Source: Escherichia phage UB
Sequence record: MH383160
Strand: one strand, 5' to 3'
Length of the DNA stretch: 64,000 nt
Part shown: piece by piece, positions 1 to 64,000 of the stretch
Layout: each line of letters begins with the position of its first letter
Position numbering within the stretch: position 1 is the stretch's first letter
Made by a program: the position numbers and the translations under genes
The notes under the pieces: model-generated
Seen by the model: the letters and a program-made list of their open reading frames with translations, nothing else
Told to the model about the DNA's origin: nothing
The model's database searches: none

Positions 1-303
1 TAAATCATTGAACTCATGTGATGCAGTTTGAACTTTAATTTCTTTGAAGTTATTGGTTATACAACCGGAATAAATATTTCGGTGCAACTCTCTGTACAAC
101 GCAGCATAATCTATGAATTTTGCTTTAGGGTTAAAATCAAGAACACTTTCACCTTTATATGACAATCGGTGGAACGCCGAGAACATAGTCACTTCCCACG
201 GTTGCTTAATATCTAGCTCAGTAATATCAATATTATTGGACAGAAGAACCGTAAAAATCTCACCAATCTTTAATAGTAACTTAGTACGTGCTAGTACTGT
301 CAT
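1..303 (-). CDS. hypothetical protein (partial, C-terminus beyond window start)
   Basis: ATG at 303, open frame of 101 codons to window edge, continues minus-strand gene chain; absent from ORF track because no stop in window. Confidence 0.4.
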   Translation of the reverse strand, partial: MTVLARTKLLLKIGEIFTVLLSNNIDITELDIKQPWEVTMFSAFHRLSYKGESVLDFNPKAKFIDYAALYRELHRNIYSGCITNNFKEIKVQTASHEFNDL

Positions 304-314
304 AGGTTCAATCA

Positions 315-728
315 TTATACACCTTCATATTCATCAAGGAAATCTTCGATGATCATTTCAGCTTCATCCATATGCATCGCATCAACTTCAATAATACGAA
401 TTTTAGATGTATCCCAAATCATAAAGCTAGGAACATTGTCTGGCTCGTAATCATTTTTGTACTGAACAGCATCATAACCTTGAGCCGTGCAATTCTCAAT
501 AAGTGAACGCCACTCATCATCACTGCCTAAATCTTCACACAGAAGCACGTTATCAACATCAACTTCTAAGGTATGCAAGTATACTGTACATGCGTCAACA
601 ACGTTTAGTGGGCTTCTCAGCTTGCGTAAGGCAGCTTCCAAAGCACTGTGTTTACCTCCCATATGAAGTCCACCATACGGGATATAAAAGTTATCAATTT
701 TTACAGTACTCGCATGATACAGTTTCAT
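315..728 (-). CDS. hypothetical protein
   Basis: ORF track 137 aa; AGGAA 8 nt upstream of ATG; in minus-strand chain. Confidence 0.55.
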   Translation of the reverse strand: MKLYHASTVKIDNFYIPYGGLHMGGKHSALEAALRKLRSPLNVVDACTVYLHTLEVDVDNVLLCEDLGSDDEWRSLIENCTAQGYDAVQYKNDYEPDNVPSFMIWDTSKIRIIEVDAMHMDEAEMIIEDFLDEYEGV

Positions 729-737
729 ATTTCATTC

Positions 738-1322
738 CTATTTCAGTACTTTAGTCAATGCTTTCACAGCGGTTTCGAGTTGAGCATAGTCGTTAATTGT
801 AAGGTAATGAATACCATGTGCATTCATTTCAGCATCTATTTTACTATATAAATCAAACATGTCAAGGATATGATTGTATGCATATGAAGTATTTGAAACA
901 CACAATTCTTGGAACAAACGTTCTTCCAAGTCATTCACAACTTCACCATGAATGTCAAGTACTACACCATCTTTGTAAGTATAGTATTCTTCACTCCACT
1001 CTTCAGAAAGTCGGAACAGTAACGGATTCCCGCCGAACACTTCCATGTCATAGGAATTTATCTCACTAAGTAGTGTTTCACCTGGTTCTGGTGTGAAGTC
1101 GAAATATGCGAGTGTTGAACCATCATAGTCCTTGAGTGATATACCAGTATGATTTAAGCTTACTTCACCATAATTATTATTCTTGAACTTAATTTTGATA
1201 TTAATCTCAATGTATTTTATTGTCTCATCATCACTGAAATTGTAATCAATTTTATACTTTTCCCAAAGAAGTTTGATATCTTTGAAGTACTTTAATTTAC
1301 TTTCAATTTCTTTAAAGTCCAT
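738..1322 (-). CDS. FQ-motif family protein (hypothetical)
   Basis: ORF track 194 aa; motif ERLFQELCVS. Confidence 0.6.
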   Translation of the reverse strand: MDFKEIESKLKYFKDIKLLWEKYKIDYNFSDDETIKYIEINIKIKFKNNNYGEVSLNHTGISLKDYDGSTLAYFDFTPEPGETLLSEINSYDMEVFGGNPLLFRLSEEWSEEYYTYKDGVVLDIHGEVVNDLEERLFQELCVSNTSYAYNHILDMFDLYSKIDAEMNAHGIHYLTINDYAQLETAVKALTKVLK

Positions 1323-1914
1323 CTGGAACCACCATTTCTTGAATGTGCTTACATTTTATATTTCCCATATTAGTATGCAATATAAGGGTGTGATTACGCA
1401 ATGATTTTACTTTATAGCACTCATTGAGTACTGAAATAATTCCCCATAACTCTTCTACACTAATAGTGATAGGTTCACTTGTACTCAGTTGCATTAGTGC
1501 TGCTTCAACATCATCTTTGTTATTAATAGTGAACTGAATTCCTCTTTTGAGAATTTTAGTTTTTGGATTGTATTCAGCTAATACATCACCTTCTGGATAA
1601 CCCTCATGAAGTAATAATGTTGTTTCAAAATCACCGCAGTTGAAGTTAATTTCATCATAATCAGGTACACAAATGTTTCCTTCCCCGTACTCATTAGGTT
1701 CAGATTCTAGTGTTAAAATACGCTGAGTCTCATTGCTCAGGATGATAGAATCATTCCAGTACTGGGTAGTGAATGCTCTACGTTTCTTTTGAAAGCACAT
1801 ACTCGACATTGACCCATACTTCTTGTATATGGACTTCTTGAACTCAATAGCAGCAGGAGCCACCTTGATAACTTCACGAATTAAGTCAATAGCTTCTTGA
1901 TAACTTTTTCTCAT
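1312..1914 (-). CDS. hypothetical protein
   Basis: ORF track 200 aa; overlaps neighbours by a few nt in chain. Confidence 0.55.
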   Translation of the reverse strand: MRKSYQEAIDLIREVIKVAPAAIEFKKSIYKKYGSMSSMCFQKKRRAFTTQYWNDSIILSNETQRILTLESEPNEYGEGNICVPDYDEINFNCGDFETTLLLHEGYPEGDVLAEYNPKTKILKRGIQFTINNKDDVEAALMQLSTSEPITISVEELWGIISVLNECYKVKSLRNHTLILHTNMGNIKCKHIQEMVVPDGL

Positions 1915-2462
1915 TTATCGTATCCATATAAAATATGATCTAGTGTACTTTGGACTTCTTCATGAAAGAATGAAGGGTAAACTTGTATTAATTTATCTTT
2001 AAGTTCAAGGGAATGGCATAGTTCTAATGTTTTGTAACAATCCTCGTACTGTGCCAGTACATGCAATGTACTTAACTGAAAATGTTGTTCTTCGGAGTAC
2101 AATAAATCATAAACCATATTATCGGATAAAAGATTAGATTTGATTGAAGGATCAAGTACTGTCTGATGGTGACCAACCCAAAAGATAGCTTTGGAGTTAA
2201 TGTTATTACAACCCCATCCTTTCCCCATCTTTTGGTGAATAGCAAATACACAGGAATCATACAAATTAATGTTCAGACGTTCTTCGTCTGCATGGATAGT
2301 TACACCATCAATAGATAGTGTATATTTGAAATCCATAGCCCCCTCACTTCGTGCACGGGAACTAAAGACGAGATATCGATGAATTATGGTATTGATTTTA
2401 TCTGCCCATCCTTCAACACATTTGGATGCACATAATGTAAAAAGATCATGATTGTAGTTCAT
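1911..2462 (-). CDS. FQ-motif family protein (hypothetical)
   Basis: ORF track 183 aa; motif EEQHFQLSTLH; RBS AAGGAGA upstream. Confidence 0.65.
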   Translation of the reverse strand: MNYNHDLFTLCASKCVEGWADKINTIIHRYLVFSSRARSEGAMDFKYTLSIDGVTIHADEERLNINLYDSCVFAIHQKMGKGWGCNNINSKAIFWVGHHQTVLDPSIKSNLLSDNMVYDLLYSEEQHFQLSTLHVLAQYEDCYKTLELCHSLELKDKLIQVYPSFFHEEVQSTLDHILYGYDK

Positions 2463-2491
2463 AAAATTCTCCTTGAGAACAATGTATCATA

Positions 2492-2517
2492 CAAAAAAAC
2501 CAGAGTCAACCCCTGGT
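2492..2517 (-). terminator. intrinsic terminator
   Basis: minus-strand hairpin ACCAG-loop-CTGGT followed by U7 run, just after stop of 2524..3105. Confidence 0.45.
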
Positions 2518-2523
2518 ACAAAT

Positions 2524-3105
2524 TTAATCCATCATAAGTGGGATGATTGCCCATATCTTTTTCATAATCATATCTTCAGTAAAAACAAATGTTTTAGGAG
2601 CAGTATATGATATTGACACACCAAATGGAAGTTTGATTGCATCATCAATTATATTATGAATATCAAACCATGTTTTAACATAATCATATGGTGGAAGTTC
2701 ATGAATTGTACTTAACTGAAAGTAATGTTCTTCACCAAAATCATTATATTCAATTTCACAAATTTTAGTGAATTGTTGATTCCATTTAGATATAATACTA
2801 TTTTTATTATTGTACATAGTAGTTCTATGCATAAAACCATTTTTGCTAGTATGATTTGATATTATGTTTTCTTCAATGTCAGTATCTATTTTAAAATTCA
2901 TATCAAAGTTGTAGTACGGACTCGAAGATTCTTTGAATTTTAAATGTAAATTGCGATTGTTATTAATTTCAATTTCAATACAAAACACATCTGAATCAAA
3001 ACGATTAAACTTGTAATCGTTATCTTCCGGTAGATTCTGTATTTTTTTCATAATACTAAGCATAGGGTGTACTACACTTTTAATAAAATCATTTGTTATT
3101 TTCAT
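2524..3105 (-). CDS. FQ-motif family protein (hypothetical)
   Basis: ORF track 193 aa; motif EEHYFQLSTIH. Confidence 0.65.
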   Translation of the reverse strand: MKITNDFIKSVVHPMLSIMKKIQNLPEDNDYKFNRFDSDVFCIEIEINNNRNLHLKFKESSSPYYNFDMNFKIDTDIEENIISNHTSKNGFMHRTTMYNNKNSIISKWNQQFTKICEIEYNDFGEEHYFQLSTIHELPPYDYVKTWFDIHNIIDDAIKLPFGVSISYTAPKTFVFTEDMIMKKIWAIIPLMMD

Positions 3106-3598
3106 AGTATTCCTTTAGAACTTTATATGATTCAACAATACTATCTTGTGTATAATTTGAACTATATACAACAGCACTTGTTTTAGTTGACCATAGATAT
3201 GACATAAAGGTTATAACACTACTACATGGACTTAATGTATTGTTTTGAAATTCAATTTCTTCAATGTTATCAGTACTGGTATAGATGAATTGGAAAGTAT
3301 CTCGTTTCTGATTCGATACCGAAACTAAAGTGCAATCAGTATAAGGGTTGTATATAAATGTCTCATTACTAATTGAACTATCATTAGTATATGAAGGTTT
3401 GGGAATATAAATCAAACGCATGATATCACGTTCAAGACCTGACTTATTACTTTCCACCAAAGAAATCATATCTATAATTGTCATATGTTCAACACTGACA
3501 TGGAACTTTTTGTTTAGAATTACATCTTTTGGAGAATTTTTATATGAAGACAAAATCTCATACATCTCAACCAATTCGCGTGCATTTAATAAACTCAT
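3089..3598 (-). CDS. FQ-motif family protein, divergent (hypothetical)
   Basis: ORF track 169 aa; motif EEIEFQNNTLS. Confidence 0.55.
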   Translation of the reverse strand: MSLLNARELVEMYEILSSYKNSPKDVILNKKFHVSVEHMTIIDMISLVESNKSGLERDIMRLIYIPKPSYTNDSSISNETFIYNPYTDCTLVSVSNQKRDTFQFIYTSTDNIEEIEFQNNTLSPCSSVITFMSYLWSTKTSAVVYSSNYTQDSIVESYKVLKEYYENNK

Positions 3599-4023
3599 AT
3601 TTTGTCTCTTAATGAAAGAATATCCTTAGTATAAACTGAAACAGAAATATGATTATATTTCATCATTAATTTATACACATAAGAAGCTAGTACTAAATCG
3701 TAAATTAATTTAGTATTATATAGTACTTGGTATTGTAACGCAAGTGAATCAATATCATCTTTACTTTCAATATCCAGAAATGTACCAAAAATTGTAGTAC
3801 CGTAGAGATGAAAAGTGGAATTAATGCAATCAATGCATTCATTGTCCAACAGAGTAGATGATGATGCCCTCGGTGAATCCCAAATAGTCACTGCGTGTAT
3901 GCCCTCAACGAACAAATCTATCCATATTTTGTGTCGTTGTCTTTTTTTTGTTTTATAATTTTCTGGATTTGAAAGTGTAGTTTCAATTATATCCCATATG
4001 TACAAACAATCATCTCTTGTCAT
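3595..4023 (-). CDS. hypothetical protein
   Basis: ORF track 142 aa; 4-nt overlaps with neighbours. Confidence 0.55.
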   Translation of the reverse strand: MTRDDCLYIWDIIETTLSNPENYKTKKRQRHKIWIDLFVEGIHAVTIWDSPRASSSTLLDNECIDCINSTFHLYGTTIFGTFLDIESKDDIDSLALQYQVLYNTKLIYDLVLASYVYKLMMKYNHISVSVYTKDILSLRDKI

Positions 4024-4601
4024 TATAGCACCTTATCCATTGCTGCATTTAATGCTTTTAAACGATCTACATTCAAATTATTGAAGATGTATGTTCCTAA
4101 CATGTGGAAATCGAACTGGTACTTTTTGTATTCATGATAAATTAAACTACAAAAAATAACAGTACTAAGAACCTCTTCAGGTATAACAGTGCTCATCTGG
4201 AACAGTTCTTCTTCAACTGTACTTGATTCTGGATTGATAGATTTTAACACATACTCTTCATCACCGAATAGTACTTTAATATTATATAAAACACCAATAG
4301 TACTAATATGGAATGGGTGGTGTGAAAAACTTCCATCATCCTTAATTTGTATATCGGTTCTAATCTCACACTCTTGATTACTTTTATTTTTATTTTTTAC
4401 AATACAAATATTTCTAGCCCCAGAAATAGTAAGAATACCGTGATCGTAATATTCATTGGACCAACATTTAGATGAAATTGCTACATCACGGATGAGGTAT
4501 TGTTTTTCAATTTCTTTCGCACTACTAACAATTGATAACATTTTTGTACTGATATCATATAATAACTGATGGCGTTCTGTCATATAACTATAAGCGTTCA
4601 T
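4023..4601 (-). CDS. FQ-motif family protein (hypothetical)
   Basis: ORF track 192 aa; motif EEELFQMSTVI. Confidence 0.65.
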   Translation of the reverse strand: MNAYSYMTERHQLLYDISTKMLSIVSSAKEIEKQYLIRDVAISSKCWSNEYYDHGILTISGARNICIVKNKNKSNQECEIRTDIQIKDDGSFSHHPFHISTIGVLYNIKVLFGDEEYVLKSINPESSTVEEELFQMSTVIPEEVLSTVIFCSLIYHEYKKYQFDFHMLGTYIFNNLNVDRLKALNAAMDKVL

Positions 4602-5172
4602 ATTTTTCCTTAACCGATTCTATATTTTGAAGTAGTGTATTCAGAACATCAGTCTTGTAATTGATAAAATCATTGTACATAACTAGTTCACCACAATCAA
4701 GAACTTTTGCAGTATCGTAACAAAGCATTAAGTACTCGAATTCTTTGTAATTGTCCAACAATGATTTCTGGAAAATGAATGCATCTCGAATATCTTCACT
4801 TTGGTCTAATTCTGGTGGAACATCCAACCCAATAAAACCATCATCTTCACTGAAATCAGATTCTACAATTTTATTCATTTTTTCATGTAATGCATTCGCA
4901 AATACCATATTAGAAGAAATAGAACCAATACGTTCACGATTTCTGGATGTGCGAATGTACATAGTAATCGTATCCCATGAACTTTTAATTTTTTTAGAAA
5001 ATTCATAAGTTTTATATACATCCAACTGAACTGATCCAAAACGATGTTTGGATTTGTTTTCAATTTTCAGTCGATAATCATCAAATTCAACAATTTCTGT
5101 AATGTCATGAATCTCTGAAAGTTCTGCAATGTCATGCATGAGTCTCAAAATTTTAGTTCTGATATGGTTCAT
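4588..5172 (-). CDS. FQ-motif family protein (hypothetical)
   Basis: ORF track 194 aa; motif DAFIFQKSLLD. Confidence 0.6.
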   Translation of the reverse strand: MNHIRTKILRLMHDIAELSEIHDITEIVEFDDYRLKIENKSKHRFGSVQLDVYKTYEFSKKIKSSWDTITMYIRTSRNRERIGSISSNMVFANALHEKMNKIVESDFSEDDGFIGLDVPPELDQSEDIRDAFIFQKSLLDNYKEFEYLMLCYDTAKVLDCGELVMYNDFINYKTDVLNTLLQNIESVKEKYERL

Positions 5173-5735
5173 TGTGCATCCTCGAATTTAACAGGTACAT
5201 GTTCATTAATGAAATTCTTAAGAGCCTGTACTAAATCCTCTAATTCTTTTGTACTGTATTTTAAAATAGTTTTAAAGTGAATCAAATCTTTTCTTTCCAT
5301 GATCTTTGGAATTTTATATGCTAACTCTAAACAGCGTACAGTACTGGCATCATACAAAAGGTTTGCGTTGAACATTAGCACATTGTATTCATCAGATGAA
5401 ATTTTATAATTATATGTATCAATCACTTCATGTGTGTATAAATTCTTATACACAATTTTATTCTCACTGAAGTTTGAGCAAACACACAGATAATCGTTGT
5501 AAAATGAAGAACGATAATCTTGTTTACGTTGTACATCTGCTATGATTTGTAATACTGTATATTTTTCTTCAGAATCCAACTCAATGTTAGCATAACTGCT
5601 CGCAGTTTCAGATACAAGGATATTGATGTTATATTTCTCATTAACTTTAATGTACTGGCGTGAACCAGTATCAGGAATGAACTTAAAACAATGCTTCAGA
5701 AGTAAGGTAACTTCTTTAATTAATTCAGTACTCAT
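5169..5735 (-). CDS. FQ-motif family protein, divergent (hypothetical)
   Basis: ORF track 188 aa; RBS AGGAG 5 nt upstream; degenerate motif DEYNVLMFNANLLYD. Confidence 0.55.
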   Translation of the reverse strand: MSTELIKEVTLLLKHCFKFIPDTGSRQYIKVNEKYNINILVSETASSYANIELDSEEKYTVLQIIADVQRKQDYRSSFYNDYLCVCSNFSENKIVYKNLYTHEVIDTYNYKISSDEYNVLMFNANLLYDASTVRCLELAYKIPKIMERKDLIHFKTILKYSTKELEDLVQALKNFINEHVPVKFEDAQ

Positions 5736-5762
5736 ATCTTCTCCTGTCCTCTATTAAAAGCG

Positions 5763-5791
5763 ATTATAACACATCTAAATGCTACTGTAAA
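5763..5791 (-). promoter_or_regulatory. sigma70-like promoter
   Basis: minus strand TTTACA-N17-TATAAT with TG extension, between terminator and RBS of 5169..5735. Confidence 0.5.
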
Positions 5792-5799
5792 GACATAAA

Positions 5800-5822
5800 C
5801 ACAAAAAGACCCATAAGGGTCT
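5800..5822 (-). terminator. intrinsic terminator
   Basis: hairpin AGACCC-ATAA-GGGTCT directly after stop of 5823..6389, U-rich tail on minus strand (T-run also on plus strand). Confidence 0.5.
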
Positions 5823-6389
5823 TTATTTTGGTAAAACACTGTCAATGTACGCTAGAGCTTCATCTCCGAGGTACGTTCCATCTATTGTTATGTAATAGTT
5901 CATGGGAATATCACACCCAACCTTCTCATAAATTTTCATACATGATATCACATCTTCATCACAAATGGTACTCAATTGAAAAAGTACTTCATCAGTTAAA
6001 GGTACGATATCATGTTTAGATATAGGATTGGTATTTTCATTTAAAACAATATCAAACAAGTTGGGAGTATTCTTTGACGAAATGTAACGATGCTTACTAC
6101 GAATTACCATTCTCGATAGTGAAATACTGGAACTCCATCTTGGATCAACATCTTCATATGATAACGATATTAACATCTCGTGAAAATCTTGGAATTTCAT
6201 TGATGCATAATATGTTTTTTCCTCACCGTACATTCCAAATGATTTGAATTCAATGTCACCTATATTGTGTGTATCACTGGCACTATTCACGAAATTTAAC
6301 AGACTATTGATTAGTCTGATTAGAATATCATCTTTATCCATTCTTAAATAACTCCAAGTGCATGTCGTATAAATCTCTGAAGTCTTCAT
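5823..6389 (-). CDS. FQ-motif family protein (hypothetical)
   Basis: ORF track 188 aa; motif DEVLFQLSTIC; start may instead be internal ATG at 6341. Confidence 0.6.
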   Translation of the reverse strand: MKTSEIYTTCTWSYLRMDKDDILIRLINSLLNFVNSASDTHNIGDIEFKSFGMYGEEKTYYASMKFQDFHEMLISLSYEDVDPRWSSSISLSRMVIRSKHRYISSKNTPNLFDIVLNENTNPISKHDIVPLTDEVLFQLSTICDEDVISCMKIYEKVGCDIPMNYYITIDGTYLGDEALAYIDSVLPK

Positions 6390-6897
6390 AGAAATCTTTT
6401 TCTTCCAGAATATCCTTTAAACTAGGAAACTCTTCCATAATTTCTTCTATATCCGATTCTATGAAAAACCCTGATGGATTATCGTAGTTTTGTAACAGAT
6501 AACTGAAAGTAATAATGTAAAGAAGTTCATTAGGATCGTGAATTAAACTTAGCTGGAACATAGCTGATTCTAAATCGGATTCAGTACTAAGATCAACCCA
6601 ACGTGAATTTCTATAATCAATTCGTACTTGACTTGTATTTGGATTCCATGTGAAGCAATGTGTACCAATATGACCTATACAACCAACCCTTGTACTGTCT
6701 CCGGTATCAACACTGATATCAACAAATAGTTCAACACTGATATCGGATGATGTTACACGACCTTTTTTCAGAAATAAATCATTATCCTTACGAAATTGTT
6801 TGGATGAAAGAGTGTCAATGATGCACATCAATGTTTTTGCAAATGCAACACAATGACGAAATTCAAGCCTATGAAATTGGTAATCATTGATATTCAT
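6334..6897 (-). CDS. FQ-motif family protein (hypothetical)
   Basis: ORF track 187 aa; motif ESAMFQLSLIHD. Confidence 0.65.
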   Translation of the reverse strand: MNINDYQFHRLEFRHCVAFAKTLMCIIDTLSSKQFRKDNDLFLKKGRVTSSDISVELFVDISVDTGDSTRVGCIGHIGTHCFTWNPNTSQVRIDYRNSRWVDLSTESDLESAMFQLSLIHDPNELLYIITFSYLLQNYDNPSGFFIESDIEEIMEEFPSLKDILEEKDFYEDFRDLYDMHLELFKNG

Positions 6898-7436
6898 AAT
6901 TCAACCCCCAATATTTTATCAGCAATTGATATAACCTTATCATTGAATACATTACCAATCTCAATCCTTATATACATAGCAGGTGGAATCTTTCCTTGTA
7001 GTGAATAATATGTTTGTATACCTAAGTACTCATTATCTGATAATGAAAATTTGATTCTCTCCATATCAATGTCTGTTACTGGTAAATCAATCATTTCATA
7101 ATGGTAGTCAACGTTTTCAGTGTATATTTTATCGAAGTAATTTGAATAATCACTACTAATATAGATGCTATCATCACGAATAATCACTTTATAATCAGAA
7201 GGTTCAAATTTATCTTTAGAAGAAAAGAATGCATCATCTATCTTCTCTTCTCTTATACCGAATAACATTTTACCATCATATTTTACATCAAGAATACTAC
7301 CTAGTATATTAATGGTACAATGCTCATCAATATTATGACGTAAAGAACGAGTCTTGTATTTTGGGTTAATGAAAATTTTCATTAATTTTATACAAATGTC
7401 AGTAATGCATTTTACATTCTCATTTTCTATGTACAT
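6894..7436 (-). CDS. hypothetical protein
   Basis: ORF track 180 aa; 4-nt overlap coupling. Confidence 0.55.
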   Translation of the reverse strand: MYIENENVKCITDICIKLMKIFINPKYKTRSLRHNIDEHCTINILGSILDVKYDGKMLFGIREEKIDDAFFSSKDKFEPSDYKVIIRDDSIYISSDYSNYFDKIYTENVDYHYEMIDLPVTDIDMERIKFSLSDNEYLGIQTYYSLQGKIPPAMYIRIEIGNVFNDKVISIADKILGVEL

Positions 7437-7914
7437 TAAAAGCCCTCTTTAATTCTTTTACATTTTTAATGAATACTTTCATTGCAGAAATCTCAAAAGA
7501 TAATGTATTAAATTTGCAGTACTTTTTAAAGTACGACATTATGAATAACATTTTGAGTTCTTTTTCTGTGTAAATTAAACTATTTTGAAAGTAACTTTCT
7601 TCTGATAAATCATCAAGAAACGGATATAAAACTCCATTTGTTCTCAAGAACATGATACCTTCACTCCATGATCTAAATGAAAGGTAATCAGTCTTACCAC
7701 ATTCATATAAGGAGTTTATCATTCCATCAATCATTAAGGAGAACTCAATACTGTATCCTAATCTTTCACACTTGTATCTCTTATCTTCTTTCTTTGTAAT
7801 TACGAAGTGATGACCCAGTGAGTCTTTGTTATCGAAAATGAAATCAACTGTCTCTAAACACTCCTTAGCGAACTTCATAGTTTCTCTGTACTTTCGGTTC
7901 ATTAGTCTCTCCAA
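7420..7914 (-). CDS. FQ-motif family protein (hypothetical)
   Basis: ORF track 164 aa; motif EESYFQNSLIY. Confidence 0.65.
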   Translation of the reverse strand: MERLMNRKYRETMKFAKECLETVDFIFDNKDSLGHHFVITKKEDKRYKCERLGYSIEFSLMIDGMINSLYECGKTDYLSFRSWSEGIMFLRTNGVLYPFLDDLSEESYFQNSLIYTEKELKMLFIMSYFKKYCKFNTLSFEISAMKVFIKNVKELKRAFNVHRK

Positions 7915-8315
7915 ACTTTACCAGGGAAGTGTTTCTCGTAGTACTCATCATCACTTAACATATAATCAGGAGTTTCTACTTCTATGGTTTTGAAGATTGT
8001 TTCTGGAATGTGTGTGACTTTATTGGGTTGTACTTTATGTTCGCGTAAAACCTTCTGTATCGCTCCTAGACGTTGTAAATCGATACATGTAGGAAAGACT
8101 AAGCTGTACTGAAATAGCTCGTCGGGGGTCATTATAGACACATCCTTAGCTTGTTTGATTTTATTGTTGGCATCAATGAATATATCAAATCCTTGTACAG
8201 CATTATAGCTTACATAGGTTGTTTTATTTTTGTCAATAGGAGCACTTAAACGATATCCATATACCCCGTGTTGGTCAACAATGCATCGTTGCATAATTTT
8301 AATCATTTCGAACAT
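7902..8315 (-). CDS. FQ-motif family protein (hypothetical)
   Basis: ORF track 137 aa; motif PDELFQYSLVF. Confidence 0.65.
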   Translation of the reverse strand: MFEMIKIMQRCIVDQHGVYGYRLSAPIDKNKTTYVSYNAVQGFDIFIDANNKIKQAKDVSIMTPDELFQYSLVFPTCIDLQRLGAIQKVLREHKVQPNKVTHIPETIFKTIEVETPDYMLSDDEYYEKHFPGKVWRD

Positions 8316-8661
8316 AATTTACCTCGTATGTGTTATAATTCCACGCTTTAACACTATCCATTTGTATATCCTGAACTTCATGGAAATATTTAAGTACCTT
8401 CTGGTATTCCATTATTTCATATACATCTTCAGTATTGACAGTGCTCTCCTGAAACAATTCCTCTTCTGATAAAGTACTATAATCCGGGATTTTTATTTCA
8501 GAATATATCTCATTCATATATGAATCATTTTGGTAAATCTGTAGATAAAACTGATTATATTCAGGGATATAGGTTACGAAATGGTTCTTGTTGAATTCAT
8601 ATCTTGAAGCAAAGCATTCATTGCCATCCGTCATGTACTGAATTGTTTTCTTATTTTGCAT
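8299..8661 (-). CDS. FQ-motif family protein (hypothetical)
   Basis: ORF track 120 aa; motif EEELFQESTVN. Confidence 0.65.
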   Translation of the reverse strand: MQNKKTIQYMTDGNECFASRYEFNKNHFVTYIPEYNQFYLQIYQNDSYMNEIYSEIKIPDYSTLSEEELFQESTVNTEDVYEIMEYQKVLKYFHEVQDIQMDSVKAWNYNTYEVNYVRND

Positions 8662-9121
8662 TCAAATAATCCACGCATTTATAGTAGACTGCTAAATCTA
8701 AAAAGAATCGTTGATTGTATTTGTAATGATTAAGTAGTGCACCATAAAATAACATAGCATTAAGTACTTTTACATCATGAATACAAGAACCCTGAAAGTA
8801 CATTTCCTCTGACATGAAGACTAAATCATTATACGGAACAAATACTGCTTCTCTAAATGTATCAATATTAATCTTCAAATCAGACCCAGGGCAATATGAA
8901 ATGTATTCGGCTTTGTAATGAAAGTCATTATCATCAAAGTACTCCGCGTAGATTTGATTACCTCTACCATTAGTAAATGCTAGTCTTCCTTTAGATGAAC
9001 TGAACTCATCGTATTGAAACATACCACCAAAAGGCTTAGGACTTCTGAACTCCTTTGCAATGCGATAGATATTTTCTGTAAATTCTAAAACACCATAGTA
9101 ATCATATTCTGTAGTAATCAT
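8651..9121 (-). CDS. FQ-motif family protein (hypothetical)
   Basis: ORF track 156 aa; motif EEMYFQGSCIHD. Confidence 0.65.
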   Translation of the reverse strand: MITTEYDYYGVLEFTENIYRIAKEFRSPKPFGGMFQYDEFSSSKGRLAFTNGRGNQIYAEYFDDNDFHYKAEYISYCPGSDLKINIDTFREAVFVPYNDLVFMSEEMYFQGSCIHDVKVLNAMLFYGALLNHYKYNQRFFLDLAVYYKCVDYLNAK

Positions 9122-9594
9122 AAACCATTTTTCTCCAGGTACTCAATAATACAATCGACATTGTTCAGGTCCAAGTAGAAATGATCACTATCGGAATTTA
9201 GTTCATTTTTAAGGGCTGTTAAAATCACTGAACTGAAAACAATCCTCTCTGGATACACAGTACTGTACTGGAAGAACTCTTCTTCAGTGTTAATTACAAT
9301 CGTATTAAATGCTTCATTTATAAGAAGATGATTGTAGTATTTGAAATTATCTGAACTTGGAAAATGGTATGAAATAAAATCACCACTTGGTACTTCATCA
9401 AGTACTCTAATGCTACAAGTTGATTCATCTGAACTATAGAGTAACCCATCCATAAAGGAAAGGTATCCATTTCGTTTAATAACTTTATGTTCCCCCACGG
9501 AAAAATCTTCAGTAACATTCGCAAGGAATTTATAAACCCTGATAATGTCTTTTGCTATTTTTTGTGCATTGCTAAATGATAGGTCTTTGGACAT
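9118..9594 (-). CDS. FQ-motif family protein (hypothetical)
   Basis: ORF track 158 aa; motif EEEFFQYSTVY. Confidence 0.65.
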   Translation of the reverse strand: MSKDLSFSNAQKIAKDIIRVYKFLANVTEDFSVGEHKVIKRNGYLSFMDGLLYSSDESTCSIRVLDEVPSGDFISYHFPSSDNFKYYNHLLINEAFNTIVINTEEEFFQYSTVYPERIVFSSVILTALKNELNSDSDHFYLDLNNVDCIIEYLEKNGL

Positions 9595-9627
9595 TGTGAT
9601 ATAACCCTTTACAATTAATATAAAGAG

Positions 9628-9658
9628 ATTATATCACAAAGAATCGGAGGGTGTCAAG
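9628..9658 (-). promoter_or_regulatory. sigma70-like promoter (consensus hexamers)
   Basis: minus strand TTGACA-N18-TATAAT in 59-bp gap upstream of 9118..9594; -35 overlaps stop of upstream gene. Confidence 0.55.
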
Positions 9659-10190
9659 ATGGGTTGCGAAGTTCTACCATTTCTTTCCAAACTAATTGGT
9701 AATCTTCTAAGTCCAGATAGAAGTCTTCATTCCAGTGCTCATGAAAGTACTTATACATGAATAGAACTCCTAAATCGTATGCAGGAAACAATAATGATAG
9801 TTGAAAGTAGTATTCCTGATTTAAAACTATATCAATGAACTCTAATGTACGTATGCCACCTTTCGATGAACGTATCTCAATGTGTGAGGTATCCTTTATA
9901 CTGTAACACATGAAACCGCCTCTGAATTCTGGATCATATTCACATTCGAACTGCTCACTGTTGTTATAGAAATCTCTCCCACTTTCTTTATCTTTCGGTC
10001 TACGTACTGATACATGAATATTGTTATCACGGTACATTGAACGATTTAGTATTTTCAAACATTTGAACTTATTTTCTTTAATGAACTTGATAATATCAAT
10101 TATATCTTGTGCAGTACTGATAGCTGATTCGAATGTATCCAACTTAAGATGATTATATTGTGTTCCATTGTTCATTTTTTCATCTAACAT
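9654..10190 (-). CDS. FQ-motif family protein (hypothetical)
   Basis: ORF track ORF trimmed to internal ATG (10190) preceded by GAGGT RBS; motif QEYYFQLSLLF. Confidence 0.6.
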   Translation of the reverse strand: MLDEKMNNGTQYNHLKLDTFESAISTAQDIIDIIKFIKENKFKCLKILNRSMYRDNNIHVSVRRPKDKESGRDFYNNSEQFECEYDPEFRGGFMCYSIKDTSHIEIRSSKGGIRTLEFIDIVLNQEYYFQLSLLFPAYDLGVLFMYKYFHEHWNEDFYLDLEDYQLVWKEMVELRNPS

Positions 10191-10197
10191 ATAAACC

Positions 10198-10533
10198 TCA
10201 TAATTCATACATTTTTGATTTGAACTGCATATGACCACCTATTTCACATGGATAACAATTCATAATTTTGTTCAATAAAATCTGGTATTTTTTAATAACT
10301 TCTATATCAATTTTTATATTACTATTAAAAACTAATGATTCTTGAAATAATTCACCCTCGTCAAGTGAAGTAAAATCATTTATCTTCAACGGTATATTGT
10401 TGCATCGCAAGGAGAATGTATTTTCATCACGAATTAAAGTATAGAAATCATTATGTTTTTTATTATAATCAAATTTCACAAGTAGTAGTTTAATATGAGT
10501 AGCGTACATTACTTTCACTAATTCAGTCTTCAT
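10198..10533 (-). CDS. FQ-motif family protein (hypothetical)
   Basis: ORF track 111 aa; motif EGELFQESLVF. Confidence 0.65.
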   Translation of the reverse strand: MKTELVKVMYATHIKLLLVKFDYNKKHNDFYTLIRDENTFSLRCNNIPLKINDFTSLDEGELFQESLVFNSNIKIDIEVIKKYQILLNKIMNCYPCEIGGHMQFKSKMYEL

Positions 10534-10885
10534 AACGGAATAAAATTCTCCTGTACTGCTCCGGTCCAGTACTCAATCTCTTCACTGGATAATTATCAAA
10601 GATTCTTTTCATTTCTTTCTGGATTAAACATAAGAAATCAAAGTTACAATCGTACTTATTATCCCATACTAAACTTTCTTGGAATAACTCATCCTCTTGC
10701 ATTAGTGTAGTGTCAATTACATCTTCACGAACATAGCTATATACTTCATAGCTCTTGAAGCCATCTTCTGATAATTCTAATTCATATGCCGCCATATCAA
10801 ACATATCATCATGGTTTGTCTTCAATGATATTAAACAAGTAACTAATTTTTTAGTTGTATAGTATGTAATACTTAATGTGTTCAT
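10523..10885 (-). CDS. FQ-motif family protein (hypothetical)
   Basis: ORF track 120 aa; motif EDELFQESLVWD. Confidence 0.65.
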   Translation of the reverse strand: MNTLSITYYTTKKLVTCLISLKTNHDDMFDMAAYELELSEDGFKSYEVYSYVREDVIDTTLMQEDELFQESLVWDNKYDCNFDFLCLIQKEMKRIFDNYPVKRLSTGPEQYRRILFRYED

Positions 10886-10890
10886 TTGTT

Positions 10891-11493
10891 TTATACCTCA
10901 GTATAAAGCTTACAATAGCTTTCATCAAAATCACAAACACTTCTCAAGTACTGACACAGGTCAGTAAAAATATTTACATTTGCTATATATACATTATCAA
11001 ATTCTACTCGTTGAAAGAATGTATGCATAGAATTTGTAATATATCTCATTGCAGATTCACGTTCCATCGTTAAATCATTTGTGAACATTGCATCTTCATC
11101 AGTACTGACTAATTCAATATCAAATGATTGCATATATGGAATACTCTTTCCTAGGGCATAACTATCACCATATGATGCTTCTACTGCACCTTTAGAATAC
11201 ACCAATTGATATAAGTCCGAAATAGGGTTATAAAACGTGCGGCAAATTGAGGAACATAATTTATTATTCATCCAATAGAAAACCCTATTTGAATTACCGT
11301 CAAATGCTATACGCAATCCATCACCATCTAGAGTAATAATCCCATCCAGCATAAAAGAGAACTGAACTAATGCTTTTTCTAAGTCCATTCTTTTGTGATA
11401 AATGATTTCTTGCATATAGATAATATCATTTACTAATTTCTTAAAAAACAAATGCACATCTGCACTACAACATTTATTTGCATTTATTGGCAT
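10891..11493 (-). CDS. FQ-motif family protein, divergent (hypothetical)
   Basis: ORF track 200 aa; degenerate motif DEDAMFTNDLTM. Confidence 0.55.
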   Translation of the reverse strand: MPINANKCCSADVHLFFKKLVNDIIYMQEIIYHKRMDLEKALVQFSFMLDGIITLDGDGLRIAFDGNSNRVFYWMNNKLCSSICRTFYNPISDLYQLVYSKGAVEASYGDSYALGKSIPYMQSFDIELVSTDEDAMFTNDLTMERESAMRYITNSMHTFFQRVEFDNVYIANVNIFTDLCQYLRSVCDFDESYCKLYTEV

Positions 11494-12044
11494 AATAGTT
11501 CCTTATACATATTATGTACTTTACAAATCTCATTATAGTATTTCATATCAATATCATTTGTATTAAAAACGGAAACAGACAATACCGCTAAATCATCAAT
11601 GAAGTAATTATTATCGGCGTACTCTTTTAACTTATTGAACATATAGATGCATTTTATACTTAATTCATCATGCAACACACTGTTCTGAAAAATATTCTCT
11701 TCAGTATTAGGAGATAAGTAATCTTCAATTATATACGATAAACTACTATCGCAATCTTTATAGATTGAAATTGATGGATGTAATGTGTCATACATTACAC
11801 TAAACAGATCACCGTCATATGTGGATATTAAACTATTATTGGAAACAGTAGGATGATAATATTTCAGTACTGAAAACTTTGAACAATCAGTGCAGTAAAA
11901 ATGATCCATCCCTCGACGACTTTCGTATGAGAATAGTTTACTTGTATATTCAATCCCTTTGGTGCGACGGATTGTTTCATGCATTTCTGCACATTGCATT
12001 AAAATTACCATACGTTCAAACGCAAGATCTAAATCATCGTACAT
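11484..12044 (-). CDS. FQ-motif family protein (hypothetical)
   Basis: ORF track 186 aa; motif EENIFQNSVLHD. Confidence 0.65.
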   Translation of the reverse strand: MYDDLDLAFERMVILMQCAEMHETIRRTKGIEYTSKLFSYESRRGMDHFYCTDCSKFSVLKYYHPTVSNNSLISTYDGDLFSVMYDTLHPSISIYKDCDSSLSYIIEDYLSPNTEENIFQNSVLHDELSIKCIYMFNKLKEYADNNYFIDDLAVLSVSVFNTNDIDMKYYNEICKVHNMYKELLCQ

Positions 12045-12225
12045 AACGGATATCCTTCTTCAACGAATTAATATATTCCAAAATAACTTGTTCCTGATAT
12101 TGAGTTCCCAAGTACATCAGGACTTTCAACTCTTTGAATTCAGTACTATATGAGTCTGTTTGCATCATTCTAGTAGAATATATATTGAATAGTTTAGCAA
12201 TGTCATTTTGGTCTATTATTTTCAT
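12034..12225 (-). CDS. LGT-QE family small protein (hypothetical)
   Basis: ORF track 63 aa; core YLGTQYQEQ. Confidence 0.55.
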   Translation of the reverse strand: MKIIDQNDIAKLFNIYSTRMMQTDSYSTEFKELKVLMYLGTQYQEQVILEYINSLKKDIRYVR

Positions 12226-12421
12226 ATATTCTCTTCTGGATTAGTTCCTGTAAGTGCTGAATATAACCCTTCATTGCAACATCCTGTTTGTTAGAGCCAA
12301 CGAAGAACAAGAGCTTAAAGTCATGGTAATCCATTTTTGGTTTAGTAGTGAACCATATGTCCCACACTGCACTCACAGTTCTCATGTATTCAATTCGATT
12401 AAATGTTTTTGAATACTTCAT
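12203..12421 (-). CDS. LGT-QE family small protein, divergent (hypothetical)
   Basis: ORF track 72 aa; core FVGSNKQDV. Confidence 0.5.
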   Translation of the reverse strand: MKYSKTFNRIEYMRTVSAVWDIWFTTKPKMDYHDFKLLFFVGSNKQDVAMKGYIQHLQELIQKRIYENNRPK

Positions 12422-12935
12422 CGATGTTCATCGCCAATAAGTTAATATACAAATTACTGTTAAATGCTATCTGCAATTCCATATAGAACTGAATGATAGC
12501 ATAGTCAGGGTCAGTACACGATAGTTGAAAGCACTGTTCTTCAAATGAATTGTAATTGTACTTAGGGATGTGAATTTCACGCTTCAAATCAGGTTGACCC
12601 CACTTCATCGCGTACACACCAATGTTATTGTTCTTTTTCCTTTTCTTAAATGTTAATTGTTGAATATTTCCTGCGTCATCCAGGAAAATAGTATTATTCG
12701 ACACAGGTGCACCAATAGAAAACAATGATGTATCAATTACGTGTGTCGCACGCACCTCACACTTCTGGAATGCCCCAGTACCCTGTAATACATAATGAAA
12801 ATTGTACTTCTCATTAACAACAGTACTAGGATCGATTAAACCAGTACTGCATTTTTTGAGTACTGGTACAATGGTGCGAATCTTTTTTGATAAATCTTGT
12901 AATGCATCAAAGTCATTGATGTTAACTTTCATCAC
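12399..12935 (-). CDS. FQ-motif family protein (hypothetical)
   Basis: ORF track 178 aa; motif EEQCFQLSCTD. Confidence 0.6.
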   Translation of the reverse strand: MMKVNINDFDALQDLSKKIRTIVPVLKKCSTGLIDPSTVVNEKYNFHYVLQGTGAFQKCEVRATHVIDTSLFSIGAPVSNNTIFLDDAGNIQQLTFKKRKKNNNIGVYAMKWGQPDLKREIHIPKYNYNSFEEQCFQLSCTDPDYAIIQFYMELQIAFNSNLYINLLAMNIDEVFKNI

Positions 12936-13381
12936 TCGAATGTAGCCTCTTCAGTAGTAACAAAATTGGTTAGTGTATCCAGTTCAGCAGTGTCAAGATA
13001 AAATACATCTAGTACAGATTTCTGATATATTACACTGAATGTGCATAGATTGTCAAGTGTTCCTTGTTCATAAACAGTACTACCCTGGAAGTACCCTTCT
13101 TCAGTACTCAGGGATAAAATATCTGAAATTTTAAAAGATTCTTCAGTTGCATGTCTTTCTATATTAACTATATTGCCGTTTCGGTTCAATGAAATATAAT
13201 CGTATGCTAACTCAATTAGACTATAATTATCCGCATTAGTGTCAAATAAAGCGACAATTTTTCGTCTCAATCTCTCATCGTGATCATGGTTTTCATCAGC
13301 TAAGTATTCAGGATTTTCTTTGAAGAATTTAACGACGCGTAGAATATCATTTGCTTTCTTGATTGCACTTTCGTAACTCAT
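12932..13381 (-). CDS. FQ-motif family protein (hypothetical)
   Basis: ORF track 149 aa; motif EEGYFQGSTVY. Confidence 0.65.
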   Translation of the reverse strand: MSYESAIKKANDILRVVKFFKENPEYLADENHDHDERLRRKIVALFDTNADNYSLIELAYDYISLNRNGNIVNIERHATEESFKISDILSLSTEEGYFQGSTVYEQGTLDNLCTFSVIYQKSVLDVFYLDTAELDTLTNFVTTEEATFE

Positions 13382-13686
13382 AATAATTCAACCACTCCAT
13401 CTCTAAAGTACATATAACTACCACCATTGGATACTGTGAATTCTATTGTCCCCAATAATATATTATATTTTTTTATTTCACATGTAGTACTTGTAGTGTA
13501 AGGCTCACCATCTCCTAAGTACATTGACATATGACATAGAACTTTTCTACCAGCATATTTCTCTTCAAACGATTGTTCAAAACTATGCATAATTTGATTT
13601 AAAGCTGAAATGTAATTAATAAAGTCAGGTATTTCTGTCAATGAATTATAAACCGTACAAAGTGAATCAAATTCATTTTTAGTCAT
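13378..13686 (-). CDS. hypothetical protein
   Basis: ORF track 102 aa; 4-nt overlap with upstream gene. Confidence 0.5.
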   Translation of the reverse strand: MTKNEFDSLCTVYNSLTEIPDFINYISALNQIMHSFEQSFEEKYAGRKVLCHMSMYLGDGEPYTTSTTCEIKKYNILLGTIEFTVSNGGSYMYFRDGVVELL

Positions 13687-14000
13687 TATATTTCTATCTC
13701 AATGTAATCCTGTGTGATTAAATAATCCCAATGATACTTCACCTGCTTTTGTAATTCAATTAACGTAAAGAAGTTGATCGATTTATCCCATACGAGCGAT
13801 TCCTGGAAAATAAATGATTCATGTTCATCGTAATAATCACACTCTAAAAAATCAGGTATATATTCACTATCGTGAATGTATTCAACAAACGAACTAGCTT
13901 GGCATTTCTTTACTACTAGTAATAATGAATTATCATGATCAAACAGATACAATAAACTAATTTCACCAGGGACGTACTGAACACTGAATAAGTTTTTCAT
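13686..14000 (-). CDS. FQ-motif family protein (hypothetical)
   Basis: ORF track 104 aa; motif ESFIFQESLVWD. Confidence 0.65.
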   Translation of the reverse strand: MKNLFSVQYVPGEISLLYLFDHDNSLLLVVKKCQASSFVEYIHDSEYIPDFLECDYYDEHESFIFQESLVWDKSINFFTLIELQKQVKYHWDYLITQDYIEIEI

Positions 14001-14449
14001 TCTATACCTTCTGGATCTTTACGAAGTTCTTCGAAATCCAAATAAAATCGAGGACAGTTAACACTCTTTAAGTACCACATAATAACTAATGCTTCAAGTA
14101 CTTCATCATCGTAAACAGTACTGTTTTGGAAGTAATACTCTTCACTATCCCACGGACCTTCCAGTACTTCATAATTCAAAATTAATGGTTTTTTGCGATT
14201 AATAAAACGAATGCTACCATTTTCAACATAACTAATAAATTCTGCATCTCTATTGTATTCAGAAAACGATATAGGACTATTGGAATTCAACCCAAGAATA
14301 ACCCTTACACCAACGGAGTTATTATACATTTCATCCTTGTAGTAGTTGCCGTTCTCGGCTTTGTACACTTCTTTGAACTTTCCTGCCTTTATATCGTCAA
14401 AGTATCCATGTAGTTCTTTTGCTTTTTCAAGAGCACTTTGTAATGACAT
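13997..14449 (-). CDS. FQ-motif family protein, MSLQSALEKAK subgroup
   Basis: ORF track 150 aa; GPWDSEEYYFQNSTVYD...IMWYLKS; one of 5 tandem paralogs. Confidence 0.7.
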   Translation of the reverse strand: MSLQSALEKAKELHGYFDDIKAGKFKEVYKAENGNYYKDEMYNNSVGVRVILGLNSNSPISFSEYNRDAEFISYVENGSIRFINRKKPLILNYEVLEGPWDSEEYYFQNSTVYDDEVLEALVIMWYLKSVNCPRFYLDFEELRKDPEGIE

Positions 14450-14915
14450 TACCTTCTCCTACAGTATTCTCTACATATTCATAATCAAAATAGAAACTAC
14501 TGGAGTCAATACTTTTGAAATACCACATAATTACAATAACATCTAATTCTTCTTCATTGTACAACGTACTATTCTGGAAGTAATATTCTTCACTATCCCA
14601 CGGTCCTTCCAGTACTGAATAAGGAATGATAGTGTCATCAGCATCACTATCTGTGTTGTAGATGGTAATATCTTCATTACGGCAATAACTAATGTACTGA
14701 TTGTACATATGATATTCACAGTTATCACTGTCACCAGTATCAGTGTGCAGTACTAATGTTTCTGCACATATCTCGGACTCGTCATAATCGTCACGGTCTT
14801 TTACAAAAAATTCAGTATCAGATGTTTTATACACCCCAGGTACTGAACCTTCCTGTACCATAATCATGTACTCATGAATCTTCTTTGCTTCTTTCAATGC
14901 ACTTTGTAACGACAT
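14427..14915 (-). CDS. FQ-motif family protein, MSLQSALEKAK subgroup
   Basis: ORF track 162 aa; GPWDSEEYYFQNSTLYN...IMWYFKS. Confidence 0.7.
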   Translation of the reverse strand: MSLQSALKEAKKIHEYMIMVQEGSVPGVYKTSDTEFFVKDRDDYDESEICAETLVLHTDTGDSDNCEYHMYNQYISYCRNEDITIYNTDSDADDTIIPYSVLEGPWDSEEYYFQNSTLYNEEELDVIVIMWYFKSIDSSSFYFDYEYVENTVGEGNVITKCS

Positions 14916-15358
14916 TACAAATCCCCTGTACTTAAATATTCACATGCTCCCCAGTCAAGAAAAAATGGTTCAAACTTCAATTCCTTAAAGTACCACAAAA
15001 CAACCAAGGAATCAAGCATTTCTTGGTTAAAAATAAGACTCTGTTGGAAGTAATACTCTTCAGTACCCCACGGGCCATCAAGTACCCCGAAGTCAACAGG
15101 TGTATTTGATGTGTCAAACGTAATCTTAGTACCTGGAATATATACAAAAAAACTAGTATATTGACTACATGAAGAGTACTGTATAGTATTGTCTTTATCC
15201 TGTCCCATAAGTAAAATATCATCAGAGTATGTCTTTATACCTGATAGATAATACTCATCACCAAATGCACTTACTTTATCACCATAGAACCCACTTTTTA
15301 TGTTATCGTGGAAGTGATGTATTCTGTGTGCTAGTTCAAGTGCACTTGCTAAACTCAT
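14915..15358 (-). CDS. FQ-motif family protein, MSLQSALEKAK subgroup
   Basis: ORF track 147 aa; GPWGTEEYYFQQSLIFN...VLWYFKE. Confidence 0.7.
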   Translation of the reverse strand: MSLASALELAHRIHHFHDNIKSGFYGDKVSAFGDEYYLSGIKTYSDDILLMGQDKDNTIQYSSCSQYTSFFVYIPGTKITFDTSNTPVDFGVLDGPWGTEEYYFQQSLIFNQEMLDSLVVLWYFKELKFEPFFLDWGACEYLSTGDL

Positions 15359-15825
15359 ATATCCTCTTTAATAACTCGTAGTAGATCCAAGTCCAAATAG
15401 AAGCTAGGACAATCTGTATTATTAAAGTACCACAGAATGACAAGCTTGTCAAGTACATCTTCCTCGTAGATAGTATTCTGCTGGAAGTAGTACTCTTCAC
15501 TTCCCCAGTCATTATCCAGTACTGAATACGGAAGATGTTTCTCTGCTGCACCAGATATAATGTCAGAATCTTGTATTAAAATATCAGCATCACGACAGAA
15601 GTACATGTAATTATCTTCCAAATTAACATCACACCCATTGAGTGTTGTTTCAGAAGAATCTAAGTTTTCTTCATACATGTGAATGTACTCACTACTGTCA
15701 TCGTATCTCATTCGACAATAAGATTTACCTTCCTTGAATAGATATCCATTAAGACAATTTGCTACAATTTCTTTGCTGCATAAATCAATTAACTTCGCAA
15801 TCTCTAATGCTCTTTCTAAACTCAT
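15355..15825 (-). CDS. FQ-motif family protein, MSLQSALEKAK subgroup
   Basis: ORF track 156 aa; NDWGSEEYYFQQNTIYE...ILWYFNN. Confidence 0.7.
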   Translation of the reverse strand: MSLERALEIAKLIDLCSKEIVANCLNGYLFKEGKSYCRMRYDDSSEYIHMYEENLDSSETTLNGCDVNLEDNYMYFCRDADILIQDSDIISGAAEKHLPYSVLDNDWGSEEYYFQQNTIYEEDVLDKLVILWYFNNTDCPSFYLDLDLLRVIKEDI

Positions 15826-15826
15826 T

Positions 15827-16318
15827 TCAACCCCTGTTAATACCGTTATCTACAGTTTTCTTTACGTATTTGTAATCGAAATAGAAGTTCCCAGAACCAA
15901 TACTTTTAAAGTACCACATAATTATAATAACATCAAGTACTTCATTATCATATACAGTACTTTGTTGGAAGTAATACTCTTCACTATCCCACGGACCTTC
16001 CAGTACTTCACTCGGAATTATAATGTCATTGGAATCGCTGTCAGTACTGTTGATGGTATCTGTATCATTAATATAGACCATGTACTCATTATGCATATTA
16101 ATGAAGCATTCATAATCATTAGGGTCGGTATCTAGTATGCACGTTTCTGTATCCAGTACGCACGTTTCTGTATCTGAGCAGTCATTATAAAGGAGGTTAT
16201 CCGGTACATAATATTGAGTACTTGTGTCTTTGAAAACACCGTAAACTGAACCTTCTTTTGCCATATTCATGTACTCATGAATCTTCTTTGCTTTTTCCAA
16301 TGAACTCTGTAATGTCAT
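15827..16318 (-). CDS. FQ-motif family protein, MSLQSALEKAK subgroup
   Basis: ORF track 163 aa; GPWDSEEYYFQQSTVYD...IMWYFKS; internal short tandem repeat ETCVLDTETCILDT. Confidence 0.7.
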   Translation of the reverse strand: MTLQSSLEKAKKIHEYMNMAKEGSVYGVFKDTSTQYYVPDNLLYNDCSDTETCVLDTETCILDTDPNDYECFINMHNEYMVYINDTDTINSTDSDSNDIIIPSEVLEGPWDSEEYYFQQSTVYDNEVLDVIIIMWYFKSIGSGNFYFDYKYVKKTVDNGINRG

Positions 16319-16327
16319 TTTATAATC

Positions 16328-16687
16328 TCATATATTGAAATAATAATTATTCGTTCTTGATGGGGATGGATTAAATACGTTTTCTTTTTCAAATCTCTTC
16401 ATTTCATTTTGCAAAGAAACCATTTCTTCAAATGTACAGGAGTACTTATTCTTATCAAACACTAATGCAGCCTGAAATAGTTCGCCATCGTCCAGTACTG
16501 TATAATCTATAAGACTCTCAGATTCATAGTCATAGTCGTCATGTGATACATGAATAAATTTAAAACAAGAATCTTTGTAATGCATATATAAACTCAACTC
16601 ATGTTCCGAGTCGCCCTTAATAAGATTACAGCACAAGTCCCATCCTTTAGGTAACTTATAATAGTACATAGAATAATCATATGTCAT
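16328..16687 (-). CDS. FQ-motif family protein, ELFQxxLVFDK subgroup
   Basis: ORF track 119 aa; DGELFQAALVFDKNKYSCTFEEM. Confidence 0.7.
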   Translation of the reverse strand: MTYDYSMYYYKLPKGWDLCCNLIKGDSEHELSLYMHYKDSCFKFIHVSHDDYDYESESLIDYTVLDDGELFQAALVFDKNKYSCTFEEMVSLQNEMKRFEKENVFNPSPSRTNNYYFNI

Positions 16688-17043
16688 TCTTGAATTCCTA
16701 AATTGAATTTGTATTCTTGATTAATACTTGCATTGGGTTTATGCAAAGCAGCATACTCTTTCATTTCATTTTGTATTGCAATAACTTCTTCAAATGTACA
16801 CAAGTACTTCTTATCAAATACTAATGATTCTTGGAATAGTTCTGCGGTATCCATTAATGTATAGTCCGGCATATCTTGGTGTGGATACTGTAATGAACTG
16901 TAATCAATGAATGTAAATTTACCCTGAGTGTAATGAATATACTCATTCGCACTGTGCATTAAATCACCTTTGTTTAAATTACAAAAGTACTGATAACTGT
17001 GCTTGAAAGTATGTACTGATATTAAAAAATCAAATTCCATCAC
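16684..17043 (-). CDS. FQ-motif family protein, ELFQxxLVFDK subgroup
   Basis: ORF track 119 aa; TAELFQESLVFDKKYLCTFEEV. Confidence 0.7.
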   Translation of the reverse strand: MMEFDFLISVHTFKHSYQYFCNLNKGDLMHSANEYIHYTQGKFTFIDYSSLQYPHQDMPDYTLMDTAELFQESLVFDKKYLCTFEEVIAIQNEMKEYAALHKPNASINQEYKFNLGIQE

Positions 17044-17417
17044 TCTTCTCCTAGATTAAAAAATTTCCAGAAATCGGCCTCACCAGTACTGCACCAGATA
17101 TCTATACATTCCCTGTGAATACATTTAATTCTACGCTGTAATTCAATCATCTCTTCTAATGTACAGATGTACTTCTTATCAAATACTAATGCCTCCTGGA
17201 ACAGTGCAGCATCATCAAGTACTGTATAGTCCGGCATCTCGATAGATATCCCATGAAACCCAGTACTAAAATCCATCAAATAAAAGTCAGCATTCCAGTA
17301 CTTTAAAATCTTGTCCCTAGCGTAGTTTAAATCACCCTTGTATAAGTTAGAGTGCGTAACTAACTCACCAGTGTACATCCATGTCCTTGCACAAAATTCA
17401 TTATATTTTATTTCCAT
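17040..17417 (-). CDS. FQ-motif family protein, ELFQxxLVFDK subgroup
   Basis: ORF track ORF trimmed to ATG 17417 (MEIKYNEF) by length comparison with the two paralogs; DAALFQEALVFDKKYICTLEEM. Confidence 0.6.
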   Translation of the reverse strand: MEIKYNEFCARTWMYTGELVTHSNLYKGDLNYARDKILKYWNADFYLMDFSTGFHGISIEMPDYTVLDDAALFQEALVFDKKYICTLEEMIELQRRIKCIHRECIDIWCSTGEADFWKFFNLGEE

Positions 17418-17614
17418 CTTAATCTCTACTATAATTAATAAGGTAAACTCCAATATAAGGAGCACGTTGCGGGGGCGGGGTATTTTTTGTTTCAGGAAAC
17501 ATGAACTGTACTCTGAAAAACACAATATAAAACTTTATATTAAACATATACCTTAGCATGTTTTTCAGCGGAAATTTTTTTGACCCCCCTGCGGCCTGTA
17601 AAAATGAAACGTCT

Positions 17615-17824
17615 CTATTTATTCAGCCTAGAAAGCTTGATTTCTTCAATCCTTTTCATCGCACAAAGCCTTCGACTCGTCATCTCGTATAAATTCAATA
17701 CTCGGTGTACCGTATTATCTACACTCTGAACCAAATATGTATCCTTCAAAATCAAATCCATCATGTATTCAAAACCCTTAATACTATGCGAACTTAACAC
17801 TTCCGGCTCTTCAAACGTAATCAT
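17615..17824 (-). CDS. hypothetical protein
   Basis: ORF track 69 aa. Confidence 0.45.
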   Translation of the reverse strand: MITFEEPEVLSSHSIKGFEYMMDLILKDTYLVQSVDNTVHRVLNLYEMTSRRLCAMKRIEEIKLSRLNK

Positions 17825-18041
17825 AATTCCAATCCCCTATCCCATCTAACCTTCTAAGATATCTTGCGTAAATTATTTCGAAATATCTGTGCAACGAAAT
17901 TACGGATTGCTCATAATCATCATTCCTGTACATTGTGCATGTAAGAAAATCATTTAACCCAAAATCTAAACTGCACTTGAACTTCTCCTTTGCAATATCA
18001 CTATTACTTGCACTTTTCATAATAAACCCTTTGTACCGCAT
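17811..18041 (-). CDS. hypothetical protein
   Basis: ORF track 76 aa. Confidence 0.45.
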   Translation of the reverse strand: MRYKGFIMKSASNSDIAKEKFKCSLDFGLNDFLTCTMYRNDDYEQSVISLHRYFEIIYARYLRRLDGIGDWNYDYV

Positions 18042-18174
18042 TGGTGTACTGTGAACTCAGCACCACTAATAGGTAATCTATATTGTAAGCACGATTTCCT
18101 CGTTGACTAGCACGGCTGGAATAAAGAATATTATCCACATATGTATTGAACTGATCTTCAAATAACTCTTTCAT
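18004..18174 (-). CDS. small hypothetical protein
   Basis: 56-codon ORF (MKELFEDQFN...) filling the 18042-18195 gap; below ORF-track length cutoff; weak RBS. Confidence 0.3.
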   Translation of the reverse strand: MKELFEDQFNTYVDNILYSSRASQRGNRAYNIDYLLVVLSSQYTNAVQRVYYEKCK

Positions 18175-18195
18175 CAGCATTATCCCATCACATAA

Positions 18196-18747
18196 TCATA
18201 CATTAACAACTTTATCGATGTAATCTTCTAACATATCAATATATCTGGTATTGGTTCTAACTAAAAGGTATGCAAATCCAGAGAACTCATGTGTATAATG
18301 CTTTACAGCGTACATACAACGAAGCTTATCATTGTCATACATTGTACTGTACTGAAACAAACTCTCGTCTGATAGCTCTAATAACGCTTGGGCTTCACTT
18401 CTCGTGAACTTCATAGGGTCATGTACTGCATCACAAAAACAAACCTGTGTCTCGCTATTGAAACCCTGTGATAGATATATACCTTCACACTCTGAACGCA
18501 CCGATACTGCATTATAACTATGTGTTGCCCCCATCATATCTGAACTCAAAACTAAAATCAACCCATTTTTATTTTTAATCAACAAATCTGACTTAAGGGA
18601 TTTGATCTCCGTATGGGAAATATCACCAAATCTTCCTGGGACTTCAAACTTATCAACGTTGTATACAATCTTTTGTACTTGCTCTTTTAAACGCTTAATT
18701 GCACTTCTGTCTTTTTCTAATGTATCTAATAAACTCATTGAACTCAT
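18196..18747 (-). CDS. FQ-motif family protein (hypothetical)
   Basis: ORF track ORF trimmed to internal ATG 18747 with AAGGA RBS; motif DESLFQYSTMYD. Confidence 0.6.
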   Translation of the reverse strand: MSSMSLLDTLEKDRSAIKRLKEQVQKIVYNVDKFEVPGRFGDISHTEIKSLKSDLLIKNKNGLILVLSSDMMGATHSYNAVSVRSECEGIYLSQGFNSETQVCFCDAVHDPMKFTRSEAQALLELSDESLFQYSTMYDNDKLRCMYAVKHYTHEFSGFAYLLVRTNTRYIDMLEDYIDKVVNV

Positions 18748-18757
18748 TGTGCTTTCC

Positions 18758-19102
18758 TTACATATTTGTACCGAACAAAACGGAACTTTGAATGCCATTA
18801 ATCGACACTTCATGTACATATATATTTTGTCTGAACAAAGGAACTAATTGAACTAAACTCGTTTGCATAATAATATGCATATGTACATTGTCATATGCCG
18901 TTTCGTATTGGAAACGTGCAGCTTCATCTTCTATGAAATTCGGAACTTGGACTGGATTCTCAAAATTTGTCCTTGTACTGAACTGTACATCATTGTCCTG
19001 TACCTTAATACCATATGAATTATCATTGTTATCAACTACATCAAATTCAATTAAACTACCATCTTTACTGACGTTTACTATATAAACCGAAAATCGACTC
19101 AT
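18758..19102 (-). CDS. FQ-motif family protein, divergent (hypothetical)
   Basis: ORF track 114 aa; motif DEAARFQYETAYD. Confidence 0.55.
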   Translation of the reverse strand: MSRFSVYIVNVSKDGSLIEFDVVDNNDNSYGIKVQDNDVQFSTRTNFENPVQVPNFIEDEAARFQYETAYDNVHMHIIMQTSLVQLVPLFRQNIYVHEVSINGIQSSVLFGTNM

Positions 19103-19614
19103 AAACCTATTTCCTCTAAATCTTTGACAAATGTATCATAATCCGATAATGACAAAAATATGTCTGTACTGATGTTTTGACGTAATGTATTAAACAAATT
19201 ATGTACCTGTAATAAATCAGGTGCATAAATCAGGGATTGCTGGAAATACGATTCTTCTGTATCTAATATATCCCTGCACTCAATTTCACGAACTCGTTGG
19301 TATATTGAATTTAATAATACATTTTCATCTTTGAGCATTGGAAGGTATCGGATGTACATGTGCTCCATCAACTCATCCTGGATTGAACCCCTGAACTGCA
19401 ACACGTATTCAAAACACATCACTACATCTTGTAGGTAATTGGCACTGTAATTATTGCTGTAAACAATCTTATGACTTCTGAACTCATCATCATTTCTGAA
19501 CCAATTGTCACCTACTTTGGTGTACTTATGACTAAGCTTCCCATCCTCCAACGCTCGAATGAACTTCATAATGTTAATTGCAAAATCATATGAATGATGC
19601 TTGTGTTGATGCAT
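19099..19614 (-). CDS. FQ-motif family protein (hypothetical)
   Basis: ORF track ORF trimmed to ATG 19614 with GAGGT RBS 6 nt upstream; motif EESYFQQSLIY. Confidence 0.65.
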   Translation of the reverse strand: MHQHKHHSYDFAINIMKFIRALEDGKLSHKYTKVGDNWFRNDDEFRSHKIVYSNNYSANYLQDVVMCFEYVLQFRGSIQDELMEHMYIRYLPMLKDENVLLNSIYQRVREIECRDILDTEESYFQQSLIYAPDLLQVHNLFNTLRQNISTDIFLSLSDYDTFVKDLEEIGL

Positions 19615-19621
19615 TTTTACC

Positions 19622-19816
19622 TCAATTCTGTCCGAAAAAATAACCAAAATGTTTAAAGCAAGAAAGCATTACTATGTTCATCACTCTATCATCAAATTCA
19701 TCTTGTGTTTCTGCACATAATGTTTCACAGATATTCAAATGTAATAATTCAAGCTGGAAACTGTCGGTGAACCAATCAAACTTACGGTATTTTTGTTTAA
19801 CATCAACTGTAAGCAT
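19622..19816 (-). CDS. hypothetical protein
   Basis: ORF track 64 aa; abuts neighbours. Confidence 0.45.
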   Translation of the reverse strand: MLTVDVKQKYRKFDWFTDSFQLELLHLNICETLCAETQDEFDDRVMNIVMLSCFKHFGYFFGQN

Positions 19817-19817
19817 A

Positions 19818-20441
19818 CTATATATCCAACCCTTTTACAACATCTACGAAATGTTCAAACACTTCTTTTGAAAAATAACCACCTTCACAAAAAAGCATAC
19901 TAAACGGTGGCAGCATGTCCGATAACTCTTTAGCTAAATTGATTTCTGCTCTTAACTCTTGAACATCAATGATATCATGTACTAAAGATAATTGAAACAT
20001 GAATGCATCTACATCTTCATTCATTTCTGAATTGTAATATAACTCTTCAGGGAATTTGTCGGTTTCGTAATAATAAAAAACTTTATTGTTGAACACACCA
20101 CTAATAGGAACATCATTTTCATCTTTCTTTGAAATGTTTGTTTCCCATGACTCTATATTATTAGGAACAAAAAAATCATAGGCTGACTTTGAACCCTGTA
20201 CTGAATCCAACTTTATTCCATAATATTCCGTATCCATGTATTTCTGCTGTAATGTAATACCACGTGTACTGACATTCACTTGGAATATATCATCTTTATC
20301 TGGAACACTAAATGGAATACATAACACTGAATTCTCAGGGTATTTGGCAATGAATGCATCCAGCACTTTATTAAGCACTGGAATGGCAATTTTACTGTAC
20401 TGCATCAAATCATACATTTTAATTCTGGTCATATCATTCAC
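19818..20441 (-). CDS. FQ-motif family protein (hypothetical)
   Basis: ORF track 207 aa; motif DAFMFQLSLVHD. Confidence 0.65.
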   Translation of the reverse strand: MNDMTRIKMYDLMQYSKIAIPVLNKVLDAFIAKYPENSVLCIPFSVPDKDDIFQVNVSTRGITLQQKYMDTEYYGIKLDSVQGSKSAYDFFVPNNIESWETNISKKDENDVPISGVFNNKVFYYYETDKFPEELYYNSEMNEDVDAFMFQLSLVHDIIDVQELRAEINLAKELSDMLPPFSMLFCEGGYFSKEVFEHFVDVVKGLDI

Positions 20442-20973
20442 CTGTGTATGTTTTCACCCTTAGCGATTCAAAATCCCATACATCACTGATTGTACCATTG
20501 TGCCTGTAATCATAATATTCTACTAATACATTATACAATAACTTCAACGATACAAATTCATGATTCCACGGAGCTTTATTGTCATGAACACATTTGGTGA
20601 TATAAGGTATAATATATAAACTAAACAACACTAATGGTGAATGTATACATTGCATTTGAAAATATTCTTCTTCTTGCATACAATGTTCAGGAATAATTAG
20701 ATCATAATGTGTCTCAAATAAATGTAAACCTATTGTGGTTTTTTTCGTATCACATGCGTACCATATTGTACTATCCGAAATAAATGGAATGATACCATTA
20801 TTGTTTGCAATGTACATCATATGGTAAGAGCGATTTGTCTTGTTAAATATCTCGATACTTTCGATATTACTACAAATCATGTATTCAAGGCAATCAATGA
20901 TCTTATCTTTAAATGTACCAATTTCATTGAATGACATTGCTTTCTGTACTTTTGATACTGTTGTACTGCTCAT
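20434..20973 (-). CDS. FQ-motif family protein (hypothetical)
   Basis: ORF track 179 aa; motif EEEYFQMQCIH. Confidence 0.65.
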   Translation of the reverse strand: MSSTTVSKVQKAMSFNEIGTFKDKIIDCLEYMICSNIESIEIFNKTNRSYHMMYIANNNGIIPFISDSTIWYACDTKKTTIGLHLFETHYDLIIPEHCMQEEEYFQMQCIHSPLVLFSLYIIPYITKCVHDNKAPWNHEFVSLKLLYNVLVEYYDYRHNGTISDVWDFESLRVKTYTGE

Positions 20974-21512
20974 ATGTTCTCCTTAAAAAAATCCAAATAC
21001 TCTTCATTGAAAGCATATGTATCATCTTTTTTGTTATGCACCACATAATCATAAAGAGCTATGAATGCAGGGATTATGATCTTACATGATTTATTATTGT
21101 ATTTGTACTGCTCCAAATCAACGGTGTTCAATTTAGCAATAAGCATAGCAGCAAAGATATCTTCATGGCGGTGTACTGTGCTGTACTGAAAATACTCATC
21201 CTCTCCAATATCGGGATGATATAACGGTATAACCAAATTATTACGAATTGACATTTTATATTTTTGTAATGCAGCTAAATGCATGAACCACAATCTATCT
21301 TCATGGAAAGATGGAAAAATAATTTTGTCTGTGCTAATAAAAATTTCTTCATTTCGATTATTTGTCACAAGAGGTGCATACATTTTAATTTTTGCAGATT
21401 TAATAATTAAATTAAAAATATAATGAATCTTATGAACTGCACTTGATGCATCTTCGTATGTACTTGGGATTATGAAACTCACTATATGTTCTCCTTTAAA
21501 ATGAATACACAT
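20970..21512 (-). CDS. FQ-motif family protein (hypothetical)
   Basis: ORF track 180 aa; motif EDEYFQYSTVH; true start may be GTG at 21482 after AAAGGAG RBS because ATG 21512 lies inside the promoter -10. Confidence 0.6.
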   Translation of the reverse strand: MCIHFKGEHIVSFIIPSTYEDASSAVHKIHYIFNLIIKSAKIKMYAPLVTNNRNEEIFISTDKIIFPSFHEDRLWFMHLAALQKYKMSIRNNLVIPLYHPDIGEDEYFQYSTVHRHEDIFAAMLIAKLNTVDLEQYKYNNKSCKIIIPAFIALYDYVVHNKKDDTYAFNEEYLDFFKENI

Positions 21513-21539
21513 GATAACAGCTTTGGTCTTCTATGTCAA
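21511..21539 (-). promoter_or_regulatory. sigma70-like promoter
   Basis: minus strand TTGACA-N17-TATCAT immediately downstream of terminator. Confidence 0.45.
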
Positions 21540-21544
21540 TACCA

Positions 21545-21586
21545 AAACGAAAAAAGCCCATATCTTACGATACAGGCGTTATGGGC
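21545..21586 (-). terminator. intrinsic terminator
   Basis: minus strand hairpin GCCCAT-19 nt loop-ATGGGC followed by UUUUUUCGUUUU; overlaps stop of 21565..22071. Confidence 0.5.
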
Positions 21587-22071
21587 ATGTTGATTTGAAT
21601 TTCATTGTACAAATCATCAATATATAGACATGAAAAAAATACACTATCTTGTACTATATTGTTGTGATAAAGCATTTTAAATACTACATAAAAAAATAAA
21701 TCAATATCATCGTGGACTAAATTCTGCTGGAACCACCACTCGTCTGTTAAATCTTGTGCATTAAAATCATCAGGAACTTCAATGAACGACATATCACAAT
21801 CTTCTTTGTACTCAAACCACATGTCGTCATTCGGATAACGTTCATGCTTCTCTGGGTAACAATTGCTGGGATTAAATGTTAAAATATTAAACCCCGTAGA
21901 GCAACGTTCTTTATTTAAAAATGTATTATTCCATACCTGATATTTTTCACCAACATCAAGCTCTTCTGTTACTGATTTTATTGCACATAATGTACTGTAT
22001 ATTGTTTCTATCTTGTGAACATATTTAAATGCAGCATCTAAGCTGAACTCTAAATCATACATGTACTGCAT
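21565..22071 (-). CDS. FQ-motif family protein (hypothetical)
   Basis: ORF track 168 aa; motif DEWWFQQNLVHD. Confidence 0.65.
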   Translation of the reverse strand: MQYMYDLEFSLDAAFKYVHKIETIYSTLCAIKSVTEELDVGEKYQVWNNTFLNKERCSTGFNILTFNPSNCYPEKHERYPNDDMWFEYKEDCDMSFIEVPDDFNAQDLTDEWWFQQNLVHDDIDLFFYVVFKMLYHNNIVQDSVFFSCLYIDDLYNEIQINMPITPVS

Positions 22072-22391
22072 AAAATTACCTCAACTAAAGCAAGGACTGT
22101 ATTGAATTCCACTATACTTGTAATTCCTTGAAGGTACATGTACTTTGCTACTACATATTTCTGTACTAAATTATAATTATTAAATTCCTCAAAATTGTAA
22201 TTTAGAACATAATCTGTACTCAAAAATATCTTATGCATCTCTAATGCACTTTGATAATACGCGTACAACTCACGGATATCAATACTGGTTAAATTATATT
22301 GTTCATATCTATGATACGGGATGGCTTCAATTTCAATACTATAAAACCATTCTCTTAACTTATTAATATCAAATGTATTATTCAGCTTCAT
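22050..22391 (-). CDS. hypothetical protein
   Basis: ORF track 113 aa. Confidence 0.5.
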   Translation of the reverse strand: MKLNNTFDINKLREWFYSIEIEAIPYHRYEQYNLTSIDIRELYAYYQSALEMHKIFLSTDYVLNYNFEEFNNYNLVQKYVVAKYMYLQGITSIVEFNTVLALVEVILCSTCMI

Positions 22392-22944
22392 AACTCAATA
22401 CCTCCATTAAACACTCATACACACCGTCAATCGCATAAGCACAAAAATTGAAATTAATTTTGTGATTCTTGTGTAATGGACTATTGTGTACTGTACTCAT
22501 TATGACATTATAAAATAACAAACGCACTGGTACAAGCATTGAACCTTGGAAAAATTCTTCCTCTGATTTATATGTATTGTACTCTATTGCGTTGTTCGTT
22601 TCTTTATCATATGTTACCATTACTAACGGGGCATTTTTATTATACCATGCGTACTCTAAATCATTCTTTCCAATAACAGAACCAGGTGCGAAATCCAAAA
22701 GACCAATAACACTACGGGCATTTGGTATATCTGGTGTATTGAATCGTTTATCAAAATGACTCGTGCACGCAATATATGTATTGTACTTCGATGGAATAAT
22801 ACCAATACATTTGTGGAAATGACGCTTGTGATATTTCTGGGCATTATATAAGGCTGCAACAATACAAGCTAACTTTTGTCCCATAAGGATGGCATTAGCG
22901 TAGGTGTACTGAATTTCATTGCTGGTATGGTACTTCGAGGTCAT
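22378..22944 (-). CDS. FQ-motif family protein (hypothetical)
   Basis: ORF track 188 aa; motif EEEFFQGSMLV. Confidence 0.65.
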   Translation of the reverse strand: MTSKYHTSNEIQYTYANAILMGQKLACIVAALYNAQKYHKRHFHKCIGIIPSKYNTYIACTSHFDKRFNTPDIPNARSVIGLLDFAPGSVIGKNDLEYAWYNKNAPLVMVTYDKETNNAIEYNTYKSEEEFFQGSMLVPVRLLFYNVIMSTVHNSPLHKNHKINFNFCAYAIDGVYECLMEVLSYEAE

Positions 22945-23227
22945 AATATTTCCTTTGCCATATCATGGGCTTAAAATCAATAACAGCTTTCTGTATCTTT
23001 TTTAATAATAAGACATCATAACCACCCGTGTCAATCACTAATTGCTGTTGGAACAATTCTTCATCGGATAATGTATTGAAATCTACAAAATAATCTGTAA
23101 CTATCGAATCATTTAAATGTGCCATGTACCAACCTGAACTTCTTGAATAAATCAAATTCCACCCATCGTCATCATCTTCTAATTCAACATAAATCATATC
23201 TGGGGTATACATCATTTTATACTTCAT
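22916..23227 (-). CDS. FQ-motif family protein (hypothetical)
   Basis: ORF track 103 aa; motif DEELFQQQLVID. Confidence 0.65.
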   Translation of the reverse strand: MKYKMMYTPDMIYVELEDDDDGWNLIYSRSSGWYMAHLNDSIVTDYFVDFNTLSDEELFQQQLVIDTGGYDVLLLKKIQKAVIDFKPMIWQRKYYDLEVPYQQ

Positions 23228-23765
23228 AACTATATCCTTGCATTAATAAATCATAAACTACATGGACTAAATTTAATTGAATATAAAATTTTAAACCTTT
23301 AATTAATGAATTCAAATGCATTGTACTGAATAACATTAGATACATCATCTCATGCGGTTTTGTGATTAATGATTTTTGAAATACTTCAGCTTCATCATAA
23401 GGGTCTATGAACTGAAATTTGTCTTCATCATAATTTGTATTGGAATGCTGATATATAAAATAATCATCATTGGTATTGTACCACAAATATCCTTCGAATC
23501 CTGTACTAACATCTTTGGTCAATGGGGATGCTGATACTGGATTTGAACTGATTAATGCACCTACATCAACAATCCCCGTTGTATCATATTCGATTTCAAC
23601 ATCAATATCAATGTATTTCCTTGCGATATCTGCGTTTATGGACAAATATAAACTACCACCTGTCCTCTGACTCAGGATTCCATCTATCTGCGATATAGGA
23701 TGGTTGTTATTGAGGATAAGCATTATTGTACTTATCTTGTGTGCTAATAACTCTATCTCATTCAT
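23217..23765 (-). CDS. FQ-motif family protein (hypothetical)
   Basis: ORF track 182 aa; motif EAEVFQKSLIT. Confidence 0.65.
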   Translation of the reverse strand: MNEIELLAHKISTIMLILNNNHPISQIDGILSQRTGGSLYLSINADIARKYIDIDVEIEYDTTGIVDVGALISSNPVSASPLTKDVSTGFEGYLWYNTNDDYFIYQHSNTNYDEDKFQFIDPYDEAEVFQKSLITKPHEMMYLMLFSTMHLNSLIKGLKFYIQLNLVHVVYDLLMQGYSYEV

Positions 23766-23965
23766 AATTTACCTATCGATGGATACCTAGGATTTGTAGG
23801 ATGTAAAATCCTGTCCTGTACTGAAAGGTGCTCAAATGTAATTAAACTCAAATAATAATCGTAATTATCAATACCACCCTTCAAATGTATATTGTAATAC
23901 ATCTTAATACTATCTAATAATGAATCCTGTAATGCATTTAATGTTATCGTATTAATCTTTTGCAT
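23762..23965 (-). CDS. hypothetical protein
   Basis: ORF track 67 aa. Confidence 0.45.
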   Translation of the reverse strand: MQKINTITLNALQDSLLDSIKMYYNIHLKGGIDNYDYYLSLITFEHLSVQDRILHPTNPRYPSIGKL

Positions 23966-24171
23966 TAATGTTCTTCTCTTAAAAATCGTTTGATAGCATA
24001 ATCTAAATAAAATTCATAACACATGCTATCTCTGTTCTTTATCCATATTTTGTAATCGGATTTTATATTACTCAACAAATAATTTGTATTAATTGTGTAA
24101 TAATCCAAACGACCTAATCGTGCCATTTGATAGGATACTCCGTTCCATTTATTGTATAAGATATAATCCAT
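23965..24171 (-). CDS. hypothetical protein
   Basis: ORF track 68 aa; start may be internal ATG. Confidence 0.4.
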   Translation of the reverse strand: MDYILYNKWNGVSYQMARLGRLDYYTINTNYLLSNIKSDYKIWIKNRDSMCYEFYLDYAIKRFLREEH

Positions 24172-24524
24172 CCGTAATGAATAGGACTATTCTTTTCTCC
24201 TTTAGGAATAAAATATAAAGATGTACTGGGGTTATAACTGAATAAATCGTTGTTACCAAATGTAAAATGCGATAACTCAATTTTCCTTGTACCTGTACTT
24301 GGACGAAGAGCATTCTTAACACCGAAGACTGTACCTTGATATTTCTCGGAAAATTCAAACAATACATCTGTAATTAAATCACGAAACTCCGCATGTATGG
24401 TTTCAAAAAAATCTATATTACACGATGTTTTAATATCCTTGAACTCATTATAAAAAGCATGTCTTGTATTCAAAAGAAATATTACTTTTTTAAGATCCTG
24501 AACTATTTCTGGATTCATATTCAT
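24114..24524 (-). CDS. hypothetical protein
   Basis: ORF track 136 aa. Confidence 0.5.
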   Translation of the reverse strand: MNMNPEIVQDLKKVIFLLNTRHAFYNEFKDIKTSCNIDFFETIHAEFRDLITDVLFEFSEKYQGTVFGVKNALRPSTGTRKIELSHFTFGNNDLFSYNPSTSLYFIPKGEKNSPIHYGWIISYTINGTEYPIKWHD

Positions 24525-24756
24525 TTATCTCATTCTGTAACTTAAGCATCAAAATTTGCATATTAATTTTTTGTAAAAGGTGCTTGATAAATTTCTGTGC
24601 CATTTCTTCTTGTTCTTTTGTACCAAGATAAAATAACAGATTAAATTCTGATAATCGCAAAGAAAAATCTTCATCACCACCCTTTAAACAAAAATCCCTG
24701 TACTTTGTAGCGTACAAATATTGGTTTACCTTTTTATAATACCCTGTGTTTTGCAT
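24490..24756 (-). CDS. LGT-QE family small protein (hypothetical)
   Basis: ORF track 88 aa; core YLGTKEQEE. Confidence 0.55.
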   Translation of the reverse strand: MQNTGYYKKVNQYLYATKYRDFCLKGGDEDFSLRLSEFNLLFYLGTKEQEEMAQKFIKHLLQKINMQILMLKLQNEINEYESRNSSGS

Positions 24757-24944
24757 ACTATCTCCGTTCGCAACGAATTTATATAATAATGAACAAATTG
24801 TTCTTGTGAACGTGTTCCAAGAAAAATAAACATATCAAACTCTGTTGTTTTTAAATTCAATGCATCTTTTGTAAAATTCCTGTTGAATTCCCTGTACTTT
24901 TGGGTCTTCCATTCTTGATTAATTGTCTTGTATATCGATTTCAA
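24726..24944 (-). CDS. LGT-QE family small protein (hypothetical)
   Basis: ORF track 72 aa; core FLGTRSQEQ. Confidence 0.55.
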   Translation of the reverse strand: MKSIYKTINQEWKTQKYREFNRNFTKDALNLKTTEFDMFIFLGTRSQEQFVHYYINSLRTEIVCKTQGIIKR

Positions 24945-25239
24945 TGATTCTCCCTGACATACCTTGTATTAGCTTATCATACATATCGAGCATCACTTTT
25001 TGAATATTAATTAGTACTGGCATCGTGCAAATATCAATGTCGTATACTAAGCTGTACTGGAATAATTCATCTTCCTGCATTTGTACTAAATTAGGTAAAA
25101 GATAATTGTCTGCCTCTTCATCCTGGTACTTGAAATGCATAACACCATCCTTTTTGTACAAAAGAATGTCAATATCACCTAACTCTTCTGCATAACCAAA
25201 AATACATATACTCGATGTTTTTGCTATATTAAATTTCAT
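24919..25239 (-). CDS. FQ-motif family protein (hypothetical)
   Basis: ORF track 106 aa; motif EDELFQYSLVYD. Confidence 0.65.
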   Translation of the reverse strand: MKFNIAKTSSICIFGYAEELGDIDILLYKKDGVMHFKYQDEEADNYLLPNLVQMQEDELFQYSLVYDIDICTMPVLINIQKVMLDMYDKLIQGMSGRIIEIDIQDN

Positions 25240-26045
25240 GATTTATATTGTTCCTTAAAAACACCACAATGATAATTTTTATTGTATTGTGTAATACTAT
25301 AATCACACGGCATTGTCCCGCACGAAGCTCTGTGTTTTAAACGTTCCAATACCTTATCGTAATCTTTACTGAAAATGCCATTTTCATTGGGCGTAGCAAT
25401 CATTAATGCTTGCTCATATAAATCTTTTGTTCTTGTTGAACCATGCGAATGTTTGTTAAAATAAAATACATATTCAACTTCCCAATTACTTCTTAAATAG
25501 GATATTCCGTAATTGATAATCATATAATAATGTAAATCCTTGTAATAATTGAATGTCTTATCTGTATTAATCAAAATATATGAAGAACTATCATTGTCCT
25601 TAATAACAAATAAACGACCAATCTTATTTTCTTTATCTTTAACTAATTGTCTAATTTCATCACCTTCTTCAAATTTACGATGCACTTCAATTACAGATTT
25701 AGCAATCCCAGTCTGTACTAAAGATTCATATGTTGCGTACATAAAATCACTTACATGACCTAAACCAACATCTTCTTTTCTTGGTGTCTCTGTTGTATTG
25801 ACAAACATATTCAATAACTTTTGAATTGAAAAATCAGTACTGCAATCTTTATTAATTTTAATTTTTTCTCGAATCTCTTCCTTTAATGCATTAATATATT
25901 GCTCTTGTGCTGCTTCCTGATAATTTGTACCAAGATATAAACTCAAGGCAACTGAACCTTTGTAAGATGCTGATTTCTTTAAATCACCAGAACTAAATTT
26001 TTTCATAATCAAATTGGTTGCTTCAGATTCTGTTAAAAATTTCAT
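25236..26045 (-). CDS. fusion protein: N-terminal LGT-QE module plus ~200 aa C-terminal domain with Cys/His cluster (hypothetical)
   Basis: ORF track 269 aa; N-terminus LYLGTNYQEAAQEQYINALKEEI; C-terminus contains CGTMPCDYS...YHCG. Confidence 0.6.
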   Translation of the reverse strand: MKFLTESEATNLIMKKFSSGDLKKSASYKGSVALSLYLGTNYQEAAQEQYINALKEEIREKIKINKDCSTDFSIQKLLNMFVNTTETPRKEDVGLGHVSDFMYATYESLVQTGIAKSVIEVHRKFEEGDEIRQLVKDKENKIGRLFVIKDNDSSSYILINTDKTFNYYKDLHYYMIINYGISYLRSNWEVEYVFYFNKHSHGSTRTKDLYEQALMIATPNENGIFSKDYDKVLERLKHRASCGTMPCDYSITQYNKNYHCGVFKEQYKS

Positions 26046-26153
26046 ATCATTGTACCTTATCTTAAAATTGAATAGGTAAACATGTTAACACTATTCAAAT
26101 GGAGTGTCAACATTGATCTTCATTCTGTGAATATTAAATTTCATATTATTCTC

Positions 26154-26486
26154 TTATATATTGAATTCACATACGTGTTGAACAAAATTCTTTGGAAGAT
26201 GACAATGTGCAATCATCTGCTGTTGCACTTTCTTCATATCTTCTAATGTAAAACCTAAAGAATCATCGTGTACTAACATGTACTGAAACTCTTCTTCTTC
26301 AGAGATAGAACATAAATTCGGTACTGAAATTGTTTTTGTTTTTCTTGCACCTAATTTCCAATGAAAAGAATTATTGCATTTTCTGTACTCAAATATCTTC
26401 AACCCAGCACCTCTATTAAAATCAGCTACTACAATGTAACATGAATTCTTACGTACAATACAATTAAATTTACGCATTATCTCCAC
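26154..26486 (-). CDS. FQ-motif family protein (hypothetical)
   Basis: ORF track 110 aa; motif EEEEFQYMLVHD. Confidence 0.65.
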   Translation of the reverse strand: MEIMRKFNCIVRKNSCYIVVADFNRGAGLKIFEYRKCNNSFHWKLGARKTKTISVPNLCSISEEEEFQYMLVHDDSLGFTLEDMKKVQQQMIAHCHLPKNFVQHVCEFNI

Positions 26487-26722
26487 CTCTCTCCGTCATC
26501 GCAAGAGTACTGGTACGTTGTCGTTAGGGTAGGGACCATGTTGGTAATGGGCATATTATTAACAATAACCGTAACAGGCATAAGAATCGTCTCTACTCTA
26601 CTCTGTCCTGTCCTTGTGCAATTCATCTTTTGCATTTCATCTGAATCCATGAAATACAATACAAATGGTGCAATCCCAAGAACAATACACAAGACGATAA
26701 GGAAATTTAAAAAATTTAACAT
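26477..26722 (-). CDS. small putative membrane protein
   Basis: ORF track 81 aa; hydrophobic N-terminus FLNFLIVLCIVLGIAPFVLYF; AGGGT RBS. Confidence 0.45.
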   Translation of the reverse strand: MLNFLNFLIVLCIVLGIAPFVLYFMDSDEMQKMNCTRTGQSRVETILMPVTVIVNNMPITNMVPTLTTTYQYSCDDGERWR

Positions 26723-26751
26723 AATTTTTACCCTATGATTAACGTTAGTGT

Positions 26752-26780
26752 ACTATATCAGTAATGAAAAGTACTGTCAA
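26752..26780 (-). promoter_or_regulatory. sigma70-like promoter
   Basis: minus strand TTGACA-N17-TATAGT in gap upstream of 26477..26722. Confidence 0.5.
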
Positions 26781-26781
26781 G

Positions 26782-27177
26782 CTAGTACTGCACTGTTCTA
26801 ATGAAAGTACCTTTACTCATGGATTTAAGCTTATGAACCTCTTCCTGCATACCCTTAATTAACCCTAAAGGTATAGGTAAATCATGTACTAAGCTGTACT
26901 GAAAGTATTCTTCTTCAGATAAAGTACTAACATCTGGGACTCCAATTTTAGTTAGATAATCTTGATGTGTTGACCAATAAATTATATCTTCAGTACTATT
27001 GTACTCCCCATATACTGAACAATATTGATGAATATCTTTCCTGTACCCTTGAGCAATAAAGAACTTATCTACTGCATTACCAGCATTAATAGAATTCACT
27101 TCTATTGTCACAGTACTTGAGCTTGTATAACTCTTAATATTATCAGTACTCAATAATGTGTTCTTCATAATCACCAT
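26782..27177 (-). CDS. FQ-motif family protein (hypothetical)
   Basis: ORF track 131 aa; motif EEEYFQYSLVHD. Confidence 0.65.
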   Translation of the reverse strand: MVIMKNTLLSTDNIKSYTSSSTVTIEVNSINAGNAVDKFFIAQGYRKDIHQYCSVYGEYNSTEDIIYWSTHQDYLTKIGVPDVSTLSEEEYFQYSLVHDLPIPLGLIKGMQEEVHKLKSMSKGTFIRTVQY

Positions 27178-27487
27178 TAGGCTCCTGTTTAGATTCTTTC
27201 ATTAGTACTATCATCTTATGTACTAATGGCATAGGAAACTCTAAATCCCATACTAATGATTCCTGAAAGTATTCTTCTTCAGATAAAGTACTTAAATCTT
27301 TAATATCAACGTGCTTGTATATTTTATTTTCGTAATTAACAAATGATATATATAAATCACTAACATAAGAATCATAGGTAATTGTGAATGGCTTACCCTT
27401 GTAATCCATTACATCTCTACATAGACTACTTTTGATATATGTATGTTCAAATGATTTATATACCTTGAGTTGTATATTAGTTTTCAT
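27143..27487 (-). CDS. FQ-motif family protein (hypothetical)
   Basis: ORF track 114 aa; motif EEEYFQESLVWD. Confidence 0.65.
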   Translation of the reverse strand: MKTNIQLKVYKSFEHTYIKSSLCRDVMDYKGKPFTITYDSYVSDLYISFVNYENKIYKHVDIKDLSTLSEEEYFQESLVWDLEFPMPLVHKMIVLMKESKQEPNGDYEEHIIEY

Positions 27488-27752
27488 ATTTCTCTTTATT
27501 AGCTTGTTTTGTTTTATGGTGAATTAAATCTATTAATGTAATCAAGTACAACGTCAAATAGTACTCTTGTTGATCTGTACCTAATGATACAAAGAACTTG
27601 TGCTCATAGATTAAAACCTGTTTCTCTTCAAATGGACATTTAATCCTCTGTATAGGCTTAAGTAAATGATAGTACTTATTAAATCTATGATACATTTCTA
27701 GTTCTGTCAGTACTTTCATATTAAACACGTACTCCATTAGCAGTAGCATCAC
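27477..27752 (-). CDS. LGT-QE family small protein (hypothetical)
   Basis: ORF track 91 aa; core SLGTDQQEYY. Confidence 0.55.
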   Translation of the reverse strand: MMLLLMEYVFNMKVLTELEMYHRFNKYYHLLKPIQRIKCPFEEKQVLIYEHKFFVSLGTDQQEYYLTLYLITLIDLIHHKTKQANKEKYEN

Positions 27753-27942
27753 GTAAAGCTGTCAAATACTTCTGTACTGCTTGCTCTTGTTTATTTGTAC
27801 CTAAAAGTATATACATCCATAATTCACTGTAATGTACATCTTCTGTATAAGGGTTGTTGTAACTTTTTGATAATATAGCATCAAATTCAGATGCATGAAC
27901 CCTTGTGAACTTAAGAATATCTTGTTGTGTTATGATTCTCAT
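27721..27942 (-). CDS. LGT-QE family small protein (hypothetical)
   Basis: ORF track 73 aa; core LLGTNKQEQ. Confidence 0.55.
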   Translation of the reverse strand: MRIITQQDILKFTRVHASEFDAILSKSYNNPYTEDVHYSELWMYILLGTNKQEQAVQKYLTALRDATANGVRV

Positions 27943-28154
27943 ATCTTTTCCTGTACAATCTGTATAAGAATACCTATGTGTGAATTAACAGTTCTCTCTT
28001 GATGCTGTGTTCCTAAGAGTGTCAGTACTATCATATCTGAACGCAAAAGATTTTTTTCAAGTTCACTTATATCAGTTCTTGAATCAAGTGCCATATATTT
28101 GTGATTATTCTTCCTGAATAGTGCCAAGTACTCTTGATTTGATATTTCCTTCAT
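27939..28154 (-). CDS. LGT-QE family small protein (hypothetical)
   Basis: ORF track 71 aa; core LLGTQHQER. Confidence 0.55.
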   Translation of the reverse strand: MKEISNQEYLALFRKNNHKYMALDSRTDISELEKNLLRSDMIVLTLLGTQHQERTVNSHIGILIQIVQEKI

Positions 28155-28372
28155 AGTTTATTCCTGATGCCATTTAAAAGTGCTCTAATATGCTCATTGA
28201 CAAATCGCTCTTGGGAATCTGTTCCTAGAGTGAGTAGCAATCTTAAATCTGAACTTTTGATGTGATATTCTAAATCATTATTTGATTCTTGCATCAGTTT
28301 CTTAAAGGATGAGAAGTTTGCAGCCATTAGTTCAATGTATTCTGCTGTTCCTAGTGGTTTGTGTGTTGACAT
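28151..28372 (-). CDS. LGT-QE family small protein (hypothetical)
   Basis: ORF track 73 aa; core TLGTDSQER. Confidence 0.55.
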   Translation of the reverse strand: MSTHKPLGTAEYIELMAANFSSFKKLMQESNNDLEYHIKSSDLRLLLTLGTDSQERFVNEHIRALLNGIRNKL

Positions 28373-28584
28373 TTGAGTTGTATTACCCTTTTGAGTGTAT
28401 TAATGTAATTATACACATTGGCTTCTTGATAGTTTGTTCCTAGAGTAGCTTGAACATAGATTTCATTTAACTTAATAATTTTATCAGTATCTGGTAGTTT
28501 TGATGTGTTAATGGCAAATAACTTCAAAAACAGTCCATTTAAGATTGTTAGGTATTCTTCGTCGGTAATGATTCGCATTTGCAT
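28351..28584 (-). CDS. LGT-QE family small protein (hypothetical)
   Basis: ORF track 77 aa; core IYVQATLGTNYQEA; near-identical to next gene. Confidence 0.55.
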   Translation of the reverse strand: MQMRIITDEEYLTILNGLFLKLFAINTSKLPDTDKIIKLNEIYVQATLGTNYQEANVYNYINTLKRVIQLKCQHTNH

Positions 28585-28796
28585 TGGATAAACCTTTTTA
28601 GTTCTTTGATGTAATCATTAATATTGCATTCTTGGTAGTTAGTTCCCAGTGTAGCTTGAACATAGATTTCACTTACTAGAATACTTATTTCATCATCTGG
28701 TAATTTCATGCTTTTTGTTATAAACAACTTTAGAATTAAACTACTTAATAGTTGGTTGTATTCTGTGGGTGAAATGATTTTCATTTTCATTTGCAT
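28548..28796 (-). CDS. LGT-QE family small protein (hypothetical)
   Basis: ORF track 82 aa; core IYVQATLGTNYQEC. Confidence 0.55.
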   Translation of the reverse strand: MQMKMKIISPTEYNQLLSSLILKLFITKSMKLPDDEISILVSEIYVQATLGTNYQECNINDYIKELKRFIQCKCESLPTKNT

Positions 28797-29002
28797 TTTC
28801 TCAGTACTGATTCTTTAAGTTCATTGATGTAGTCCTCAACGAATTGTTCTTGTAGGTTTGTTCCGAGATATAACAGTACTCTTAAATCTGCTCTAAGTAC
28901 TTCTTTGTCATCTTCATCTATATCAGACAGTGTTATGTTTAAGAATTTACTTGAATTCTCTACAAGTAATATTACTTCTTCACCTTCTCTTAAAATTTTC
29001 AT
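28787..29002 (-). CDS. LGT-QE family small protein (hypothetical)
   Basis: ORF track 71 aa; core YLGTNLQEQ. Confidence 0.55.
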   Translation of the reverse strand: MKILREGEEVILLVENSSKFLNITLSDIDEDDKEVLRADLRVLLYLGTNLQEQFVEDYINELKESVLRKCK

Positions 29003-29208
29003 AATCTTAGTGCTTTCCTCGACAGTAGGTACAGGTAACGTTCAGTGCATTGTTCTTGATAGTTTGTTCCTAATAAATGAACTAAATGTTGTTCAGCTAT
29101 AGAAAGCTGCTTGTCTTCATAACAAGCGTATCGTTGTTTCCTATGGTATTCTTTATTGATAACATCAAGGATGATAACACCGTATTCGTCATCTGTCAAG
29201 TGTTTCAT
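28999..29208 (-). CDS. LGT-QE family small protein (hypothetical)
   Basis: ORF track 69 aa; core LLGTNYQEQ. Confidence 0.55.
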   Translation of the reverse strand: MKHLTDDEYGVIILDVINKEYHRKQRYACYEDKQLSIAEQHLVHLLGTNYQEQCTERYLYLLSRKALRL

Positions 29209-29446
29209 GCTTTTTTCTTTTTCTTATATGTTTAGTTAAAAGGTATATTAGTTTTCTGATGTATTCTTCCTGATAGTTTGTTCCTAAGAGTGCAAGAAGT
29301 TTTGCTTCAACTAAAGCTAATTGACGTTCTTCGAATGTGTGTTCCAGTATGTACTTGGGGTTTGATTTTTTAGCGTAAGCACTATTAGTCTTCATTACAA
29401 TCTTATGATATTCATTAGCTGTTAGGATTTTTAAATACTTGATCAT
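29189..29446 (-). CDS. LGT-QE family small protein (hypothetical)
   Basis: ORF track 85 aa; core LLGTNYQEE. Confidence 0.55.
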   Translation of the reverse strand: MIKYLKILTANEYHKIVMKTNSAYAKKSNPKYILEHTFEERQLALVEAKLLALLGTNYQEEYIRKLIYLLTKHIRKRKKHETLDR

Positions 29447-29666
29447 GTATCTTTTCCTTTATAGAGAATTTAAGATATCGAAGCATACTTTCAATGTAAT
29501 ACTCTTGTCTGTCAGTGCCAAGAAAGTACATGAGTTGAATGTATAAAACTTCTGCACTCCTTTCCGCTGGAGACTTGTTTGTGTCGTTTGGAAGTTGATT
29601 TGTATGTTTTCTTGATTTAATTAGTCGTTCTTTTAACTCATCGTCTGTTAAGTATTTCATTTTCAT
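29415..29666 (-). CDS. LGT-QE family small protein (hypothetical)
   Basis: ORF track 83 aa; core PAERSAEVL...FLGTDRQEY. Confidence 0.55.
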   Translation of the reverse strand: MKMKYLTDDELKERLIKSRKHTNQLPNDTNKSPAERSAEVLYIQLMYFLGTDRQEYYIESMLRYLKFSIKEKIHDQVFKNPNS

Positions 29667-29892
29667 TTACTTTTTCCTTAATAGTAATTTTAAGATATCT
29701 AATCATACGTGCAACATATTCCTCTTGTCTATCAGTTCCCAGAAGATATGGTAGTGATTGGAATAATACTTCTGCACTCCTTTCTGCTGGGGTTTGGTTT
29801 AGGTCAATTGGACGTTTATTGGTATATCTCTTGGCACGAACTAATCTCTCGACGTATTCATTATAGGTTAAGTATATCATTTCATTTTGCAT
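29638..29892 (-). CDS. LGT-QE family small protein (hypothetical)
   Basis: ORF track 84 aa; core LLGTDRQEE. Confidence 0.55.
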   Translation of the reverse strand: MQNEMIYLTYNEYVERLVRAKRYTNKRPIDLNQTPAERSAEVLFQSLPYLLGTDRQEEYVARMIRYLKITIKEKVNENEILNRR

Positions 29893-30118
29893 TTACTTTT
29901 TCCTTAATAGTAATTTTGAGATATTTAATTATACGTTCAATGTGATACTCTTGCCTATCAGTTCCAAGAAGGTATGGTAATCTTTGGAATAAAACTTCCG
30001 CACTCCTTTCTGCTGGGGTTTGATTTGTGTTGTGAGGAAGTTTATTTGTAAGTCTTTTGGATTTATCTAGTCTTTCTGTTAACTCATCATGTGTTAAGTA
30101 TATCATTTCATTTTGCAT
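29882..30118 (-). CDS. LGT-QE family small protein (hypothetical)
   Basis: ORF track 78 aa; core LLGTDRQEY. Confidence 0.55.
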   Translation of the reverse strand: MQNEMIYLTHDELTERLDKSKRLTNKLPHNTNQTPAERSAEVLFQRLPYLLGTDRQEYHIERIIKYLKITIKEKVNAK

Positions 30119-30345
30119 TTAATGTTCCTTACGTAAATTGTCTGGATTAAACAATCAATCCAAGTTTGAATATATTGGTTTTGATACTGTGTGCCTAAGA
30201 GACTCTGCATTTTAAACTCTGCTTCAAGTTCATATCTCTTTTCTATAGAAAAGCTCAAATGACCATATTCTTTATCGTATCTTCTCAGTGCTTCCCCAAT
30301 TCTATTAAATCTTTCTGCTAATCTGATGTTATTCACAATATTCAT
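30103..30345 (-). CDS. LGT-QE family small protein (hypothetical)
   Basis: ORF track 80 aa; core LLGTQYQNQ. Confidence 0.55.
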   Translation of the reverse strand: MNIVNNIRLAERFNRIGEALRRYDKEYGHLSFSIEKRYELEAEFKMQSLLGTQYQNQYIQTWIDCLIQTIYVRNIKCKMK

Positions 30346-30632
30346 CGATCAGTATACCTCAGTGGTTGGGTCATTTGATAAAAGTACAGCTTACCTTTGA
30401 TTTCCAGTAGTAACTCCGCGATTAAGCGATTTACTTCTGTATCTTGATAGTTTGTTCCTAAGAATACACCCATCTTTAACTCACGCATCATAATCATTTT
30501 CTTACTGTGTTGGATTTCTGGGTTGTGATAAATTGTATTACGTTTGTGCGTAATTTTTGTCATACGCTCGGTATATTCATCTTTACTTAAATTGATCATT
30601 TGCATGTTAATTACCCTTACATTTATTTTCAA
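30342..30632 (-). CDS. LGT-QE family small protein (hypothetical)
   Basis: ORF track 96 aa; core FLGTNYQDT. Confidence 0.55.
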   Translation of the reverse strand: MKINVRVINMQMINLSKDEYTERMTKITHKRNTIYHNPEIQHSKKMIMMRELKMGVFLGTNYQDTEVNRLIAELLLEIKGKLYFYQMTQPLRYTDR

Positions 30633-30837
30633 TACTATTCATGAGTTCTATAAGATAGTTTTCTACCTTACCTTCCTGATAGTTAGTCCCTAGGAAGTTG
30701 CACAACACGGCTTCTATGATTTTGATTTTCCTGATATCAGGCTTCAATCTTTTGTTATTGAATATTTGAATCCTTATATCTCTGGATGCATTTAAACGTT
30801 TTTGATATTCATGGTAAGTTAAATGAATCATTTTCAT
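30607..30837 (-). CDS. LGT-QE family small protein (hypothetical)
   Basis: ORF track 76 aa; core FLGTNYQEG. Confidence 0.55.
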   Translation of the reverse strand: MKMIHLTYHEYQKRLNASRDIRIQIFNNKRLKPDIRKIKIIEAVLCNFLGTNYQEGKVENYLIELMNSIENKCKGN

Positions 30838-31052
30838 TTACGTTTAACCTCTCGCTGGAGGGCATCAATTAACATCAGTACAGCATTCTCTTGATAGTTT
30901 GTTCCTAAGACTGAAAGCATCTTTATCTCATTTACTAAAATCAACTTCTTTGAGGGTTCAATAATGTGACTATCATAAACGGCCTTACGTGCTGGATAAG
31001 TTTTCGCCAGTATAACATAAAATTCGTCTTTACTTAAATTAATCATTTGCAT
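30834..31052 (-). CDS. LGT-QE family small protein (hypothetical)
   Basis: ORF track 72 aa; core VLGTNYQEN. Confidence 0.55.
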   Translation of the reverse strand: MQMINLSKDEFYVILAKTYPARKAVYDSHIIEPSKKLILVNEIKMLSVLGTNYQENAVLMLIDALQREVKRK

Positions 31053-31261
31053 TTACTTTTAACCTCTTTCTGTAGAGCGTCAATCCATAGATCTACATAC
31101 ATTTGTTGATAGTTTGTGCCTAAGAGTGCACCTACATAGAGTTCAGTTACTAGTGCGTGCTTAAGGTTAGCTTGGATGCTCTTATCGCTTGATATCATTC
31201 TCCTTCTGCTTCCACATGTTTTCAGGAGTCTGATGTATTCAAAGCCTTGTAAATTTCTCAT
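31043..31261 (-). CDS. LGT-QE family small protein (hypothetical)
   Basis: ORF track 72 aa; core LLGTNYQQM. Confidence 0.55.
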   Translation of the reverse strand: MRNLQGFEYIRLLKTCGSRRRMISSDKSIQANLKHALVTELYVGALLGTNYQQMYVDLWIDALQKEVKSKCK

Positions 31262-31473
31262 ATTTTGGATACCACCTTGTTACGTAAGGAACTTAATAAT
31301 ACGTCAGTGTAGATGTTTTGATAGTTTGTCCCTACGAATACACCCAACTTCATTTCAGCTATTATAACACATTTGTCCTCTTGTGCAATAGATTTGTTTA
31401 ACACAATACTATACACTTTTGATTTGATAGTTTGTAACCTCCAATGATACTGATACTCATTAAGGATTATCAT
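31258..31473 (-). CDS. LGT-QE family small protein (hypothetical)
   Basis: ORF track 71 aa; core FVGTNYQNI. Confidence 0.55.
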   Translation of the reverse strand: MIILNEYQYHWRLQTIKSKVYSIVLNKSIAQEDKCVIIAEMKLGVFVGTNYQNIYTDVLLSSLRNKVVSKI

Positions 31474-31708
31474 TCTCTTTCCTCCAGATTTCGGTTCTCA
31501 TGTGTTGGCAGTGTGCTTCGATGAACATATCTATTGATTTGGCAATTGCGTTTTTATCAGTGCCTGTCATCAGTACAAGCATCTCGGCCTCACAGTGAAG
31601 TAAACGCATGATATCATAGGGTAATATTTCAGATACAGTGTCATAGTGTTTCTGTGCCAGTGTCTGCAATAGTTTACAATACATTTTGTGATTTAGTCTT
31701 TGTCGCAT
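31460..31708 (-). CDS. LGT-QE family small protein, divergent (hypothetical)
   Basis: ORF track 82 aa; core LMTGTDKNAI. Confidence 0.5.
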   Translation of the reverse strand: MRQRLNHKMYCKLLQTLAQKHYDTVSEILPYDIMRLLHCEAEMLVLMTGTDKNAIAKSIDMFIEAHCQHMRTEIWRKENDNP

Positions 31709-31965
31709 TGTTTATTCCATTCTTTTTTGGCCTTGATGGTTTTATATTGGATTTGGTTTCTTAATGCTGATAAGTATCGTTGAATGAACAGATCTTGATA
31801 GTTTGTTCCAATGAATTTCATAAGATAAAGTTCACCGTTGATAACATCCACTTCAGGTGCACCATATAAGGCATTGTTTTTTCTAAGGGCATGGATTAAA
31901 GAGAATAGGGCAGTTTGATACTCAACTCCTGATAAAGTCTTCATGTTTTGTGAGCAAATAATCAT
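31693..31965 (-). CDS. LGT-QE family small protein (hypothetical)
   Basis: ORF track 90 aa; core FIGTNYQDL. Confidence 0.55.
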   Translation of the reverse strand: MIICSQNMKTLSGVEYQTALFSLIHALRKNNALYGAPEVDVINGELYLMKFIGTNYQDLFIQRYLSALRNQIQYKTIKAKKEWNKQCDKD

Positions 31966-32179
31966 CTAGTTTATCCTGTATAACATTCGTTAATTGTTCG
32001 ATATATTCTGTGCAAAACTTATCTTGATATTGAGTCCCCATAAAGTACAGCAACCATAGCTCATTAACTTTAGCTCGCATTTGGTTCCATGTAAGGCTGG
32101 GGTCACCGTAGACTATCCTTGTGATGGGGGTTAGTTTACGAATTATAGTTTCAAATTCATCATCAGTTAAGTGTTTCAT
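31922..32179 (-). CDS. LGT-QE family small protein (hypothetical)
   Basis: ORF track 85 aa; core FMGTQYQDK. Confidence 0.55.
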   Translation of the reverse strand: MKHLTDDEFETIIRKLTPITRIVYGDPSLTWNQMRAKVNELWLLYFMGTQYQDKFCTEYIEQLTNVIQDKLDDYLLTKHEDFIRS

Positions 32180-32394
32180 TTACATTTGTCCCTTATTAGA
32201 TCAGTGAGGGCAACTATGTGTGCAACAACATACTCTTCCTGAAAGTTCGTCCCCAGTACAGCCATCATGCGTATATCGGTGGTGTTTATCCTGTGTTCCC
32301 TTACACATAAACCTTCTGTGTGAGGAAGTGTAAAATATTTGTTTATTGCAGCAACGATAATTTTATTCTTCTCGGAGTTACTTAAATGTTTCAT
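32176..32394 (-). CDS. LGT-QE family small protein (hypothetical)
   Basis: ORF track 72 aa; core VLGTNFQEE. Confidence 0.55.
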   Translation of the reverse strand: MKHLSNSEKNKIIVAAINKYFTLPHTEGLCVREHRINTTDIRMMAVLGTNFQEEYVVAHIVALTDLIRDKCK

Positions 32395-32603
32395 AGTTTA
32401 CTCCTGATATAATTCTGAAGTGCAATTAAGTATTCCCCTACATAATACACCTGAAAGTCTGTATCAAGGAATGCACCCATAAGTAAATCTTTTTCTAATA
32501 CCCTTGATAAGTTAAGGTCTGCATTTGAAAGGTATATAAGTAAGATTTCACCCTGTGCGGAATTGAAACGTTTCTTATATTCTTCTGATGTTAAAAAAAT
32601 CAT
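32391..32603 (-). CDS. LGT-QE family small protein (hypothetical)
   Basis: ORF track 70 aa; core FLDTDFQVY. Confidence 0.5.
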   Translation of the reverse strand: MIFLTSEEYKKRFNSAQGEILLIYLSNADLNLSRVLEKDLLMGAFLDTDFQVYYVGEYLIALQNYIRSKL

Positions 32604-32815
32604 AATTTGCTCCTGATATATTTCTCAAGAGATGACAAATACTTTTCCTCATAATACTTCTGATAGTCTGTTCCTAAGAATGCACCCAATAGTATATCAT
32701 TTTCCAATACCTCGGCTAAGTTTAAATCAGAAGTCTCTTCGTATATTATGAGGATTTCAAGTTGTCTGGCAGCGATGCGTTCAGTATATTGATATGAGTT
32801 TTCTATAATAATCAT
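32600..32815 (-). CDS. LGT-QE family small protein (hypothetical)
   Basis: ORF track 71 aa; core FLGTDYQKY. Confidence 0.55.
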   Translation of the reverse strand: MIIIENSYQYTERIAARQLEILIIYEETSDLNLAEVLENDILLGAFLGTDYQKYYEEKYLSSLEKYIRSKL

Positions 32816-33021
32816 AGTTTACTCTTAATATCTTCTATTAAAAATCGAATCCATTCTTCAACATAATCTTCCTGATGGTTTGTGTTCAGTACAGCCAACA
32901 TGCGGATCTCTGCTCTTGCAACTTCAATTTCAGTTTTAGGAAGGTCTTTGCTGATATCCACCATTAAGTCCATGTATTTCAAGATAAGACCGTATGATTG
33001 GGTTCGTGTTATAGTTTTCAT
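32812..33021 (-). CDS. LGT-QE family small protein (hypothetical)
   Basis: ORF track 69 aa; core VLNTNHQED. Confidence 0.5.
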   Translation of the reverse strand: MKTITRTQSYGLILKYMDLMVDISKDLPKTEIEVARAEIRMLAVLNTNHQEDYVEEWIRFLIEDIKSKL

Positions 33022-33218
33022 TGTTTCCTCGTGGACAATATTTTATTTTTCAATGTATCCATATATTGAATCACCCATCTTTCCTGATAGTTAGTTCCCA
33101 AAGTAATCAAAAGGTATAACTCCATTCGTTCTACGTGTGTGTCTGTATTATAAATCTTTGTGAAGTTTTTACGTAACAGTGATTGATATTCTTCTTTATT
33201 TAAAATACGCATTTTCAT
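33018..33218 (-). CDS. LGT-QE family small protein (hypothetical)
   Basis: ORF track 66 aa; core TLGTNYQER. Confidence 0.55.
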   Translation of the reverse strand: MKMRILNKEEYQSLLRKNFTKIYNTDTHVERMELYLLITLGTNYQERWVIQYMDTLKNKILSTRKQ

Positions 33219-33412
33219 AGTTTACTCGTTATATCTTCAATTAAATACCAAATCCAATCGTTGACATACCTTTCCTGAAAGTTAGTTCCAATGAATAGTG
33301 CCATAATTAATTCACGCTTATAGGCAATACCACGGTCATGGGACTTATACATTATCATAGCCATGTTATTGATAAGTCTTTCGTGGTGCTGTTCTTTAGT
33401 TAAAATACGCAT
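33215..33412 (-). CDS. LGT-QE family small protein (hypothetical)
   Basis: ORF track 65 aa; core FIGTNFQER; first gene of the array. Confidence 0.55.
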   Translation of the reverse strand: MRILTKEQHHERLINNMAMIMYKSHDRGIAYKRELIMALFIGTNFQERYVNDWIWYLIEDITSKL

Positions 33413-33661
33413 AGGGACTCCATTAAAAATAATATCAATCCTATAATATACGATTCGTATAAAAAATCAATAACATTTTATTCGTAATACCCCTTTATCG
33501 AAGTCGCTAAGGTTACCCGCCCTTTAGCCCCCTACGCATTTTGCCATAGTCCAATCCCTTTTATTTCAAAAAAGTCAAGGGATTACCTATGCATTTTTTT
33601 AACGCATAATTTTAAAAACGCCTTGACTTTTTTCTGAATCAGTACTAGATCCCTTTACGCA
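33413..33661 (-). promoter_or_regulatory. non-coding control region upstream of the LGT-QE array
   Basis: 249-bp gap with 13-bp inverted repeat AAAAAAGTCAAGG / CCTTGACTTTTTT (33567..33633), four CTACGCATT-like repeats and a candidate TTGATT-N16-TATTAT promoter. Confidence 0.3.
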
Positions 33662-33871
33662 TTAATCCTTCGTTACGCTAACGATTATCTGTGTATCCCC
33701 GTAGTCCTGCCATACTTCCACGCCATCGGTCGCCCTGGTTAGTCGTGCTGTCATCTGCTTAATGGTCTTAGGCTTTAGTGGAACCTGTTGCAGTACTGTA
33801 CGCATAGCATCATTGACGTTATCATGTACGCCTGCAATAGTACCTAGAACGCTGTATACTGTATAGAACAT
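33662..33871 (-). CDS. hypothetical protein
   Basis: ORF track 69 aa; AGGAG RBS 9 nt upstream. Confidence 0.55.
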   Translation of the reverse strand: MFYTVYSVLGTIAGVHDNVNDAMRTVLQQVPLKPKTIKQMTARLTRATDGVEVWQDYGDTQIIVSVTKD

Positions 33872-33896
33872 ATGTATGTACTCCTGATATAGTTAA

Positions 33897-33914
33897 GGCC
33901 GCTAGAGAGCGGCC
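33897..33914 (-). other. intercistronic GC hairpin
   Basis: perfect 7-bp stem GGCCGCT-AGAG-AGCGGCC between 33940..34341 and 33662..33871, no adjacent U-run. Confidence 0.4.
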
Positions 33915-33939
33915 TATGATGTTTGGTGATGTGTATTGC

Positions 33940-34341
33940 TTACAGCCCTAAGATAGTACGTGCTTCGTTACGTTCCGTACACAGCTGCATGATGTGAGCA
34001 AGTAAGTCCTTGCTAATGTATCCGGTGTTCATAGCTTCACGAATAGATACATCATAAGCACCGAACCCCGTGCGAACGATACGCACATCATTCAGGTTAG
34101 TATTATAGATACCGCCGAGATCAACGGCTTCGAATACTACATCAACAGAATATTCATTGTTGCCATCGTGGAAGTTTTCCAGTGCAATAGTATTGGATAC
34201 CGCCCAACGTTTGCAGTTTCCAATGATGCGGCACTGTTCCGGTTGGATAGTGCCATTACTTACAGCGTACTCCAGTGCATCTTTACCAAAAGTCCGAGCC
34301 AGTACTAAAACGTCAGCGAAGGAAGTGATTGAGAAGGTCAT
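33940..34341 (-). CDS. hypothetical protein
   Basis: ORF track ORF trimmed to ATG 34341 (MTFSITSF) with TAAGGAG RBS; the upstream 21 codons are translated promoter/5'UTR. Confidence 0.6.
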   Translation of the reverse strand: MTFSITSFADVLVLARTFGKDALEYAVSNGTIQPEQCRIIGNCKRWAVSNTIALENFHDGNNEYSVDVVFEAVDLGGIYNTNLNDVRIVRTGFGAYDVSIREAMNTGYISKDLLAHIMQLCTERNEARTILGL

Positions 34342-34395
34342 GATAAAACTCCTTAATTTAGGAGGGAGAACCATTTCCCCCTCTCTATGTAAAAC

Positions 34396-34423
34396 ATTAT
34401 ACATGAATCTAAGTACTATGCAA
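34396..34423 (-). promoter_or_regulatory. sigma70-like promoter
   Basis: minus strand TTGCAT-N16-TATAAT, then 5'UTR hairpin and RBS. Confidence 0.55.
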
Positions 34424-34430
34424 GTACTTT

Positions 34431-34763
34431 TTACATTTTGATACCTGGATTCAGGTAGCGGTGAGATCCATATTCTGGATCGGTTTCGGTCCAGTACTGT
34501 AAATCAATAGTGCCTTTAGCGTTAATCTTGTCTACCAGCTTATTCATCTTAGCGTATACTACATCGGCATCGATGCGTTTAAAGCCAGTAGCTTTAGTGA
34601 AGTAGTAGTGATTTGCTTCACTATCATTGAGGATATACCGAGCACCGTTTGCAGTCTGTGCGATAATGATTGAGTATTCTACTTCACGATCCAGTCCGTC
34701 GATGAATACAGATGAAACATTGGTACGGATGAAAGCTTTAACGATAGCGATTGAAGTACTCAT
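34431..34763 (-). CDS. hypothetical protein
   Basis: ORF track 110 aa; AGGAG RBS 7 nt upstream. Confidence 0.6.
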   Translation of the reverse strand: MSTSIAIVKAFIRTNVSSVFIDGLDREVEYSIIIAQTANGARYILNDSEANHYYFTKATGFKRIDADVVYAKMNKLVDKINAKGTIDLQYWTETDPEYGSHRYLNPGIKM

Positions 34764-34816
34764 TTTGAATCTCCTAACTTTGTGGGCCGTCGCACCATTG
34801 CCGCCCTACGAGATAC

Positions 34817-34845
34817 ATTATCGCAGTACTGATATACTTTGTCAA
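34817..34845 (-). promoter_or_regulatory. sigma70-like promoter
   Basis: minus strand TTGACA-N17-GATAAT. Confidence 0.5.
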
Positions 34846-34924
34846 TACTTTTTTATTAATAGTTTTAGTTCCACCAGCAGATAGTTACTCACCGTTATTA
34901 ACTATATATTTTGGATACACCTAT

Positions 34925-34938
34925 GCACCCTGTGGGCT
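34925..34938. repeat. conserved intergenic box GCACCC-N3-GGGCT
   Basis: gcaccctgtgggct; same box recurs at 37178, 40450, 42807, 44471, 50403 and reversed at 48367, 52116. Confidence 0.5.
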
Positions 34939-34968
34939 AGTTTTTGTCTATGCGTATATAATAGCAAA

Positions 34969-34997
34969 GGGACTGACCGGAGTCAATCCTTTTTTTA
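34969..34997. terminator. intrinsic terminator hairpin (plus-strand geometry, possibly bidirectional)
   Basis: GGGACTGAC-CGGA-GTCAATCC followed by T8 on plus strand; ends minus-strand gene 35008..35208. Confidence 0.5.
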
Positions 34998-35007
34998 TTC
35001 TTTTTTG

Positions 35008-35208
35008 TTAGATGATTCTCCAATCATCAACGATCATGGTAAGATACCGAACCAGTGATTCGAGTGATTCGTGTTCTCGATAGTCTGCCGCTCCACCAGC
35101 GGTACAAGTACAGCCGATTACGCCGTTTTGTAGTTCCTGGATCTTTACGTCGATCTGGTTGGCTTTAGCTTCTTTCAGTACTTCAACCAGGGCGATAGCG
35201 ATAGACAT
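35008..35208 (-). CDS. hypothetical protein
   Basis: ORF track 66 aa; GGAG RBS. Confidence 0.55.
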   Translation of the reverse strand: MSIAIALVEVLKEAKANQIDVKIQELQNGVIGCTCTAGGAADYREHESLESLVRYLTMIVDDWRII

Positions 35209-35263
35209 AATGTTTTACTCCAAACTATTGGCGGGAGAACTATTCCCCCGCTCTATGTAAAAC

Positions 35264-35291
35264 ATTATACATTACTGGTTAGTACTGTCAA
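35264..35291 (-). promoter_or_regulatory. sigma70-like promoter
   Basis: minus strand TTGACA-N16-TATAAT followed by hairpin GCGGGGGAATAGTTCTCCCGC. Confidence 0.55.
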
Positions 35292-35298
35292 ATAGTTT

Positions 35299-35556
35299 TT
35301 ATGAAATATCTTCGATGTAGTCGGCCCATTTCATTTTTTCAGTACTGTCAATGGCTACCGGATTATTTGGATCAAACCATTCACCATCCCCGCAATACAT
35401 ACCCACGGCAACGGTTTTATAGCCATCCTGGGCAGTACTCCACGACATAGCACGATAGATATGGCCTTTAACTGGTTGCAGTACTGGTAACGTTTTATGG
35501 TCTTCTACGTAGGCCATAGCTTGAGGATTTACCCGATATTGTGTGAATTGTTCCAT
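35299..35556 (-). CDS. hypothetical protein
   Basis: ORF track 85 aa; AGGGG RBS. Confidence 0.6.
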   Translation of the reverse strand: MEQFTQYRVNPQAMAYVEDHKTLPVLQPVKGHIYRAMSWSTAQDGYKTVAVGMYCGDGEWFDPNNPVAIDSTEKMKWADYIEDIS

Positions 35557-35584
35557 TATGTTTCCCCTTGTTGTTAGTAAAGTT

Positions 35585-35613
35585 ATTACATCAGTACTAT
35601 CAAGCTATGTCAA
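35585..35613 (-). promoter_or_regulatory. sigma70-like promoter
   Basis: minus strand TTGACA-N17-TGTAAT. Confidence 0.45.
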
Positions 35614-35632
35614 TAGTACTGAAATAAAACTT

Positions 35633-35857
35633 TTAGATTAGATTATTGATGCCGTTGATGGTAGACTCGCTTTCTTCTTTCTCCCATTGGCGGTAGTACT
35701 TCCATGCTTCATGATATGTGGCGATTAGTTCATCTTTTTGATCCTGAGTACATGCCAGTACTGAATCACTGTAAGCGGTGTTATAGATAGAATCAAATGA
35801 TTTCTTATCTGCCGCCAGGTTTACTACTGCCCGGATCAGGTCATCGTGATTAGCCAT
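35633..35857 (-). CDS. hypothetical protein
   Basis: ORF track ORF trimmed to ATG 35857 (MANHDDLIRAV) with AAGGAG RBS. Confidence 0.55.
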   Translation of the reverse strand: MANHDDLIRAVVNLAADKKSFDSIYNTAYSDSVLACTQDQKDELIATYHEAWKYYRQWEKEESESTINGINNLI

Positions 35858-35905
35858 CGTATTACTCCTTATTAGTGGGGGAGGATATCTCCCCCTATGC
35901 AAAAC

Positions 35906-35933
35906 ATTATACTTTGTTTTAGTTATTATGCAA
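35906..35933 (-). promoter_or_regulatory. sigma70-like promoter
   Basis: minus strand TTGCAT-N16-TATAAT; hairpin GGGGGAGATATCCTCCCCC in 5'UTR. Confidence 0.55.
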
Positions 35934-36189
35934 GTACTTTTTTCATATAAACATTAAATTCTACACCGCCGTAACCTTCTACGATGATATGTTTTGCGTT
36001 ATCACGTTTGCACATAGTGAAACCGTTGTTGATATGTTCTGCATTTTCCAGGGATACATCACCGATTGCAGCACATACGGCACTAATAACAGTATTCCGC
36101 AAAGTACTGGTATCATTAGCGGTCATAGTAGTTTGCAGTACTACGTTGTCGTATACGTGTGCATTGATAGTGATTTCGATAGTGTTCAT
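35926..36189 (-). CDS. hypothetical protein
   Basis: ORF track 87 aa; AGGAG RBS. Confidence 0.6.
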   Translation of the reverse strand: MNTIEITINAHVYDNVVLQTTMTANDTSTLRNTVISAVCAAIGDVSLENAEHINNGFTMCKRDNAKHIIVEGYGGVEFNVYMKKVLA

Positions 36190-36240
36190 GGTGTATCTCC
36201 TGGACTAGCGGGAGAACTATTCCCCCGCTCTATGTAAAAC

Positions 36241-36268
36241 ATTATACGTTAATCTAACTACAATGCAA
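36241..36268 (-). promoter_or_regulatory. sigma70-like promoter
   Basis: minus strand TTGCAT-N16-TATAAT. Confidence 0.55.
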
Positions 36269-36275
36269 GTACTTT

Positions 36276-36467
36276 TTAAATTTTATTTCCGATATAGTCC
36301 GGCCTGTTCTTTTCGGTCATACGCTTAAGCATTTTTTGCATATGGCTTATTGCTTGTAGTGTATCCTCTTCCAGGGATGAATCGAGATAATCAGGATCAT
36401 TCTTTACCTTGCAATGATTATGATAGCGTAGTACTGCCAGTACTTTTTTAACTTCTTCAACTGTCAT
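36276..36467 (-). CDS. hypothetical protein
   Basis: ORF track 63 aa; 4-nt overlap with upstream gene. Confidence 0.5.
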   Translation of the reverse strand: MTVEEVKKVLAVLRYHNHCKVKNDPDYLDSSLEEDTLQAISHMQKMLKRMTEKNRPDYIGNKI

Positions 36468-36736
36468 AATAAGTACTCCACTTCGTTAGCTTTCAGGTTA
36501 GTATCAATCATCAGTGGTTTTTTGTAGTCCACAAAACGATTAGTTTTCTCGATGGCGAATCCCATATAATCCAGCTTACTTACCGTGCATTCATTCTTAA
36601 AAACTTCTTTCGCTGCATTGATGGCTGATTCAATTGATAACCGACCATCTAAGTTAATGTTTCCAAATGATCCACCAGCAGAAGTAGGATTACCGTTCAT
36701 ATCTTTAATGATCATAGTAGCGGAGTAGCTAGACAT
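36464..36736 (-). CDS. hypothetical protein
   Basis: ORF track 90 aa. Confidence 0.6.
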   Translation of the reverse strand: MSSYSATMIIKDMNGNPTSAGGSFGNINLDGRLSIESAINAAKEVFKNECTVSKLDYMGFAIEKTNRFVDYKKPLMIDTNLKANEVEYLL

Positions 36737-36789
36737 AATTTTGTTTCCTTTTATTGGTGGGGAGAACTATTCTCCCCTTGATGTAAACT

Positions 36790-36817
36790 ATTATACAGTA
36801 CTGATATACTTTGTCAA
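36790..36817 (-). promoter_or_regulatory. sigma70-like promoter
   Basis: minus strand TTGACA-N16-TATAAT; hairpin GGGGAGAATAGTTCTCCCC in 5'UTR. Confidence 0.55.
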
Positions 36818-36820
36818 TAC

Positions 36821-43994: not shown

Positions 43995-44336
43995 TTATTC
44001 GAAATCTTCTGGACCGGACTGATAATCATCTTCACCGTATGCACTTTCTAACCGCTCACCAGTGTAATCATCAGTTAAGCTATCATCCTCATAGTTCACG
44101 TCTACGCCTGTGATGTAAAACTGGCTATCGTCTGGATCATTGAAATTAATTTTTTGGATGTTTACAATAACTGTATTGATGCCCAGGACACCGCCATCAG
44201 CCGTTACAAAGTACTGATAGTTTTCACAACCGCCTGAATTGAAACCGTAATTAATTTCGGCCCGACCATCATTTAAACGCAGTGCCTGGGCAATGATTTC
44301 ATTTTCAAAGTTAGATTGAGCAATTGAGATAGTCAT
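43995..44336 (-). CDS. hypothetical acidic protein
   Basis: ORF track 113 aa; AAGGAA RBS. Confidence 0.6.
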   Translation of the reverse strand: MTISIAQSNFENEIIAQALRLNDGRAEINYGFNSGGCENYQYFVTADGGVLGINTVIVNIQKINFNDPDDSQFYITGVDVNYEDDSLTDDYTGERLESAYGEDDYQSGPEDFE

Positions 44337-44387
44337 GATTCGTTTCCTTATTACCAGGGGAAACCGTTTCCCCTTGCGATGTAAAAC

Positions 44388-44415
44388 ATTATACGCTTAT
44401 TGAGATAGTTTGCAA
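44388..44415 (-). promoter_or_regulatory. sigma70-like promoter
   Basis: minus strand TTGCAA-N16-TATAAT. Confidence 0.5.
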
Positions 44416-44470
44416 GTACTTTTTAAAAATAGTTTTCAGTACTCAAACATTATACAATAGATACACTCCT

Positions 44471-44484
44471 GCACCCTGTGGGCT
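44471..44484. repeat. conserved intergenic box GCACCC-N3-GGGCT
   Basis: gcaccctgtgggct. Confidence 0.5.
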
Positions 44485-44520
44485 AGTGAGCTATCTCTCA
44501 ATGAATATATAATAGCAAAC

Positions 44521-44548
44521 TGGCTGACCGAAGTCAACCACTTTTTCA
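44521..44548. terminator. terminator-like hairpin
   Basis: TGGCTGAC-CGAA-GTCAACCA (one mismatch) followed by T-run; overlaps stop of 44546..44683. Confidence 0.4.
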
Positions 44549-44683
44549 TTTATTTTTAGCTTTTAGAATCGCCGCCTTTCGCGTCATGCCTTGCTTGATG
44601 TACTCATTTACTTTCGCTTTTTTAGCGTTTACCTTGTCTGCTTTCGTTTTAGGAGTACTGTAAATTATACCGTTAGGATTCAT
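44546..44683 (-). CDS. small basic hypothetical protein
   Basis: 45-aa Lys-rich ORF (MNPNGIIYSTPKTKADK...); below ORF-track cutoff. Confidence 0.4.
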   Translation of the reverse strand: MNPNGIIYSTPKTKADKVNAKKAKVNEYIKQGMTRKAAILKAKNK

Positions 44684-44773
44684 TTAAATCACCATAAAGA
44701 ATAGATAGGTTACTAACAATGCCGCGATCATTGCACCGACCAGGGCCGAACTGTAATAAGCTAATGATTTCAT
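44684..44773 (-). CDS. putative small hydrophobic (membrane) peptide
   Basis: 29-aa ORF MKSLAYYSSALVGAMIAALLVTYLFFMVI; ATGA overlap with upstream gene. Confidence 0.35.
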   Translation of the reverse strand: MKSLAYYSSALVGAMIAALLVTYLFFMVI

Positions 44774-44922
44774 TTTTTAGCCTGAAAATAATGTTTAATT
44801 TGAGCGGCGGTCAGTGCACAATTACGCAGGAAGTTTTCTGTATAACTGCGTCGAGTACTGAAAGAAAATTGACCTTTACCGTTCCCGATAGTAACATCAA
44901 ACCGAGCATTATATTGTTTCAT
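44770..44922 (-). CDS. hypothetical protein
   Basis: ORF track ORF trimmed to ATG 44922 (MKQYNARF) with AGGAGA RBS. Confidence 0.5.
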   Translation of the reverse strand: MKQYNARFDVTIGNGKGQFSFSTRRSYTENFLRNCALTAAQIKHYFQAKK

Positions 44923-44972
44923 TTTGTTTCTCCTGTTCTTGGGGAGAATCATTTCTCCCCTTCATGTAAACT

Positions 44973-45000
44973 ATTATACAGTACTAAAAACTAATTGCAA
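44973..45000 (-). promoter_or_regulatory. sigma70-like promoter
   Basis: minus strand TTGCAA-N16-TATAAT; hairpin GGGGAGAAATGATTCTCCCC. Confidence 0.5.
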
Positions 45001-45003
45001 GTA

Positions 45004-45150
45004 TTATTTTTTAGATTTACGTAAACTTTCTACCATCTCAGGAGTAAGCCCCAGCGGGTAGGAAACCACTTCATCCACAAAACGCAAAGGGAATACCCCA
45101 TCTAAAGTTGAACGTGCTTTCTTATTAGTACTCTTTTTTGATGCTTTCAT
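45004..45150 (-). CDS. small hypothetical protein
   Basis: 48-aa ORF (MKASKKSTNKKAR...) with AAGGAA RBS. Confidence 0.4.
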   Translation of the reverse strand: MKASKKSTNKKARSTLDGVFPLRFVDEVVSYPLGLTPEMVESLRKSKK

Positions 45151-45201
45151 TTCATATTCCTTAATTAGTGGGGAGAACTATTTCTCCACTTCATGTAAAC
45201 T

Positions 45202-45229
45202 ATTATACAGTACTAAAAACTAATTGCAA
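45202..45229 (-). promoter_or_regulatory. sigma70-like promoter
   Basis: minus strand TTGCAA-N16-TATAAT. Confidence 0.5.
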
Positions 45230-45429
45230 GTATTATTTTCTAAAAAATGTTTGTATGCTGAATCAACCACTCTTTCGATAACATACGCTAACGGCACGTA
45301 TCCAACTACATGACTACAATAAAAAGGACTACGATTAGAATCATCGTATGCAAATACTTTTTCAGGATCTGCATCAATCACATACATATTAACCTTTAAG
45401 ATGTCGATCTTATCCTGTACAGTAAGCAT
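45220..45429 (-). CDS. hypothetical protein
   Basis: ORF track 69 aa. Confidence 0.55.
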   Translation of the reverse strand: MLTVQDKIDILKVNMYVIDADPEKVFAYDDSNRSPFYCSHVVGYVPLAYVIERVVDSAYKHFLENNTCN

Positions 45430-45434
45430 ATTAA

Positions 45435-45707
45435 TTAACCTTTTAAGTACTGGCTTAAGTAGTCTTTTTGATCTTCGGTGATTGCAGTCATCTTCCCTAG
45501 TACTGGGTTGATGATATAATCCCCTGTAACGTCCTGTGACGCATTCTCAGGGTGTTTAACGGCTGGGGTAGCCATAGCCATTGCCTGGACTTGTTCGACG
45601 CTGTAACGCTCATAAAGGCGGCATTCTTCCGGTGTTAACATAGCATCAGTACGCTTCATCGGTTTAATGATGCTTTCGATCTCATTCAGTACTTGATTAA
45701 CGTTCAT
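45435..45707 (-). CDS. hypothetical protein
   Basis: ORF track 90 aa. Confidence 0.6.
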   Translation of the reverse strand: MNVNQVLNEIESIIKPMKRTDAMLTPEECRLYERYSVEQVQAMAMATPAVKHPENASQDVTGDYIINPVLGKMTAITEDQKDYLSQYLKG

Positions 45708-45758
45708 GGTATAATCCCCAATATAAGCGGCCTAAAACGACCGCTAACGATGTTTTGA

Positions 45759-46028
45759 TTAATAGGTGTAAGGTTGACGCTCAAACAATGATTGCACGTT
45801 GTACGCCCCGCTAATGGGCTTTGCTGGCAAATCGATTTTATATTGTTCACGCTTAAAGATAATAAAACGGCAATTGTTTTTAACATCAAAATTGATTGAA
45901 CGTTCCAGGAGTTTTCCATCGTGCACAAATACAAGATAACCGCTTGGTACTTGTTTTGTAGTACTGGTTGCAACCATAGACCGACGAACATGAGTACCTG
46001 CATCGATTAAAGTACTGATATTTTTCAT
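45759..46028 (-). CDS. hypothetical protein
   Basis: ORF track 89 aa; AAGGAA RBS and promoter module upstream; preferred over overlapping frame 45704..46003. Confidence 0.55.
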   Translation of the reverse strand: MKNISTLIDAGTHVRRSMVATSTTKQVPSGYLVFVHDGKLLERSINFDVKNNCRFIIFKREQYKIDLPAKPISGAYNVQSLFERQPYTY

Positions 46029-46059
46029 TTTAGTTTCCTTAGTTGTCTTGATAAAATCT

Positions 46060-46088
46060 ATTATGCCAGTACTATCAAACTATGTCAA
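46060..46088 (-). promoter_or_regulatory. sigma70-like promoter
   Basis: minus strand TTGACA-N17-CATAAT. Confidence 0.5.
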
Positions 46089-46107
46089 TAGTACTGTGAT
46101 AATATTT

Positions 46108-46251
46108 TTACTTACTTTTTGCTTTCTTAATTGCTTCCACCTGGTCGGCCCATTCTTTACCCCATACTTGTAAATTATAATGGTACTGGCAAAGAGCAAC
46201 GCCCCGCTTTAAACCAGTAATAGATTTTTTACCACATTGACAAGTTTTCAT
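46108..46251 (-). CDS. small hypothetical protein with CxC...CxxH
   Basis: 47-aa ORF MKTCQCGKK...CQYH; AAGGAA RBS. Confidence 0.4.
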   Translation of the reverse strand: MKTCQCGKKSITGLKRGVALCQYHYNLQVWGKEWADQVEAIKKAKSK

Positions 46252-46300
46252 ATTAGTTTCCTTGTAGTGGGGAGAATCATTTCTCCCCTTGATGTAATGT

Positions 46301-46328
46301 ATTATACTTTATTCGATTTACTTTGCAA
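46301..46328 (-). promoter_or_regulatory. sigma70-like promoter
   Basis: minus strand TTGCAA-N16-TATAAT. Confidence 0.5.
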
Positions 46329-46336
46329 GTACTTTT

Positions 46337-46564
46337 TTAATTTAATTCATCCAGGCAAAGGATACGCTCAACGCCCAAATCAGTTAAACTAATGGTCGGC
46401 ACTTGATAGGTTTCAATGTATGCTACAGTTGCCCACTGACCGAACTCATTAACGGCCCAGGTATTCATTGCATTTTGCAATTCCGCACCTGCCTTGTTAG
46501 TAATGACTGCAACTACTTGTTCGTTGCCAGTAGTACCAGATACGCGAGTAATGATAATAGCCAT
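46337..46564 (-). CDS. hypothetical protein
   Basis: ORF trimmed to ATG 46564 (MAIIITRVSG) with AAGGAA RBS; upstream codons are translated 5'UTR. Confidence 0.55.
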   Translation of the reverse strand: MAIIITRVSGTTGNEQVVAVITNKAGAELQNAMNTWAVNEFGQWATVAYIETYQVPTISLTDLGVERILCLDELN

Positions 46565-46619
46565 TGTTTTGATTCCTTTGATTTGGAAGGAGAACCGTTT
46601 TCCCCTCTCGATGTAAAAC

Positions 46620-46647
46620 ATTATACGCTAATCTATTAATCATGCAA
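46620..46647 (-). promoter_or_regulatory. sigma70-like promoter
   Basis: minus strand TTGCAT-N16-TATAAT. Confidence 0.55.
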
Positions 46648-46799
46648 GTACTTTTTATTACTTTTTGCAAAATACTTTAAACGCTCTCAATCGCATTCTA
46701 ACGACCTTAACGCCACCAGCTAGGGCGATGTATCAGATAATCAGTTTAATGCGTTAGAATCGATTATAGGCGGTGCTAGTGGACTGGAATACTATAGAC

Positions 46800-46827
46800 A
46801 CAAAAAAGCCCACTGTTTAAGGTGGGC
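46800..46827 (-). terminator. intrinsic terminator
   Basis: minus strand hairpin AGCCCAC-CTTAAACA-GTGGGCT followed by U6; after stop of 46850..47332. Confidence 0.6.
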
Positions 46828-46849
46828 TATTGATTCAGTACTTTAATTG

Positions 46850-47332
46850 TTATGCTTCAACTTTGCGATGAGCTTCGATCCATTCCTCGCGAGTCATACC
46901 GCTTTCTTTGATAGCGTCCAGTACTACCGCAATGCAGTTACCGCGTACAGGAATCAAATGTTCTTCACCGTTATCAAGTACTACAGTAACACGTTCTTGA
47001 ATCCATTTTTTAGGTTTAGATTCTGGCTTATCTTCACCATACTTAACCGCCAGGGCTTTATGTGCCATTTCTACAACTACTTCCAGATCCAATCCAGACA
47101 CTGCCGCCTGGATACTGTCAATTGTTGCTTGCAGTTCGGCTTCACGGGCTTTTTTCTGTTCTTCCAGTTCTGCTACCTTTTTGGCTTGTAATTCTTTCGC
47201 TTCACTGTACGCAATGTTAAAATTGTTGCGTACTGCTTTCATGGTATCGTTATCCAGGTCAGCCAGCAATTCAGCAGCAATAACAGTATCGTTTGAAATC
47301 AGTGCTTTCAGGAATGATTTTACATTAGCCAT
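46850..47332 (-). CDS. hypothetical protein (Lys/Glu-rich, likely coiled coil)
   Basis: ORF trimmed to ATG 47332 (MANVKSFL) with GAGGAT RBS. Confidence 0.6.
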   Translation of the reverse strand: MANVKSFLKALISNDTVIAAELLADLDNDTMKAVRNNFNIAYSEAKELQAKKVAELEEQKKAREAELQATIDSIQAAVSGLDLEVVVEMAHKALAVKYGEDKPESKPKKWIQERVTVVLDNGEEHLIPVRGNCIAVVLDAIKESGMTREEWIEAHRKVEA

Positions 47333-47455
47333 TTTATAAATCCTCAATTAAAGTTTAGTTTACGTTTATTAGTGTATCAAAGTTTTTTTGACGTGTCCAG
47401 TTTTTCGTTCGACTTACTGGCGGTCTACTTAGTGCTCCCCGTCTTGATGTAATAC

Positions 47456-47483
47456 ATTCTACGCCTTTTTGCGGTATTGTCAA
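47456..47483 (-). promoter_or_regulatory. sigma70-like promoter
   Basis: minus strand TTGACA-N16-TAGAAT; ~110-nt leader. Confidence 0.45.
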
Positions 47484-47534
47484 CTACTTTTTTAAAACTA
47501 TTTTCAAAGTATCTCAGTACTACAATACTACAAA

Positions 47535-47564
47535 AATAAAAAAGCCCACTGTTTAAGGTGGGCT
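47535..47564 (-). terminator. intrinsic terminator
   Basis: second copy of AGCCCAC...GTGGGCT hairpin followed by U-rich run; after stop of 47582..47881. Confidence 0.6.
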
Positions 47565-47581
47565 AGTGATTCAGTACTATA

Positions 47582-47881
47582 TTATAAACAGTTAATTACT
47601 CCGGTGTGCGTTACTTTCTCAGTATCCATAACCGTGACCGATCCACGCTTAGTACTTGCATCATAATAAATTGTTGTGCTACCGTTTTCGTCTTCTTCAT
47701 GGAACGGGCCGTTTTTAAATGCTTCTGGTTGGATCTCTAAATCCTTTAAAACAATCTCGCCCGTACTTTCATTGGTCATCGCAACAGTGCACTGAATGAA
47801 TTTTTCACTACTCACATCTAACGACGCATTAACAGCGAAAGAGGAAACAGATAAAGCCAGGGCGATGATTGCAATTTTCAT
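47582..47881 (-). CDS. putative secreted protein with N-terminal signal peptide
   Basis: ORF track 99 aa; MKIAIIALALSVSSFAVNA-SLD signal-peptide-like N-terminus; AAGGAT RBS. Confidence 0.6.
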   Translation of the reverse strand: MKIAIIALALSVSSFAVNASLDVSSEKFIQCTVAMTNESTGEIVLKDLEIQPEAFKNGPFHEEDENGSTTIYYDASTKRGSVTVMDTEKVTHTGVINCL

Positions 47882-47932
47882 TTGATTATCCTTAGTTACT
47901 AGGGGGAACCTCTCCCCCGTGCTATGTAAAAT

Positions 47933-47960
47933 ATTATACAGTACTAAAAACTAATTGCAA
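47933..47960 (-). promoter_or_regulatory. sigma70-like promoter
   Basis: minus strand TTGCAA-N16-TATAAT. Confidence 0.55.
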
Positions 47961-47965
47961 GTACT

Positions 47966-48202
47966 TTATGATTTTTTATAAAACATTTCGGCAGTGATAT
48001 TTTTACCCGTTGGTTGTACTTTATCCAGAATTTTTTGATGCCCAGGCCGTCCAAATGAATATGATCCGTAAACCGTAAACCAGTAGTTACCCTCAGTGTT
48101 TACATGTACAGCACAATAGGGAACGCCCCGCGATTCATCACTAGTAAAGTGTGCTACCGTTCCCGTTACATTCGAAGTCGTTGATTTGATTTGTTCAAGC
48201 AT
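47966..48202 (-). CDS. hypothetical protein
   Basis: ORF track 78 aa; AAGGAA RBS. Confidence 0.55.
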   Translation of the reverse strand: MLEQIKSTTSNVTGTVAHFTSDESRGVPYCAVHVNTEGNYWFTVYGSYSFGRPGHQKILDKVQPTGKNITAEMFYKKS

Positions 48203-48249
48203 TTTCTTATTCCTTAGTTACCAGGGGAACCGCTCCCCCTATGCAAAAC

Positions 48250-48277
48250 ATTATACGCGTTTAAAAACTAATAGCAA
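48250..48277 (-). promoter_or_regulatory. sigma70-like promoter
   Basis: minus strand TTGCTA-N16-TATAAT. Confidence 0.5.
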
Positions 48278-48310
48278 GTATTTTAATAAAAAGTATTTGA
48301 AAAATAATTG

Positions 48311-48339
48311 TTGACAACTGCATCCAGTACTGGCATAAT
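48311..48339 (+). promoter_or_regulatory. sigma70-like promoter on plus strand (divergent)
   Basis: plus strand TTGACA-N17-CATAAT; no plus-strand ORF downstream. Confidence 0.4.
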
Positions 48340-48345
48340 ACTTAT

Positions 48346-48453
48346 ATAAAGACGATACAGTCACTAACCCACAGGGTGCCGAGATCCGTCTATTAAATGA
48401 TTCAGTACTGAAAAAGTAACGGGGAGTTATTATCTCCCCGCGTTGTTATTTGG
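48346..48453 (+). ncRNA. candidate small non-coding RNA
   Basis: ~105 nt between plus-strand promoter and hairpin GGGGAG-TTATTA-CTCCCC (48421..48439) with U-rich tail; contains ACCCACAGGGTGC box; no ORF. Confidence 0.3.
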
Positions 48454-48667
48454 TAAGGTATAAACAGAAGTCACCTTTATTTGCTACGCCGCCAGTGTAA
48501 CGCGATGAATAGTTAGAAATATCTTGTACTTCTGCTATTACCAGTGTATCATCATTCATTTCGTCGCAGAAGCAAACGGCTGGATCTTTAACGCCGATAT
48601 TGTCGGCATGTTCCCGCATAGATTTAACCAGTGCTTCCAGTTGAGAAAGAGTAGTGATATTAGCCAT
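48446..48667 (-). CDS. hypothetical protein
   Basis: ORF trimmed to ATG 48667 (MANITTLSQ) with GAGGAA RBS. Confidence 0.55.
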   Translation of the reverse strand: MANITTLSQLEALVKSMREHADNIGVKDPAVCFCDEMNDDTLVIAEVQDISNYSSRYTGGVANKGDFCLYLTK

Positions 48668-48717
48668 TGTATTTTCCTCATTACCAGGGAGAACCATTTC
48701 TCCCCTCTATGTAAAAC

Positions 48718-48745
48718 ATTATACAGTACTAAAAACTAATTGCAA
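48718..48745 (-). promoter_or_regulatory. sigma70-like promoter
   Basis: minus strand TTGCAA-N16-TATAAT. Confidence 0.55.
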
Positions 48746-48752
48746 GTACTTT

Positions 48753-48941
48753 TTAATTAAATTCCATAAAATCATTCTCAACGTGCACAACAATCTGATT
48801 ATTTTTAAAGTCCGCAGAAAACTCAATACAATCATATACTGCTTTTTCTGTTACCATACTATGAGTACCAATCGGATTAATAGGGGATTGAATTGTTTCA
48901 ATCTCGTTACCTTGTTCATTAACAATTAAAATATTAAACAT
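48753..48941 (-). CDS. hypothetical protein
   Basis: ORF track 62 aa; AGGAG RBS. Confidence 0.55.
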   Translation of the reverse strand: MFNILIVNEQGNEIETIQSPINPIGTHSMVTEKAVYDCIEFSADFKNNQIVVHVENDFMEFN

Positions 48942-48978
48942 AACTTTTACTCCTGATAGTGTTTACCTGATATAAAGT

Positions 48979-49006
48979 ATTATACGCCTTTATTGCTTAG
49001 TGTCCA
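48979..49006 (-). promoter_or_regulatory. sigma70-like promoter
   Basis: minus strand TGGACA-N16-TATAAT. Confidence 0.45.
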
Positions 49007-49203
49007 GTACTTTTTAAAACATAATCAAAGACACTTCTCACATCATTGATCATCGCCTGGCGGTTAGCAGGTAAAGCATCAGGATCACCACTATCCCAAG
49101 CCTGTATGAAGCCTCCAAGCTCTGAATAAACTTTATTACGCAATCCGATTAACTGTAATTCTTTTTCTTCAAGCTCTTTGATACGTTCAATTAAATCACT
49201 CAT
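48997..49203 (-). CDS. hypothetical protein
   Basis: ORF trimmed to ATG 49203 (MSDLIERIKELEEKE) with AAGGAT RBS. Confidence 0.55.
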   Translation of the reverse strand: MSDLIERIKELEEKELQLIGLRNKVYSELGGFIQAWDSGDPDALPANRQAMINDVRSVFDYVLKSTGH

Positions 49204-49220
49204 TAGATAATCCTTAGTAC

Positions 49221-49508
49221 TTAACTGTAAGATCCGCAACGGTCGCAGTAGTGCCCGTCTTCCTCGTCATCGTCAACGAATTGCCCGACGAAATGATCTA
49301 CTTTCGCTTTCAGGTTATTATAATCGTTTTCTACTTCCTTTAATCGTTCCTGGTAGTATTCCAGTGCCTCAAGATACGCCGCCTCAGCAGTTTTTGCACG
49401 CATAGCTAAATTCATGCCACGCGATTCATCATAAAGCCAATAACCATCAGTGCACTGGCTAATAGATAATGACTTGCTTAATACTGTATAGCTAATTACT
49501 TTGCTCAT
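49221..49508 (-). CDS. hypothetical protein
   Basis: ORF trimmed to ATG 49508 (MSKVISYTVL) with GAGGAA RBS; C-terminal HYCDRCGSYS. Confidence 0.55.
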   Translation of the reverse strand: MSKVISYTVLSKSLSISQCTDGYWLYDESRGMNLAMRAKTAEAAYLEALEYYQERLKEVENDYNNLKAKVDHFVGQFVDDDEEDGHYCDRCGSYS

Positions 49509-49526
49509 TAGATATTCCTCAGTAAA

Positions 49527-49546
49527 GGCGGGAACCATTCCCCGCC
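49527..49546 (-). other. intercistronic GC hairpin
   Basis: GGCGGG-N8-CCCGCC between 49564..50175 and 49221..49508; no promoter in this gap. Confidence 0.4.
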
Positions 49547-49563
49547 ATTATCTCAGTACTAAA

Positions 49564-50175
49564 TTAATATGCGATTGATTCTACTACGCCATCAATAACA
49601 TTGAATTGATACTCGTTACCCTCGATCAGTGCCGTGATGTTCTCAGTAGTGAATTGATCCTCATATGCATTCTCTAAATCACGGTACAACTTGCGGGATA
49701 ATTCACGAATAGTTTCAGTGAGTAGTTCCTCAAGCTCATTAACTAACGTTTCTTGTTTTGCGGTTAAATCAGTGTAAGCCGATTCAATGTACCCGCTTAC
49801 AGTATTCTCATGCGAGTAGTGGGAGTGAGAACGCTTTACACTCATCGGCAAATCATCTTCATTCAGCAGGTGACGGATTGAGCGATACTTAGTTAATGCT
49901 CTTACCTTGCGTAAAAACTTCACTGCGTCAACGTGGTCAGTACTGATTGATGCACCGTCACCTTGCGACCAAAAACCACTGAATCGTAAATCTGCGTCAT
50001 TAATGCCATATTCCGGTAGTACTGTTTCTTTATAGTATTCAATTTCACTTTCAGAAAAATAATCATCGTTTAAGTTTTTTTCACGTTCCCGAACCAGTTC
50101 GATAGCTGACGTTTGTTGTTCTGCGTTCAATTCAGAAAAAGCCATAACATAAGTAGTAGTAGTGATAGTTTTCAT
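49564..50175 (-). CDS. hypothetical acidic protein
   Basis: ORF track 203 aa; GAGGGT RBS. Confidence 0.6.
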   Translation of the reverse strand: MKTITTTTYVMAFSELNAEQQTSAIELVREREKNLNDDYFSESEIEYYKETVLPEYGINDADLRFSGFWSQGDGASISTDHVDAVKFLRKVRALTKYRSIRHLLNEDDLPMSVKRSHSHYSHENTVSGYIESAYTDLTAKQETLVNELEELLTETIRELSRKLYRDLENAYEDQFTTENITALIEGNEYQFNVIDGVVESIAY

Positions 50176-50207
50176 TTTGTAACCCTCATTCAGTAGTTGA
50201 TGTAAGT

Positions 50208-50235
50208 ATTATACGCTTTTAAAAACAATTGTCAA
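50208..50235 (-). promoter_or_regulatory. sigma70-like promoter
   Basis: minus strand TTGACA-N16-TATAAT. Confidence 0.55.
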
Positions 50236-50317
50236 ACTATTTTATCAGGGGAGTTTTTCGTGTGCCTTACTCCTGGGCTACTTAACGGGGAGTTACTTAT
50301 TTCGTCCCCCGTCCTGA
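50236..50317 (-). repeat. ~80-nt structured non-coding unit between tandem promoters (copy 2)
   Basis: near-identical to 40277..40358, with the same flanking promoter arrangement. Confidence 0.4.
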
Positions 50318-50325
50318 TGTAAAAC

Positions 50326-50353
50326 ATTATACGCCTTTAAACATAGTTTGCAA
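50326..50353 (-). promoter_or_regulatory. sigma70-like promoter
   Basis: minus strand TTGCAA-N16-TATAAT. Confidence 0.5.
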
Positions 50354-50402
50354 GTACTTTTTGAAAAATAGTTTTTAATCACTTTTATATAGATACACTC
50401 CC

Positions 50403-50416
50403 GCACCCTATGGGCT
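50403..50416. repeat. conserved intergenic box GCACCC-N3-GGGCT
   Basis: gcaccctatgggct; here followed by a different hairpin CCGGCTT-N17-AAGCCGG (50429..50459). Confidence 0.45.
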
Positions 50417-50476
50417 ATCGCCTTGTGTCCGGCTTGTAAGTATTATCTCACTAAGCCGGATAATGGTCAAGTACTT

Positions 50477-50743
50477 TTATTCAAGTACTGCTATCTTTTT
50501 AGTACTGTACACAGTAACACGGTTGCCCTTGCGGTCGTGCTTTATTTCTACCACTCGACGCGATACACTATCAGGACTTTTTAACGCCGATAACCAGTAC
50601 TGTAAGGATCTGGCTGTACTTTGCTTTACTACCGCCCAACGTTTACCACGTTCCGATTGCACGCCCATATCTTTAAACGTTGCCCCGTCCTGGCGAGCGG
50701 CGATCCGAGCTTGTTCACGCGTTGCAAAGTATATAATATTCAT
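50477..50743 (-). CDS. hypothetical protein, FATRE...HDRKGNRVTVYS paralog
   Basis: ORF trimmed to ATG 50743 (MNIIYFATREQARIAARQDGATFKDMG); paralog of 38767..39162. Confidence 0.55.
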   Translation of the reverse strand: MNIIYFATREQARIAARQDGATFKDMGVQSERGKRWAVVKQSTARSLQYWLSALKSPDSVSRRVVEIKHDRKGNRVTVYSTKKIAVLE

Positions 50744-50825
50744 GCTGTTATCCCATCGTTGATGTATGAATAAAATCCTATTATAAAGTACTATCACCGT
50801 GCAATAGTACTTTAAATAAATTCTA

Positions 50826-51065
50826 TTACATTCCAACCATTGCAGCACGGATCGCCGTAGTGCTATATTTGAATCCGTCCGGCGTTTTATCTTGTCCAGT
50901 CTGTTCTAAAAATAGCATCATATGACGGGCCGCATCATTGCGATTAGTGTTAGCGGCAATAAAGTCCTGGGCCAACCGGTATAATGATTCATCGTTATTA
51001 ATCCAAAGGCTTACATTCCATTGAGTTTTGTTAGCGTGACCTAAGAACATTTTTGATTTAGCCAT
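50826..51065 (-). CDS. hypothetical protein
   Basis: ORF track 79 aa; GAGGAT RBS. Confidence 0.55.
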   Translation of the reverse strand: MAKSKMFLGHANKTQWNVSLWINNDESLYRLAQDFIAANTNRNDAARHMMLFLEQTGQDKTPDGFKYSTTAIRAAMVGM

Positions 51066-51120
51066 TTTTAAATCCTCGTTTGATTTGAGGCGGGAATAGT
51101 TCCCGCTCTCGATGTAAAGT

Positions 51121-51148
51121 ATTATACGCTATTTGTTAGTACTGTCAA
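51121..51148 (-). promoter_or_regulatory. sigma70-like promoter
   Basis: minus strand TTGACA-N16-TATAAT. Confidence 0.55.
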
Positions 51149-51163
51149 ACTACTTTTTAAAAC

Positions 51164-51526
51164 TTATTCGTAAATCTTGCCACTGTCAGCCCATACCAGG
51201 AAACGAGGCATATTATCCCATGCATCTTGTTTTAAATTTAAACCGTGTAATACTTCTGTACTTTCCATTCCTGGTACTGGTTTACTATACACCGCGAACA
51301 ATTCACCCATATACTGATAAGCCATCGTTAAATCACTTGCGATCATCTTATGGATCATCGCATCAAGCATCACGGTAGCGGCGTATTGTTCACGCTTAAG
51401 CGGTAACATTGCAATAAGTTCCCGATAAGCTGAAATGTGAATTTTTACCGTTTCTGCCGGAAGATCTTTCATCTCGTCGCGGAAGTTAACCAGGTTAGCA
51501 ATAATTTTATTGATTTGAGTAGCCAT
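51164..51526 (-). CDS. hypothetical protein
   Basis: ORF trimmed to ATG 51526 (MATQINKIIANL); first gene of the early-like block. Confidence 0.6.
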   Translation of the reverse strand: MATQINKIIANLVNFRDEMKDLPAETVKIHISAYRELIAMLPLKREQYAATVMLDAMIHKMIASDLTMAYQYMGELFAVYSKPVPGMESTEVLHGLNLKQDAWDNMPRFLVWADSGKIYE

Positions 51527-51581
51527 CGTTTTAATCTCTCTTAAAGTGTAGCGGGAAGTGTTCCCGCTCTCGATGTAAAAC

Positions 51582-51609
51582 ATTCTACACCTTTCCCAAT
51601 ACTTTGCAA
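51582..51609 (-). promoter_or_regulatory. sigma70-like promoter
   Basis: minus strand TTGCAA-N16-TAGAAT. Confidence 0.5.
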
Positions 51610-51845
51610 GTACTTTCTACAAATACTTTTAAAATAGTTTTCTTTCTATATAGGAGTACTATCATTCAGTACTGCTACACTAGAATCAATCAACCAAATC
51701 ACTACTATACCCCATAAAACGGCCTCAGACGCATTCTAACGCATTAATACACCTAAGCTATACATTTGCACCGCCACCAGCTAACCAGGGCTTTACGATG
51801 CGTTTAAACGCGTTAAATTATTTTCAATTATTTTGTTTTTTGCTA

Positions 51846-51873
51846 TTGACTCAGTACTAAAAAAGCGTATAAT
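51846..51873 (+). promoter_or_regulatory. sigma70-like promoter on plus strand
   Basis: plus strand TTGACT-N16-TATAAT, directed toward the iteron region; no ORF downstream. Confidence 0.4.
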
Positions 51874-52061
51874 TACTACATAGACGCGAGAAAGCGGATA
51901 TCCCAAGGGGTGCGGAATTGTGCCCAAAATTCAAGATATAAAAAAAAGGATACACTCCCGCACCCTAGCAGGTCAAAGCACTTTCTCAGTACTGAATCAT
52001 AGTACCATAGTACGCCCCAGGATGGCAAGCAAATTAATTAAAACTTTTTTCATCCAGGGTA

Positions 52062-52089
52062 TTGCTTTATTTTTCCAGTACTGTATAAT
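52062..52089 (+). promoter_or_regulatory. sigma70-like promoter on plus strand
   Basis: plus strand TTGCTT-N16-TATAAT followed by AGCCCACCGGGTGC box (52116..52129). Confidence 0.4.
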
Positions 52090-52187
52090 AGTTTCATCAA
52101 GTCGAGAAAGACTATAGCCCACCGGGTGCATAGTTACGCCCAAAATTTCAGTACTAGATTATTTTTTAAAAATATTCATCCAGGCGG

Positions 52188-52216
52188 TTGACATTGCCCC
52201 CAGTTTATTAGATAAT
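52188..52216 (+). promoter_or_regulatory. sigma70-like promoter on plus strand
   Basis: plus strand TTGACA-N17-GATAAT immediately upstream of the iteron-like repeats. Confidence 0.4.
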
Positions 52217-52312
52217 GATTCCAGATTCAGAAAAATCTAACTCCAGATACTGCGGGGAAACTATCCCCACGCGGTAGGGGAACTATTGGAAAAAAACAAA
52301 ATAAAATTTTGA

Positions 52313-52500
52313 TTTAGCCGTCTATACTTCCAGACGTGTAACCATCTAGCCGTTTAGCCGTCCAAACGTCTAGCCATACAGCCATCCAGAAATCTAGCCG
52401 TTTAGCCGTCTAGATAGATAGCCATCTTTACTTCCAGACTTCTGGAGGGCTAGACATATCTACGTCCAAAATCCATCCAGGGTAACTACGCCCAAAATCC
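52313..52500. repeat. iteron-like direct repeat array (candidate replication origin or protein-binding array)
   Basis: TAGCCGT x5 and TAGCCAT x2; 19-mer ATCTAGCCGTTTAGCCGTC repeated at 52344 and 52392 (48-bp period); CCAGA motifs; non-coding. Confidence 0.45.
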
Positions 52501-52622
52501 GTCAGTACTATACCATAGATCTATCTTTTGAAAGGGAGTATTCAGTACTGCCACAATAGCCCTCACTGTTACTGTAGGAGGATGAAGACTATCATGTAGT
52601 ACTGAATACTGTTAGAGGGAAC

Positions 52623-52642
52623 CCACCAGCTTGTGCTGGTGG
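52623..52642. other. strong GC hairpin
   Basis: perfect 8-bp stem CCACCAGC-TTGT-GCTGGTGG, no U-run. Confidence 0.4.
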
Positions 52643-52826
52643 CATAATGCTTTAGATTAAAATCAGTACTAATACCATTCTGTTAATATCAGTACTGTTA
52701 TTACGATTTTCATATGAGGTTCAAAAAGATGTACCACCACAGGAGGAACTATCTTTTCTGTACTGTCTCACGACAGGAGGTAGAGTAAATGAATTGTTCG
52801 CAGCAACTCATCTCTCTATGTAGAAC

Positions 52827-52854
52827 ATTATACAGTACTGAATCATAATGTCAA
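52827..52854 (-). promoter_or_regulatory. sigma70-like promoter
   Basis: minus strand TTGACA-N16-TATAAT, directed leftward into the non-coding iteron region. Confidence 0.45.
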
Positions 52855-53492
52855 TAGCTTTCTTTCATTATTCAGTACTGATATTCTTGAGAACTACCCG
52901 ACTACAAACATCATTATATCCCACAAATCATAAACGTCCCAACGTAAATTTCAACTTTCGAAGATCCAACTTTTATTTCATAGGTACTCCAAAATTTTTA
53001 GGATCGAGATTTAGGATGGAGTACTAACCAACTTTTTGCTGGAGCCTCAAGGGGTAATGGAATTTTACCCCGAAGGGTAAAGGGGTAATTGAAATTAAGG
53101 TGAAAGTAATAATTCAGTACTAATCATTGCGTGATTACTTTTGATTACATTTGATGTAATTTGAAAAATGGAAAAGGAGCTTGGAAACTACAAAGTACGG
53201 CAGACTTCCTCTGCCTACTTAGTGGCATATTAGTACTGAATCATTCACACACATTTCCGTGCATTCTTGAGCAATCTTGTCTATACTAATCAGTACTGAA
53301 TCATATATAATCATTCTGTGATTCTACGGTGCTCATATAAATGTTTATATATGATTACTTATGACTACCTATGATTACGGGGTTTAGCCTGGGGAGAATC
53401 CTAGTGATCGCATTTGTCCAGGCTGAATTTTAACAATTCGCCTGTACATAAAGGTTGTTCACTAGGAGCTTCCCCTGTCTACTTGTGTTTAA

Positions 53493-53693
53493 TTACTTCC
53501 TATATATAAGCATTAAGATATAGTAGTACTGATTGTACTGTACATTCTCTTTAATATTATAAGGGTCTATAGCAATCTCGGTACATCTGTTAAATGCATA
53601 TCTATTAAATGCCAGTGGAATTATAGATCTAATCCATACTTGTTCATTTTCTTTTAGTTTACTTATATAGAAGTTTTTATACTCTTTATGCAT
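53493..53693 (-). CDS. MHKEYY family small protein (hypothetical)
   Basis: ORF track 66 aa; MHKEYKNFY...YYILMLIYRK. Confidence 0.55.
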   Translation of the reverse strand: MHKEYKNFYISKLKENEQVWIRSIIPLAFNRYAFNRCTEIAIDPYNIKENVQYNQYYYILMLIYRK

Positions 53694-53706
53694 AGTATTA
53701 TGTCTA

Positions 53707-53889
53707 TTAATATGATAGTACTAGTGTTAGTACTGAGCACAATTTTTCTTTATAGTTCTTAGGGTATATAGAATCTTTTATGCACTCATTGAAGTGCCAT
53801 AGGTATAATCTTGGGTCGCATTCTTTATATATTCTTACGGGGACGAATGTTAGTTTTCTTATATAGAATTCTTTATGTTCTTTATTCAT
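53707..53889 (-). CDS. MHKEYY family small protein (hypothetical)
   Basis: ORF track 60 aa; MNKEHKEFY... Confidence 0.55.
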   Translation of the reverse strand: MNKEHKEFYIRKLTFVPVRIYKECDPRLYLWHFNECIKDSIYPKNYKEKLCSVLTLVLSY

Positions 53890-53890
53890 A

Positions 53891-54079
53891 TTAGTACCTG
53901 AATATAAGTAGGATTATGTTATAGTACTGGTTAGTACTGCAATGATTCTCTATACATCGATTAACAGTTATGGAATAGCTATATCTGGCGTAAGCATTAT
54001 CCAGCGGGATTTTACATTGAGCACTTAGAGAAAGTACAGTAGGTAGTGTATTCAAATAGAAGTCTTTGTAATTATTCAT
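53891..54079 (-). CDS. MHKEYY family small protein (hypothetical)
   Basis: ORF track 62 aa; MNNYKDFY...YNIILLIFRY. Confidence 0.55.
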   Translation of the reverse strand: MNNYKDFYLNTLPTVLSLSAQCKIPLDNAYARYSYSITVNRCIENHCSTNQYYNIILLIFRY

Positions 54080-54281
54080 ACAGGAATAGTATACCTATGA
54101 TGCCGGAGTACAGGTTAGTACTGTTACCATCTTCATTTGCGTTTAAAGTCATTTGAATACAATTATTGTAGCATACTCTGCCGAAATATGTATTAGTACT
54201 TAAAGGTGGTGTAGTCCTTAGAAACATTTGTTCTGAGGGGCTTATGTATTTGGAGTAGAATTCTTTATGTTCTTTATTCAT
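54072..54281 (-). CDS. MHKEYY family small protein (hypothetical)
   Basis: ORF track 69 aa; MNKEHKEFY...; near-duplicate of 57255..57464. Confidence 0.55.
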   Translation of the reverse strand: MNKEHKEFYSKYISPSEQMFLRTTPPLSTNTYFGRVCYNNCIQMTLNANEDGNSTNLYSGIIGILFLYE

Positions 54282-54286
54282 ATTAG

Positions 54287-54472
54287 TTAGTGTCTGTATA
54301 TAAGTAATAGTAAGAATACGTACTGCACATCTTCATCTTTAGTATTGAGTACTGTACGTATTGCGTCATGGAACAAGAATATAGTACTTGGGTCATGAAA
54401 ATTTAAAGGGGTTCTGGGTACGGCACATTTGTAGTTCCCTTTAACAAATTGTGTGTAGTATTCTCTATGCAT
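54287..54472 (-). CDS. MHKEYY family small protein (hypothetical)
   Basis: ORF track 61 aa; MHREYY...LLLLIYRH. Confidence 0.55.
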   Translation of the reverse strand: MHREYYTQFVKGNYKCAVPRTPLNFHDPSTIFLFHDAIRTVLNTKDEDVQYVFLLLLIYRH

Positions 54473-54473
54473 A

Positions 54474-54659
54474 TTAGTACCTATATATTAGGGCGAGAAT
54501 GTAGTACAATTCATATGGAATGTAATTTGGGGTGATCGCACACTGTGTATGGTAAATGAATTGTTCGGTATTTTTCTTATCCTTGATATCTATTGGGATT
54601 TGTGGTATAAGCATTTGGGAGTTTAGATCGAGATGGCTTAAGTAGAATTCTTTATGCAT
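54474..54659 (-). CDS. MHKEYY family small protein (hypothetical)
   Basis: ORF track 61 aa; MHKEFY...YYILALIYRY. Confidence 0.55.
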   Translation of the reverse strand: MHKEFYLSHLDLNSQMLIPQIPIDIKDKKNTEQFIYHTQCAITPNYIPYELYYILALIYRY

Positions 54660-54668
54660 ATTGTTCTC

Positions 54669-54857
54669 TTAGAATACGAAAGCTAGGTACAGGGTATGAT
54701 ACAGTACTCGATGATAGCTGTCAAAATCTAGTATACATGCTTTAGTACACATAGTAAAATACACTTTATCATTTTGTGCATTGATACCGCGAGGTTTATC
54801 TAATAGATTAGTTCTGAGGTACATTGGGAAATATTTTGTGTAGTATTCTTTATGCAT
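54669..54857 (-). CDS. MHKEYY family small protein (hypothetical)
   Basis: ORF track ORF trimmed to ATG 54857 (MHKEYYTKYFPMYL). Confidence 0.55.
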   Translation of the reverse strand: MHKEYYTKYFPMYLRTNLLDKPRGINAQNDKVYFTMCTKACILDFDSYHRVLYHTLYLAFVF

Positions 54858-54858
54858 G

Positions 54859-55041
54859 TTAGTACCTGAATATAAGTAGGATAGTGTTATATAGCTGGTC
54901 ATAACTACTACTATTTTCTATACTTCGTTCTATGCAGTTATTGAATCCAAGTACTGCCAAATCGTTATCCAGAGGGACTTTATATCTGGCGTAGTGTTCA
55001 AAAATGCTGGGGAGAAATTGTTTGTAGTATTCTTTGTGCAT
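54859..55041 (-). CDS. MHKEYY family small protein (hypothetical)
   Basis: ORF track 60 aa; MHKEYYKQF...YNTILLIFRY. Confidence 0.55.
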   Translation of the reverse strand: MHKEYYKQFLPSIFEHYARYKVPLDNDLAVLGFNNCIERSIENSSSYDQLYNTILLIFRY

Positions 55042-55051
55042 ATTGTTCTCT

Positions 55052-55240
55052 TTAGTACTTGAATATTAGGGCGAGGATGTAATACAGTTTATATGTTCTA
55101 TCCTCGTACATTAGGGTGTACTTAGTACATTCTTGGAACATTGTTTTTGCGTCATCTTTTATGCCCAATGTAACGTTTGGTATAAGGCTTTGTAGATACA
55201 TTGGGAGTTTCTCTATGTAGTATTCTTTATAGTTGTTCAT
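55052..55240 (-). CDS. MHKEYY family small protein (hypothetical)
   Basis: ORF track 62 aa; MNNYKEYYIEKLPMYL...YYILALIFKY. Confidence 0.55.
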   Translation of the reverse strand: MNNYKEYYIEKLPMYLQSLIPNVTLGIKDDAKTMFQECTKYTLMYEDRTYKLYYILALIFKY

Positions 55241-55248
55241 ATTATGTG

Positions 55249-55428
55249 TTATTTCGTGAAAACAAGGGTTAGTACTGCATAGTACAAGTCATACGTATCT
55301 TTAGGGTTAATAGCACCTTTAATACATTCTTTCATTAATTCATTATAGATAATTTTAGTACTGAAGGTATTGGATGTTACTATATCGGAATTAAGGTACG
55401 ACAAGTAGAATTCTTTATGTTTGTGCAT
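55249..55428 (-). CDS. MHKEYY family small protein (hypothetical)
   Basis: 59-aa ORF MHKHKEFYLSYL...YYAVLTLVFTK; below ORF-track cutoff. Confidence 0.45.
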   Translation of the reverse strand: MHKHKEFYLSYLNSDIVTSNTFSTKIIYNELMKECIKGAINPKDTYDLYYAVLTLVFTK

Positions 55429-55429
55429 A

Positions 55430-55615
55430 TTAGTACTTATATATTAGTAAAAGGATGTGATACAGTACTCGATTATAGTCTTCAATATATATCGAGGATT
55501 TAGTGCACTGAATGAAGTAGTCTTTTTCGTAGTTTTTTTCTATACCCAATGGTTCTGTTGGTAGAAGGTGTTGGAGATACATTGGGAGTTTCTCTATGTA
55601 GTATTCTTTATGCAT
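55430..55615 (-). CDS. MHKEYY family small protein (hypothetical)
   Basis: ORF track ORF trimmed to ATG 55615 (MHKEYYIEKLPMYL). Confidence 0.55.
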   Translation of the reverse strand: MHKEYYIEKLPMYLQHLLPTEPLGIEKNYEKDYFIQCTKSSIYIEDYNRVLYHILLLIYKY

Positions 55616-56273
55616 AGTTTGTAATATACGTAATGAGGTGATGCATTTTCTTATTAGTACTGATAATTTCCTGTACATGTTTTGTCAGATTGTACGCGTT
55701 TTTATAGAGTACTGGATTATCGATTACAGTACTGTACATGAATAGTTCTTCTTCCTGTAGTTCTTTGTGTTCTAGTTCTTTGAGGAATTGCAGTACTGTA
55801 TCAGTTTCGTCAGTAGGTTGTGCTTGCCAGAAGTGCATTTTCTCGTGTACTTTTTCTGATCCTACGTAGTATCCATCACCGATTTGGAATTGAGCACTAC
55901 TGATATCATTTGGTGTATTACAATTCACGAATAGGTATACGTTTCCATAAGAGATATTCAAAACACACGGGATACCATTTAACTGTATAGTTAAGCCGAA
56001 ATATACGTTTTTTATATTTTTAGTACTAGTATTAGTACTCAATACTTTTAAATCAGTATTATAGATATTCGCATAATCAATAGAGATATTATTTTTCTTC
56101 AAGTACGATTTGAGGTTCTTAGATACGAGAACTGTACTGAATTTATCCTTTTTATTTCGTTTCTTTAGTACATTAGGGTGATAAGTATATGAAGATGTAA
56201 CTGATTCTGCTTGAATACTGTTGAGGTACTTAAAGTGCTTAAGGTATTGTTTACTGTGTGCATTAAGTTTCAT
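55608..56273 (-). CDS. FQ-motif family protein (hypothetical), outlier copy inside MHKEYY array
   Basis: ORF track 221 aa; motif EEELFMYSTVID. Confidence 0.6.
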   Translation of the reverse strand: MKLNAHSKQYLKHFKYLNSIQAESVTSSYTYHPNVLKKRNKKDKFSTVLVSKNLKSYLKKNNISIDYANIYNTDLKVLSTNTSTKNIKNVYFGLTIQLNGIPCVLNISYGNVYLFVNCNTPNDISSAQFQIGDGYYVGSEKVHEKMHFWQAQPTDETDTVLQFLKELEHKELQEEELFMYSTVIDNPVLYKNAYNLTKHVQEIISTNKKMHHLITYITNYA

Positions 56274-56283
56274 TTGGTTTCCT

Positions 56284-56463
56284 TTATATAGATGCCAGGG
56301 CGAGGATTTCCCTGTAGGGATTATCTTGTGTTAGTACAGAATAAATGCAGCTATTGAGATTAATATTTTTAGTACTTTTTGTTCCTAGTTTGTAGTAATC
56401 AACGAATGTGTCGTACATGAAACGGTCTTTTATGGTTATACGTTCTATATAGAATTGTTGCAT
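56284..56463 (-). CDS. MHKEYY family small protein, divergent (hypothetical)
   Basis: 59-aa ORF MQQFYIERITIKDRF...; below ORF-track cutoff. Confidence 0.4.
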   Translation of the reverse strand: MQQFYIERITIKDRFMYDTFVDYYKLGTKSTKNINLNSCIYSVLTQDNPYREILALASI

Positions 56464-56471
56464 AGTATTCC

Positions 56472-56654
56472 TTATATAGAGATTAGTTTCATTACTTCTC
56501 TGTATGTGTACTTTTCGTTTTGTGCATCTCTTGTGACGACATATAGGAAGGTGTGTTTATCTTTTTTGTTCCCGCAATTGTAGAAAATATTGAACTTATT
56601 GAAGTTGAATCTTTCGGCGTGTTGTAGTTTAGTTAAATAGAATTCTATGTTCAT
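56472..56654 (-). CDS. MHKEYY family small protein, divergent (hypothetical)
   Basis: ORF track 60 aa; MNIEFYLTKL...KYTYREVMKLISI. Confidence 0.5.
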   Translation of the reverse strand: MNIEFYLTKLQHAERFNFNKFNIFYNCGNKKDKHTFLYVVTRDAQNEKYTYREVMKLISI

Positions 56655-56662
56655 TTTATTCC

Positions 56663-56848
56663 TTACATTTCAATAAGTTTAAGTACTGCTCGGTACGTGT
56701 ACTTAGTTGTCAGTGCTTCTTTAATAGAAACACAGAAGTAATGTTTTTTGTCTCTTATACTGCCGCGTTTGTAGTACCACACATGGGAGTTGTGACTGTA
56801 CTTGTCTCTGTCGGATAGTTGTTGGTAGTAGTAGCTTATATGATTCAT
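56663..56848 (-). CDS. MHKEYY family small protein, divergent (hypothetical)
   Basis: ORF track 61 aa; ...KYTYRAVLKLIEM. Confidence 0.5.
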   Translation of the reverse strand: MNHISYYYQQLSDRDKYSHNSHVWYYKRGSIRDKKHYFCVSIKEALTTKYTYRAVLKLIEM

Positions 56849-57057
56849 TATAATGTAATTAGCCTTACTATATTAAAGTACTCGGTTCCTGGTGTACCTT
56901 GTAGTATATTACGCACGACATTTTTTTGGTGCTGGATGATTGCTGAAGGTGCGGTTCTTTTTAGTTTTTTTAAAGTACTGAATTCTTGTTTAAGTATGAA
57001 CTGTACATCTTTAGGGAGAATATCTATGTAGTACTGATGAATGTTTGTAGTTTTCAT
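56848..57057 (-). CDS. MHKEYY family small protein, divergent (hypothetical)
   Basis: ORF track 69 aa; MKTTNIHQYYIDILP... Confidence 0.5.
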   Translation of the reverse strand: MKTTNIHQYYIDILPKDVQFILKQEFSTLKKLKRTAPSAIIQHQKNVVRNILQGTPGTEYFNIVRLITL

Positions 57058-57067
57058 ATAGCACCTT

Positions 57068-57262
57068 TTAGAACTTAAAGATGAGGTTCAGGATAGAGCG
57101 GTACTTAGTTTCAGGGAACTGATGTTCTATTGCATAACGTGTCGCCATCCTGAAATCGTAATTGTAATATAGATTATCCTTTCTCATAGGTGGTGCTAAA
57201 GAGAATGATAGCTGGTCTTGCTTGTGTAGTTTACTACCATAGAAATCTTTATGATTATTCAT
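57068..57262 (-). CDS. MHKEYY family small protein (hypothetical)
   Basis: ORF track 64 aa; MNNHKDFY...LNLIFKF. Confidence 0.55.
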   Translation of the reverse strand: MNNHKDFYGSKLHKQDQLSFSLAPPMRKDNLYYNYDFRMATRYAIEHQFPETKYRSILNLIFKF

Positions 57263-57464
57263 AGAAGTAGATTAGTCCTATTAAACCTGAGTACATAATA
57301 TTTTTGTTATTGCATTCGATTGCTTCTAGAGTACTACGTATACAATTATTAAAGCAATCTCTACCGAATTGAGTATTGGTACTTACAGGTGATACACTCC
57401 TTAGAAACAATTGTTCTTCGTTGCTAAGGTATTTGGTGTAGAATTCTTTATGTTCAGTATTCAT
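57255..57464 (-). CDS. MHKEYY family small protein (hypothetical)
   Basis: ORF track 69 aa; MNTEHKEFYTKYLS... Confidence 0.55.
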   Translation of the reverse strand: MNTEHKEFYTKYLSNEEQLFLRSVSPVSTNTQFGRDCFNNCIRSTLEAIECNNKNIMYSGLIGLIYFYE

Positions 57465-57465
57465 A

Positions 57466-57669
57466 TTAGTACTCGATTAATAGGGTAAGGATGTAATAGT
57501 ATTGCATACATTCTACCCCTTGTAAAGCATTTCTTATGTTATTATTCCTGTACGAGTTCAGGAGTTTAGGGCTACGTTTGAGGTGTTTGAAATTAGTTTG
57601 TGTATGCAGTAGGCTTTCACGTAGACCTTTTGTTGGTAGTGCATCGATGTAGTACTGTTCGATATTCAT
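57466..57669 (-). CDS. MHKEYY family small protein, divergent (hypothetical)
   Basis: ORF track 67 aa; MNIEQYYIDALP...YYYILTLLIEY. Confidence 0.5.
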   Translation of the reverse strand: MNIEQYYIDALPTKGLRESLLHTQTNFKHLKRSPKLLNSYRNNNIRNALQGVECMQYYYILTLLIEY

Positions 57670-57893
57670 ATAGATAGCAGTACTAAGATTTTTGATAATT
57701 GTTTATTGCTATCCCCGCAGATGTTGCTGTGTAAAATACTCACAATGAGGGTATCAATTGCATTGTTCATCATAAGGGTGCATCCTGGACTATTATAATT
57801 TTTTAGCTCAATTAGCCACGAACTATCCGAGAGAAATTCCCCGTACTCTAGTTCATTTAGAGTATTGAGGTAGTACTTAAGAGTATTTGTCAT
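57666..57893 (-). CDS. MHKEYY family small protein, divergent (hypothetical)
   Basis: ORF track 75 aa; first gene of array; AAGGAG RBS. Confidence 0.5.
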   Translation of the reverse strand: MTNTLKYYLNTLNELEYGEFLSDSSWLIELKNYNSPGCTLMMNNAIDTLIVSILHSNICGDSNKQLSKILVLLSI

Positions 57894-57908
57894 GTGTAGT
57901 TCTCCTTA

Positions 57909-57937
57909 TATTCCTTCTATAGTACACCAGTACTGAA
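57909..57937 (-). promoter_or_regulatory. sigma70-like promoter for the MHKEYY array
   Basis: minus strand TTGACA-N17-TACTAT in the divergent intergenic region. Confidence 0.45.
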
Positions 57938-57964
57938 AGGATGTCAAGGGTTTTCTTTATGGGG

Positions 57965-57979
57965 TAAATATGATATAAT
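57965..57979 (+). promoter_or_regulatory. -10-only promoter-like element (candidate late-type promoter)
   Basis: TAAATATGATATAAT followed by GAATAAGGAGG RBS; no -35 match. Confidence 0.35.
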
Positions 57980-57995
57980 GAATAAGGAGGGAAAT

Positions 57996-59132
57996 ATGTT
58001 ACCTTTTGCAAGAATGATGAATTATGGGAACGTAGCACCAGATAAACTAAAAATACGTGATATTGTTGCAGGTGCTAATTCATTATTACTAATAACAGAG
58101 GATAATGAATTATGGGTGCGTGGTAATAATGCGTATGGCAAATTAGGTATAGGAACTGATACTATAGTGAATGTAACCGAGTGGACTAAAGTTAGAGATG
58201 ATGTTAAGTTTGCTTGTGCTAGTAATTTAGTATGCGTTGTATTAACTGTAGATAATAAAATTTTATACTGTGGTGATGAATGGTTTGAATCTGGTGGTTC
58301 GACAAGTTCTAAAGTTGTTACATGGAAAGATGTTACGACACAATTTAGTGCAGTGAATCTAAGCACAGTTCGTGAAATGAAAATAACTTATTATTGTGTA
58401 GGATTACTTACAAATGATAATAGATTATATGCTAAAGGATATGATAATAACCAATCATTTGGTGGTTCAACAAGCAAAGTTAATGCTGTATTAGTTGCGT
58501 CAAATGTTTCAAAATTCTACACTTCTCTATCTGGTACTATATATTCTAGTACTACTGGTGGTTACTATCGCTGTGGTATAAGCAATACTGGAGCATTGGG
58601 TACTAGCACAAATTTAACTTCTTATAATTTGTACTCTGCTCCCGAATTTGCATCCGAATGTGCAGTTGGTATGTCAACATTAAACTCTGGTATATTATAT
58701 TATGATACTAATGGTATCACTAGATATGTTATAGCAGGTCAAAATAGAAATTATCAACTAGGTAATTCTTCTTCAAATACCACAAACGTATATTCGTATA
58801 CAGAATTAACCGGATATAGAGGCAGGTTTAGGGATTTGTGGAGTGATATGAATAACTCTGTTCTTTCTTTTGCTATAAGCACAGATGGCAATACTTTATA
58901 TTATGCTGGTACTAACAATACACTATCTTCTGGTGATCCTGGTGTTGAATATTCATCTGCATTCAAAGAAGTACCACACGGGTTTAATGATATAACAAAG
59001 GCGGCATCGTTAGCATATCTATCTATAGTGCAAGATTCAACGGGATGGTATTATTCTGGAAATGCAACTACGTTATATGGTTTGCCATCGAGTGGTGAAT
59101 TTATACCATTACCATTACCAACATTAATTTAA
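57996..59132 (+). CDS. RCC1-like repeat (beta-propeller) protein, MLPFARM paralog family
   Basis: ORF trimmed to ATG 57996 after AAGGAGG; repeats GNNAYGKLGIG, GYDNNQSFGG, GQNRNYQLGN. Confidence 0.6.
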   Translation: MLPFARMMNYGNVAPDKLKIRDIVAGANSLLLITEDNELWVRGNNAYGKLGIGTDTIVNVTEWTKVRDDVKFACASNLVCVVLTVDNKILYCGDEWFESGGSTSSKVVTWKDVTTQFSAVNLSTVREMKITYYCVGLLTNDNRLYAKGYDNNQSFGGSTSKVNAVLVASNVSKFYTSLSGTIYSSTTGGYYRCGISNTGALGTSTNLTSYNLYSAPEFASECAVGMSTLNSGILYYDTNGITRYVIAGQNRNYQLGNSSSNTTNVYSYTELTGYRGRFRDLWSDMNNSVLSFAISTDGNTLYYAGTNNTLSSGDPGVEYSSAFKEVPHGFNDITKAASLAYLSIVQDSTGWYYSGNATTLYGLPSSGEFIPLPLPTLI

Positions 59133-59138
59133 ATATAG

Positions 59139-59169
59139 GCCAGTACTTGATACTGGCTTTCTTTTTTTT
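59139..59169 (+). terminator. intrinsic terminator
   Basis: GCCAGTA-CTTGA-TACTGGC then T-rich run. Confidence 0.6.
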
Positions 59170-59172
59170 GTA

Positions 59173-59188
59173 TTAAATATAGTATAAT
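59173..59188 (+). promoter_or_regulatory. -10-only promoter-like element
   Basis: conserved TTAAATATAGTATAAT immediately before GAATAAGGAGG. Confidence 0.35.
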
Positions 59189-59204
59189 GAATAAGGAGGG
59201 ATTT

Positions 59205-60314
59205 ATGTTACCTTTTGGAAGAATGGTTAAGTACGGAAATATTGTACCTGGTCCTAAAAATATAATTAAAGTTGGTGCTTCTACACAAGGTCAATTCTTA
59301 TTGACTGATTCACATGATTTATATTACATAGGTAGAAATCAAGGTGGTGAATCTGGAAATGGTAATACCAACACGGTATCTTCATGGATATTAGTAAGTG
59401 CAGATGTTTCTAATTTTTTCGTGGGTGATCGTACACTTGTTATTATTAAAAATGATAATACTATATGGACATCAGGTCAAACGTACTGGTTCTCATCTTC
59501 TACAACTACTTCTTACAGTACTGTATTAGTTGAAAGGACTAGTTGGTTTACCACGGCTATACCAGTAAGTGAGATTGCTAATATTGTATGTACAAATGGT
59601 TTAATATTTGTACTTAGCACTAATTCAGTACTCTATGGTGCAGGAGATAATGGATATCGTGGTTCTTTGGGTATTGGTTCATCATCAATTTATACATTAA
59701 CTCAATGTGCTACGAACGTTCGTAAAGTAATGACAAATGCGAATGATAGTATGTATCTTACATTAGATAATAAGCTATATAGTTCTGGATGGAATAGTAG
59801 TGGGCAGCATGGTACGGGGAACCAAACACAAATTAATACTTGGGGATTACGTAGTTCTGGTGTAATCGATGCAGCAATTGGTGGTAATGCATTAAATTAC
59901 TATAATGGTACATCATATTTCGTATGTGGTCAAACTCCAAACTTTCTTAGTTCAGGTACGACTACATTCCGTGCAGTTCCTGTAAGTACTTTGCCTAATA
60001 GTTCTCCGTTGTTTATGACGAATTCACCTGCATTAAATACTGCTACACAAATGGTAATTACTAGTACATATCAGAAGGGTGTTGGGGCGAACCGTGGTTT
60101 GGGATTAAACAATTCTCAAACTGGTGCTATATATAGTGCTACCAATTTACAATTACCCGTTGAAGTTAGTGAGATTAGGGATGTTCTTTTTAGTGATGGT
60201 TTGACATCGATATTAACCAAAAATGGAGATGTGTATAGTACTGGATCGTATTACGCCATTCCAGGTGCAATCGAGGATGTTGCAGTCTTTACTAAAATTG
60301 ATTTACCAAAATAA
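59205..60314 (+). CDS. RCC1-like repeat protein, MLPFGRM paralog family
   Basis: ORF trimmed to ATG 59205; repeats GDNGYRGSLGIG, GWNSSGQHGTG. Confidence 0.6.
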   Translation: MLPFGRMVKYGNIVPGPKNIIKVGASTQGQFLLTDSHDLYYIGRNQGGESGNGNTNTVSSWILVSADVSNFFVGDRTLVIIKNDNTIWTSGQTYWFSSSTTTSYSTVLVERTSWFTTAIPVSEIANIVCTNGLIFVLSTNSVLYGAGDNGYRGSLGIGSSSIYTLTQCATNVRKVMTNANDSMYLTLDNKLYSSGWNSSGQHGTGNQTQINTWGLRSSGVIDAAIGGNALNYYNGTSYFVCGQTPNFLSSGTTTFRAVPVSTLPNSSPLFMTNSPALNTATQMVITSTYQKGVGANRGLGLNNSQTGAIYSATNLQLPVEVSEIRDVLFSDGLTSILTKNGDVYSTGSYYAIPGAIEDVAVFTKIDLPK

Positions 60315-60320
60315 CATAAT

Positions 60321-60350
60321 GCCAGTACTTGATACTGGCTTTTATTTTTT
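60321..60350 (+). terminator. intrinsic terminator
   Basis: GCCAGTA-CTTGA-TACTGGC then TTTTATTTTTT. Confidence 0.6.
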
Positions 60351-60352
60351 GA

Positions 60353-60368
60353 TTAAATATAGTATAAT
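60353..60368 (+). promoter_or_regulatory. -10-only promoter-like element
   Basis: TTAAATATAGTATAAT before RBS. Confidence 0.35.
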
Positions 60369-60384
60369 GAATAAAGGAGGAATT

Positions 60385-61572
60385 ATGTTACCTTTTGCAA
60401 GAATGGTTAAGTACGGGAATAAAGTCATTCCATATGTTCCCAATTTTACTAAATTAGTCACCCCAGCAGTTGGTTATTCATTTACATGCACAATGCTGCT
60501 GGATGTAAATGGATCAGTGTGGGCTATGGGTCTTCAGAATGGTGGAATTTTTGGGTTAGGGAATACTACACAGGTTACTGAATGGACAAAAATATATAGC
60601 AATGTTAAAGATTTTTGGTGCAGTACAGGGAATGGGTTTTGTCTAATACGAACAAATGATGATAGATTCTTTTATAGTGGTTTAGATAAATGGCTAGGTA
60701 ATAATACAACAAATACTGTAACAACATTCACTGAATGTACGAGTTATTTTACACAATTTGGTATTTCAAAAATCAAAGAGATATATGTAGGTCTTGATTA
60801 TGCTTTGATTTTAGGTACTGATAATAGTTTATATTTGTTAGGTGATAATAAAAATTCAAAGTTTGGTTTAAACACTGCATCATATTTTAATAAATTTACA
60901 TTTTTAGTCGATAATGTTAAAAAATTCTGTTCATCCATCACACCCTCTAACTGGATTATTAAACTAGATAATACAATATGGCGTACTGGGACAACATCTC
61001 ATGGAACGTTGGGAAATGGAGTTCAAAACACATATATATTTCCTTGGGTTCAATATAAGGGCACACCTGTTACCGAAGCTATAGACGTTTTTTGTAGTGC
61101 GAGTTATATTGGTATTATAACTAAAGGTACACCAGAATCATGTCCTATGTATACAATGGGCTATCAAGCTGATGGTCAGTTGGGTAATAATACTACAGCA
61201 GGGGGTTATAAATTAACGCCAACGTTATCGAAAACCGTTCCAGATGATAGTGAATTCATTCGAATTGAAAACATCTCATCCCGTGGCCTGGTATATTATA
61301 GCTCTGGTAAAATTTATAGTACTGGTTATAATAACAATGGTCAATTGGCAAATAACAGTACAATTAATTCTGGTTCATTTGTTGAAGCAATTTTACCTGA
61401 TGGTGTTAATTTTAAGAAAAGTGAATCACTTGTAGCTGGGAACGATGCAACGTTGTATATGTACATTAATAATAAATTATACTACGCGGGGAAATCCCCT
61501 GATAATATTTCAGCAAGTAGTTCATCTGTCATGAAAGAGTTCCCACTTCCAACAATCAATGCCAGTACTTGA
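60385..61572 (+). CDS. RCC1-like repeat protein, MLPFARM paralog family
   Basis: ORF-track ORF 60223..61572 trimmed to ATG 60385 after AAAGGAGG; repeats GLQNGGIFGLGN, GYQADGQLGNN, GYNNNGQLANN. Confidence 0.6.
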   Translation: MLPFARMVKYGNKVIPYVPNFTKLVTPAVGYSFTCTMLLDVNGSVWAMGLQNGGIFGLGNTTQVTEWTKIYSNVKDFWCSTGNGFCLIRTNDDRFFYSGLDKWLGNNTTNTVTTFTECTSYFTQFGISKIKEIYVGLDYALILGTDNSLYLLGDNKNSKFGLNTASYFNKFTFLVDNVKKFCSSITPSNWIIKLDNTIWRTGTTSHGTLGNGVQNTYIFPWVQYKGTPVTEAIDVFCSASYIGIITKGTPESCPMYTMGYQADGQLGNNTTAGGYKLTPTLSKTVPDDSEFIRIENISSRGLVYYSSGKIYSTGYNNNGQLANNSTINSGSFVEAILPDGVNFKKSESLVAGNDATLYMYINNKLYYAGKSPDNISASSSSVMKEFPLPTINAST

Positions 61573-61590
61573 TACTGGTATTCTTATTTG
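61561..61590 (+). terminator. intrinsic terminator
   Basis: CCAGTA-CTTGA-TACTGG then T-rich run; overlaps stop codon. Confidence 0.55.
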
Positions 61591-61592
61591 TA

Positions 61593-61608
61593 TTAAATAT
61601 AGTATAAT
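61593..61608 (+). promoter_or_regulatory. -10-only promoter-like element
   Basis: TTAAATATAGTATAAT before RBS. Confidence 0.35.
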
Positions 61609-61624
61609 GAATAAAGGAGGAATT

Positions 61625-62812
61625 ATGTTACCTTTTGCAAGAATGATGAATTATGGGAATATTGTGCCTGTACCACTACAAATTAAGAAAATAATACCAA
61701 CTGATACTGATGTTGTTGTACTTTATACTGATGGTCAACTATACGCACGAGGAAATAATGCTTTTGGGAAGTTTGGAAGAGGCAACAACACTGCATTAAG
61801 AACATGGACATTAATTAGAGAAAACGTTAACGATTTCTGGATCACACAAGGAACTTTGTTAGTTCAAGATAATGACTTAAATTATTACTATTGTGGATAT
61901 GGTGATCATATTGGTTTACCAAGTAGTACTACTACGTTTTTAAGTTATAACCAATATATTGAAAATTTGTTCACGCAAAGTTCAAGTACTTCAATTAAAC
62001 AGATGTATGCAGGTACTACGTGGTTTACTTTCTTAATGGATAATAATACAATATGGAGTACTGGTTGGAGTGGGGGTAAACAATTCGCTGATGGTACGGG
62101 TAGTACTCAACAAATAACAGATGGATCATTTGTAAAAGCTGTCACGCCTGATGTTGATATTGCACAAATACAGTCAACAAATAACTGTGTAATGTTTTTT
62201 GATACACAAAATAATTTATATATTGGTGGTGGTACGTCAGGTATAAGTACTAGTACTACATGGACTTCATATAATGAATATACTTTATATAAACCAAGTA
62301 CAACATACACAAAAACGTTACAATACACTGGATGCTCAAGTGGTGCAGTCAGTGCTTTGGTTGAGAATCCAAGTACTGGTGCACGTCAGTTTCTAGTTGG
62401 TGGTTTAGCGAATAATGGTGCATGGGGCAACAATACCACAACCAGTTCAGCACTTGCTGTATTAGGGAGCAATAGTACGACATTACCACCCGGTACTTTG
62501 TATTCAATTCATACTGGATACCCAACACAATCTAGTATACTAGTTACGAGTACTGGTGTATATGCAACTGGTTTAAATGCGAGTAGTTATGCTGGCTCTT
62601 TGGGTGTAGGTTCTAATGTTACTATTGGTAAATTTACTGCATGTCCAATGCCTACACAAATAACATATTCTATGTATGATAAAATAAAAATATATAGAGG
62701 TTCATATCGTACATTTCTAACTGATATGAAAAATATATATTCAACCGGAACTTATGATGATGGTGGTCCTAGTACAACTAGATATGTACTAGATACACCC
62801 CGTCAATTATAA
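61625..62812 (+). CDS. RCC1-like repeat protein, MLPFARM paralog family
   Basis: ORF-track ORF trimmed to ATG 61625; repeat GNNAFGKFGRGN. Confidence 0.6.
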   Translation: MLPFARMMNYGNIVPVPLQIKKIIPTDTDVVVLYTDGQLYARGNNAFGKFGRGNNTALRTWTLIRENVNDFWITQGTLLVQDNDLNYYYCGYGDHIGLPSSTTTFLSYNQYIENLFTQSSSTSIKQMYAGTTWFTFLMDNNTIWSTGWSGGKQFADGTGSTQQITDGSFVKAVTPDVDIAQIQSTNNCVMFFDTQNNLYIGGGTSGISTSTTWTSYNEYTLYKPSTTYTKTLQYTGCSSGAVSALVENPSTGARQFLVGGLANNGAWGNNTTTSSALAVLGSNSTTLPPGTLYSIHTGYPTQSSILVTSTGVYATGLNASSYAGSLGVGSNVTIGKFTACPMPTQITYSMYDKIKIYRGSYRTFLTDMKNIYSTGTYDDGGPSTTRYVLDTPRQL

Positions 62813-62818
62813 TATAAT

Positions 62819-62849
62819 AGCCAGTACTCAGTACTGGCTTTCTTATTTG
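62819..62849 (+). terminator. intrinsic terminator
   Basis: 9-bp stem AGCCAGTAC-TCA-GTACTGGCT then T-rich run. Confidence 0.6.
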
Positions 62850-62851
62850 TA

Positions 62852-62867
62852 TTAAATATAGTATAAT
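62852..62867 (+). promoter_or_regulatory. -10-only promoter-like element
   Basis: TTAAATATAGTATAAT before RBS. Confidence 0.35.
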
Positions 62868-62883
62868 GAATAAAGGAGGAAGT

Positions 62884-63621
62884 ATGTTACCTTTTGGAAG
62901 AATGGTAAAGTACGGGAATAAAATTGAATATAAGCCAGATGGTGAACAATTAATCACGACAATAGGAACAACACAATTTACAGTTCCTGCTGGCGTTACC
63001 GAAATATCAGTATGTGTTATTTCGCCGGGTGGTCAACGTGGTGCTGGTGGCGGCTTATCGTGGCGTAATAATATTCCGGTTACTAGTGGTGAGTACTTAA
63101 GTGTTTCTCTTACACATCCCAACACTACTACACCAGTTGAAAACGGTTTATATCGTGGAACTGAAAAACTATGTGTTAGCTTCACTGGTGAATATAGGGT
63201 TGGTGGACTAGGTGGGAAAGCTGCTAACGCTATTAATGATGGTGGTGGTAATGGGGGCAACGCTGGTGTAAGTGGTGGTGCAGTCATTGGTGGTGGTGCT
63301 GGTGGCTACACTGGTAAAGGTGGTAACGGAGATGCAATCACTGGTGAAAATGGTGCTGGCGGCGGCGGTGGTGGTGGTGCATTCTATAATACCTCGTTCA
63401 TTGGTACGGGTGGTGGTACTGGTATCATTGTTCAAGGTGCTAATGGTATTGGCGGTAGATACGATGGTTCATATAATGGTGGTGCTGGTAGTGGTGGTGC
63501 TGGTAAGATGTATGGTGGTGGTGGTAGTATATGGGATAATTTTTCTTATACGGCTGCTGGTGGTGGTGCTGTGCGAATAATATGGGGACGTGGGAGATAT
63601 TATCCTAACAATTCAGTCTAA
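62884..63621 (+). CDS. MLPFGRM-family protein with glycine-rich C-terminal region
   Basis: ORF trimmed to ATG 62884; shared N-terminus MLPFGRMVKYGN; C-terminal 150 aa about half Gly (GGGAGGYTGKGGNGD..., GGGGGGGAF...). Confidence 0.55.
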   Translation: MLPFGRMVKYGNKIEYKPDGEQLITTIGTTQFTVPAGVTEISVCVISPGGQRGAGGGLSWRNNIPVTSGEYLSVSLTHPNTTTPVENGLYRGTEKLCVSFTGEYRVGGLGGKAANAINDGGGNGGNAGVSGGAVIGGGAGGYTGKGGNGDAITGENGAGGGGGGGAFYNTSFIGTGGGTGIIVQGANGIGGRYDGSYNGGAGSGGAGKMYGGGGSIWDNFSYTAAGGGAVRIIWGRGRYYPNNSV

Positions 63622-63628
63622 AATATAG

Positions 63629-63658
63629 GCCAGTACTTGATACTGGCTTTCTTATTTG
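63629..63658 (+). terminator. intrinsic terminator
   Basis: GCCAGTA-CTTGA-TACTGGC then T-rich run. Confidence 0.6.
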
Positions 63659-63660
63659 TA

Positions 63661-63676
63661 TTAAATATAGTATAAT
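63661..63676 (+). promoter_or_regulatory. -10-only promoter-like element
   Basis: TTAAATATAGTATAAT before RBS. Confidence 0.35.
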
Positions 63677-63693
63677 GAATAAGGAGGGGAATT

Positions 63694-64000
63694 ATGTTAC
63701 CTTTTGCAAGAATGGTTAAGTACGGGAATATAGCACCAGTTCCAGTAGTTCCTACAATAAAAGATTTTAAGATTGGCTTTTCACATGAAGTGTTATTGGA
63801 CAGTGCAGGTGATGCATGGGGTATTGGATACAATACAGATGGGCAGTTAGGCTTTTTGGATGCAAATACCAATTCACTAGGTGTGTGGTCTAAGATATAT
63901 ACTGATGTTCGATTAATTGGAGTTACTGCTAGATATACAGTGGTAGTTACTAATAATAATAGAATCCTTTACGCAGGAAATAACTTAATTTCTAGTACTA
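63694..64000 (+). CDS. RCC1-like repeat protein, MLPFARM paralog family (partial, continues beyond window end)
   Basis: ATG 63694 after AAGGAGGG; MLPFARMVKYGN...GYNTDGQLGF; no stop in window so absent from ORF track. Confidence 0.5.
   Translation, partial: MLPFARMVKYGNIAPVPVVPTIKDFKIGFSHEVLLDSAGDAWGIGYNTDGQLGFLDANTNSLGVWSKIYTDVRLIGVTARYTVVVTNNNRILYAGNNLISST

Follow-up and report, generated by a model that had tools for sequence, protein, structure and literature searches.

The DNA analysed, referred to here as the window, is a stretch of 64,000 nucleotides of Escherichia phage UB (MH383160), an Asteriusvirus and thus a jumbo coliphage of the PBECO4/121Q/G17 type. The ends of relatives were mapped onto the window and point to a direct terminal repeat (DTR), whose left end starts with AGGTTACCCGCC and whose right end closes with ...GGCAGACTTCCTCTGCCTACT (Table 1). 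The termini used were those of two independently determined genomes, G17, with a DTR of 20,668 bp determined by coverage, and fEgEco12, with a DTR of 20,993 bp determined by PhageTerm and restriction digests; the DTR of Sharanji was 20,668 bp (PhageTerm). The record ends of G17 and fEgEco12 are the same base-for-base, place uniquely in the window and probably delimit the DTR of this isolate as well. The right physical end falls at 53219|53220, 365 bp past position 52854, where the promoter- and repeat-bearing segment described below ends, and beyond 53219 the sequence conservation falls off at once. With the DTR ending there, this segment sits in an ORF-free stretch straddling the right physical terminus, the final 1,636 bp of the DTR being followed by 273 bp of unique sequence. 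All genes of the DTR run in one direction.

The limits of the ORF-free stretch were taken from ORF lists and from the annotation of G17, which records a terminator and nothing else in it. The layout recurs in other genera, where 0.8-1.3 kb at the same terminus are non-coding. Three reading frames were considered as genes and rejected: a 65-aa ORF (51920-52117), in which a 1-nt difference within a run of A shifts the frame in relatives, a 59-aa ORF (52848-53027), interrupted in relatives through a 1-nt indel, and a 19-aa mini-ORF at 52790 with a well-placed SD and ATG, the ATG being absent in EJP2. Scans of the whole window for tRNAs and against Rfam gave no hits. Some GenBank records annotate seven or eight spurious "hypothetical proteins" in this stretch.

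Four predicted sigma70-type promoters, P1 to P4, are conserved in seven Asteriusvirus genomes, EJP2 being among the seven that keep P4. Promoter matches of at least 11/12 numbered 33 in the window, versus 4.7 in shuffles. In Yen9-04 and XbC2, a promoter lies ahead of the array at the relative position of P3. The arrangement of convergent promoters around repeats, with no ORF, was as the initial annotation had described it. As judged from their sequence, these early promoters would make ORF-less transcripts. The predicted P1 unit carries a long-range complement (GGGTGCGG/CCGCACCC) and is conserved in Asteriusvirus, XbC2, Yen9-04 and Muenster; in its first hairpin, compensatory changes were found in all three pairs and no pair was broken in eight sequences. 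It matched no Rfam family. Further downstream, the leader block ACGCGGNAGGGGAACTANTGGAAAA is common to the window, Yen9-04 and XbC2.

Table 1 Features in and around the ORF-free stretch at the right end of the predicted DTR (window coordinates).
Feature	Position	Strand	Details
Direct terminal repeat (predicted), one collapsed copy	33510..53219		19,710 bp; ends of relatives mapped
ORF-free terminal region, putative control region	51584..53492		1.9 kb; ORF lists and G17 annotation
Chi site	51774..51781	-	GCTGGTGG; in window and 121Q only
P1, predicted sigma70-type promoter	51846..51873	+	TTGACT-16-TATAAT, 11/12; hexamers invariant in 7 genomes
Putative P1-driven non-coding unit	51880..51975	+	5' hairpin CGC-GAGAAA-GCG, second G/C hairpin
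P2, predicted sigma70-type promoter	52062..52089	+	TTGCTT-16-TATAAT, 10/12; CAGTACTG abuts -10 hexamer
Putative P2-driven paralogous unit	52096..52160	+	GTC-GAGAAA-GAC hairpin, ...TACGCCCAAAAT
P3, predicted sigma70-type promoter	52188..52216	+	TTGACA-17-GATAAT, 11/12; directed into array
Conserved leader, then 27-bp A/T-rich spacer	52252..52315	+	GCGGGGAAACTATCCCCACGCGGTAGGGGAACTATTGG
Phased 8-bp array	52316..52459	none	MetJ matrix scan
Inverted Chi pair, hairpin	52623..52642		CCACCAGC-TTGT-GCTGGTGG; terminator in G17 annotation
P4, predicted sigma70 promoter, perfect consensus	52827..52854	-	TTGACA-16-TATAAT, 12/12; leftward to Chi pair and array
TGATTAC repeats, 10-bp period	53132..53165		just inside terminus
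Terminal hairpin and TACT	53199..53219		GGCAGA-CTTCC-TCTGCC; right end after base 53219
Second TGATTAC set	53342-53378		just outside terminus

The repeats between P3 and P4 form one phased array. All the repeats and promoters that the initial annotation had listed were present where it had placed them and in the numbers given: TAGCCGT five times (52315, 52347, 52355, 52395 and 52403, with no further copies in the window), TAGCCAT twice (52371 and 52419), the 19-mer ATCTAGCCGTTTAGCCGTC at 52344 and 52392, i.e. at a spacing of 48 bp or 6 x 8, the CCAGA motif five times, and GGGGAACTAT once together with the variant GGGAAACTAT. Across 52315-52413, periods of 8, 16 and 24 were reported by Tandem Repeats Finder and by a repeat search. 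The array consists of 14 contiguous units resembling MetJ metboxes (52316-52427) and two further in-register units at 52436 and 52452, each preceded by one sub-threshold unit, so that 16 of the 18 units are in phase; only one register of the eight scores. It overlaps no promoter, beginning 100 bp downstream of the -10 hexamer of P3 and ending about 370 bp from that of P4.

The initial annotation had read these elements as a candidate iteron origin of replication. The architecture behind that reading stands, since strong convergent promoters enclose the repeat and a 27-bp A/T tract (52290-52316) and, as in lambda ori, P1 oriR and plasmid oriV, a direct-repeat cluster next to an A/T-rich tract appears to be transcribed into; for the origin itself, the tests were negative or equivocal. 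The period of 8 bp is unlike the 17-22 bp of helically phased iterons and the approximately 11 or 22 bp of the iteron origins named. Also unlike these, the locus has neither a DnaA box (TTWTNCACA) within 51584-53492 nor an initiator gene beside the stretch, and the 40 DTR ORFs gave no Rep or RHH matches; one IHF consensus match was present and GATC was not enriched. The cumulative GC-skew minimum of the window, at 52990, and the reversed third-position skew of genes on the minus strand directly to the right of the terminus would fit an origin. Genome-wide, no clear signature of an origin was seen: in a complete 352-kb relative, the GC skew changes sign four times along gene-strand blocks, the local minimum being one of these four switches, with no single V at this locus, and the skew at 4-fold sites (-0.44 to +0.29) is too noisy for a verdict. 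T4 oriF/oriG and the T7 primary origin likewise have an A/T-rich element behind a promoter, but there the promoters are of the middle-mode or phage RNA polymerase type instead of the host sigma70 early type, and the A/T tract seen here is not conserved across genera, as it is missing from Yen9-04 and XbC2. Since the clade has a T4-like replisome (PMC5259590), a transcript- or end-primed start keeps some weight: transcripts from P3, together with P1, P2 and P4, would prime or open the A/T-rich spacer and repeats, or end-primed recombination forks would arise at the DTR edge; recombination-dependent replication could also be fed by the Chi sites close to the two ends. Against this, the equivalent region of T5 is not the T5 origin, T5 origins mapping near the genome middle (Davison preprint). 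Overall, we consider it quite unlikely that the stretch is a replication origin.

The array was scored with the MetJ metbox matrix and thresholds of Augustus & Spicer (PMC3228920), a box being counted at no less than 1/4 of the consensus score and a site when its total was at least that of the consensus (threshold 12.58 bits). In 8.5 kb of E. coli DNA used as positive control, the metJ/B and metF operators were found with four boxes each (31.2 and 24.9 bits, respectively) and no false positives. The 14 contiguous boxes of the phage array totalled 98.8 bits, or 7.1 bits per box versus 6.2-7.8 bits in the metF and metJ/B operators. The rest of the window contained one marginal 2-box site, and the complete 352-kb relative one 14-box array plus eight 2-box sites (9 expected); a long run of this kind is therefore single in both sequences, and runs in shuffled sequence never exceeded four boxes. 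For 107 phage boxes, the correlation with the matrix was r = 0.90, compared to r <= 0.03 in the seven other registers. The units of the array thus score as predicted MetJ sites and, per box, are about equal to genuine chromosomal operators. In comparison with the operators of E. coli (consensus AGACGTCT), the tandem 8-bp phased design is shared, base preferences agree at 7/8 positions and the 16-bp super-period fits the two-box minimal unit. The differences are that MetJ operators have 2-5 boxes, phage arrays 14-28, that chromosomal operators overlap the promoter, that position 3, where C rivals A, is C in 51% of the phage units versus 10% of chromosomal metboxes, and that the array is viral and placed at a genome end. 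We infer from these matches that MetJ may bind the array, a reading against which the position-3 bias and the location off any promoter have to be counted. TrpR sites also contain CTAG at 8-bp spacing; TrpR was set aside as the reader because the units lack its GNACT half-site. In the literature, we found no relevant report of MetJ or metboxes in phage genomes.

Among relatives, differences in unit number are due to indels of multiples of 8 bp. The divergent EJP2 keeps the array, with 6/20 of its unit types also found in the window and 21/24 of its phased units above threshold, while 35% would be expected to pass if the units had drifted neutrally to 25% divergence. This speaks for maintenance of the array by selection; slippage-driven concerted evolution could also keep the units alike without it. 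In all, arrays were found in 95 phage records, comprising jumbo phages, among them other Rak2-like ones, and unrelated T5-like Demerecviridae of Vibrio, Aeromonas, Providencia and Pectobacterium, the latter arrays being picked up by blastn as well as by the MetJ matrix. All hosts of array-bearing phages but one belong to orders having MetJ, which is encoded by Escherichia, Salmonella, Yersinia, Erwinia, Serratia, Cronobacter, Vibrio, Aeromonas, Providencia and Pectobacterium. The one exception, Xanthomonas phage XbC2, has 14 such units though its host order lacks MetJ, and related Klebsiella phages are without the array: none was found in fENko-Kae01, and Muenster has Fur-box-like repeats in its place. 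Both observations speak against recognition by MetJ.

The presence of the array in XbC2 and the systematic C at box position 3 would be accommodated if the array were the site of a phage-encoded ribbon-helix-helix (RHH) or similar protein, e.g. as a centromere-like or silencing array. RHH proteins of the partition and omega types typically have tandem arrays with 7-8-bp units, and since RHH proteins read similar short tandem repeats, the metbox likeness would be explained too. Many adjoining sites for one protein are likewise a feature of datA, the sink for DnaA, and of the ParG, omega and ParR centromeres, all of which, as the array might be, are able to sequester a protein or to build a filament on DNA. 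Unlike partition arrays, the array has no gene for a partition ATPase or an RHH protein next to it, and its predicted ligand is a metabolic repressor of the host. RHH, Arc, CopG and MetJ domains were not detected in the 40 DTR ORFs, and a tblastn search of 50,697 phage records for a MetJ homologue returned host-contaminant records only. In addition, two unrelated phage families would need the same protein and the same site, and sister phages have Fur- and DnaA-like host-regulator boxes in that slot. A phage-encoded reader of the array is therefore, in our estimate, very unlikely.

As a fallback, the initial annotation had named a packaging or partition site, and the packaging part of this was not far off, as a physical end of the genome closes the stretch. 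In such a site, the terminase small subunit or an accessory protein on the array and the nearby repeats would position the cut at 53219|53220 and direct duplication of the repeat. Besides the adjoining exact end, this would fit the terminal hairpin and TGATTAC repeats flanking the cut, the confinement of the array to phages with long fixed DTRs and its retention in XbC2, whose host has no MetJ. The distance between array and terminus (760-900 bp here) is also alike in Asteriusvirus and XbC2, at 650-900 bp. A comparison of the left and right ends revealed no evident cut-site motif common to both. However, the left DTR boundary (33510) has neither comparable repeats nor an array. Terminases of unrelated lineages would moreover all have to read one octamer, the swap of the array for Fur-box-like repeats in close relatives ill fits a specific terminase site, and the close correlation of the units with the host operator model has to be counted against it too. 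We thus regard a role in packaging or terminus processing as unlikely.

The closest counterpart of the region is repeat region 3 of T5, which contains the injection stop signal (iss). This region is ORF-free and repeat-dense and measures about 1.2 kb (9194-10409), the LTR ending at 10139 (Davison preprint among the sources). Both regions comprise more than 1 kb without ORFs at the inner DTR edge, overrun into unique DNA by about 270 bp, are dense in direct and inverted repeats as well as in palindromes, and have sigma70-driven pre-early genes as neighbours. A similar octamer array occupies the slot between DnaA boxes and DRD repeats in T5-like phages of Vibrio and Aeromonas, and in Pontus, AhSzq-1 and KIT04 the array has DnaA boxes next to it. 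The order in Vibrio phage KIT04 is DnaA boxes, array and T5-DRD-like repeats, which indicates that the array takes the place of the T5 DRC repeats, to which the shear point of first-step transfer maps in T5 (Davison preprint among the sources). T5 itself lacks an octamer array and has Fur-box-like DRC repeats in that slot, and its DRD and DRC repeats showed no homology in the window. Furthermore, T5 has paired DnaA boxes in its region and divergent terminal-repeat genes, as opposed to the single gene direction and lack of DnaA boxes found here. The 40 ORFs of the DTR gave no informative Pfam match, and homologues of A1/A2 were not recognised among them. Since neither DnaA boxes nor recognisable A1/A2 homologues were found, the two-step DNA transfer of T5 is only an analogy for the jumbo clade. 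On this evidence, our preferred reading, for which we see somewhat less than an even chance, is that the stretch is a non-coding control region at the DTR edge, the jumbo counterpart of T5 repeat region 3/iss, carrying a MetJ-type array instead of an iteron origin.

If the region is such a counterpart, host MetJ with S-adenosylmethionine (SAM) would polymerise cooperatively on the array to give a nucleoprotein block of about 110-150 bp, situated between the convergent promoters and set back 0.8 kb from the end of the DNA. At the junction of DTR and unique DNA, it would act as a barrier or hold point against transcripts reading through from P1-P3 and from P4 and, on the analogy of T5, would also pause entry between the first and the second step. 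With two arrays per genome and accumulating genome copies, the arrays would also soak up MetJ, a titration that would lift the repression of methionine and SAM synthesis in the host.

The plus-strand Chi of the inverted pair lies 584 bp from the right terminus. The pair is conserved in 5/7 relatives, and EJP2 has a plus-strand Chi at the same place despite diverged flanks. At properly oriented Chi sites near both ends, RecBCD would cease to degrade the DNA and begin to load RecA inside the repeat, so that DTR x DTR recombination would be favoured. Nine Chi sites face the left end and two the right end, and the two Chi sites in the T5 LTR have the opposite polarity; Chi polarity was therefore ambiguous, and dropped, as a clue to the first-entering end.

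Considering both phage groups together, Rak2-like jumbo myoviruses and the unrelated T5-like siphoviruses might carry swappable host-operator cassettes at the inner repeat edge, namely arrays of MetJ boxes (12-28 units), Fur-box-like repeats or DnaA boxes, by which abundant host repressors would be co-opted as components of a nucleoprotein plug that halts or holds the incoming DNA. We put this forward as a possibility, on balance a doubtful one. A paper describing the array, its likeness to MetJ operators or the cassette pattern was not found in the literature.

With these results, the probable physical genome ends are set for the window and the stretch is kept from being annotated as an origin or as spurious proteins. 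The injection stop signal of T5 has been mapped to the repeat region for decades and, to our knowledge, no factor that binds there has been reported; a MetJ-like array in the T5-like slot and at the DTR edge of an E. coli jumbo phage offers a concrete protein candidate. If MetJ binds, the array would represent viral DNA by which a metabolic repressor of the host is recruited or drained, and phage DNA entry or takeover would be tied to the SAM status of the cell. If the cassettes function as proposed, the plug would identify the long-sought stop signal of T5 injection, and titration might re-programme the methionine/SAM, iron and replication regulons of the host.

In a megablast search, 41 phage records matched 51600-53500 at 90-97% identity, every one of them an Asteriusvirus (PBECO4/121Q/G17-like jumbo coliphages). 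A scan of the whole window found no tRNAs and no Rfam families. PhageTerm gave a direct terminal repeat (DTR) of 20,993 bp for fEgEco12, which restriction digests confirmed (PMC13070987), and one of 20,668 bp for Sharanji; a repeat of 20,668 bp stands at either end of the G17 record. Since the ends of G17 and fEgEco12, identical to the base, each have a unique match in the window, the feature noted in the initial annotation falls within a 1.9-kb ORF-free stretch composed of the final 1.64 kb of the DTR and 273 bp of unique DNA (see table). Conservation among relatives falls sharply right after the terminus. Other genera of the clade, including those of Klebsiella phages Muenster and fENko-Kae01, Yersinia phage fHe-Yen9-04 and Xanthomonas phage XbC2, share this layout: the terminus is followed by 0.8-1.3 kb without coding sequence and then by small genes directed away from the end. 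TGATTAC repeats with a 10-bp period flank the terminus and may be relevant to terminase recognition; a packaging role of the stretch, which had been offered as an alternative, appears unlikely.

Coordinates of features in the window, and in other phages where named.
Feature	Position	Strand	Remark
Left DTR end	33509/33510		GTCGCTA / AGGTTACCCGCC; mapped from G17 and fEgEco12 ends
Right DTR end	53219/53220		GGCAGACTTCCTCTGCCTACT / TAGTGG; mapped from G17 and fEgEco12 ends
ORF-free stretch	51584-53492
TGATTAC repeats	53132-53165; 53342-53378		inside DTR; outside DTR
Promoter P1	51846	+	11/12
Promoter P2	52062	+	10/12
Promoter P3	52188	+	11/12
Promoter P4	52854	-	12/12
19-mer copies	52344, 52392		48-bp spacing
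14 contiguous in-phase metboxes	52316-52427		98.8 bits
Two further in-register metboxes	52436, 52452
Predicted P4 transcript	52620-52826	-
Chi (GCTGGTGG)	34871, 35093, 36672, 40423, 41691, 43154, 46713, 51774, 52623	-
Chi (GCTGGTGG)	52635, 63043, 63298, 63556	+
Chi-pair hairpin	52623-52642		loop 52631-52634
GCGGGAA-N3-4-TTCCCGC hairpins	49528-49545, 51090-51106, 51551-51567
AGTACT (examples)	51138, 51853, 52077, 52834
DTR ORFs with Pfam matches	42294-42548, 41874-42227, 38454-38705, 37266-37847, 50829-51065, 41255-41575	-
Paralogous ~60-aa ORFs	53493-57893	-	about 20, in tandem
226-bp unit, three in tandem	29452-30121		TRF, 74% matches, score 736
AAATGAGAATCATTATCATT repeats, Muenster	3200-3510		terminal-repeat edge
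AAATGAGAATCATTATCATT repeats, T5	9468-9637		terminal-repeat edge
DnaA boxes, KIT04	6274-6336
12-box array, KIT04	6385-6480
AAATGAGAATCATTATCATT-like site, KIT04	~7490		single

The initial annotation had interpreted 51846-52854 as a candidate replication origin with iteron-like repeats. The repeats on which it drew were found again in the sequence, namely five TAGCCGT (the only copies within 64 kb), two TAGCCAT, both copies of a 19-mer and five CCAGA motifs, as were all four sigma70-type promoters; of GGGGAACTAT there are one exact copy and a one-base variant. There is also no conserved ORF, the 59-65-aa ORFs being frameshifted in relatives. The observation is thereby confirmed, but the tests available lend no support to its interpretation as an origin, and we regard initiation of replication here as improbable: the array has a period of 8 bp, the stretch lacks a DnaA box, no initiator gene was found and conservation of the A/T-rich spacer does not extend beyond the genus. 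The cumulative G-C minimum of the window, at 52990, would suit an origin, as would the reversed third-position skew (-0.355 versus -0.07 to +0.13) of the minus-strand paralogues just right of the terminus, a tandem family directly outside the DTR (MHKEYY... to ...LIFRY/LIYRH) that is opposite in this respect to all other minus-strand genes of the window. In an assembled complete relative, however, the skew changes sign four times, coinciding with gene-orientation blocks, and synonymous-site skew fluctuates from -0.44 to +0.29, so that the local switch is no genome-wide origin signature. The clade's T4-like replisome would be compatible with transcript-primed or end-primed initiation, but nothing points to it positively.

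The array unit AGCCGTCT, 8 bp long, departs at a single base from the MetJ metbox of E. coli, AGACGTCT, and we therefore applied the symmetrised metbox matrix and thresholds as published (Augustus & Spicer 2011, PMC3228920). Outside the array and its two in-register boxes, the window contains one marginal 2-box site. The complete 352-kb genome of the relative ECO103 4-12-1 has eight 2-box sites and, 795-906 bp from the DTR end, a single 14-box array (102.8 bits); the shuffled genome gives an expectation of nine two-box sites and runs of at most 4 boxes. As positive control, 8.5 kb of E. coli K-12 yielded the metJ/metB and metF operators (four boxes each; 31.2 and 24.9 bits) and no false positives, and the 7.1 bits per box of the phage array match their quality. 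A frequency matrix of 107 boxes, drawn from six phages, and the MetJ matrix are correlated with r = 0.90, compared to r <= 0.03 for the seven shifted registers, the sole systematic deviation being position 3, where C rivals A. The array is operator-grade MetJ-like, and binding by MetJ is somewhat probable.

Among Asteriusviruses, array length varies in 8-bp steps. In EJP2, whose identity over the stretch is ~75% and whose 20 unit types include only 6 that occur in the window, 21 of 24 phased units score above threshold, versus 35% predicted under neutral drift at that divergence; by this comparison, the array is maintained under divergence. Distant blastn matches lie in Yersinia and Cronobacter jumbo phages and in T5-like Demerecviridae of Vibrio and Aeromonas. 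With the Aeromonas array as query, 95 array-bearing phage records were retrieved (hosts: Escherichia 35, Vibrio 33, Erwinia 7, Aeromonas 5, Salmonella 4, Providencia 4, Pectobacterium 2, Cronobacter 2, Serratia 2, Xanthomonas 1). As MetJ is restricted to Enterobacterales, Pasteurellales, Vibrionales, Aeromonadales and Alteromonadales (PMC3228920), every host but Xanthomonas has it. XbC2 is a genuine caveat to the MetJ reading; the phages closest to it infect Enterobacterales, and tests of its host range covered Xanthomonas only. No phage record searched encodes a MetJ homologue, and Pfam searches of 40 DTR ORFs gave no RHH-type domain. Pfam matches in six DTR ORFs comprise a DksA/TraR zinc finger, a GNAT acetyltransferase, a ParE-like toxin domain, a weak protein-kinase match, DUF7249 and DUF7247; most of the other 34 gave none, and three gave weak sub-threshold matches. 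Such gene content would fit an early region devoted to host takeover.

The terminal repeat of T5 ends in repeat region 3, which is 1.2 kb long, untranslated and repeat-packed, extends 270 bp beyond the repeat (Davison preprint; T5 annotation) and is thought to hold the cis-acting injection stop signal (Davison preprint). Vibrio phage KIT04, with the T5-like order dmp-A1-A2 at its left end, has DnaA boxes, a 12-box array and then T5-DRD-like GTGCAAATCC repeats; the arrays of Pontus (15 boxes) and AhSzq-1 (28 boxes) likewise adjoin DnaA boxes, and that of Pontus also DRD-like GGATTTGCAC repeats. The array therefore fills the slot of the T5 DRC/palindrome E-I repeats, inside which the first-step-transfer shear point is estimated at 9618 (Davison preprint), and its position is equivalent, across lineages, to the core of the injection stop signal. 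Five near-identical copies of the T5 20-mer AAATGAGAATCATTATCATT lie at the corresponding place in the unrelated jumbo phage Muenster; KIT04 has a single such site in addition to its metboxes. These repeats differ from the 19-bp Fur box consensus by 3-5 mismatches; a whole AT-rich genome of 352 kb contains just 5 sites with <=4 mismatches. With metbox-like or Fur-box-like repeats in one slot, two unrelated lineages thus seem to swap host-operator-like cassettes, which argues for host-protein ligands over lineage-specific phage proteins.

The window has 33 near-consensus sigma70 sites versus 4.7 in shuffles, and P1-P4 are all kept in seven Asteriusvirus genomes, including EJP2, the most divergent. 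Of the 24 near-consensus promoters in the DTR, 20 lie on the minus strand, so that P1 and P3 belong to only four facing the opposite way. P1 and P2 each precede a paralogous ORF-less unit predicted to be promoter-driven, whose 5' hairpin (GAGAAA loop) shows compensatory changes at 3/3 pairs across four genera and no broken pair. The order P3, conserved leader, array is common to the window, Yen9-04 and XbC2. The predicted P4 transcript has three CCUCC(U) anti-Shine-Dalgarno-like motifs and a hairpin CUGUC-GUGA-GACAG with a GNRA loop, and would end at the Chi-pair hairpin; motifs and GNRA-loop hairpin are kept in EJP2, an overlapping 19-aa mini-ORF is not. Some GenBank records (e.g. OR699181, PP886230) annotate 7-9 "hypothetical proteins" across the 51600-53500 match, and G17, 121Q and PBECO4 none or one; since the small ORFs are not conserved, these are probably over-calls. 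Conserved GCGGGAA-N3-4-TTCCCGC hairpins lie in 5' leaders directly 3' of minus-strand early promoters, and the P3-leader motifs GGGGAAACTAT/GGGGAACTAT are related to them. Copies of the palindrome AGTACT (often CAGTACTG) number 262 in the window versus 18.7 expected (919 versus ~119 in the complete 352-kb relative) and are densest at 33.5-57 kb; the palindrome is also about 10-fold enriched within ORFs and occupies the spacer of 20/33 near-consensus promoters at two fixed offsets, TTGACAGTACT or cAGTACTgTATAAT. The region around the 226-bp tandem repeat has none.

The one terminator that is the only G17 annotation of the stretch is an inverted pair of Chi sites. Chi is strongly enriched and polarised: the window has 13 sites versus ~0.2 expected per strand, and CCACCAGC ranks first in frequency among 168 permutations of the same composition. 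On the minus strand, nine sites fall within the DTR, no two of them in the same sequence context, and in the complete relative 9/16 minus-strand sites do so in a DTR making up 6% of the genome. According to the established polarity of RecBCD, minus-strand Chi acts on enzyme coming from the left end, plus-strand Chi on enzyme from the right end; the first minus-strand site is 1.36 kb from the left end, and the plus-strand site of the pair, retained at the same position in EJP2 despite diverged flanks, is 584 bp from the right end. The T5 terminal repeat has two plus-strand sites (8048, 8610) versus 0.15 expected. The loop of the Chi-pair hairpin reads TTGT in the window and, as its reverse complement, ACAA in G17, fEgEco12, 121Q and UE-S1, so the loop has been flipped.

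The array lies at the terminus, flanked by promoters and Chi sites. MetJ with SAM would coat it and form a block between the convergent promoters, which could act as a barrier or holding site where the DTR meets unique DNA; such a role, akin to the T5 injection stop signal, is put forward tentatively. As genomes build up, the array might also sequester MetJ by mass action, although titration is rather doubtful as the selected function. Davison's paper does not mention MetJ, Fur or these phages, and no publication on metboxes in phage genomes came up in literature searches. We read the stretch as a T5-type terminal repeat control region with a host-operator-like array as its core, a kind of core apparently undescribed before.

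Follow-up and report, generated by a model that had tools for sequence, protein, structure and literature searches.

A gene-free, repeat-rich region straddling the right terminal-repeat boundary of an Asteriusvirus jumbo coliphage, and its probable role at the packaging cut

To our knowledge, it is poorly understood how phages come to make long exact terminal repeats, T5 and SPO1 included. At the T7/T3 concatemer junction, SRL and SRR arrays of short repeats are said to flank the repeat, and ends are said to form through a hairpin intermediate. The T5 record shows a repeat of 10,219 bp (1-10,219) whose left part carries minus-strand pre-early genes; iss is annotated at 9140-10149, and the repeat boundary lies within a gene-free stretch of 1.78 kb (9158-10935). 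This T5 region is highly conserved, rich in repeats and palindromes, and overruns 270 bp into unique DNA (Davison, 10.1101/866236). The RaK2-like jumbo phages fENko-Kae01/Munch and CBB (Mimasvirus) have direct terminal repeats (DTRs) of ~20-22 kb, that of fENko-Kae01 being PhageTerm-defined at 19,736 bp, and RpoD-like early promoters have been described in and near the terminal repeat of CBB (PMC5259590). The literature on jumbo-phage terminal repeats reports only repeat lengths; published work on these phages adds confirmation of the fEgEco12 genome ends by PhageTerm and restriction digests (PMC13070987), with no description of terminus sequence elements.

The DNA analysed here, called the window, is a 64,000-nt stretch of Escherichia phage UB (MH383160), placed by BLAST against deposited phage genomes in Asteriusvirus as a PBECO4/121Q/G17-like jumbo coliphage. 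Its repeat-rich region at 52860-53490 and the wider interval 52400-53600 each matched 42 records, every one at least 310 kb long and nearly all of them Escherichia or Salmonella Asteriusvirus phages (PBECO4, 121Q, G17, phAPEC6 and others); identity of the region to the matched Asteriusvirus records is 78-99%. The region belongs to a gene-free stretch of ~1.9 kb (51584-53492) that holds no conserved ORFs and spans a terminal-repeat boundary at 53219. In the G17 annotation its counterpart likewise falls within ~1.9 kb that carries no annotated gene and is flanked by small minus-strand genes of unknown function. All neighbouring genes encode proteins of unknown function, among them the MHKEYY genes, a tandem minus-strand family of ~60-aa proteins (phrog_11711). 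An initial sequence-only reading had placed the region upstream of an MHKEYY array and suggested that it might be a second protein-binding array; it is in fact downstream, as the MHKEYY genes lie on the minus strand, and these are tandem protein genes, not an array of DNA sites. The same reading had seen no convincing ORF, and this is borne out. The sole sizeable ORF (52848-53027, plus strand, 59 aa) carries a frameshift and stops in five of seven relatives (121Q, UE-S1, ph0011, A4 and Turkey5) and found no PHROG match, and its coding potential was rejected on both grounds. The DNA there is almost invariant even though the ORF is broken, so conservation acts on the DNA and not on a protein.

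The right boundary of the DTR, and with it the fixed right end of the genome, falls inside this region. The reading preferred here, to which a probability of roughly 60% is assigned, is that the region straddles this boundary as the concatemer cut site that produces the fixed right end of packaged DNA. The repeat and its ends (caret, position of the cut) are as follows.

33510..53219: direct terminal repeat unit, 19,710 bp in the window; two copies in G17, at both ends of the virion genome
33505..33518, plus strand: left DTR boundary and left genome end, CGCTA^AGGTTACCC, cut between 33509 and 33510; start of G17, end of E9.1
53215..53224: right DTR boundary and right genome end, CTACT^TAGTG (CCACTA^AGTAGG on the other strand), cut between 53219 and 53220; end of nine records

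The ends were located from deposited genomes, some Asteriusvirus records being ~20 kb longer than others and matching the query twice; repeat_region features are annotated in vB_Ec-M-J, fENko-Kae01 and CBB. By gene order and coordinates, the first 20,668 bp of G17 recur at 350,150..370,817, an offset of 350,149 bp, and the same sequence thus stands at both ends of the linear genome. Position 1 of G17 (AGGTTACCCGCC...) corresponds to 33510 in the window, and the end of E9.1, in reverse complement, is this same left end. On the right, alignment of deposited record ends showed that nine DTR-containing records from different laboratories (G17, E9.1, CRJP21, BAU.Micro_ELP-22, fEgEco12, vB_Ec-M-J, BF17, WPEC5 and WPEC3) all stop at 53219, the last base of G17 (...GGCAGACTTCCTCTGCCTACT) being one example, although the nine are not fully independent, as some authors may have oriented their genomes after earlier ones. 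In these records the ends are thereby unique and non-permuted on both sides. Headful packaging of the pac type (T4, P22) with permuted ends was rejected because the nine record ends are identical to the base, and a cohesive-end (cos) site with no terminal duplication was rejected because both ends carry the same ~20 kb. When viral and metagenome contigs were scanned for exact matches to the terminal 21-mer and to AGTACTCCATCCTAAATC, a handful came up, none of them ending at the site. The suggestion that this might be part of a packaging region was right in substance, since the boundary falls inside the region and repeats flank it on both sides.

The boundaries share a short motif across three genera. 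RCTA lies immediately outside all six termini of Asteriusvirus, fENko-Kae01/Munch and CBB, and its orientation at one end of the repeat mirrors that at the other. Reading inward across each boundary, the left and right repeat ends in the window are tCGCTA^AGGTTACCC and ccACTA^AGTAGGCAG, those of fENko-Kae01 are ccGCTA^TATCTTCTC and gGGCTA^AGGCATGAC, and those of CBB are ccGCTA^TATCCGTTC and tCGCTA^AGCGTTACT. At the position homologous to the left repeat boundary in the window (end B), fENko-Kae01 and CBB have an invariant CT^TAGC, and the repeat as a whole is bracketed by ...GCTA^AGG...CTACT^TAG.... At the counterparts of the right end (end A), TTCAGTACT is found 6-11 nt outside RCTA in the window, fENko-Kae01 and CBB alike. 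CRCTAAG occurs 11 times in the window, and therefore the short motif cannot define the cut site by itself; this in turn is an argument that flanking conserved elements contribute to recognition. A search for k-mers common to both boundaries gave only AGTACT-type words, TACCCCTTTA/TAAAGGGGTA and the 11-mer CTTTTATTTCA, close to chance.

Conservation was followed in an alignment with seven relatives that span the divergence of the genus (G17, 121Q, TH47, UE-S1, ph0011, A4 and Turkey5). Gene-free DNA inside the repeat is ~0.9 identical, reaching 0.97-0.99 at 52940-53019, and the whole 1.9-kb gene-free region 0.92, with a mean of 0.59 for the MHKEYY genes. Over the final 40 nt of the repeat, up to 53219, identity stands at 0.94; it drops to 0.64, 0.45 and 0.55 in the three 40-nt bins that start exactly at 53220 and recovers to 0.96-0.97 at 53340-53419. 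At the cut itself, TGCCTACTTAGTGG is invariant in 7/7 relatives and TGCCTACT^TAGTGG in all seven, A4 included, where the sequence just upstream has diverged. Comparison with related genomes, which the sequence-only reading had proposed as its check, thus found strong conservation of the region and not the poor conservation that would have counted against it. Four blocks stand out.

52940..53057: almost invariant non-coding block, identity to the seven relatives 0.97-0.99
52983..53025: 43-nt cross-genus element, two TTTAGGAT units at 13-bp spacing enclosed between inverted arms GTACTCCA/TGGAGTAC
53244..53337: variable spacer with indels, identity 0.45-0.64; insertions of 30-40 nt in TH47, UE-S1 and Turkey5
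53338..53435: conserved island outside the DTR, with a TGAYTAC triplet and an inverted repeat, identity 0.96-0.97

The inverted repeat of the island is AGCCTGG...CCAGGCT at 53386-53424. The 43-nt element has a counterpart of 93% identity at positions 86-128 in Salmonella phage Munch and in Klebsiella phage fENko-Kae01, which share only ~29% of their genome with Asteriusvirus, and part of it is found 120-135 nt from the genome end of CBB, a Pectobacterium phage. In UE-S1, ph0011 and A4, TACGAT takes the place of TAGGAT in both of its units at once, while the block is otherwise invariant; this joint change fits a repeated protein-binding site, as far as can be read from the alignment, and could also have come from a single ancestral event. 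In fENko-Kae01/Munch and CBB, what is shared of the element is found 85-135 nt inside end A. These RaK2-like jumbo phages resemble the window in repeat length, in the outside RCTA at both boundaries, in TTCAGTACT outside end A and in this element. They differ in how far from the end the shared element lies (85-120 nt versus 194 nt in the window), in the first bases inside end A (TATC... versus AGTAGG... in the window) and, unlike the window, fENko-Kae01 and CBB have neither of the two short-repeat arrays at their ends.

53051..53088: GGGGTAA-N7-TTACCCC hairpin, then GGGTAA and GGGGTAA; copy number differs among relatives
53132..53165, plus strand: three 10-bp-phased TGATTAC units, the third inverted to give ATTACAtttgaTGTAAT

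The first of these arrays contains the hairpin GGGGTAA-TGGAATT-TTACCCC at 53051-53071, which the sequence-only reading had recognised but placed slightly too far downstream, at about 53056-53076, and the GGGTAA repeats it reported beyond the hairpin are found as GGGTAA-A-GGGGTAA at 53075-53088. GATTAC repeats are also present in both places where they had been noticed, a few bases from the positions given: GATTAC at 53133, 53143, 53353 and 53373, GACTAC at 53363 and, in inverted form, GATGTAAT at 53153. The units make up two clusters of three with a 10-bp period, the second triplet of 10-bp-phased TGAYTAC units (53352-53378) lying outside the terminal repeat. Of the repeated sequence reported along with them, ATTCTTGAG does occur twice in the region (52883 and 53263) but the full 10-mer CATTCTTGAG only once; conservation of ATTCTTGAG was not found in the relatives, and it is probably meaningless. 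When 52860-53490 was shuffled 1000 times with dinucleotides preserved, the observed clustering was never matched (0/1000), whether for four copies of GGGTAA in a 40-nt span, four of GATTAC, five of AGTACT or two of ATTCTTGAG. By itself, a perfect 7-bp hairpin is unremarkable and turned up in 287/1000. In the TGATTAC and GGGGTAA arrays copy number varies and the flanks are conserved: vB_Ec-M-J has four TGATTACTTT units where others have three, and the GGGGTAA array is expanded in ph0011 and A4 and largely deleted in Turkey5. Such variation is the usual behaviour of short-repeat arrays. The near loss of the GGGGTAA array from Turkey5 makes it dispensable or redundant.

A further inverted repeat sits at the very tip of the genome.

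53193..53220: terminal inverted repeat AAGTAcGGCAGA-CTTCC-TCTGCCTACTT, with the cut at its base; DNA fold -8.1 kcal/mol

Its core, GGCAGA-CTTCC-TCTGCC at 53199-53215, is the hairpin already seen as GGCAG/CTGCC; it extends to an 11-bp imperfect stem (AAGTAcGGCAGA/TCTGCCTACTT), and 53219 is 4 nt after the TCTGCC arm. The last 28 nt outfold every shuffle (z = -4.0, 0/200). An inverted repeat, TATCTTCT-N7-AGAAGATA, is also found at the fENko-Kae01/Munch end (z = -2.7), and no terminal hairpin was found at the CBB end (z = -0.5) or at end B in any of the three genera, and a terminal hairpin was rejected as a universal feature on this account. The 3' arm is invariant and the 5' arm changes in TH47 and A4. 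Because these changes are uncompensated, and because the hairpin is missing in CBB and at end B, we conclude that the sequence beside the cut matters and that the hairpin structure is probably not essential.

The motif AGTACT was the most frequent one and had been missed by the sequence-only reading. It is the most frequent hexamer of the window, with 262 copies, so that finding it in the region does not single out the terminus; CAGTACTG has 50 copies where 0.7 would be expected. The region has five copies of AGTACT, most of them within longer ATTCAGTACTGAAT-type palindromes that resemble the site of a dimeric DNA-binding protein, and no description of the motif was found in the literature on these phages. 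Sites and nearby promoters are listed below.

52827..52854, minus strand: consensus sigma-70 promoter, TTGACA-16-TATAAT, 12/12, invariant in the seven relatives
52868..52883: palindromic AGTACT site TTATTCAGTACTGATA, just upstream of the -35 of the rightmost promoter
52913..52942, minus strand: candidate second promoter, TTGGGA-18-TATAAT, 10/12; both hexamers invariant, spacer varies
53110..53125: palindromic AGTACT site TAATTCAGTACTAATC, conserved
53228..53243: palindromic AGTACT site, just outside the DTR, 8 bp from the cut

Another AGTACT site (53287-53302) lies inside the variable spacer. The promoter at 52827..52854 is the rightmost in the DTR, has AGTACTG abutting its -10, points inward and is 365 nt from the genome end. 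Along its minus strand the DTR as a whole holds ~20 near-consensus sigma-70 promoters, of which 12 match at 12/12; AGTACTG abuts the -10 in 12 of the ~20, and AGTACT overlaps the -35 in several others.

These promoters bring up a different account of the region, in which it controls early transcription: the motifs would be upstream elements or operators, the ATTCAGTACTGAAT-type palindromes would be sites for a dimeric regulator serving the first early promoters at the leading genome end, and minus-strand transcripts from the MHKEYY genes would end at the GGCAGA hairpin, acting as an intrinsic terminator. The perfect promoter (52854 to 52827), the conserved candidate (52942 to 52913), the recurrent AGTACTG at the -10 of consensus DTR promoters and the RpoD-like early promoters at the CBB terminal repeat (PMC5259590) all point this way, and the hairpin was flagged as terminator-like on the minus strand, but its U-tract is poor. 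The TGATTAC and GGGGTAA arrays show no association with other promoters in the window, and the break in conservation at 53220, the nine genome ends and RCTA at both ends are left unexplained. Control of early transcription is only tentatively entertained as the main role, although it is compatible with a terminus function and the two may coexist. The layout also invites comparison with T5, where a gene-free, repeat-rich region of this kind would act as an injection stop, the repeat with its early genes entering and being expressed before the rest. The parallel with the T5 repeat, iss and gene-free boundary region is close: both phages have a long exact terminal repeat with many small early genes and sigma-70 promoters, and both have a gene-free, conserved region rich in repeats and palindromes across the inner boundary (51584-53492 here, 1.9 kb, identity ~0.9) that is much better conserved than the adjacent genes and overruns into unique DNA by almost the same length (~270 bp in T5, 273 bp in the window). 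However, the paired DnaA boxes that T5 carries in inverted repeats are missing, with no DnaA boxes in 51-54 kb; none of the 42 matched phage records is T5-like, the grounds on which sequence similarity to the T5 iss was judged to be lacking; two-step transfer has never been reported in the literature consulted on these phages; and T5 is a siphovirus whereas Asteriusvirus are jumbo myoviruses. Because DnaA boxes and sequence similarity are missing, the likeness is best regarded as a resemblance of layout and not as membership, and DNA-entry control of the T5 kind is unlikely.

Two further accounts are less probable still. The sequence-only reading had thought of an origin, and a replication origin at the repeat boundary would make the 10-bp-phased TGATTAC units iterons beside AT-rich DNA. 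Both triplets of TGAYTAC units do have the form of iterons (at least three helically phased direct repeats), the most AT-rich 40-mers (80% AT) lie at ~53136 and ~53335, and the cumulative G-C minimum of the window falls at 52990, the position also given by change-point analysis. The switch in skew is, however, largely compositional: codon position 3 of the MHKEYY genes is C-rich (-0.375 versus -0.07 in same-strand DTR genes), the usual G excess at codon position 1 is missing from them, and genes on both sides of the minimum lie on the same strand. Neither a DnaA-box cluster nor an adjacent initiator gene was found among the neighbours, TTWTNCACA being absent between 41 and 57.7 kb with one relaxed match at 53443, and no cluster of IHF sites was found. 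The case for an origin is thus weak, and such a role very improbable. High conservation with no ORF, and promoters nearby on both strands, could also be expected of one or more small non-coding RNA genes in the conserved blocks, but this seems scarcely likely given that the region gave no Rfam match even at E up to 1 and no tRNA, that Turkey5 breaks the AGCCTGG/CCAGGCT stem, that the G-to-C changes of the 43-nt element fall at unpaired positions and that no terminator follows the conserved blocks. RNA structure in these blocks was rejected for want of compensatory changes and for the broken stem in Turkey5.

For the packaging cut, to which the ends, the boundary motif and the break in conservation point, the T7/T3 junction offers a second, partial likeness. 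As reported for T7/T3, the DNA in the window has a direct terminal repeat and fixed ends, and short tandem repeats adjoin the boundary; an inverted repeat lies close to the right end, and strong early promoters a few hundred bp inside the genome end read inward. The T7 repeat, though, is said to measure 160 bp against ~20 kb here, and the inverted repeat of the window differs in lying inside the repeat at the very tip and in not being conserved in CBB.

Most likely, the hairpins and short repeats serve as signals near the packaging cut, and a mechanism can be proposed on that footing. The fixed right end, where the replicated concatemer would be cut, lies between 53219 and 53220 and coincides with the base of the GGCAGA/TCTGCC inverted repeat; at both ends the cut falls immediately inside the outward-lying RCTA. 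Specificity would come from conserved elements around the cut, namely the TGATTAC arrays on either side with their one-helical-turn spacing, the AGTACT palindrome 8 bp outside, the GGGGTAA repeats and the 43-nt element inside, which may bind a packaging recognition component (the small terminase subunit or another DNA-binding protein) and so position the nuclease. We infer the roles of individual motifs, and protein binding to any of them, from their sequence and placement. After packaging, the same 360 bp would form the extreme right tip of virion DNA, upstream of the first of ~20 inward-reading consensus sigma-70 early promoters, so the left part of the region probably also serves early transcription. 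Several observations count against the terminus reading: the whole 1.9-kb gene-free region is just as conserved (0.92) and much of it carries promoters, AGTACT is common everywhere in the window, the TGATTAC arrays are missing from the fENko-Kae01 and CBB ends, and neither the GGGGTAA array nor the terminal hairpin is kept throughout. As a terminus and packaging-signal region of a long-DTR phage, the element is of an ordinary kind, here uncharacterised in detail. A bolder proposal, speculative and doubtful as a whole, is that RaK2-like jumbo phages of at least three genera use an undescribed two-cut, mirror-image system acting inside outward GCTA/ACTA and guided by genus-specific arrays and the 43-nt element, and that the boundary doubles as a T5-like checkpoint which delivers and expresses the ~50-early-gene repeat before the rest of the 350-kb genome.

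The data provide a cut site precise to the base, a short boundary motif common to both ends in three genera and a defined group of flanking repeats as targets for mutagenesis, footprinting and plasmid packaging assays. Many deposited Asteriusvirus genomes (~348-352 kb) lack the repeat or begin at an arbitrary start, and the boundary sequences ...GCTA^AGGTTACCC and ...TCTGCCTACT^TAGTGG would allow their correct re-orientation.

Inward of the right genome end (cut at 53219|53220), which lies in the repeat-rich, gene-free DNA at 52860-53490, there is a series of discrete sequence elements, and a further inverted repeat lies inside the left end (33509|33510).

Sequence elements inside the two genome ends (window coordinates; strand where assigned)
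33568-33580 and 33621-33633: perfect 13-bp inverted repeat, AAAAAAGTCAAGG and CCTTGACTTTTTT, inside the left genome end
52188-52216, plus strand: promoter-like site TTGACA-17-GATAAT, invariant and directed toward the genome end
52230-52290: GGGGAAACTATCCCC / GGGGAACTATTGG repeats, invariant, following the promoter-like site
52319-52430: 8-bp tandem repeat with units of CGTCTAGC / CATCTAGC / CGTTTAGC type, copy number variable among relatives
52575-52582, 52742-52749 and 52775-52782: three ACAGGAGG/TAGGAGG boxes, conserved in relatives
52622-52642: GC-rich hairpin CCACCAGC-NNNN-GCTGGTGG, a terminator in the G17 annotation

The plus-strand promoter-like site and the repeats that follow it may produce a small transcript. 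The 8-bp tandem repeat is 16 bp shorter in G17 and 8 bp longer in A4; its flanks are invariant, and one of them holds the inverted repeat TTCCAGAC...TCTGGA. On any minus-strand transcript from the promoter at 52854 the three boxes would read CCUCCU, i.e. they would be anti-Shine-Dalgarno-like; on the plus strand, an 11-codon ORF (ATG at 52790) follows one of the boxes. The loop of the GC-rich hairpin is flipped among relatives: TH47, ph0011 and Turkey5 share TTGT with the window, and G17, 121Q and UE-S1 have ACAA. 'Hypothetical protein' CDSs have been annotated within the non-coding terminus region of UE-S1, E9.1, ELP-22, WPEC5 and WPEC3, for example a 59-aa ORF corresponding to window 52848-53027, and such annotations in deposited genomes are almost certainly over-calls.

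Just inside the left end, at 33510-33700, (C)CTACGCATT(TT) units are repeated, and the blocks TTGGACTATG and AATGCATAGGTAATCCCTTGAC are also present at the matching end in fENko-Kae01 and CBB, phages of other genera. GGGGTA/TACCCC-type motifs occur within 25 nt of the left cut on both sides (TACCCC at 33488, GGTTACCC at 33511), immediately outside the terminus of fENko-Kae01 and CBB that corresponds to the right end (ACCCCCTTCCGCTA|, the bar marking the cut), and in the GGGGTAA array at 53051-53088; on this thin evidence, the motif may be terminus-associated.

Across all 64 kb of the window, cumulative G-C reaches its minimum at 52990. To the right of this point are approximately 20 minus-strand genes of the MHKEYY family (53493-57893), whose codons show no G excess in the first position and a strong bias to C in the third (-0.375), a codon-position composition unlike that of every other gene set in the window.

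Counted over the whole window, AGTACT is the top-ranking hexamer with 262 copies, found in both coding and non-coding DNA, and CAGTACTG occurs 50 times against an expectation of 0.7. The hexamer is frequently part of a longer palindrome of ATTCAGTACTGAAT type, and is absent from two multi-kb gaps (17300-25010 and 28900-33640); we found no account of the motif in the literature. Within the direct terminal repeat (33510-53219) there are approximately 20 near-consensus sigma-70 promoters, all on the minus strand and every one leftward, 12 of which match the consensus at 12/12 positions. AGTACTG lies immediately upstream of the -10 element in 12 of the approximately 20, and in several AGTACT overlaps the -35. 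The terminal repeat is filled by a very dense field of early promoters.

What the first reader, a model, noticed from the sequence alone, without database searches (positions are those of the whole stretch)
53493..57893. Array of about 19 MHKEYY-type small proteins
Tightly packed ~60-aa ORFs with conserved N-terminus M(H/N)KE(Y/F)Y..(K/Y)L and conserved hydrophobic C-terminus (Y)YIL(A/T)LI(Y/F)(R/K)Y; intergenic gaps of ~1-10 nt. Two members fell below the ORF-track cutoff (55249..55428, 56284..56463). A third lineage-specific family of unknown function.
Basis: seen in the sequence. Interest (0 to 1): 0.7.

Follow-up and report, generated by a model that had tools for sequence, protein, structure and literature searches.

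The report
Tandem small-protein gene array, jumbo coliphage
A 4.4-kb stretch of a giant E. coli virus carries 19 back-to-back genes for tiny helical proteins found only in this one virus genus; they are real, selected genes that are gained and lost by recombination, but what they do is still unknown.

Summary
Window 53493-57893 (minus strand) carries 19 intact ATG-started ORFs of 59-75 aa plus one unrelated 221-aa ORF. Dinucleotide shuffles give 0.4 such ORFs.

The window comes from a 121Q/PBECO4-type jumbo coliphage (Asteriusvirus).
- **Family membership:** 13 ORFs form a solid family (phrog_11711, function unknown). Five are remote relatives (profile-profile P about 1e-5). The first gene is not demonstrably related.
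- **Coding evidence:** orthologues in four relatives stay intact, with frame-specific dN/dS of about 0.4 against 1.2-1.9 in the other frames.
- **Distribution:** an exhaustive HMM search of 1.84 billion proteins finds 32 clusters, all 59-75 aa. Every named member checked is from this phage group.
- **Structure:** AlphaFold gives a confident four-helix mini-domain (pLDDT 91) with no transmembrane segment and no informative fold match.
- **Copy number:** 16-21 among relatives. One two-gene difference maps exactly to a 32-nt block shared by two gene starts, which indicates unequal recombination.
- **Expression signals:** a conserved sigma70-type promoter and strong ribosome-binding site precede the first gene. 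C-terminal AGG/AAG codons double as ribosome-binding sites for the next gene.

Most likely this is an early, non-virion, host-directed multigene family. That function is inferred, not shown. The array is ordinary in kind for a jumbo phage and uncharacterised in detail.

The parts
57919..57947 (-). Sigma70-type promoter-like site TTGACA-17-TACTAT, with CAGTACTG in the spacer, upstream of the first gene
   Evidence: 10 of 12 match; sequence. From the -35 element to the ATG it is invariant in slurp01, JP4 and WPEC5, with one spacer change in 121Q, although WPEC5 coding dS is about 0.23. It shares the -35 hexamer and spacer motif with the many near-consensus minus-strand promoter-like sites between about 34.8 and 52.9 kb. 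Activity has not been tested.
57902..57907 (-). Shine-Dalgarno AAGGAG, 8 nt before the ATG of the first gene
   Evidence: Invariant in five phages.
57666..57893 (-). m19, 75 aa, first cistron. Carries a YY..L start and a hydrophobic end, but family membership is not demonstrated
   Evidence: hhalign against the core group gives P about 0.01, the same range as the negative control against an unrelated family. Orthologues are 79-100% identical.
57466..57669 (-). m18, 67 aa, remote subgroup B2
   Evidence: Core versus B2 hhalign P 1.9e-5.
57255..57464 (-). m17, 69 aa, core member; paralogue of m04
   Evidence: phmmer E about 1e-28 to m04. The 245-nt repeat 57226-57470 versus 54043-54287 is 74% identical.
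57068..57262 (-). m16, 64 aa, core member; paralogue of m03. Overlaps m17 by 8 nt
56848..57057 (-). m15, 69 aa, remote subgroup B2. Absent from JP4 and 121Q
56663..56848 (-). m14, 61 aa, remote subgroup B1
   Evidence: Core versus B1 hhalign P 7e-6.
56472..56654 (-). m13, 60 aa, subgroup B1. Sits at a variable slot: four m13-like genes in JP4 and WPEC5
   Evidence: 77% nt identity to JP4 while flanking genes are 93-99%.
56284..56463 (-). m12, 59 aa, subgroup B1
55608..56273 (-). Unrelated 221-aa gene embedded in the operon (phrog_29152, unknown function)
   Evidence: Present at the same place in the four well-annotated relatives examined (JP4, slurp01, WPEC5, 121Q). Best database homologue is only 80% identical. 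dS is 0.28-0.34 against 0.03-0.06 for flanking genes. No similarity to the small family. The AlphaFold model is unusable (pLDDT 40).
55430..55615 (-). m11, 61 aa, core member (true start is the internal ATG at 55615). This is the protein that was modelled
   Evidence: AlphaFold pLDDT 91.4, pTM 0.75.
55249..55428 (-). m10, 59 aa, core member
55052..55240 (-). m09, 62 aa, core member. Variable slot: only about 60-66% identity to the nearest gene in relatives
54859..55041 (-). m08, 60 aa, core member
54669..54857 (-). m07, 62 aa, core member (true start is the internal ATG at 54857)
54696..54724 (-). Internal promoter-like site TTGACA-17-TATCAT inside m07. Possible internal promoter, or a by-product of the RVLYH coding sequence
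   Evidence: (11 of 12). Untested.
54474..54659 (-). m06, 61 aa, core member
54287..54472 (-). m05, 61 aa, core member
54072..54281 (-). m04, 69 aa, core member. Absent from 121Q
53891..54079 (-). m03, 62 aa, core member. Absent from 121Q
53707..53889 (-). m02, 60 aa, core member
53493..53693 (-). m01, 66 aa, core member, last cistron
   Evidence: phrog_11711, E 2.6e-22.
54256..54287 (-). 32-nt block (ACTAATATGAATAAAGAACATAAAGAATTCTA) spanning the start of m04. Recombination substrate, copy 1
   Evidence: Identical to the block at the start of m02. The 121Q junction equals the m05 side, then this block, then the m02 body. Repeat family D5.
53864..53895 (-). The same 32-nt block spanning the start of m02. 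Recombination substrate, copy 2

Best explanation
This is one densely packed operon of an Asteriusvirus (121Q/PBECO4-type) jumbo coliphage. It encodes a genus-restricted multigene family of soluble, tyrosine-rich mini-proteins of about 60 aa.

**Shown**
- All 19 small ORFs and the embedded 221-aa ORF are intact.
- Substitutions show frame-specific purifying selection.
- The core fold is a confident four-helix mini-domain. Its conserved residues are mostly aromatic or hydrophobic, consistent with a buried core (residue burial was not inspected). The segment at residues 12-33 and the turn at 43-50 are variable.
- There is no transmembrane segment.
- The array changes by whole-gene units. Copy number is 16-21 in close relatives, and at least one two-gene difference is explained by unequal homologous recombination in a 32-nt block shared by two gene starts.
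- Individual slots carry much more diverged alleles than their neighbours.

**Inferred from sequence**
- Transcription starts at a conserved sigma70-type promoter 26 nt upstream of the first ATG (host RNA polymerase, so early expression).
- Translation runs along the message by coupling. Stop and start codons are 1-13 nt apart or overlap.
- The family's C-terminal Arg/Lys codon is AGG or AAG 7 nt before the next ATG, where it serves as that gene's ribosome-binding site.

**Inferred by analogy**
- The proteins are non-virion, early, host-directed binders acting in host takeover, counter-defence or exclusion of competitors.
- Paralogue diversity reflects different or polymorphic targets.
For: **Real genes**
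- 20 ORFs against 0.41 expected.
- 19 of 19 ATG starts and 18 of 19 TAA stops.
- Orthologues are intact in four phages. Pooled dN/dS is 0.36-0.42 in frame against 1.2-1.9 in the two other frames.

**Family**
- phrog_11711 hits 13 of 19, best E 3.6e-28.
- The core is linked by many pairwise hits.
- Core versus B1 gives P 7e-6 and core versus B2 P 1.9e-5. The control against the unrelated LGTNYQE family gives P 0.03-0.3.

**Restriction**
- 35 of 50,697 phage records match; all those listed are 310-386 kb.
- 32 clusters among 1.84 billion representatives, all 59-75 aa.
- Every named member checked is from Asteriusvirus-type phages or 'E. coli' contigs of about 350 kb.

**Fold**
- pLDDT 91.4 and pTM 0.75, with helices at 3-7, 12-15, 28-43 and 47-60.
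- Conserved positions are Y5, Y6, L10, F34, C37, I38, A41, L42, Y51, I54, L55, L57, I58. Residues 12-33 and 43-50 are variable.
- Maximum 19-residue hydropathy is 1.18.

**Turnover**
- Synteny maps.
- Exact recombinant junction in 121Q.
- Junction repeat families D5, D16 and D18.

**Expression signals**
- Promoter-like site, invariant across five phages except one spacer base.
- Same architecture as the many near-consensus minus-strand promoter-like sites between about 34.8 and 52.9 kb.
- AAGGAG before the first gene.
- AGG/AAG make up 8 of 10 Arg/Lys codons in the last four codons against 18 of 135 elsewhere, Fisher p 1.4e-5.

**Non-virion**
- None of these proteins is among the 62 virion proteins of phAPEC6, although a 4.7-kDa protein was detected there. 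The adjacent RCC1-like proteins are virion proteins (PMC7247149).

**Analogy**
- In the related phage CBB, RpoD-like promoters cluster in a region of short hypothetical ORFs that its authors interpret as early host-takeover genes (PMC5259590).
Against: - No expression, interaction or phenotype data exist for any member.
- The promoter's -10 element is only 4 of 6, and promoter-like hits in this AT-rich region are no more frequent than in shuffles (25 found, 30.6 expected).
- dN/dS of about 0.4 is only moderate constraint.
- Absence from one virion proteome is weak evidence for 7-kDa proteins.
- m19 and the 221-aa gene show that the operon is not a pure family array.
Confidence: 0.55

Rival explanations
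1. Neutral genome filler. Tandem duplication simply adds DNA to fill an enlarged headful capsid (the ratchet idea of Hua et al. 2017), and the proteins have no specific function.
For: [quoted passage not shown] The phAPEC6 authors echo this. More than half of this window consists of paralogue arrays. Copy number varies. Constraint is only moderate.
Against: Paralogues are old (14-46% identity) yet every one keeps an intact frame in 33% GC DNA. Selection is frame-specific. Conserved aromatic and hydrophobic positions and a confident fold indicate selection on the proteins. The translation signals are maintained.
Confidence: 0.12
2. Small membrane-associated proteins, for example tail-anchored, holin-like or superinfection-exclusion peptides, using the hydrophobic C-terminus.
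For: The C-terminal 9-13 residues are strongly hydrophobic (YYILALIY, IIGILFLY).
Against: The maximum 19-residue Kyte-Doolittle mean is 1.18, and for most members it is below 0.8. I take this to be below the usual transmembrane cutoff of about 1.6, from my own knowledge. The hydrophobic run is too short to span a bilayer. AlphaFold places it as the last helix of a confidently predicted small helical domain. There is no signal peptide or lipobox.
Confidence: 0.08
3. Small nucleic-acid-binding proteins, either specific transcription factors or DNA-packaging proteins. This would resemble what was proposed for the roughly 35-copy Zn-ribbon expansion of phage G, or a link to the inner body seen in 121Q and phAPEC6 and to the neighbouring RCC1-like 'DNA condensation' proteins.
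For: Iyer et al. propose transcription-factor or structural DNA-binding roles for the phage G expansion (PMC7824862). 121Q and phAPEC6 show an inner body. Several members are basic, with pI 9-10. The array sits next to virion RCC1-like genes.
Confidence: 0.1
4. Decaying non-coding tandem repeats or annotation noise rather than genes.
For: The genes are missing from several GenBank annotations: PBECO4, SP27 and Sharanji, and partly slurp01. ORFs are fragmented in the CMSTMSU record.
Against: 20 ORFs against 0.41 expected. Orthologues are intact in four well-assembled relatives. Constraint is frame-specific. CMSTMSU is flagged UNVERIFIED and is fragmented throughout. An independent PHROG profile matches.
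Confidence: 0.02

Closest known systems
PHROG family phrog_11711 (unknown function) and the 'hypothetical proteins' annotated at this locus in 121Q (genes 249-265), JP4, WPEC5 and slurp01
   Same: Thirteen of the 19 proteins match this profile end to end (E down to 3.6e-28). Orthologues are annotated at the syntenic place in relatives.
   Different: Six members do not reach the profile. The array, its subgroups, its operon organisation and its recombination dynamics are not described in any paper I could find.
Other tandem paralogue arrays of jumbo phages: the array of more than 30 genes in 121Q and phage G (Hua et al. 2017, PMC5646251) and the roughly 35-copy Zn-ribbon expansion in phage G (Iyer et al. 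2021, PMC7824862)
   Same: Lineage-specific expansion by tandem duplication in a jumbo phage, with small proteins of unknown role. The same window holds two more arrays of this kind (about 180-aa family at 315-27500; about 70-aa LGTNYQE family, phrog_4148, at 27477-33412).
   Different: The sequence family is unrelated (control hhalign P 0.03-0.3). There is no Zn-ribbon. The array of more than 30 genes mentioned for 121Q is probably the 180-aa family rather than this one; that is my inference.
Early or host-takeover regions of large virulent phages: the CBB early region CBB_390-546 (PMC5259590), and the SPO1 host-takeover module and T4 early plastic regions (the last two from my own knowledge)
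   Same: Short ORFs of unknown function behind host-sigma70-type promoters, densely packed, and variable between relatives.
   Different: Those regions consist mostly of unrelated singletons, each with its own promoter. Here a single promoter-like site appears to serve about 20 coupled cistrons that are mostly paralogues. Early timing is not measured here.
Multigene families and 'gene accordions' of large eukaryotic DNA viruses: ASFV MGF100/110/360 and poxvirus K3L amplification (from my own knowledge)
   Same: Tandem arrays of diverged paralogues. Copy number differs between close isolates and changes by recombination between repeated units.
   Different: Different viruses, hosts and protein folds. 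A role in host range or immune evasion is demonstrated there and is only hypothesised here.

Membership tests
phrog_11711 | Significant full-length match to the PHROG profile HMM | tested here: met
   13 of 19 members match, best E 3.6e-28, and member 1 covers profile positions 2-62 of 62. The other six (m12-15, m18, m19) do not match at E <= 0.01.
Single superfamily comprising all 19 ORFs | Profile-profile similarity of each subgroup to the core that is clearly better than to an unrelated small-protein family | tested here: inconclusive
   Core versus B1 (m12-14) gives P 7e-6 and probability 84%. Core versus B2 (m15, m18) gives P 1.9e-5 and probability 78%. Both are co-linear over 51-55 columns. 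m19 gives P about 0.01 over 16 columns, which is no better than the control against the LGTNYQE family (P 0.03-0.3).
Integral or tail-anchored membrane proteins | A hydrophobic segment long enough to span the bilayer (about 18-20 residues, Kyte-Doolittle 19-residue mean of roughly 1.6 or more) | tested here: not met
   The maximum 19-residue mean is 1.18 (m19), and it is at most 1.02 for all other members. The hydrophobic run is about 9-13 residues. AlphaFold places it as the last helix of a confidently predicted small helical domain.
Early (host sigma70-dependent) phage transcription unit | A functional sigma70 promoter upstream, and transcription in the first minutes of infection | tested here: inconclusive
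   TTGACA-17-TACTAT lies 26 nt upstream of the first ATG. It is conserved in five phages and has the same architecture as the many near-consensus minus-strand promoter-like sites nearby. No transcript data are available.
Virion structural or internal proteins | Detection in purified virions | tested here: not met
   No protein from this locus is among the 62 phAPEC6 virion proteins, whereas the adjacent RCC1-like proteins gp549, gp551, gp003 and others are. This is published data for a relative and is weak evidence for 7-kDa proteins.
Gene-accordion-type multigene family | Copy-number differences between close relatives, generated by recombination between repeated units | tested here: met
   16, 19, 20, 20 and 21 members in 121Q, the window, slurp01, WPEC5 and JP4. 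The 121Q m05-m02 junction is the exact product of recombination within the 32-nt block shared by the starts of m04 and m02.
Gene-accordion-type multigene family | Amplification or diversification is adaptive against a host restriction factor | not testable with these tools
   This needs experimental evolution or host-range genetics.
Known defence or anti-defence, Pfam, NCBIfam or PDB families | Any significant sequence or fold match | tested here: not met

The most novel reading that the evidence does not exclude
The array is a phage-borne 'accordion' of mini-binders. Each paralogue would present a different variable surface (residues 12-33 and 43-50) on a fixed helical scaffold to neutralise a different or polymorphic host defence protein or competitor-phage protein. 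The nucleotide-identical gene-start blocks would be retained because they let the array expand, contract and swap alleles in whole-gene units.
Probability: 0.25. Interest if true: 0.7.

Novelty: new member of a known kind. Interest (0 to 1): 0.35.

Why it matters
If the proteins are early host-directed binders, this locus supplies about 20 natural variants of one 60-aa scaffold per phage, and several dozen diverged clusters across the genus. Such variants could be screened against E. coli defence systems or essential host machines.

The locus is also a clean bacterial-virus example of unit-precise copy-number change by recombination at conserved gene starts, comparable to the multigene families of large eukaryotic DNA viruses.

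There is a practical point too. Several GenBank records of this genus leave these genes unannotated, so pangenome and host-range analyses of therapeutic jumbo coliphages miss a variable locus.

Tried and rejected
**Searches that found nothing informative**
- Pfam, NCBIfam, PADLOC and a PDB sequence-profile search.
- Foldseek on PDB found nothing. Foldseek on BFVD found only family members.
- The afdb50 library was not available.
- Rfam on the whole window gave no hit, and there are no tRNAs.

**The embedded 221-aa gene**
- I hoped it would give a functional clue.
- It is genus-restricted.
- Its AlphaFold model is unusable (pLDDT 40).
- It shows no similarity to the small family.

**Relationship between families**
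- I tested whether the MHKEYY family is related to the neighbouring LGTNYQE family. It is not.

**Literature**
- Searches on Asteriusvirus, 121Q, PBECO4, paralogues and early genes returned only general remarks on tandem duplication. There was no transcriptome and no functional data.

**CMSTMSU**
- Its fragmented copies could be read as evidence of decay. I rejected that reading because the record is flagged UNVERIFIED and is fragmented throughout.

**Terminator**
- No convincing intrinsic terminator follows the last gene, so the 3' end of the transcript is undefined.

Full report
**What the window is**

The region 53400-58000 matches 35 phage records by megablast, 31 from Escherichia and 4 from Salmonella. 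All those listed are 310-386 kb. The best are vB_Eco_slurp01 (93% identity, 100% coverage), JP4 and 121Q, which are classified in Asteriusvirus. No record is identical, so the window comes from a new isolate of this jumbo-coliphage genus. In the relatives the locus is annotated only as 'hypothetical protein', or is left unannotated.

**Checking the observation**

The minus strand of 53493-57893 holds 19 ORFs of 59-75 aa, numbered here m01 at 53493 to m19 at 57893. An unrelated 221-aa ORF lies at 55608-56273.
- All 19 start with ATG and 18 end with TAA.
- Spacing between neighbours runs from an 8-nt overlap to a 13-nt gap.
- Two mechanical ORFs are over-extended. The family-type starts MHKEYY are the internal ATGs at 54857 and 55615.
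- Dinucleotide shuffles of the region give 0.41 ± 0.63 such ORFs (maximum 3 in 500) against 20 observed. The opposite strand has one.

**Is it one family?**

A MAFFT alignment shows an invariant Tyr and a near-invariant Leu, with 14-42% pairwise identity to the first member.
- An independent profile, phrog_11711 (unknown function), matches 13 of 19.
- All-against-all phmmer links those 13 (m01-m11, m16, m17) into one cluster. It leaves m12-14, m15 with m18, and m19 as separate groups.
- After enriching each group with database homologues, profile-profile comparison gives P 7e-6 for core versus m12-14 and P 1.9e-5 for core versus m15/m18. Both alignments are co-linear over 51-55 columns.
- m19 reaches only P about 0.01 over 16 columns. 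That is the same range as a negative control against the unrelated LGTNYQE family of the same window (P 0.03-0.3).

So there are 13 solid members, 5 probable remote members and 1 unproven member. The family HMM finds no other copy in the 64-kb window.

**Are they genes?**

Orthologues in slurp01, JP4, 121Q and WPEC5 are intact. The apparent breaks in that table are alignments to paralogues or a shifted stop.

Pooled Nei-Gojobori dN/dS is 0.36-0.42 in the annotated frame against 1.2-1.9 in the two other frames. This is moderate, frame-specific purifying selection. The fragmented copies in CMSTMSU sit in a record flagged UNVERIFIED.

**Distribution**

| Search | Result |
|---|---|
| Word-indexed search of 5.8 billion proteins | 49 hits, all 51-98 aa, no Pfam domains |
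| Exhaustive HMM search of 1.84 billion representatives | 32 clusters, all 59-75 aa |
| Names of cluster members | Every named member checked is from an Asteriusvirus-type phage or an 'E. coli' contig of about 350 kb |
| tblastn against phage records | 35 records, the same number and host split as the DNA search |

The family is genus-restricted.

**The protein**

The proteins are tyrosine-rich (10.6% Tyr), and pI ranges from 4.7 to 10.0. The maximum 19-residue hydropathy is 1.18, so the hydrophobic C-terminus is not a transmembrane segment.

AlphaFold2 with a 62-sequence alignment gives pLDDT 91.4 and pTM 0.75 for m11, with helices at 3-7, 12-15, 28-43 and 47-60.

The conserved positions are Y5, Y6, L10, F34, C37, I38, A41, L42, Y51, I54, L55, L57 and I58. 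They are mostly aromatic or hydrophobic, which is consistent with a buried core, although I did not inspect burial in the model. Residues 12-33 and 43-50 are variable.

No informative fold match was found:
- Foldseek on PDB finds nothing.
- BFVD returns only family members.
- Pfam, NCBIfam, PADLOC and a PDB sequence profile are all negative.

**Expression signals**

The 84-nt gap between m19 and the divergently oriented RCC1-like gene contains TTGACA-17-TACTAT, followed by AAGGAG 8 nt before the ATG. From the -35 element to the ATG this is invariant in slurp01, JP4 and WPEC5, with one spacer change in 121Q. WPEC5 array genes, by contrast, have a pooled dS of about 0.23.

The site shares its -35 hexamer and the CAGTACTG spacer motif with the many near-consensus sigma70-type sites on the same strand between about 34.8 and 52.9 kb, several of them perfect TTGACA-16-TATAAT. 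In the related phage CBB such a promoter-rich region of short ORFs was interpreted as early host-takeover genes. That is an inference by its authors, not a test.

Within the array, AGG or AAG supplies 8 of the 10 Arg/Lys codons in the last four codons, against 18 of 135 elsewhere (Fisher p 1.4e-5). These codons lie 7 nt before the next ATG. The 'conserved C-terminus' is therefore constrained twice, as protein and as the ribosome-binding site of the next cistron. Early timing and coupling are inferred, not measured.

**Dynamics**

| Phage | Family members |
|---|---|
| 121Q | 16 |
| This window | 19 |
| slurp01 | 20 |
| WPEC5 | 20 |
| JP4 | 21 |

- The ends of the array are conserved. The middle varies, for example four m13-like genes in JP4 and WPEC5, and the m09 and m11 slots exchanged relative to slurp01.
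- 121Q lacks m04 and m03. Its m05-to-m02 junction consists of the window's m05 side, a 32-nt block that is identical at the starts of m04 and m02, and the m02 body. This is the signature of unequal homologous recombination between conserved gene starts.
- m17-m16 and m04-m03 form an older two-gene block duplication.
- The embedded 221-aa gene and slots m09, m13 and m16 are far more diverged between phages than their neighbours. For the 221-aa gene dS is 0.28-0.34 against 0.03-0.06. This points to allele replacement.

**Interpretation**

None of these proteins is in the phAPEC6 virion proteome, whereas the adjacent RCC1-like proteins are.

Taken together, the locus is best read as an early, non-virion, host-directed multigene family evolving like a gene accordion. 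The supporting features are:
- small soluble helical proteins with conserved aromatic and hydrophobic positions and variable segments between them;
- a single conserved host-type promoter;
- genus restriction;
- copy-number and allele turnover.

The existence, coding status, fold class and recombination mechanism are shown. The timing and the function are inferred.

The rivals are less well supported for the reasons given in their entries: neutral filler, membrane peptides, DNA-binding or packaging proteins, and decaying repeats.

**Novelty**

The sequences are already in databases (phrog_11711 and GenBank hypothetical proteins). Tandem duplication in 121Q has been remarked on in general terms. 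This array itself has not been described or characterised in the searchable literature. It is a new, well-resolved member of a known kind of feature, and its interest is moderate.

Noticed in passing
whole window; also L006 (121Q 250000-299999): The palindrome AGTACT is the single most frequent hexamer of the window: 262 copies against 18.7 expected from dinucleotide shuffles. The octamer CAGTACTG occurs 50 times against 0.7 expected. In minus-strand ORFs AGTACT falls in all three codon phases (54/38/66) and is also enriched in intergenic DNA, which points to DNA-level selection. There are stretches with none at about 18-24 kb and 30-32 kb. It is also the top hexamer in the structural region of 121Q (91 against 15.6 expected). 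I found no paper that mentions this. It may be a binding, modification or promoter-associated site.
   Followed up: partly
window 34800-52900, minus strand: A dense series of near-consensus sigma70 promoter-like sites, several of them perfect TTGACA-16-TATAAT and many with AGTACTG directly before the -10 element. Many of them lie within a repeated intergenic unit that also contains a G+C-rich hairpin (GGGGAGAAnnnTTCTCCCC type). The unit precedes small, unrelated genes and looks like an early-gene region.
   Followed up: partly
window 51600-53490: About 1.9 kb directly downstream of the array with no ORF of at least 60 aa. It contains an 8-nt periodic repeat (TAGCCGTC, about 12 copies, 52315-52413) and a perfect TTGACA-16-TATAAT on the minus strand (52854..52827) with no ORF behind it. 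It could be a non-coding RNA, an origin-like element or a degraded region. Rfam finds nothing.
   Followed up: no
window 55608-56273 (-): The 221-aa gene embedded in the array (phrog_29152) is much more diverged from relatives than the flanking small genes. It is 66-80% identical in protein, with dS 0.28-0.34 against 0.03-0.06. This suggests allele replacement or a hypervariable gene. Its AlphaFold model failed (pLDDT 40).
   Followed up: partly
window 315-27500 (-): A very long tandem array of roughly 50 ORFs of about 100-207 aa. The two sampled members each match a different specific PHROG (phrog_38467, phrog_33775) and both weakly match phrog_12674; all are of unknown function. This is probably the array of more than 30 genes mentioned for 121Q by Hua et al. 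2017.
   Followed up: no
window 27477-33412 (-): A second small-protein array: about 27 ORFs of 65-96 aa sharing an LGTNYQE motif (phrog_4148, unknown function). It is unrelated to the MHKEYY family by profile comparison.
   Followed up: partly
window 57978-62812 (+), possibly to 63621: Four tandem RCC1-like beta-propeller paralogues, transcribed divergently from the array, followed by a fifth ORF (62866-63621) that has no Pfam RCC1 match and only a weak N-terminal PHROG hit. Homologues in phAPEC6 are virion proteins annotated as 'DNA condensation proteins', and that phage has eleven of them.
   Followed up: partly
window 54696-54724 (-) and 55463-55485 (-): Promoter-like sequences inside m07 (TTGACA-17-TATCAT, 11 of 12) and the paralogous m11, overlapping the codons for RVLYH. 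They may be internal promoters or coding by-products.
   Followed up: no
GenBank records of relatives (PBECO4, SP27, Sharanji, slurp01, CRJP21): Several deposited genomes leave some or all of these small genes unannotated: tblastn matches with 'none' under the match.
   Followed up: no

Follow-up and report, generated by a model that had tools for sequence, protein, structure and literature searches.

A divergent, basic FQ-motif gene within a small-gene array of Escherichia phage UB

T4-like and T5-like phages carry tandem blocks of diversified small early genes for host takeover and anti-defence. Closer to the locus described here, a large array of paralogous genes in phage 121Q, the main FQ array, was already remarked on by Hua et al. 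2017 (PMC5646251), a point repeated in the phAPEC6 paper (PMC7247149). Neither publication describes the motif of these genes, a second locus or the gene analysed here, q221, and a literature search returned no description of the motif or of q221. The window under study is a stretch of 64,000 nucleotides from Escherichia phage UB (record MH383160), AT-rich (30–40% GC) and occupied mostly by tightly packed minus-strand genes without known function. In this window the main FQ array (1911–27487, minus strand) comprises 40 motif-bearing paralogs of 103–207 aa with a median pI of 4.9, together with a few members whose motif is degenerate. The F-Q pair, found within the block EE..FQ.S(L/T)(V/I), provides the only invariant residues of the array. 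An AlphaFold model of the member at 14427–14915 (pLDDT 87, pTM 0.82) contains an N-terminal helix, seven strands, a short helix bearing the motif (block pLDDT about 97) and C-terminal helices. This fold was found in BFVD only among 121Q, RaK2, GAP32, Serratia BF and Yersinia fHe-Yen9 phages, always in uncharacterised proteins.

The q221 gene and its surroundings

The gene q221 (55608–56273, minus strand) runs from an ATG start to a TAA stop and encodes a divergent member of the FQ superfamily, which the PHROGs profile phrog_29152 matches over its full length (E 1.4e-115, aa 1–220 against profile positions 1–222 of 223). The initial annotation had described a 221-aa motif-bearing protein embedded in the MHKEYY array, 28 kb from the main FQ array, and all these facts are correct. 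The motif EEELFMYSTVID, at aa 174–185, is encoded at 55719–55754 (minus strand); q221 is surrounded by 19 small genes in a single co-oriented array; and the last canonical member of the main array ends at 27487, 28.1 kb away. Eleven tandem genes of about 60 aa belonging to the phrog_11711 ('MHKEYY') family lie downstream (53493–55615, minus strand), and eight tandem genes of about 60–75 aa from the same small family lie upstream (56284–57893, minus strand). The assignment to phrog_11711 comes from three small genes sampled on both sides of q221 (E 1.7e-12 to 3.6e-28), whose N- and C-terminal signatures are also carried by the unsampled ones. An AAGGA ribosome-binding site (56280–56284, minus strand) is found 6 nt before the q221 ATG, the TAA stop of the gene upstream occupies 56284–56286, and the q221 stop codon overlaps the ATG of the first downstream gene (ATGCATAA), as in translationally coupled arrays. 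Together with the intact reading frames and the dN/dS values given below, these signals mark q221 as a real protein-coding gene.

The protein can be divided into a basic N-terminal region (aa 1–87, pI 10), a variable β-rich middle (aa 88–152) and an acidic C-terminal module of FQ type (aa 153–221), with a pI of 9.0 for the whole chain. Searches of Pfam, NCBIfam and PDB sequences gave sub-threshold noise only, and the orthologs of q221 are annotated as hypothetical. The HMM of the small phrog_11711 family did not retrieve q221 at E values up to 100 and reached the ortholog from phage JNE01 with E 36; hhalign between the two families gave 0.1%. The small genes were also considered as fragments of long FQ genes, whose N-termini look alike, an idea dropped on the hhalign value.

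Interleaving of gene families is not unique to q221, because two genes of another family lie inside the FQ array itself. This third paralog family, of about 70–90 aa and with an LGTNYQE motif, is arranged in tandem right after the FQ array (27477–33218), and its two outliers are at 12034–12225 and 25236–26045; one of them is a protein of 269 aa with an N-terminal motif and a match to phrog_4148. Another repeated feature is seen among the ORFs of the 34–52 kb block. Several mechanically called ORFs (36821–37117, 46337–46621 and 51164–51583; 37879–38178 and 38179–38454) begin with near-identical artificial leaders, MFYIE(R/S)GK... and MTVLKCFS...YQHG.NKM, upstream of the likely true start. The near identity of the leaders points to repeated upstream regulatory sequences in this block.

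On the other side, the unit formed by q221 and the small genes is divergent from an array of RCC1-like paralogs (57978–62812, plus strand), which is the conserved anchor of the q221-lineage locus in the relatives examined. Four RCC1-like paralogs of 375–449 aa and a Gly-rich protein of 251 aa are found at 57978–63621 (plus strand) and have the N-terminus MNKEG.MLPF.RM..YGN in common. These proteins are 28–31% identical to the best stretches of phage E9.1, the neighbouring small genes being 95–100% identical.

The FQ-type motif and the FQ superfamily

Plain phmmer with q221 found no member of the main array at E ≤ 10. The motif was scored with a 22-column position-specific matrix trained on the 40 main-array members. 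The score of q221 is 23.4 bits; the runner-up among ORFs not used for training, which lies at the margin of the FQ array, has 8.9 bits, and the remainder have at most 2.7. None of 300 shuffles of 123 other minus-strand ORFs attained 23.4 bits (mean 4.3, largest 16.7), and 12 of the 40 true array members score below q221 when left out of the training. The position of the motif, 44 aa from the C-terminus, is also that of the family, the distance being 40–75 aa in 39 of the 40 array members and 40 to 52 aa in the paralogs of the q221 lineage. A spurious motif match, the outcome that the initial annotation itself regarded as fatal to its proposal, was checked in this way, and the match exceeds chance. 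With a full-length HMM of the array, q221 is the top non-member (7.2 bits over the whole sequence and 10.7 in its best domain; E 0.12 among 332 ORFs) with the motif in register; true members, each left out in turn, range from 90 down to 3 bits, five of them below 14, and q221 looks like the most divergent of them. The profile phrog_13866, a short-form FQ family, matches aa 170–203 (E 0.014) in the same register as on array members.

Where the family has a near-invariant Q, q221 and every ortholog with 66–80% identity have M, and the block FMYSTVI is invariant across 16 aligned orthologs. The Q is also missing in some array members (FT at 10891, FN at 5169 and FS at 6894), and a second, independent FM variant occurs in L012, one of the distant relatives. 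The M at this position arose as a derived state within the 121Q-like lineage.

When 1.84 billion representative proteins were searched exhaustively with a profile, only 14 clusters were returned. Nine of them, the metagenomic P0029–P0037, are full-length homologs of q221 (E 1e-17 to 1.5e-4), and eight of these nine have the canonical EE..FQ, with NP..Y-like residues behind it as in q221; the ninth, P0036, has AQ. Four sequences, P0037, P0031, P0032 and P0029, match the FQ-array HMM (E 2.5e-6 to 1.1e-4) and also an HMM built from the FM-type q221 orthologs alone (E 1.6e-4 to 5.9e-14). The only PHROG matched by P0035 is the array family phrog_12674 (E 4.9e-4). In addition, the JNE01 ortholog aligns with the array member at 23217–23765 over 158–165 aa with the motif in register (phmmer E 0.005; BLASTP E 0.017 as a single comparison). 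Membership of q221 in the FQ family, as first claimed in the initial annotation, is thus borne out by the matrix score, by the FQ-bearing relatives and by the four sequences that match both HMMs.

The wider phrog_29152 lineage contains 121Q gp256, phAPEC6 gp544c, A4_254, JNE01 WOL23036, EJP2_496 and P0029–P0037. These share with q221 homology over the full length, the N-terminal signature, an IPC(V/T)L strand, the motif and RCC1-like neighbours; the distant members differ from q221 in keeping the canonical FQ and in forming groups of 3–5 tandem paralogs, whereas q221 stands apart from the rest by its mosaic middle region. They define a 'long basic' subfamily of about 200–225 aa with a pI of about 8–9.6 and the N-terminus MKLN..(S/Q)K.Y...FK.

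Profile comparisons place this subfamily alongside those of the main array. Using hhalign, the enriched q221-family profile gave 93.2% (E 2.9e-7) against the whole array, 93.7% against array subfamily S and 90.5% against subfamily B; array subfamilies compared with each other gave 75–96.5% over 25–56 columns, always centred on the motif, and the two negative controls (the q221 family against the small-gene family, and the q221 family reversed) gave 0.1%. In kind and in strength, the evidence joining q221 to the array thus equals that joining the array subfamilies to one another. Similarity between q221 and the array is limited to about 22–35 columns or residues around the motif, which is likewise the case between array subfamilies. 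Once the motif was taken out, the N- and C-terminal profiles of q221 and the array gave at most 0.3%, in a test of little power given that pairs of array subfamilies reach at most 2%. An AlphaFold model of q221 built with 17 orthologs has a pLDDT of 39, too low for a comparison of folds; the order of its predicted elements is similar to that of the array model.

The main array (PHROGs 13866, 12674, 9317, 38467 and others) resembles q221 in the EE..F(Q/M).S(T/L)(V/I) motif placed 40–75 aa from the C-terminus, in the predicted order of helix, β-sheet, motif helix and C-terminal helices, and in being on the same strand, in the same phage clade and not detected in virions. Unlike the array, q221 has M for Q, is basic and not acidic, exceeds the array members in length, carries a conserved basic extension at its N-terminus, and has a separate locus beside RCC1-like genes and a PHROG of its own. 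Some of these differences would fit a convergent or chance motif, in which an unrelated q221 had independently arrived at a short acidic-aromatic helix used for docking or packing: the similarity spans about 25 columns, profiles without the motif are alike in nothing, the net charge is opposite, PHROGs holds q221 apart, and the structure model is too poor to help. We hold this to be quite improbable, however, as the motif score lies far beyond the shuffled expectation, the C-terminal distance fits the family, the predicted element order, albeit of low confidence, is similar, the canonical FQ is present in relatives of q221, of which four match both HMMs, the JNE01 ortholog aligns in register with an array member, the array subfamilies are interlinked by evidence of equal kind and strength, and both families were found here only in one phage clade. 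Judged from sequence, q221 is a very divergent member of an FQ-motif superfamily found here only in RaK2/121Q-like jumbo phages. The superfamily consists of the acidic array of about 40 genes and the basic long subfamily beside RCC1-like genes; in this way a second, basic and long subfamily is added to an uncharacterised set of paralogs whose genes take up about 25 kb of a 350-kb genome.

Position, alleles and origin of q221

By megablast, the 53–58 kb region is 86–94% identical to 36 genomes of jumbo phages of the 121Q/PBECO4/G17 type (genus Asteriusvirus), from coliphages and Salmonella phages; the window thus comes from a jumbo coliphage of this group. A tblastn search located q221 homologs in 36 phage records, all of Asteriusvirus type, at one place per record. 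The orthologs are mostly 66–80% identical to q221, falling to about 43% in JNE01 and Turkey5 and to a partial match in EJP2; no database sequence is more than 80% identical to the q221 of the window. Ten genomic contexts were inspected. In nine of them (E9.1, JNE01, phAPEC6, slurp01, 121Q, Turkey3, A4, WPEC5 and G17) the homolog lies within the small-gene array and is oriented alike, including that of JNE01, which at 43% identity occupies the equivalent position and has the motif EDEMFQWSTII. The spacing between the ortholog and the main array is conserved, at about 39 kb in phAPEC6. The tenth context, EJP2, has no small-gene array at the locus: three tandem long paralogs with the motifs AELFQYTIMY, AELFVALLY and DEKMFQYSTMI, the last being the q221 ortholog, adjoin an RCC1-like gene tail-to-tail, and tandem membrane-protein genes lie upstream.

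Distant relatives have more such genes. Tandem long FQ-type genes of 196–240 aa, with a pI of 7.9–9.6 and bearing the motif, number five in L013 and L014 and three in L015 and L012. The long basic FQ genes of L013–L015 are divergently adjacent to four to six RCC1-like genes, and small genes are absent there. Beyond the FQ genes, L013 and L015 have a gene-poor gap and then homologs of the window genes 51164–51583 and 36464–36736; the slot of these FQ genes is the one held in the window by q221 and the 19 small genes. As the distant relatives have 3–5 tandem FQ paralogs in this slot without small genes, q221 looks like the resident and the small genes like newcomers. The order of events, with the small genes expanding here and not being lost in the distant relatives, is a parsimony reading of a few short contigs.

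The initial annotation had taken the position of q221 to mean that family members move or are shuffled between arrays, and had suggested inspecting the flanks for common junction sequences. Sensitive blastn of q221 and its flanks against the main array gave short matches in the motif-coding stretch only and no common junctions, and neither phmmer nor tblastn, with its one place per genome, found a close relative of q221 in the main array; the proposed movement does not agree with the single fixed position in 36 records. The view that recombination between arrays brought a main-array FQ gene, or a copy of it, into the small-gene array, as part of ongoing modular shuffling, can draw on the interleaving of families in both arrays, on the small-gene content right around q221, which varies among phages, and on the mosaic alleles described below. 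It nevertheless appears very improbable to us: position and copy number are constant even in a lineage with only 43% identity, the main array holds no member close to q221, no flank or junction sequence is common to the two loci, and the q221 lineage has its own conserved N-terminal module and, in distant relatives, its own tandem arrays at the locus. Interleaved paralog families need no movement of genes between arrays, since one family can expand around the resident gene of another.

Regarding the alleles of q221, their termini are conserved, with identities up to 91–98%, and the middle (alignment columns 90–160) is 33–71% identical, the best-matching ortholog switching from segment to segment. 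Pairwise dN/dS is 0.45 overall, with 0.38 in the N-terminal part, 0.34 in the middle and 0.75 in the C-terminal part; dS is 0.51 in the middle against 0.13 in the C-terminal part. Positive selection behind the divergent middle is without support, as its dN/dS is 0.34 and its dS is high too. Such values point to old alleles, combined into a mosaic and kept under purifying selection, and not to decay. The mosaic alleles also mean that recombination acts between alleles of q221, the sole supported sense of the modular recombination proposed in the initial annotation; an exchange between arrays is without support. Small genes near q221 are 95–100% identical to those of E9.1 and 97–98% identical in about 30 phages, and in the core of the main array the identity to G17 is 99%; q221, by comparison, reaches just 74–80% with its orthologs. 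The small-gene array has a variable part of its own, at 55052–55678 and 56472–57057, immediately around q221, where E9.1 (L001) gives best matches of 39–80% or matches displaced to another position; E9.1 has three extra small genes, and the outer parts of the array are 95–100% identical.

A further reading makes q221 a decaying relic that is drifting to loss, its divergence reflecting relaxed constraint. It would account for identities of 66–80% between phages whose neighbouring small genes are 95–100% identical, for the high C-terminal dN/dS, for the two pieces in which q221 is found in three Salmonella phage records, and for a gene that is the sole survivor of a multi-gene array. We give it little probability, as all ten phage copies that were compared as DNA keep an intact ORF, 32 of the 36 records cover 80% or more of the protein, dN/dS is 0.34–0.45 over most of the gene, the motif and the N-terminus are invariant, and the high dS of the divergent middle argues for old alleles and recombination as opposed to neutral decay.

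It is probable, in our assessment, that q221 is the last copy of a second, 'long basic' FQ array, vertically inherited in place and not derived from the main array. The long basic subfamily would originally have formed a short tandem array next to the RCC1-like genes for virion proteins, distinct from the large acidic FQ array and 28 kb from it. One copy of this second array would remain in the 121Q/PBECO4 lineage, with the Q of its motif changed to M, and the unrelated phrog_11711 family would have expanded, filling the slot on both sides of q221.

Expression, possible role and comparison with known systems

The unit of small genes and q221 is headed by a sigma-70-like promoter match, TTGACA-17-TACTAT (57919–57947, minus strand; 10/12), a match to consensus only, in a region that has fewer such matches than shuffles give. 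A terminator-like hairpin, likewise a consensus match only, follows the last small gene (53199–53215, minus strand). From this promoter at about 57.9 kb, q221 would be co-transcribed with the small genes, probably early.

The promoter spacer contains the 10-mer TTCAGTACTG, of which the window has 21 copies against 0.18 expected. Copies at 57928–57937 and 52833–52842 (both minus strand) lie in the spacers of the sigma-70-like promoters 57947–57919 and 52854–52827 (12/12 for the latter); at least two others, in genes of FQ subfamily A, are coding coincidences (YSVLEGPW, YSVLDNDW). Many copies, in both orientations, are found in a region of 1.9 kb at 51584–53493 that has no ORF of at least 66 aa on either strand, and which also includes an array with 8-nt periodicity (52319–52470) of CGTCTAGC-like units. 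This region is 85.7% identical to JNE01 over 1.8 kb, and short conserved islands of it remain in L013 and L015; adjoining it, the q221 protein is 43% identical to that of JNE01, and the small-gene query found no JNE01 small genes. A comparison with Rfam gave no match. This stretch may represent an origin of replication, a regulatory element or an RNA of unknown kind.

Mass spectrometry of phAPEC6 identified 62 virion proteins, the RCC1-like gp549 and gp551 among them, and its list contains no protein between gp347 and gp549 (PMC7247149, Table 1 for the former). As virion components of that phage, the RCC1-like proteins may contribute to the 'hairy' fibres. Because of the gap in the list from gp347 to gp549, the q221 ortholog gp544c and, by coordinates, the FQ array count as not detected in virions. 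From its context and by analogy, we infer that q221 would be an early, non-structural accessory protein or binder, absent from the virion.

The conserved acidic-aromatic FQ/FM helix would be part of the core, packing the β-sheet against the C-terminal helices. Contacts with a target in the host or phage would likely be made by the variable middle sheet and the basic N-terminus, as would suit a binder for host takeover or counter-defence. The motif also recalls the TEV protease site ENLYFQ(S/G); a cleavage site was set aside, since in the confident array model the motif is a helix within a block of pLDDT ~97 and not an exposed linker. A broader and rather unlikely proposal is that the FQ superfamily represents diversified early effectors or adaptors specific to jumbo phages, with a fold without solved relative, in which the invariant FQ helix would serve all of them for docking or as part of the core, and a hypervariable sheet would recognise different host targets; q221, with its basic N-terminus and mosaic middle, would then be a variant directed at nucleic acids or at a defence system, under arms-race dynamics.

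The q221 finding is in itself ordinary comparative genomics of hypothetical phage proteins. What is new is a divergent subfamily of an already visible uncharacterised family, useful for annotation and unsurprising to the specialist. As a single-copy, fast-evolving, non-virion member, q221 offers an easier experimental handle than the array of 40 genes.

Finally, the q221 unit can be set beside the early gene blocks of T4-like and T5-like phages. It differs from them in that no sequence or fold relation to characterised anti-defence proteins was found; what they have in common are tight, co-oriented arrays with translational coupling, products that are not part of the virion, rapid diversification and a sigma-70-like promoter upstream.
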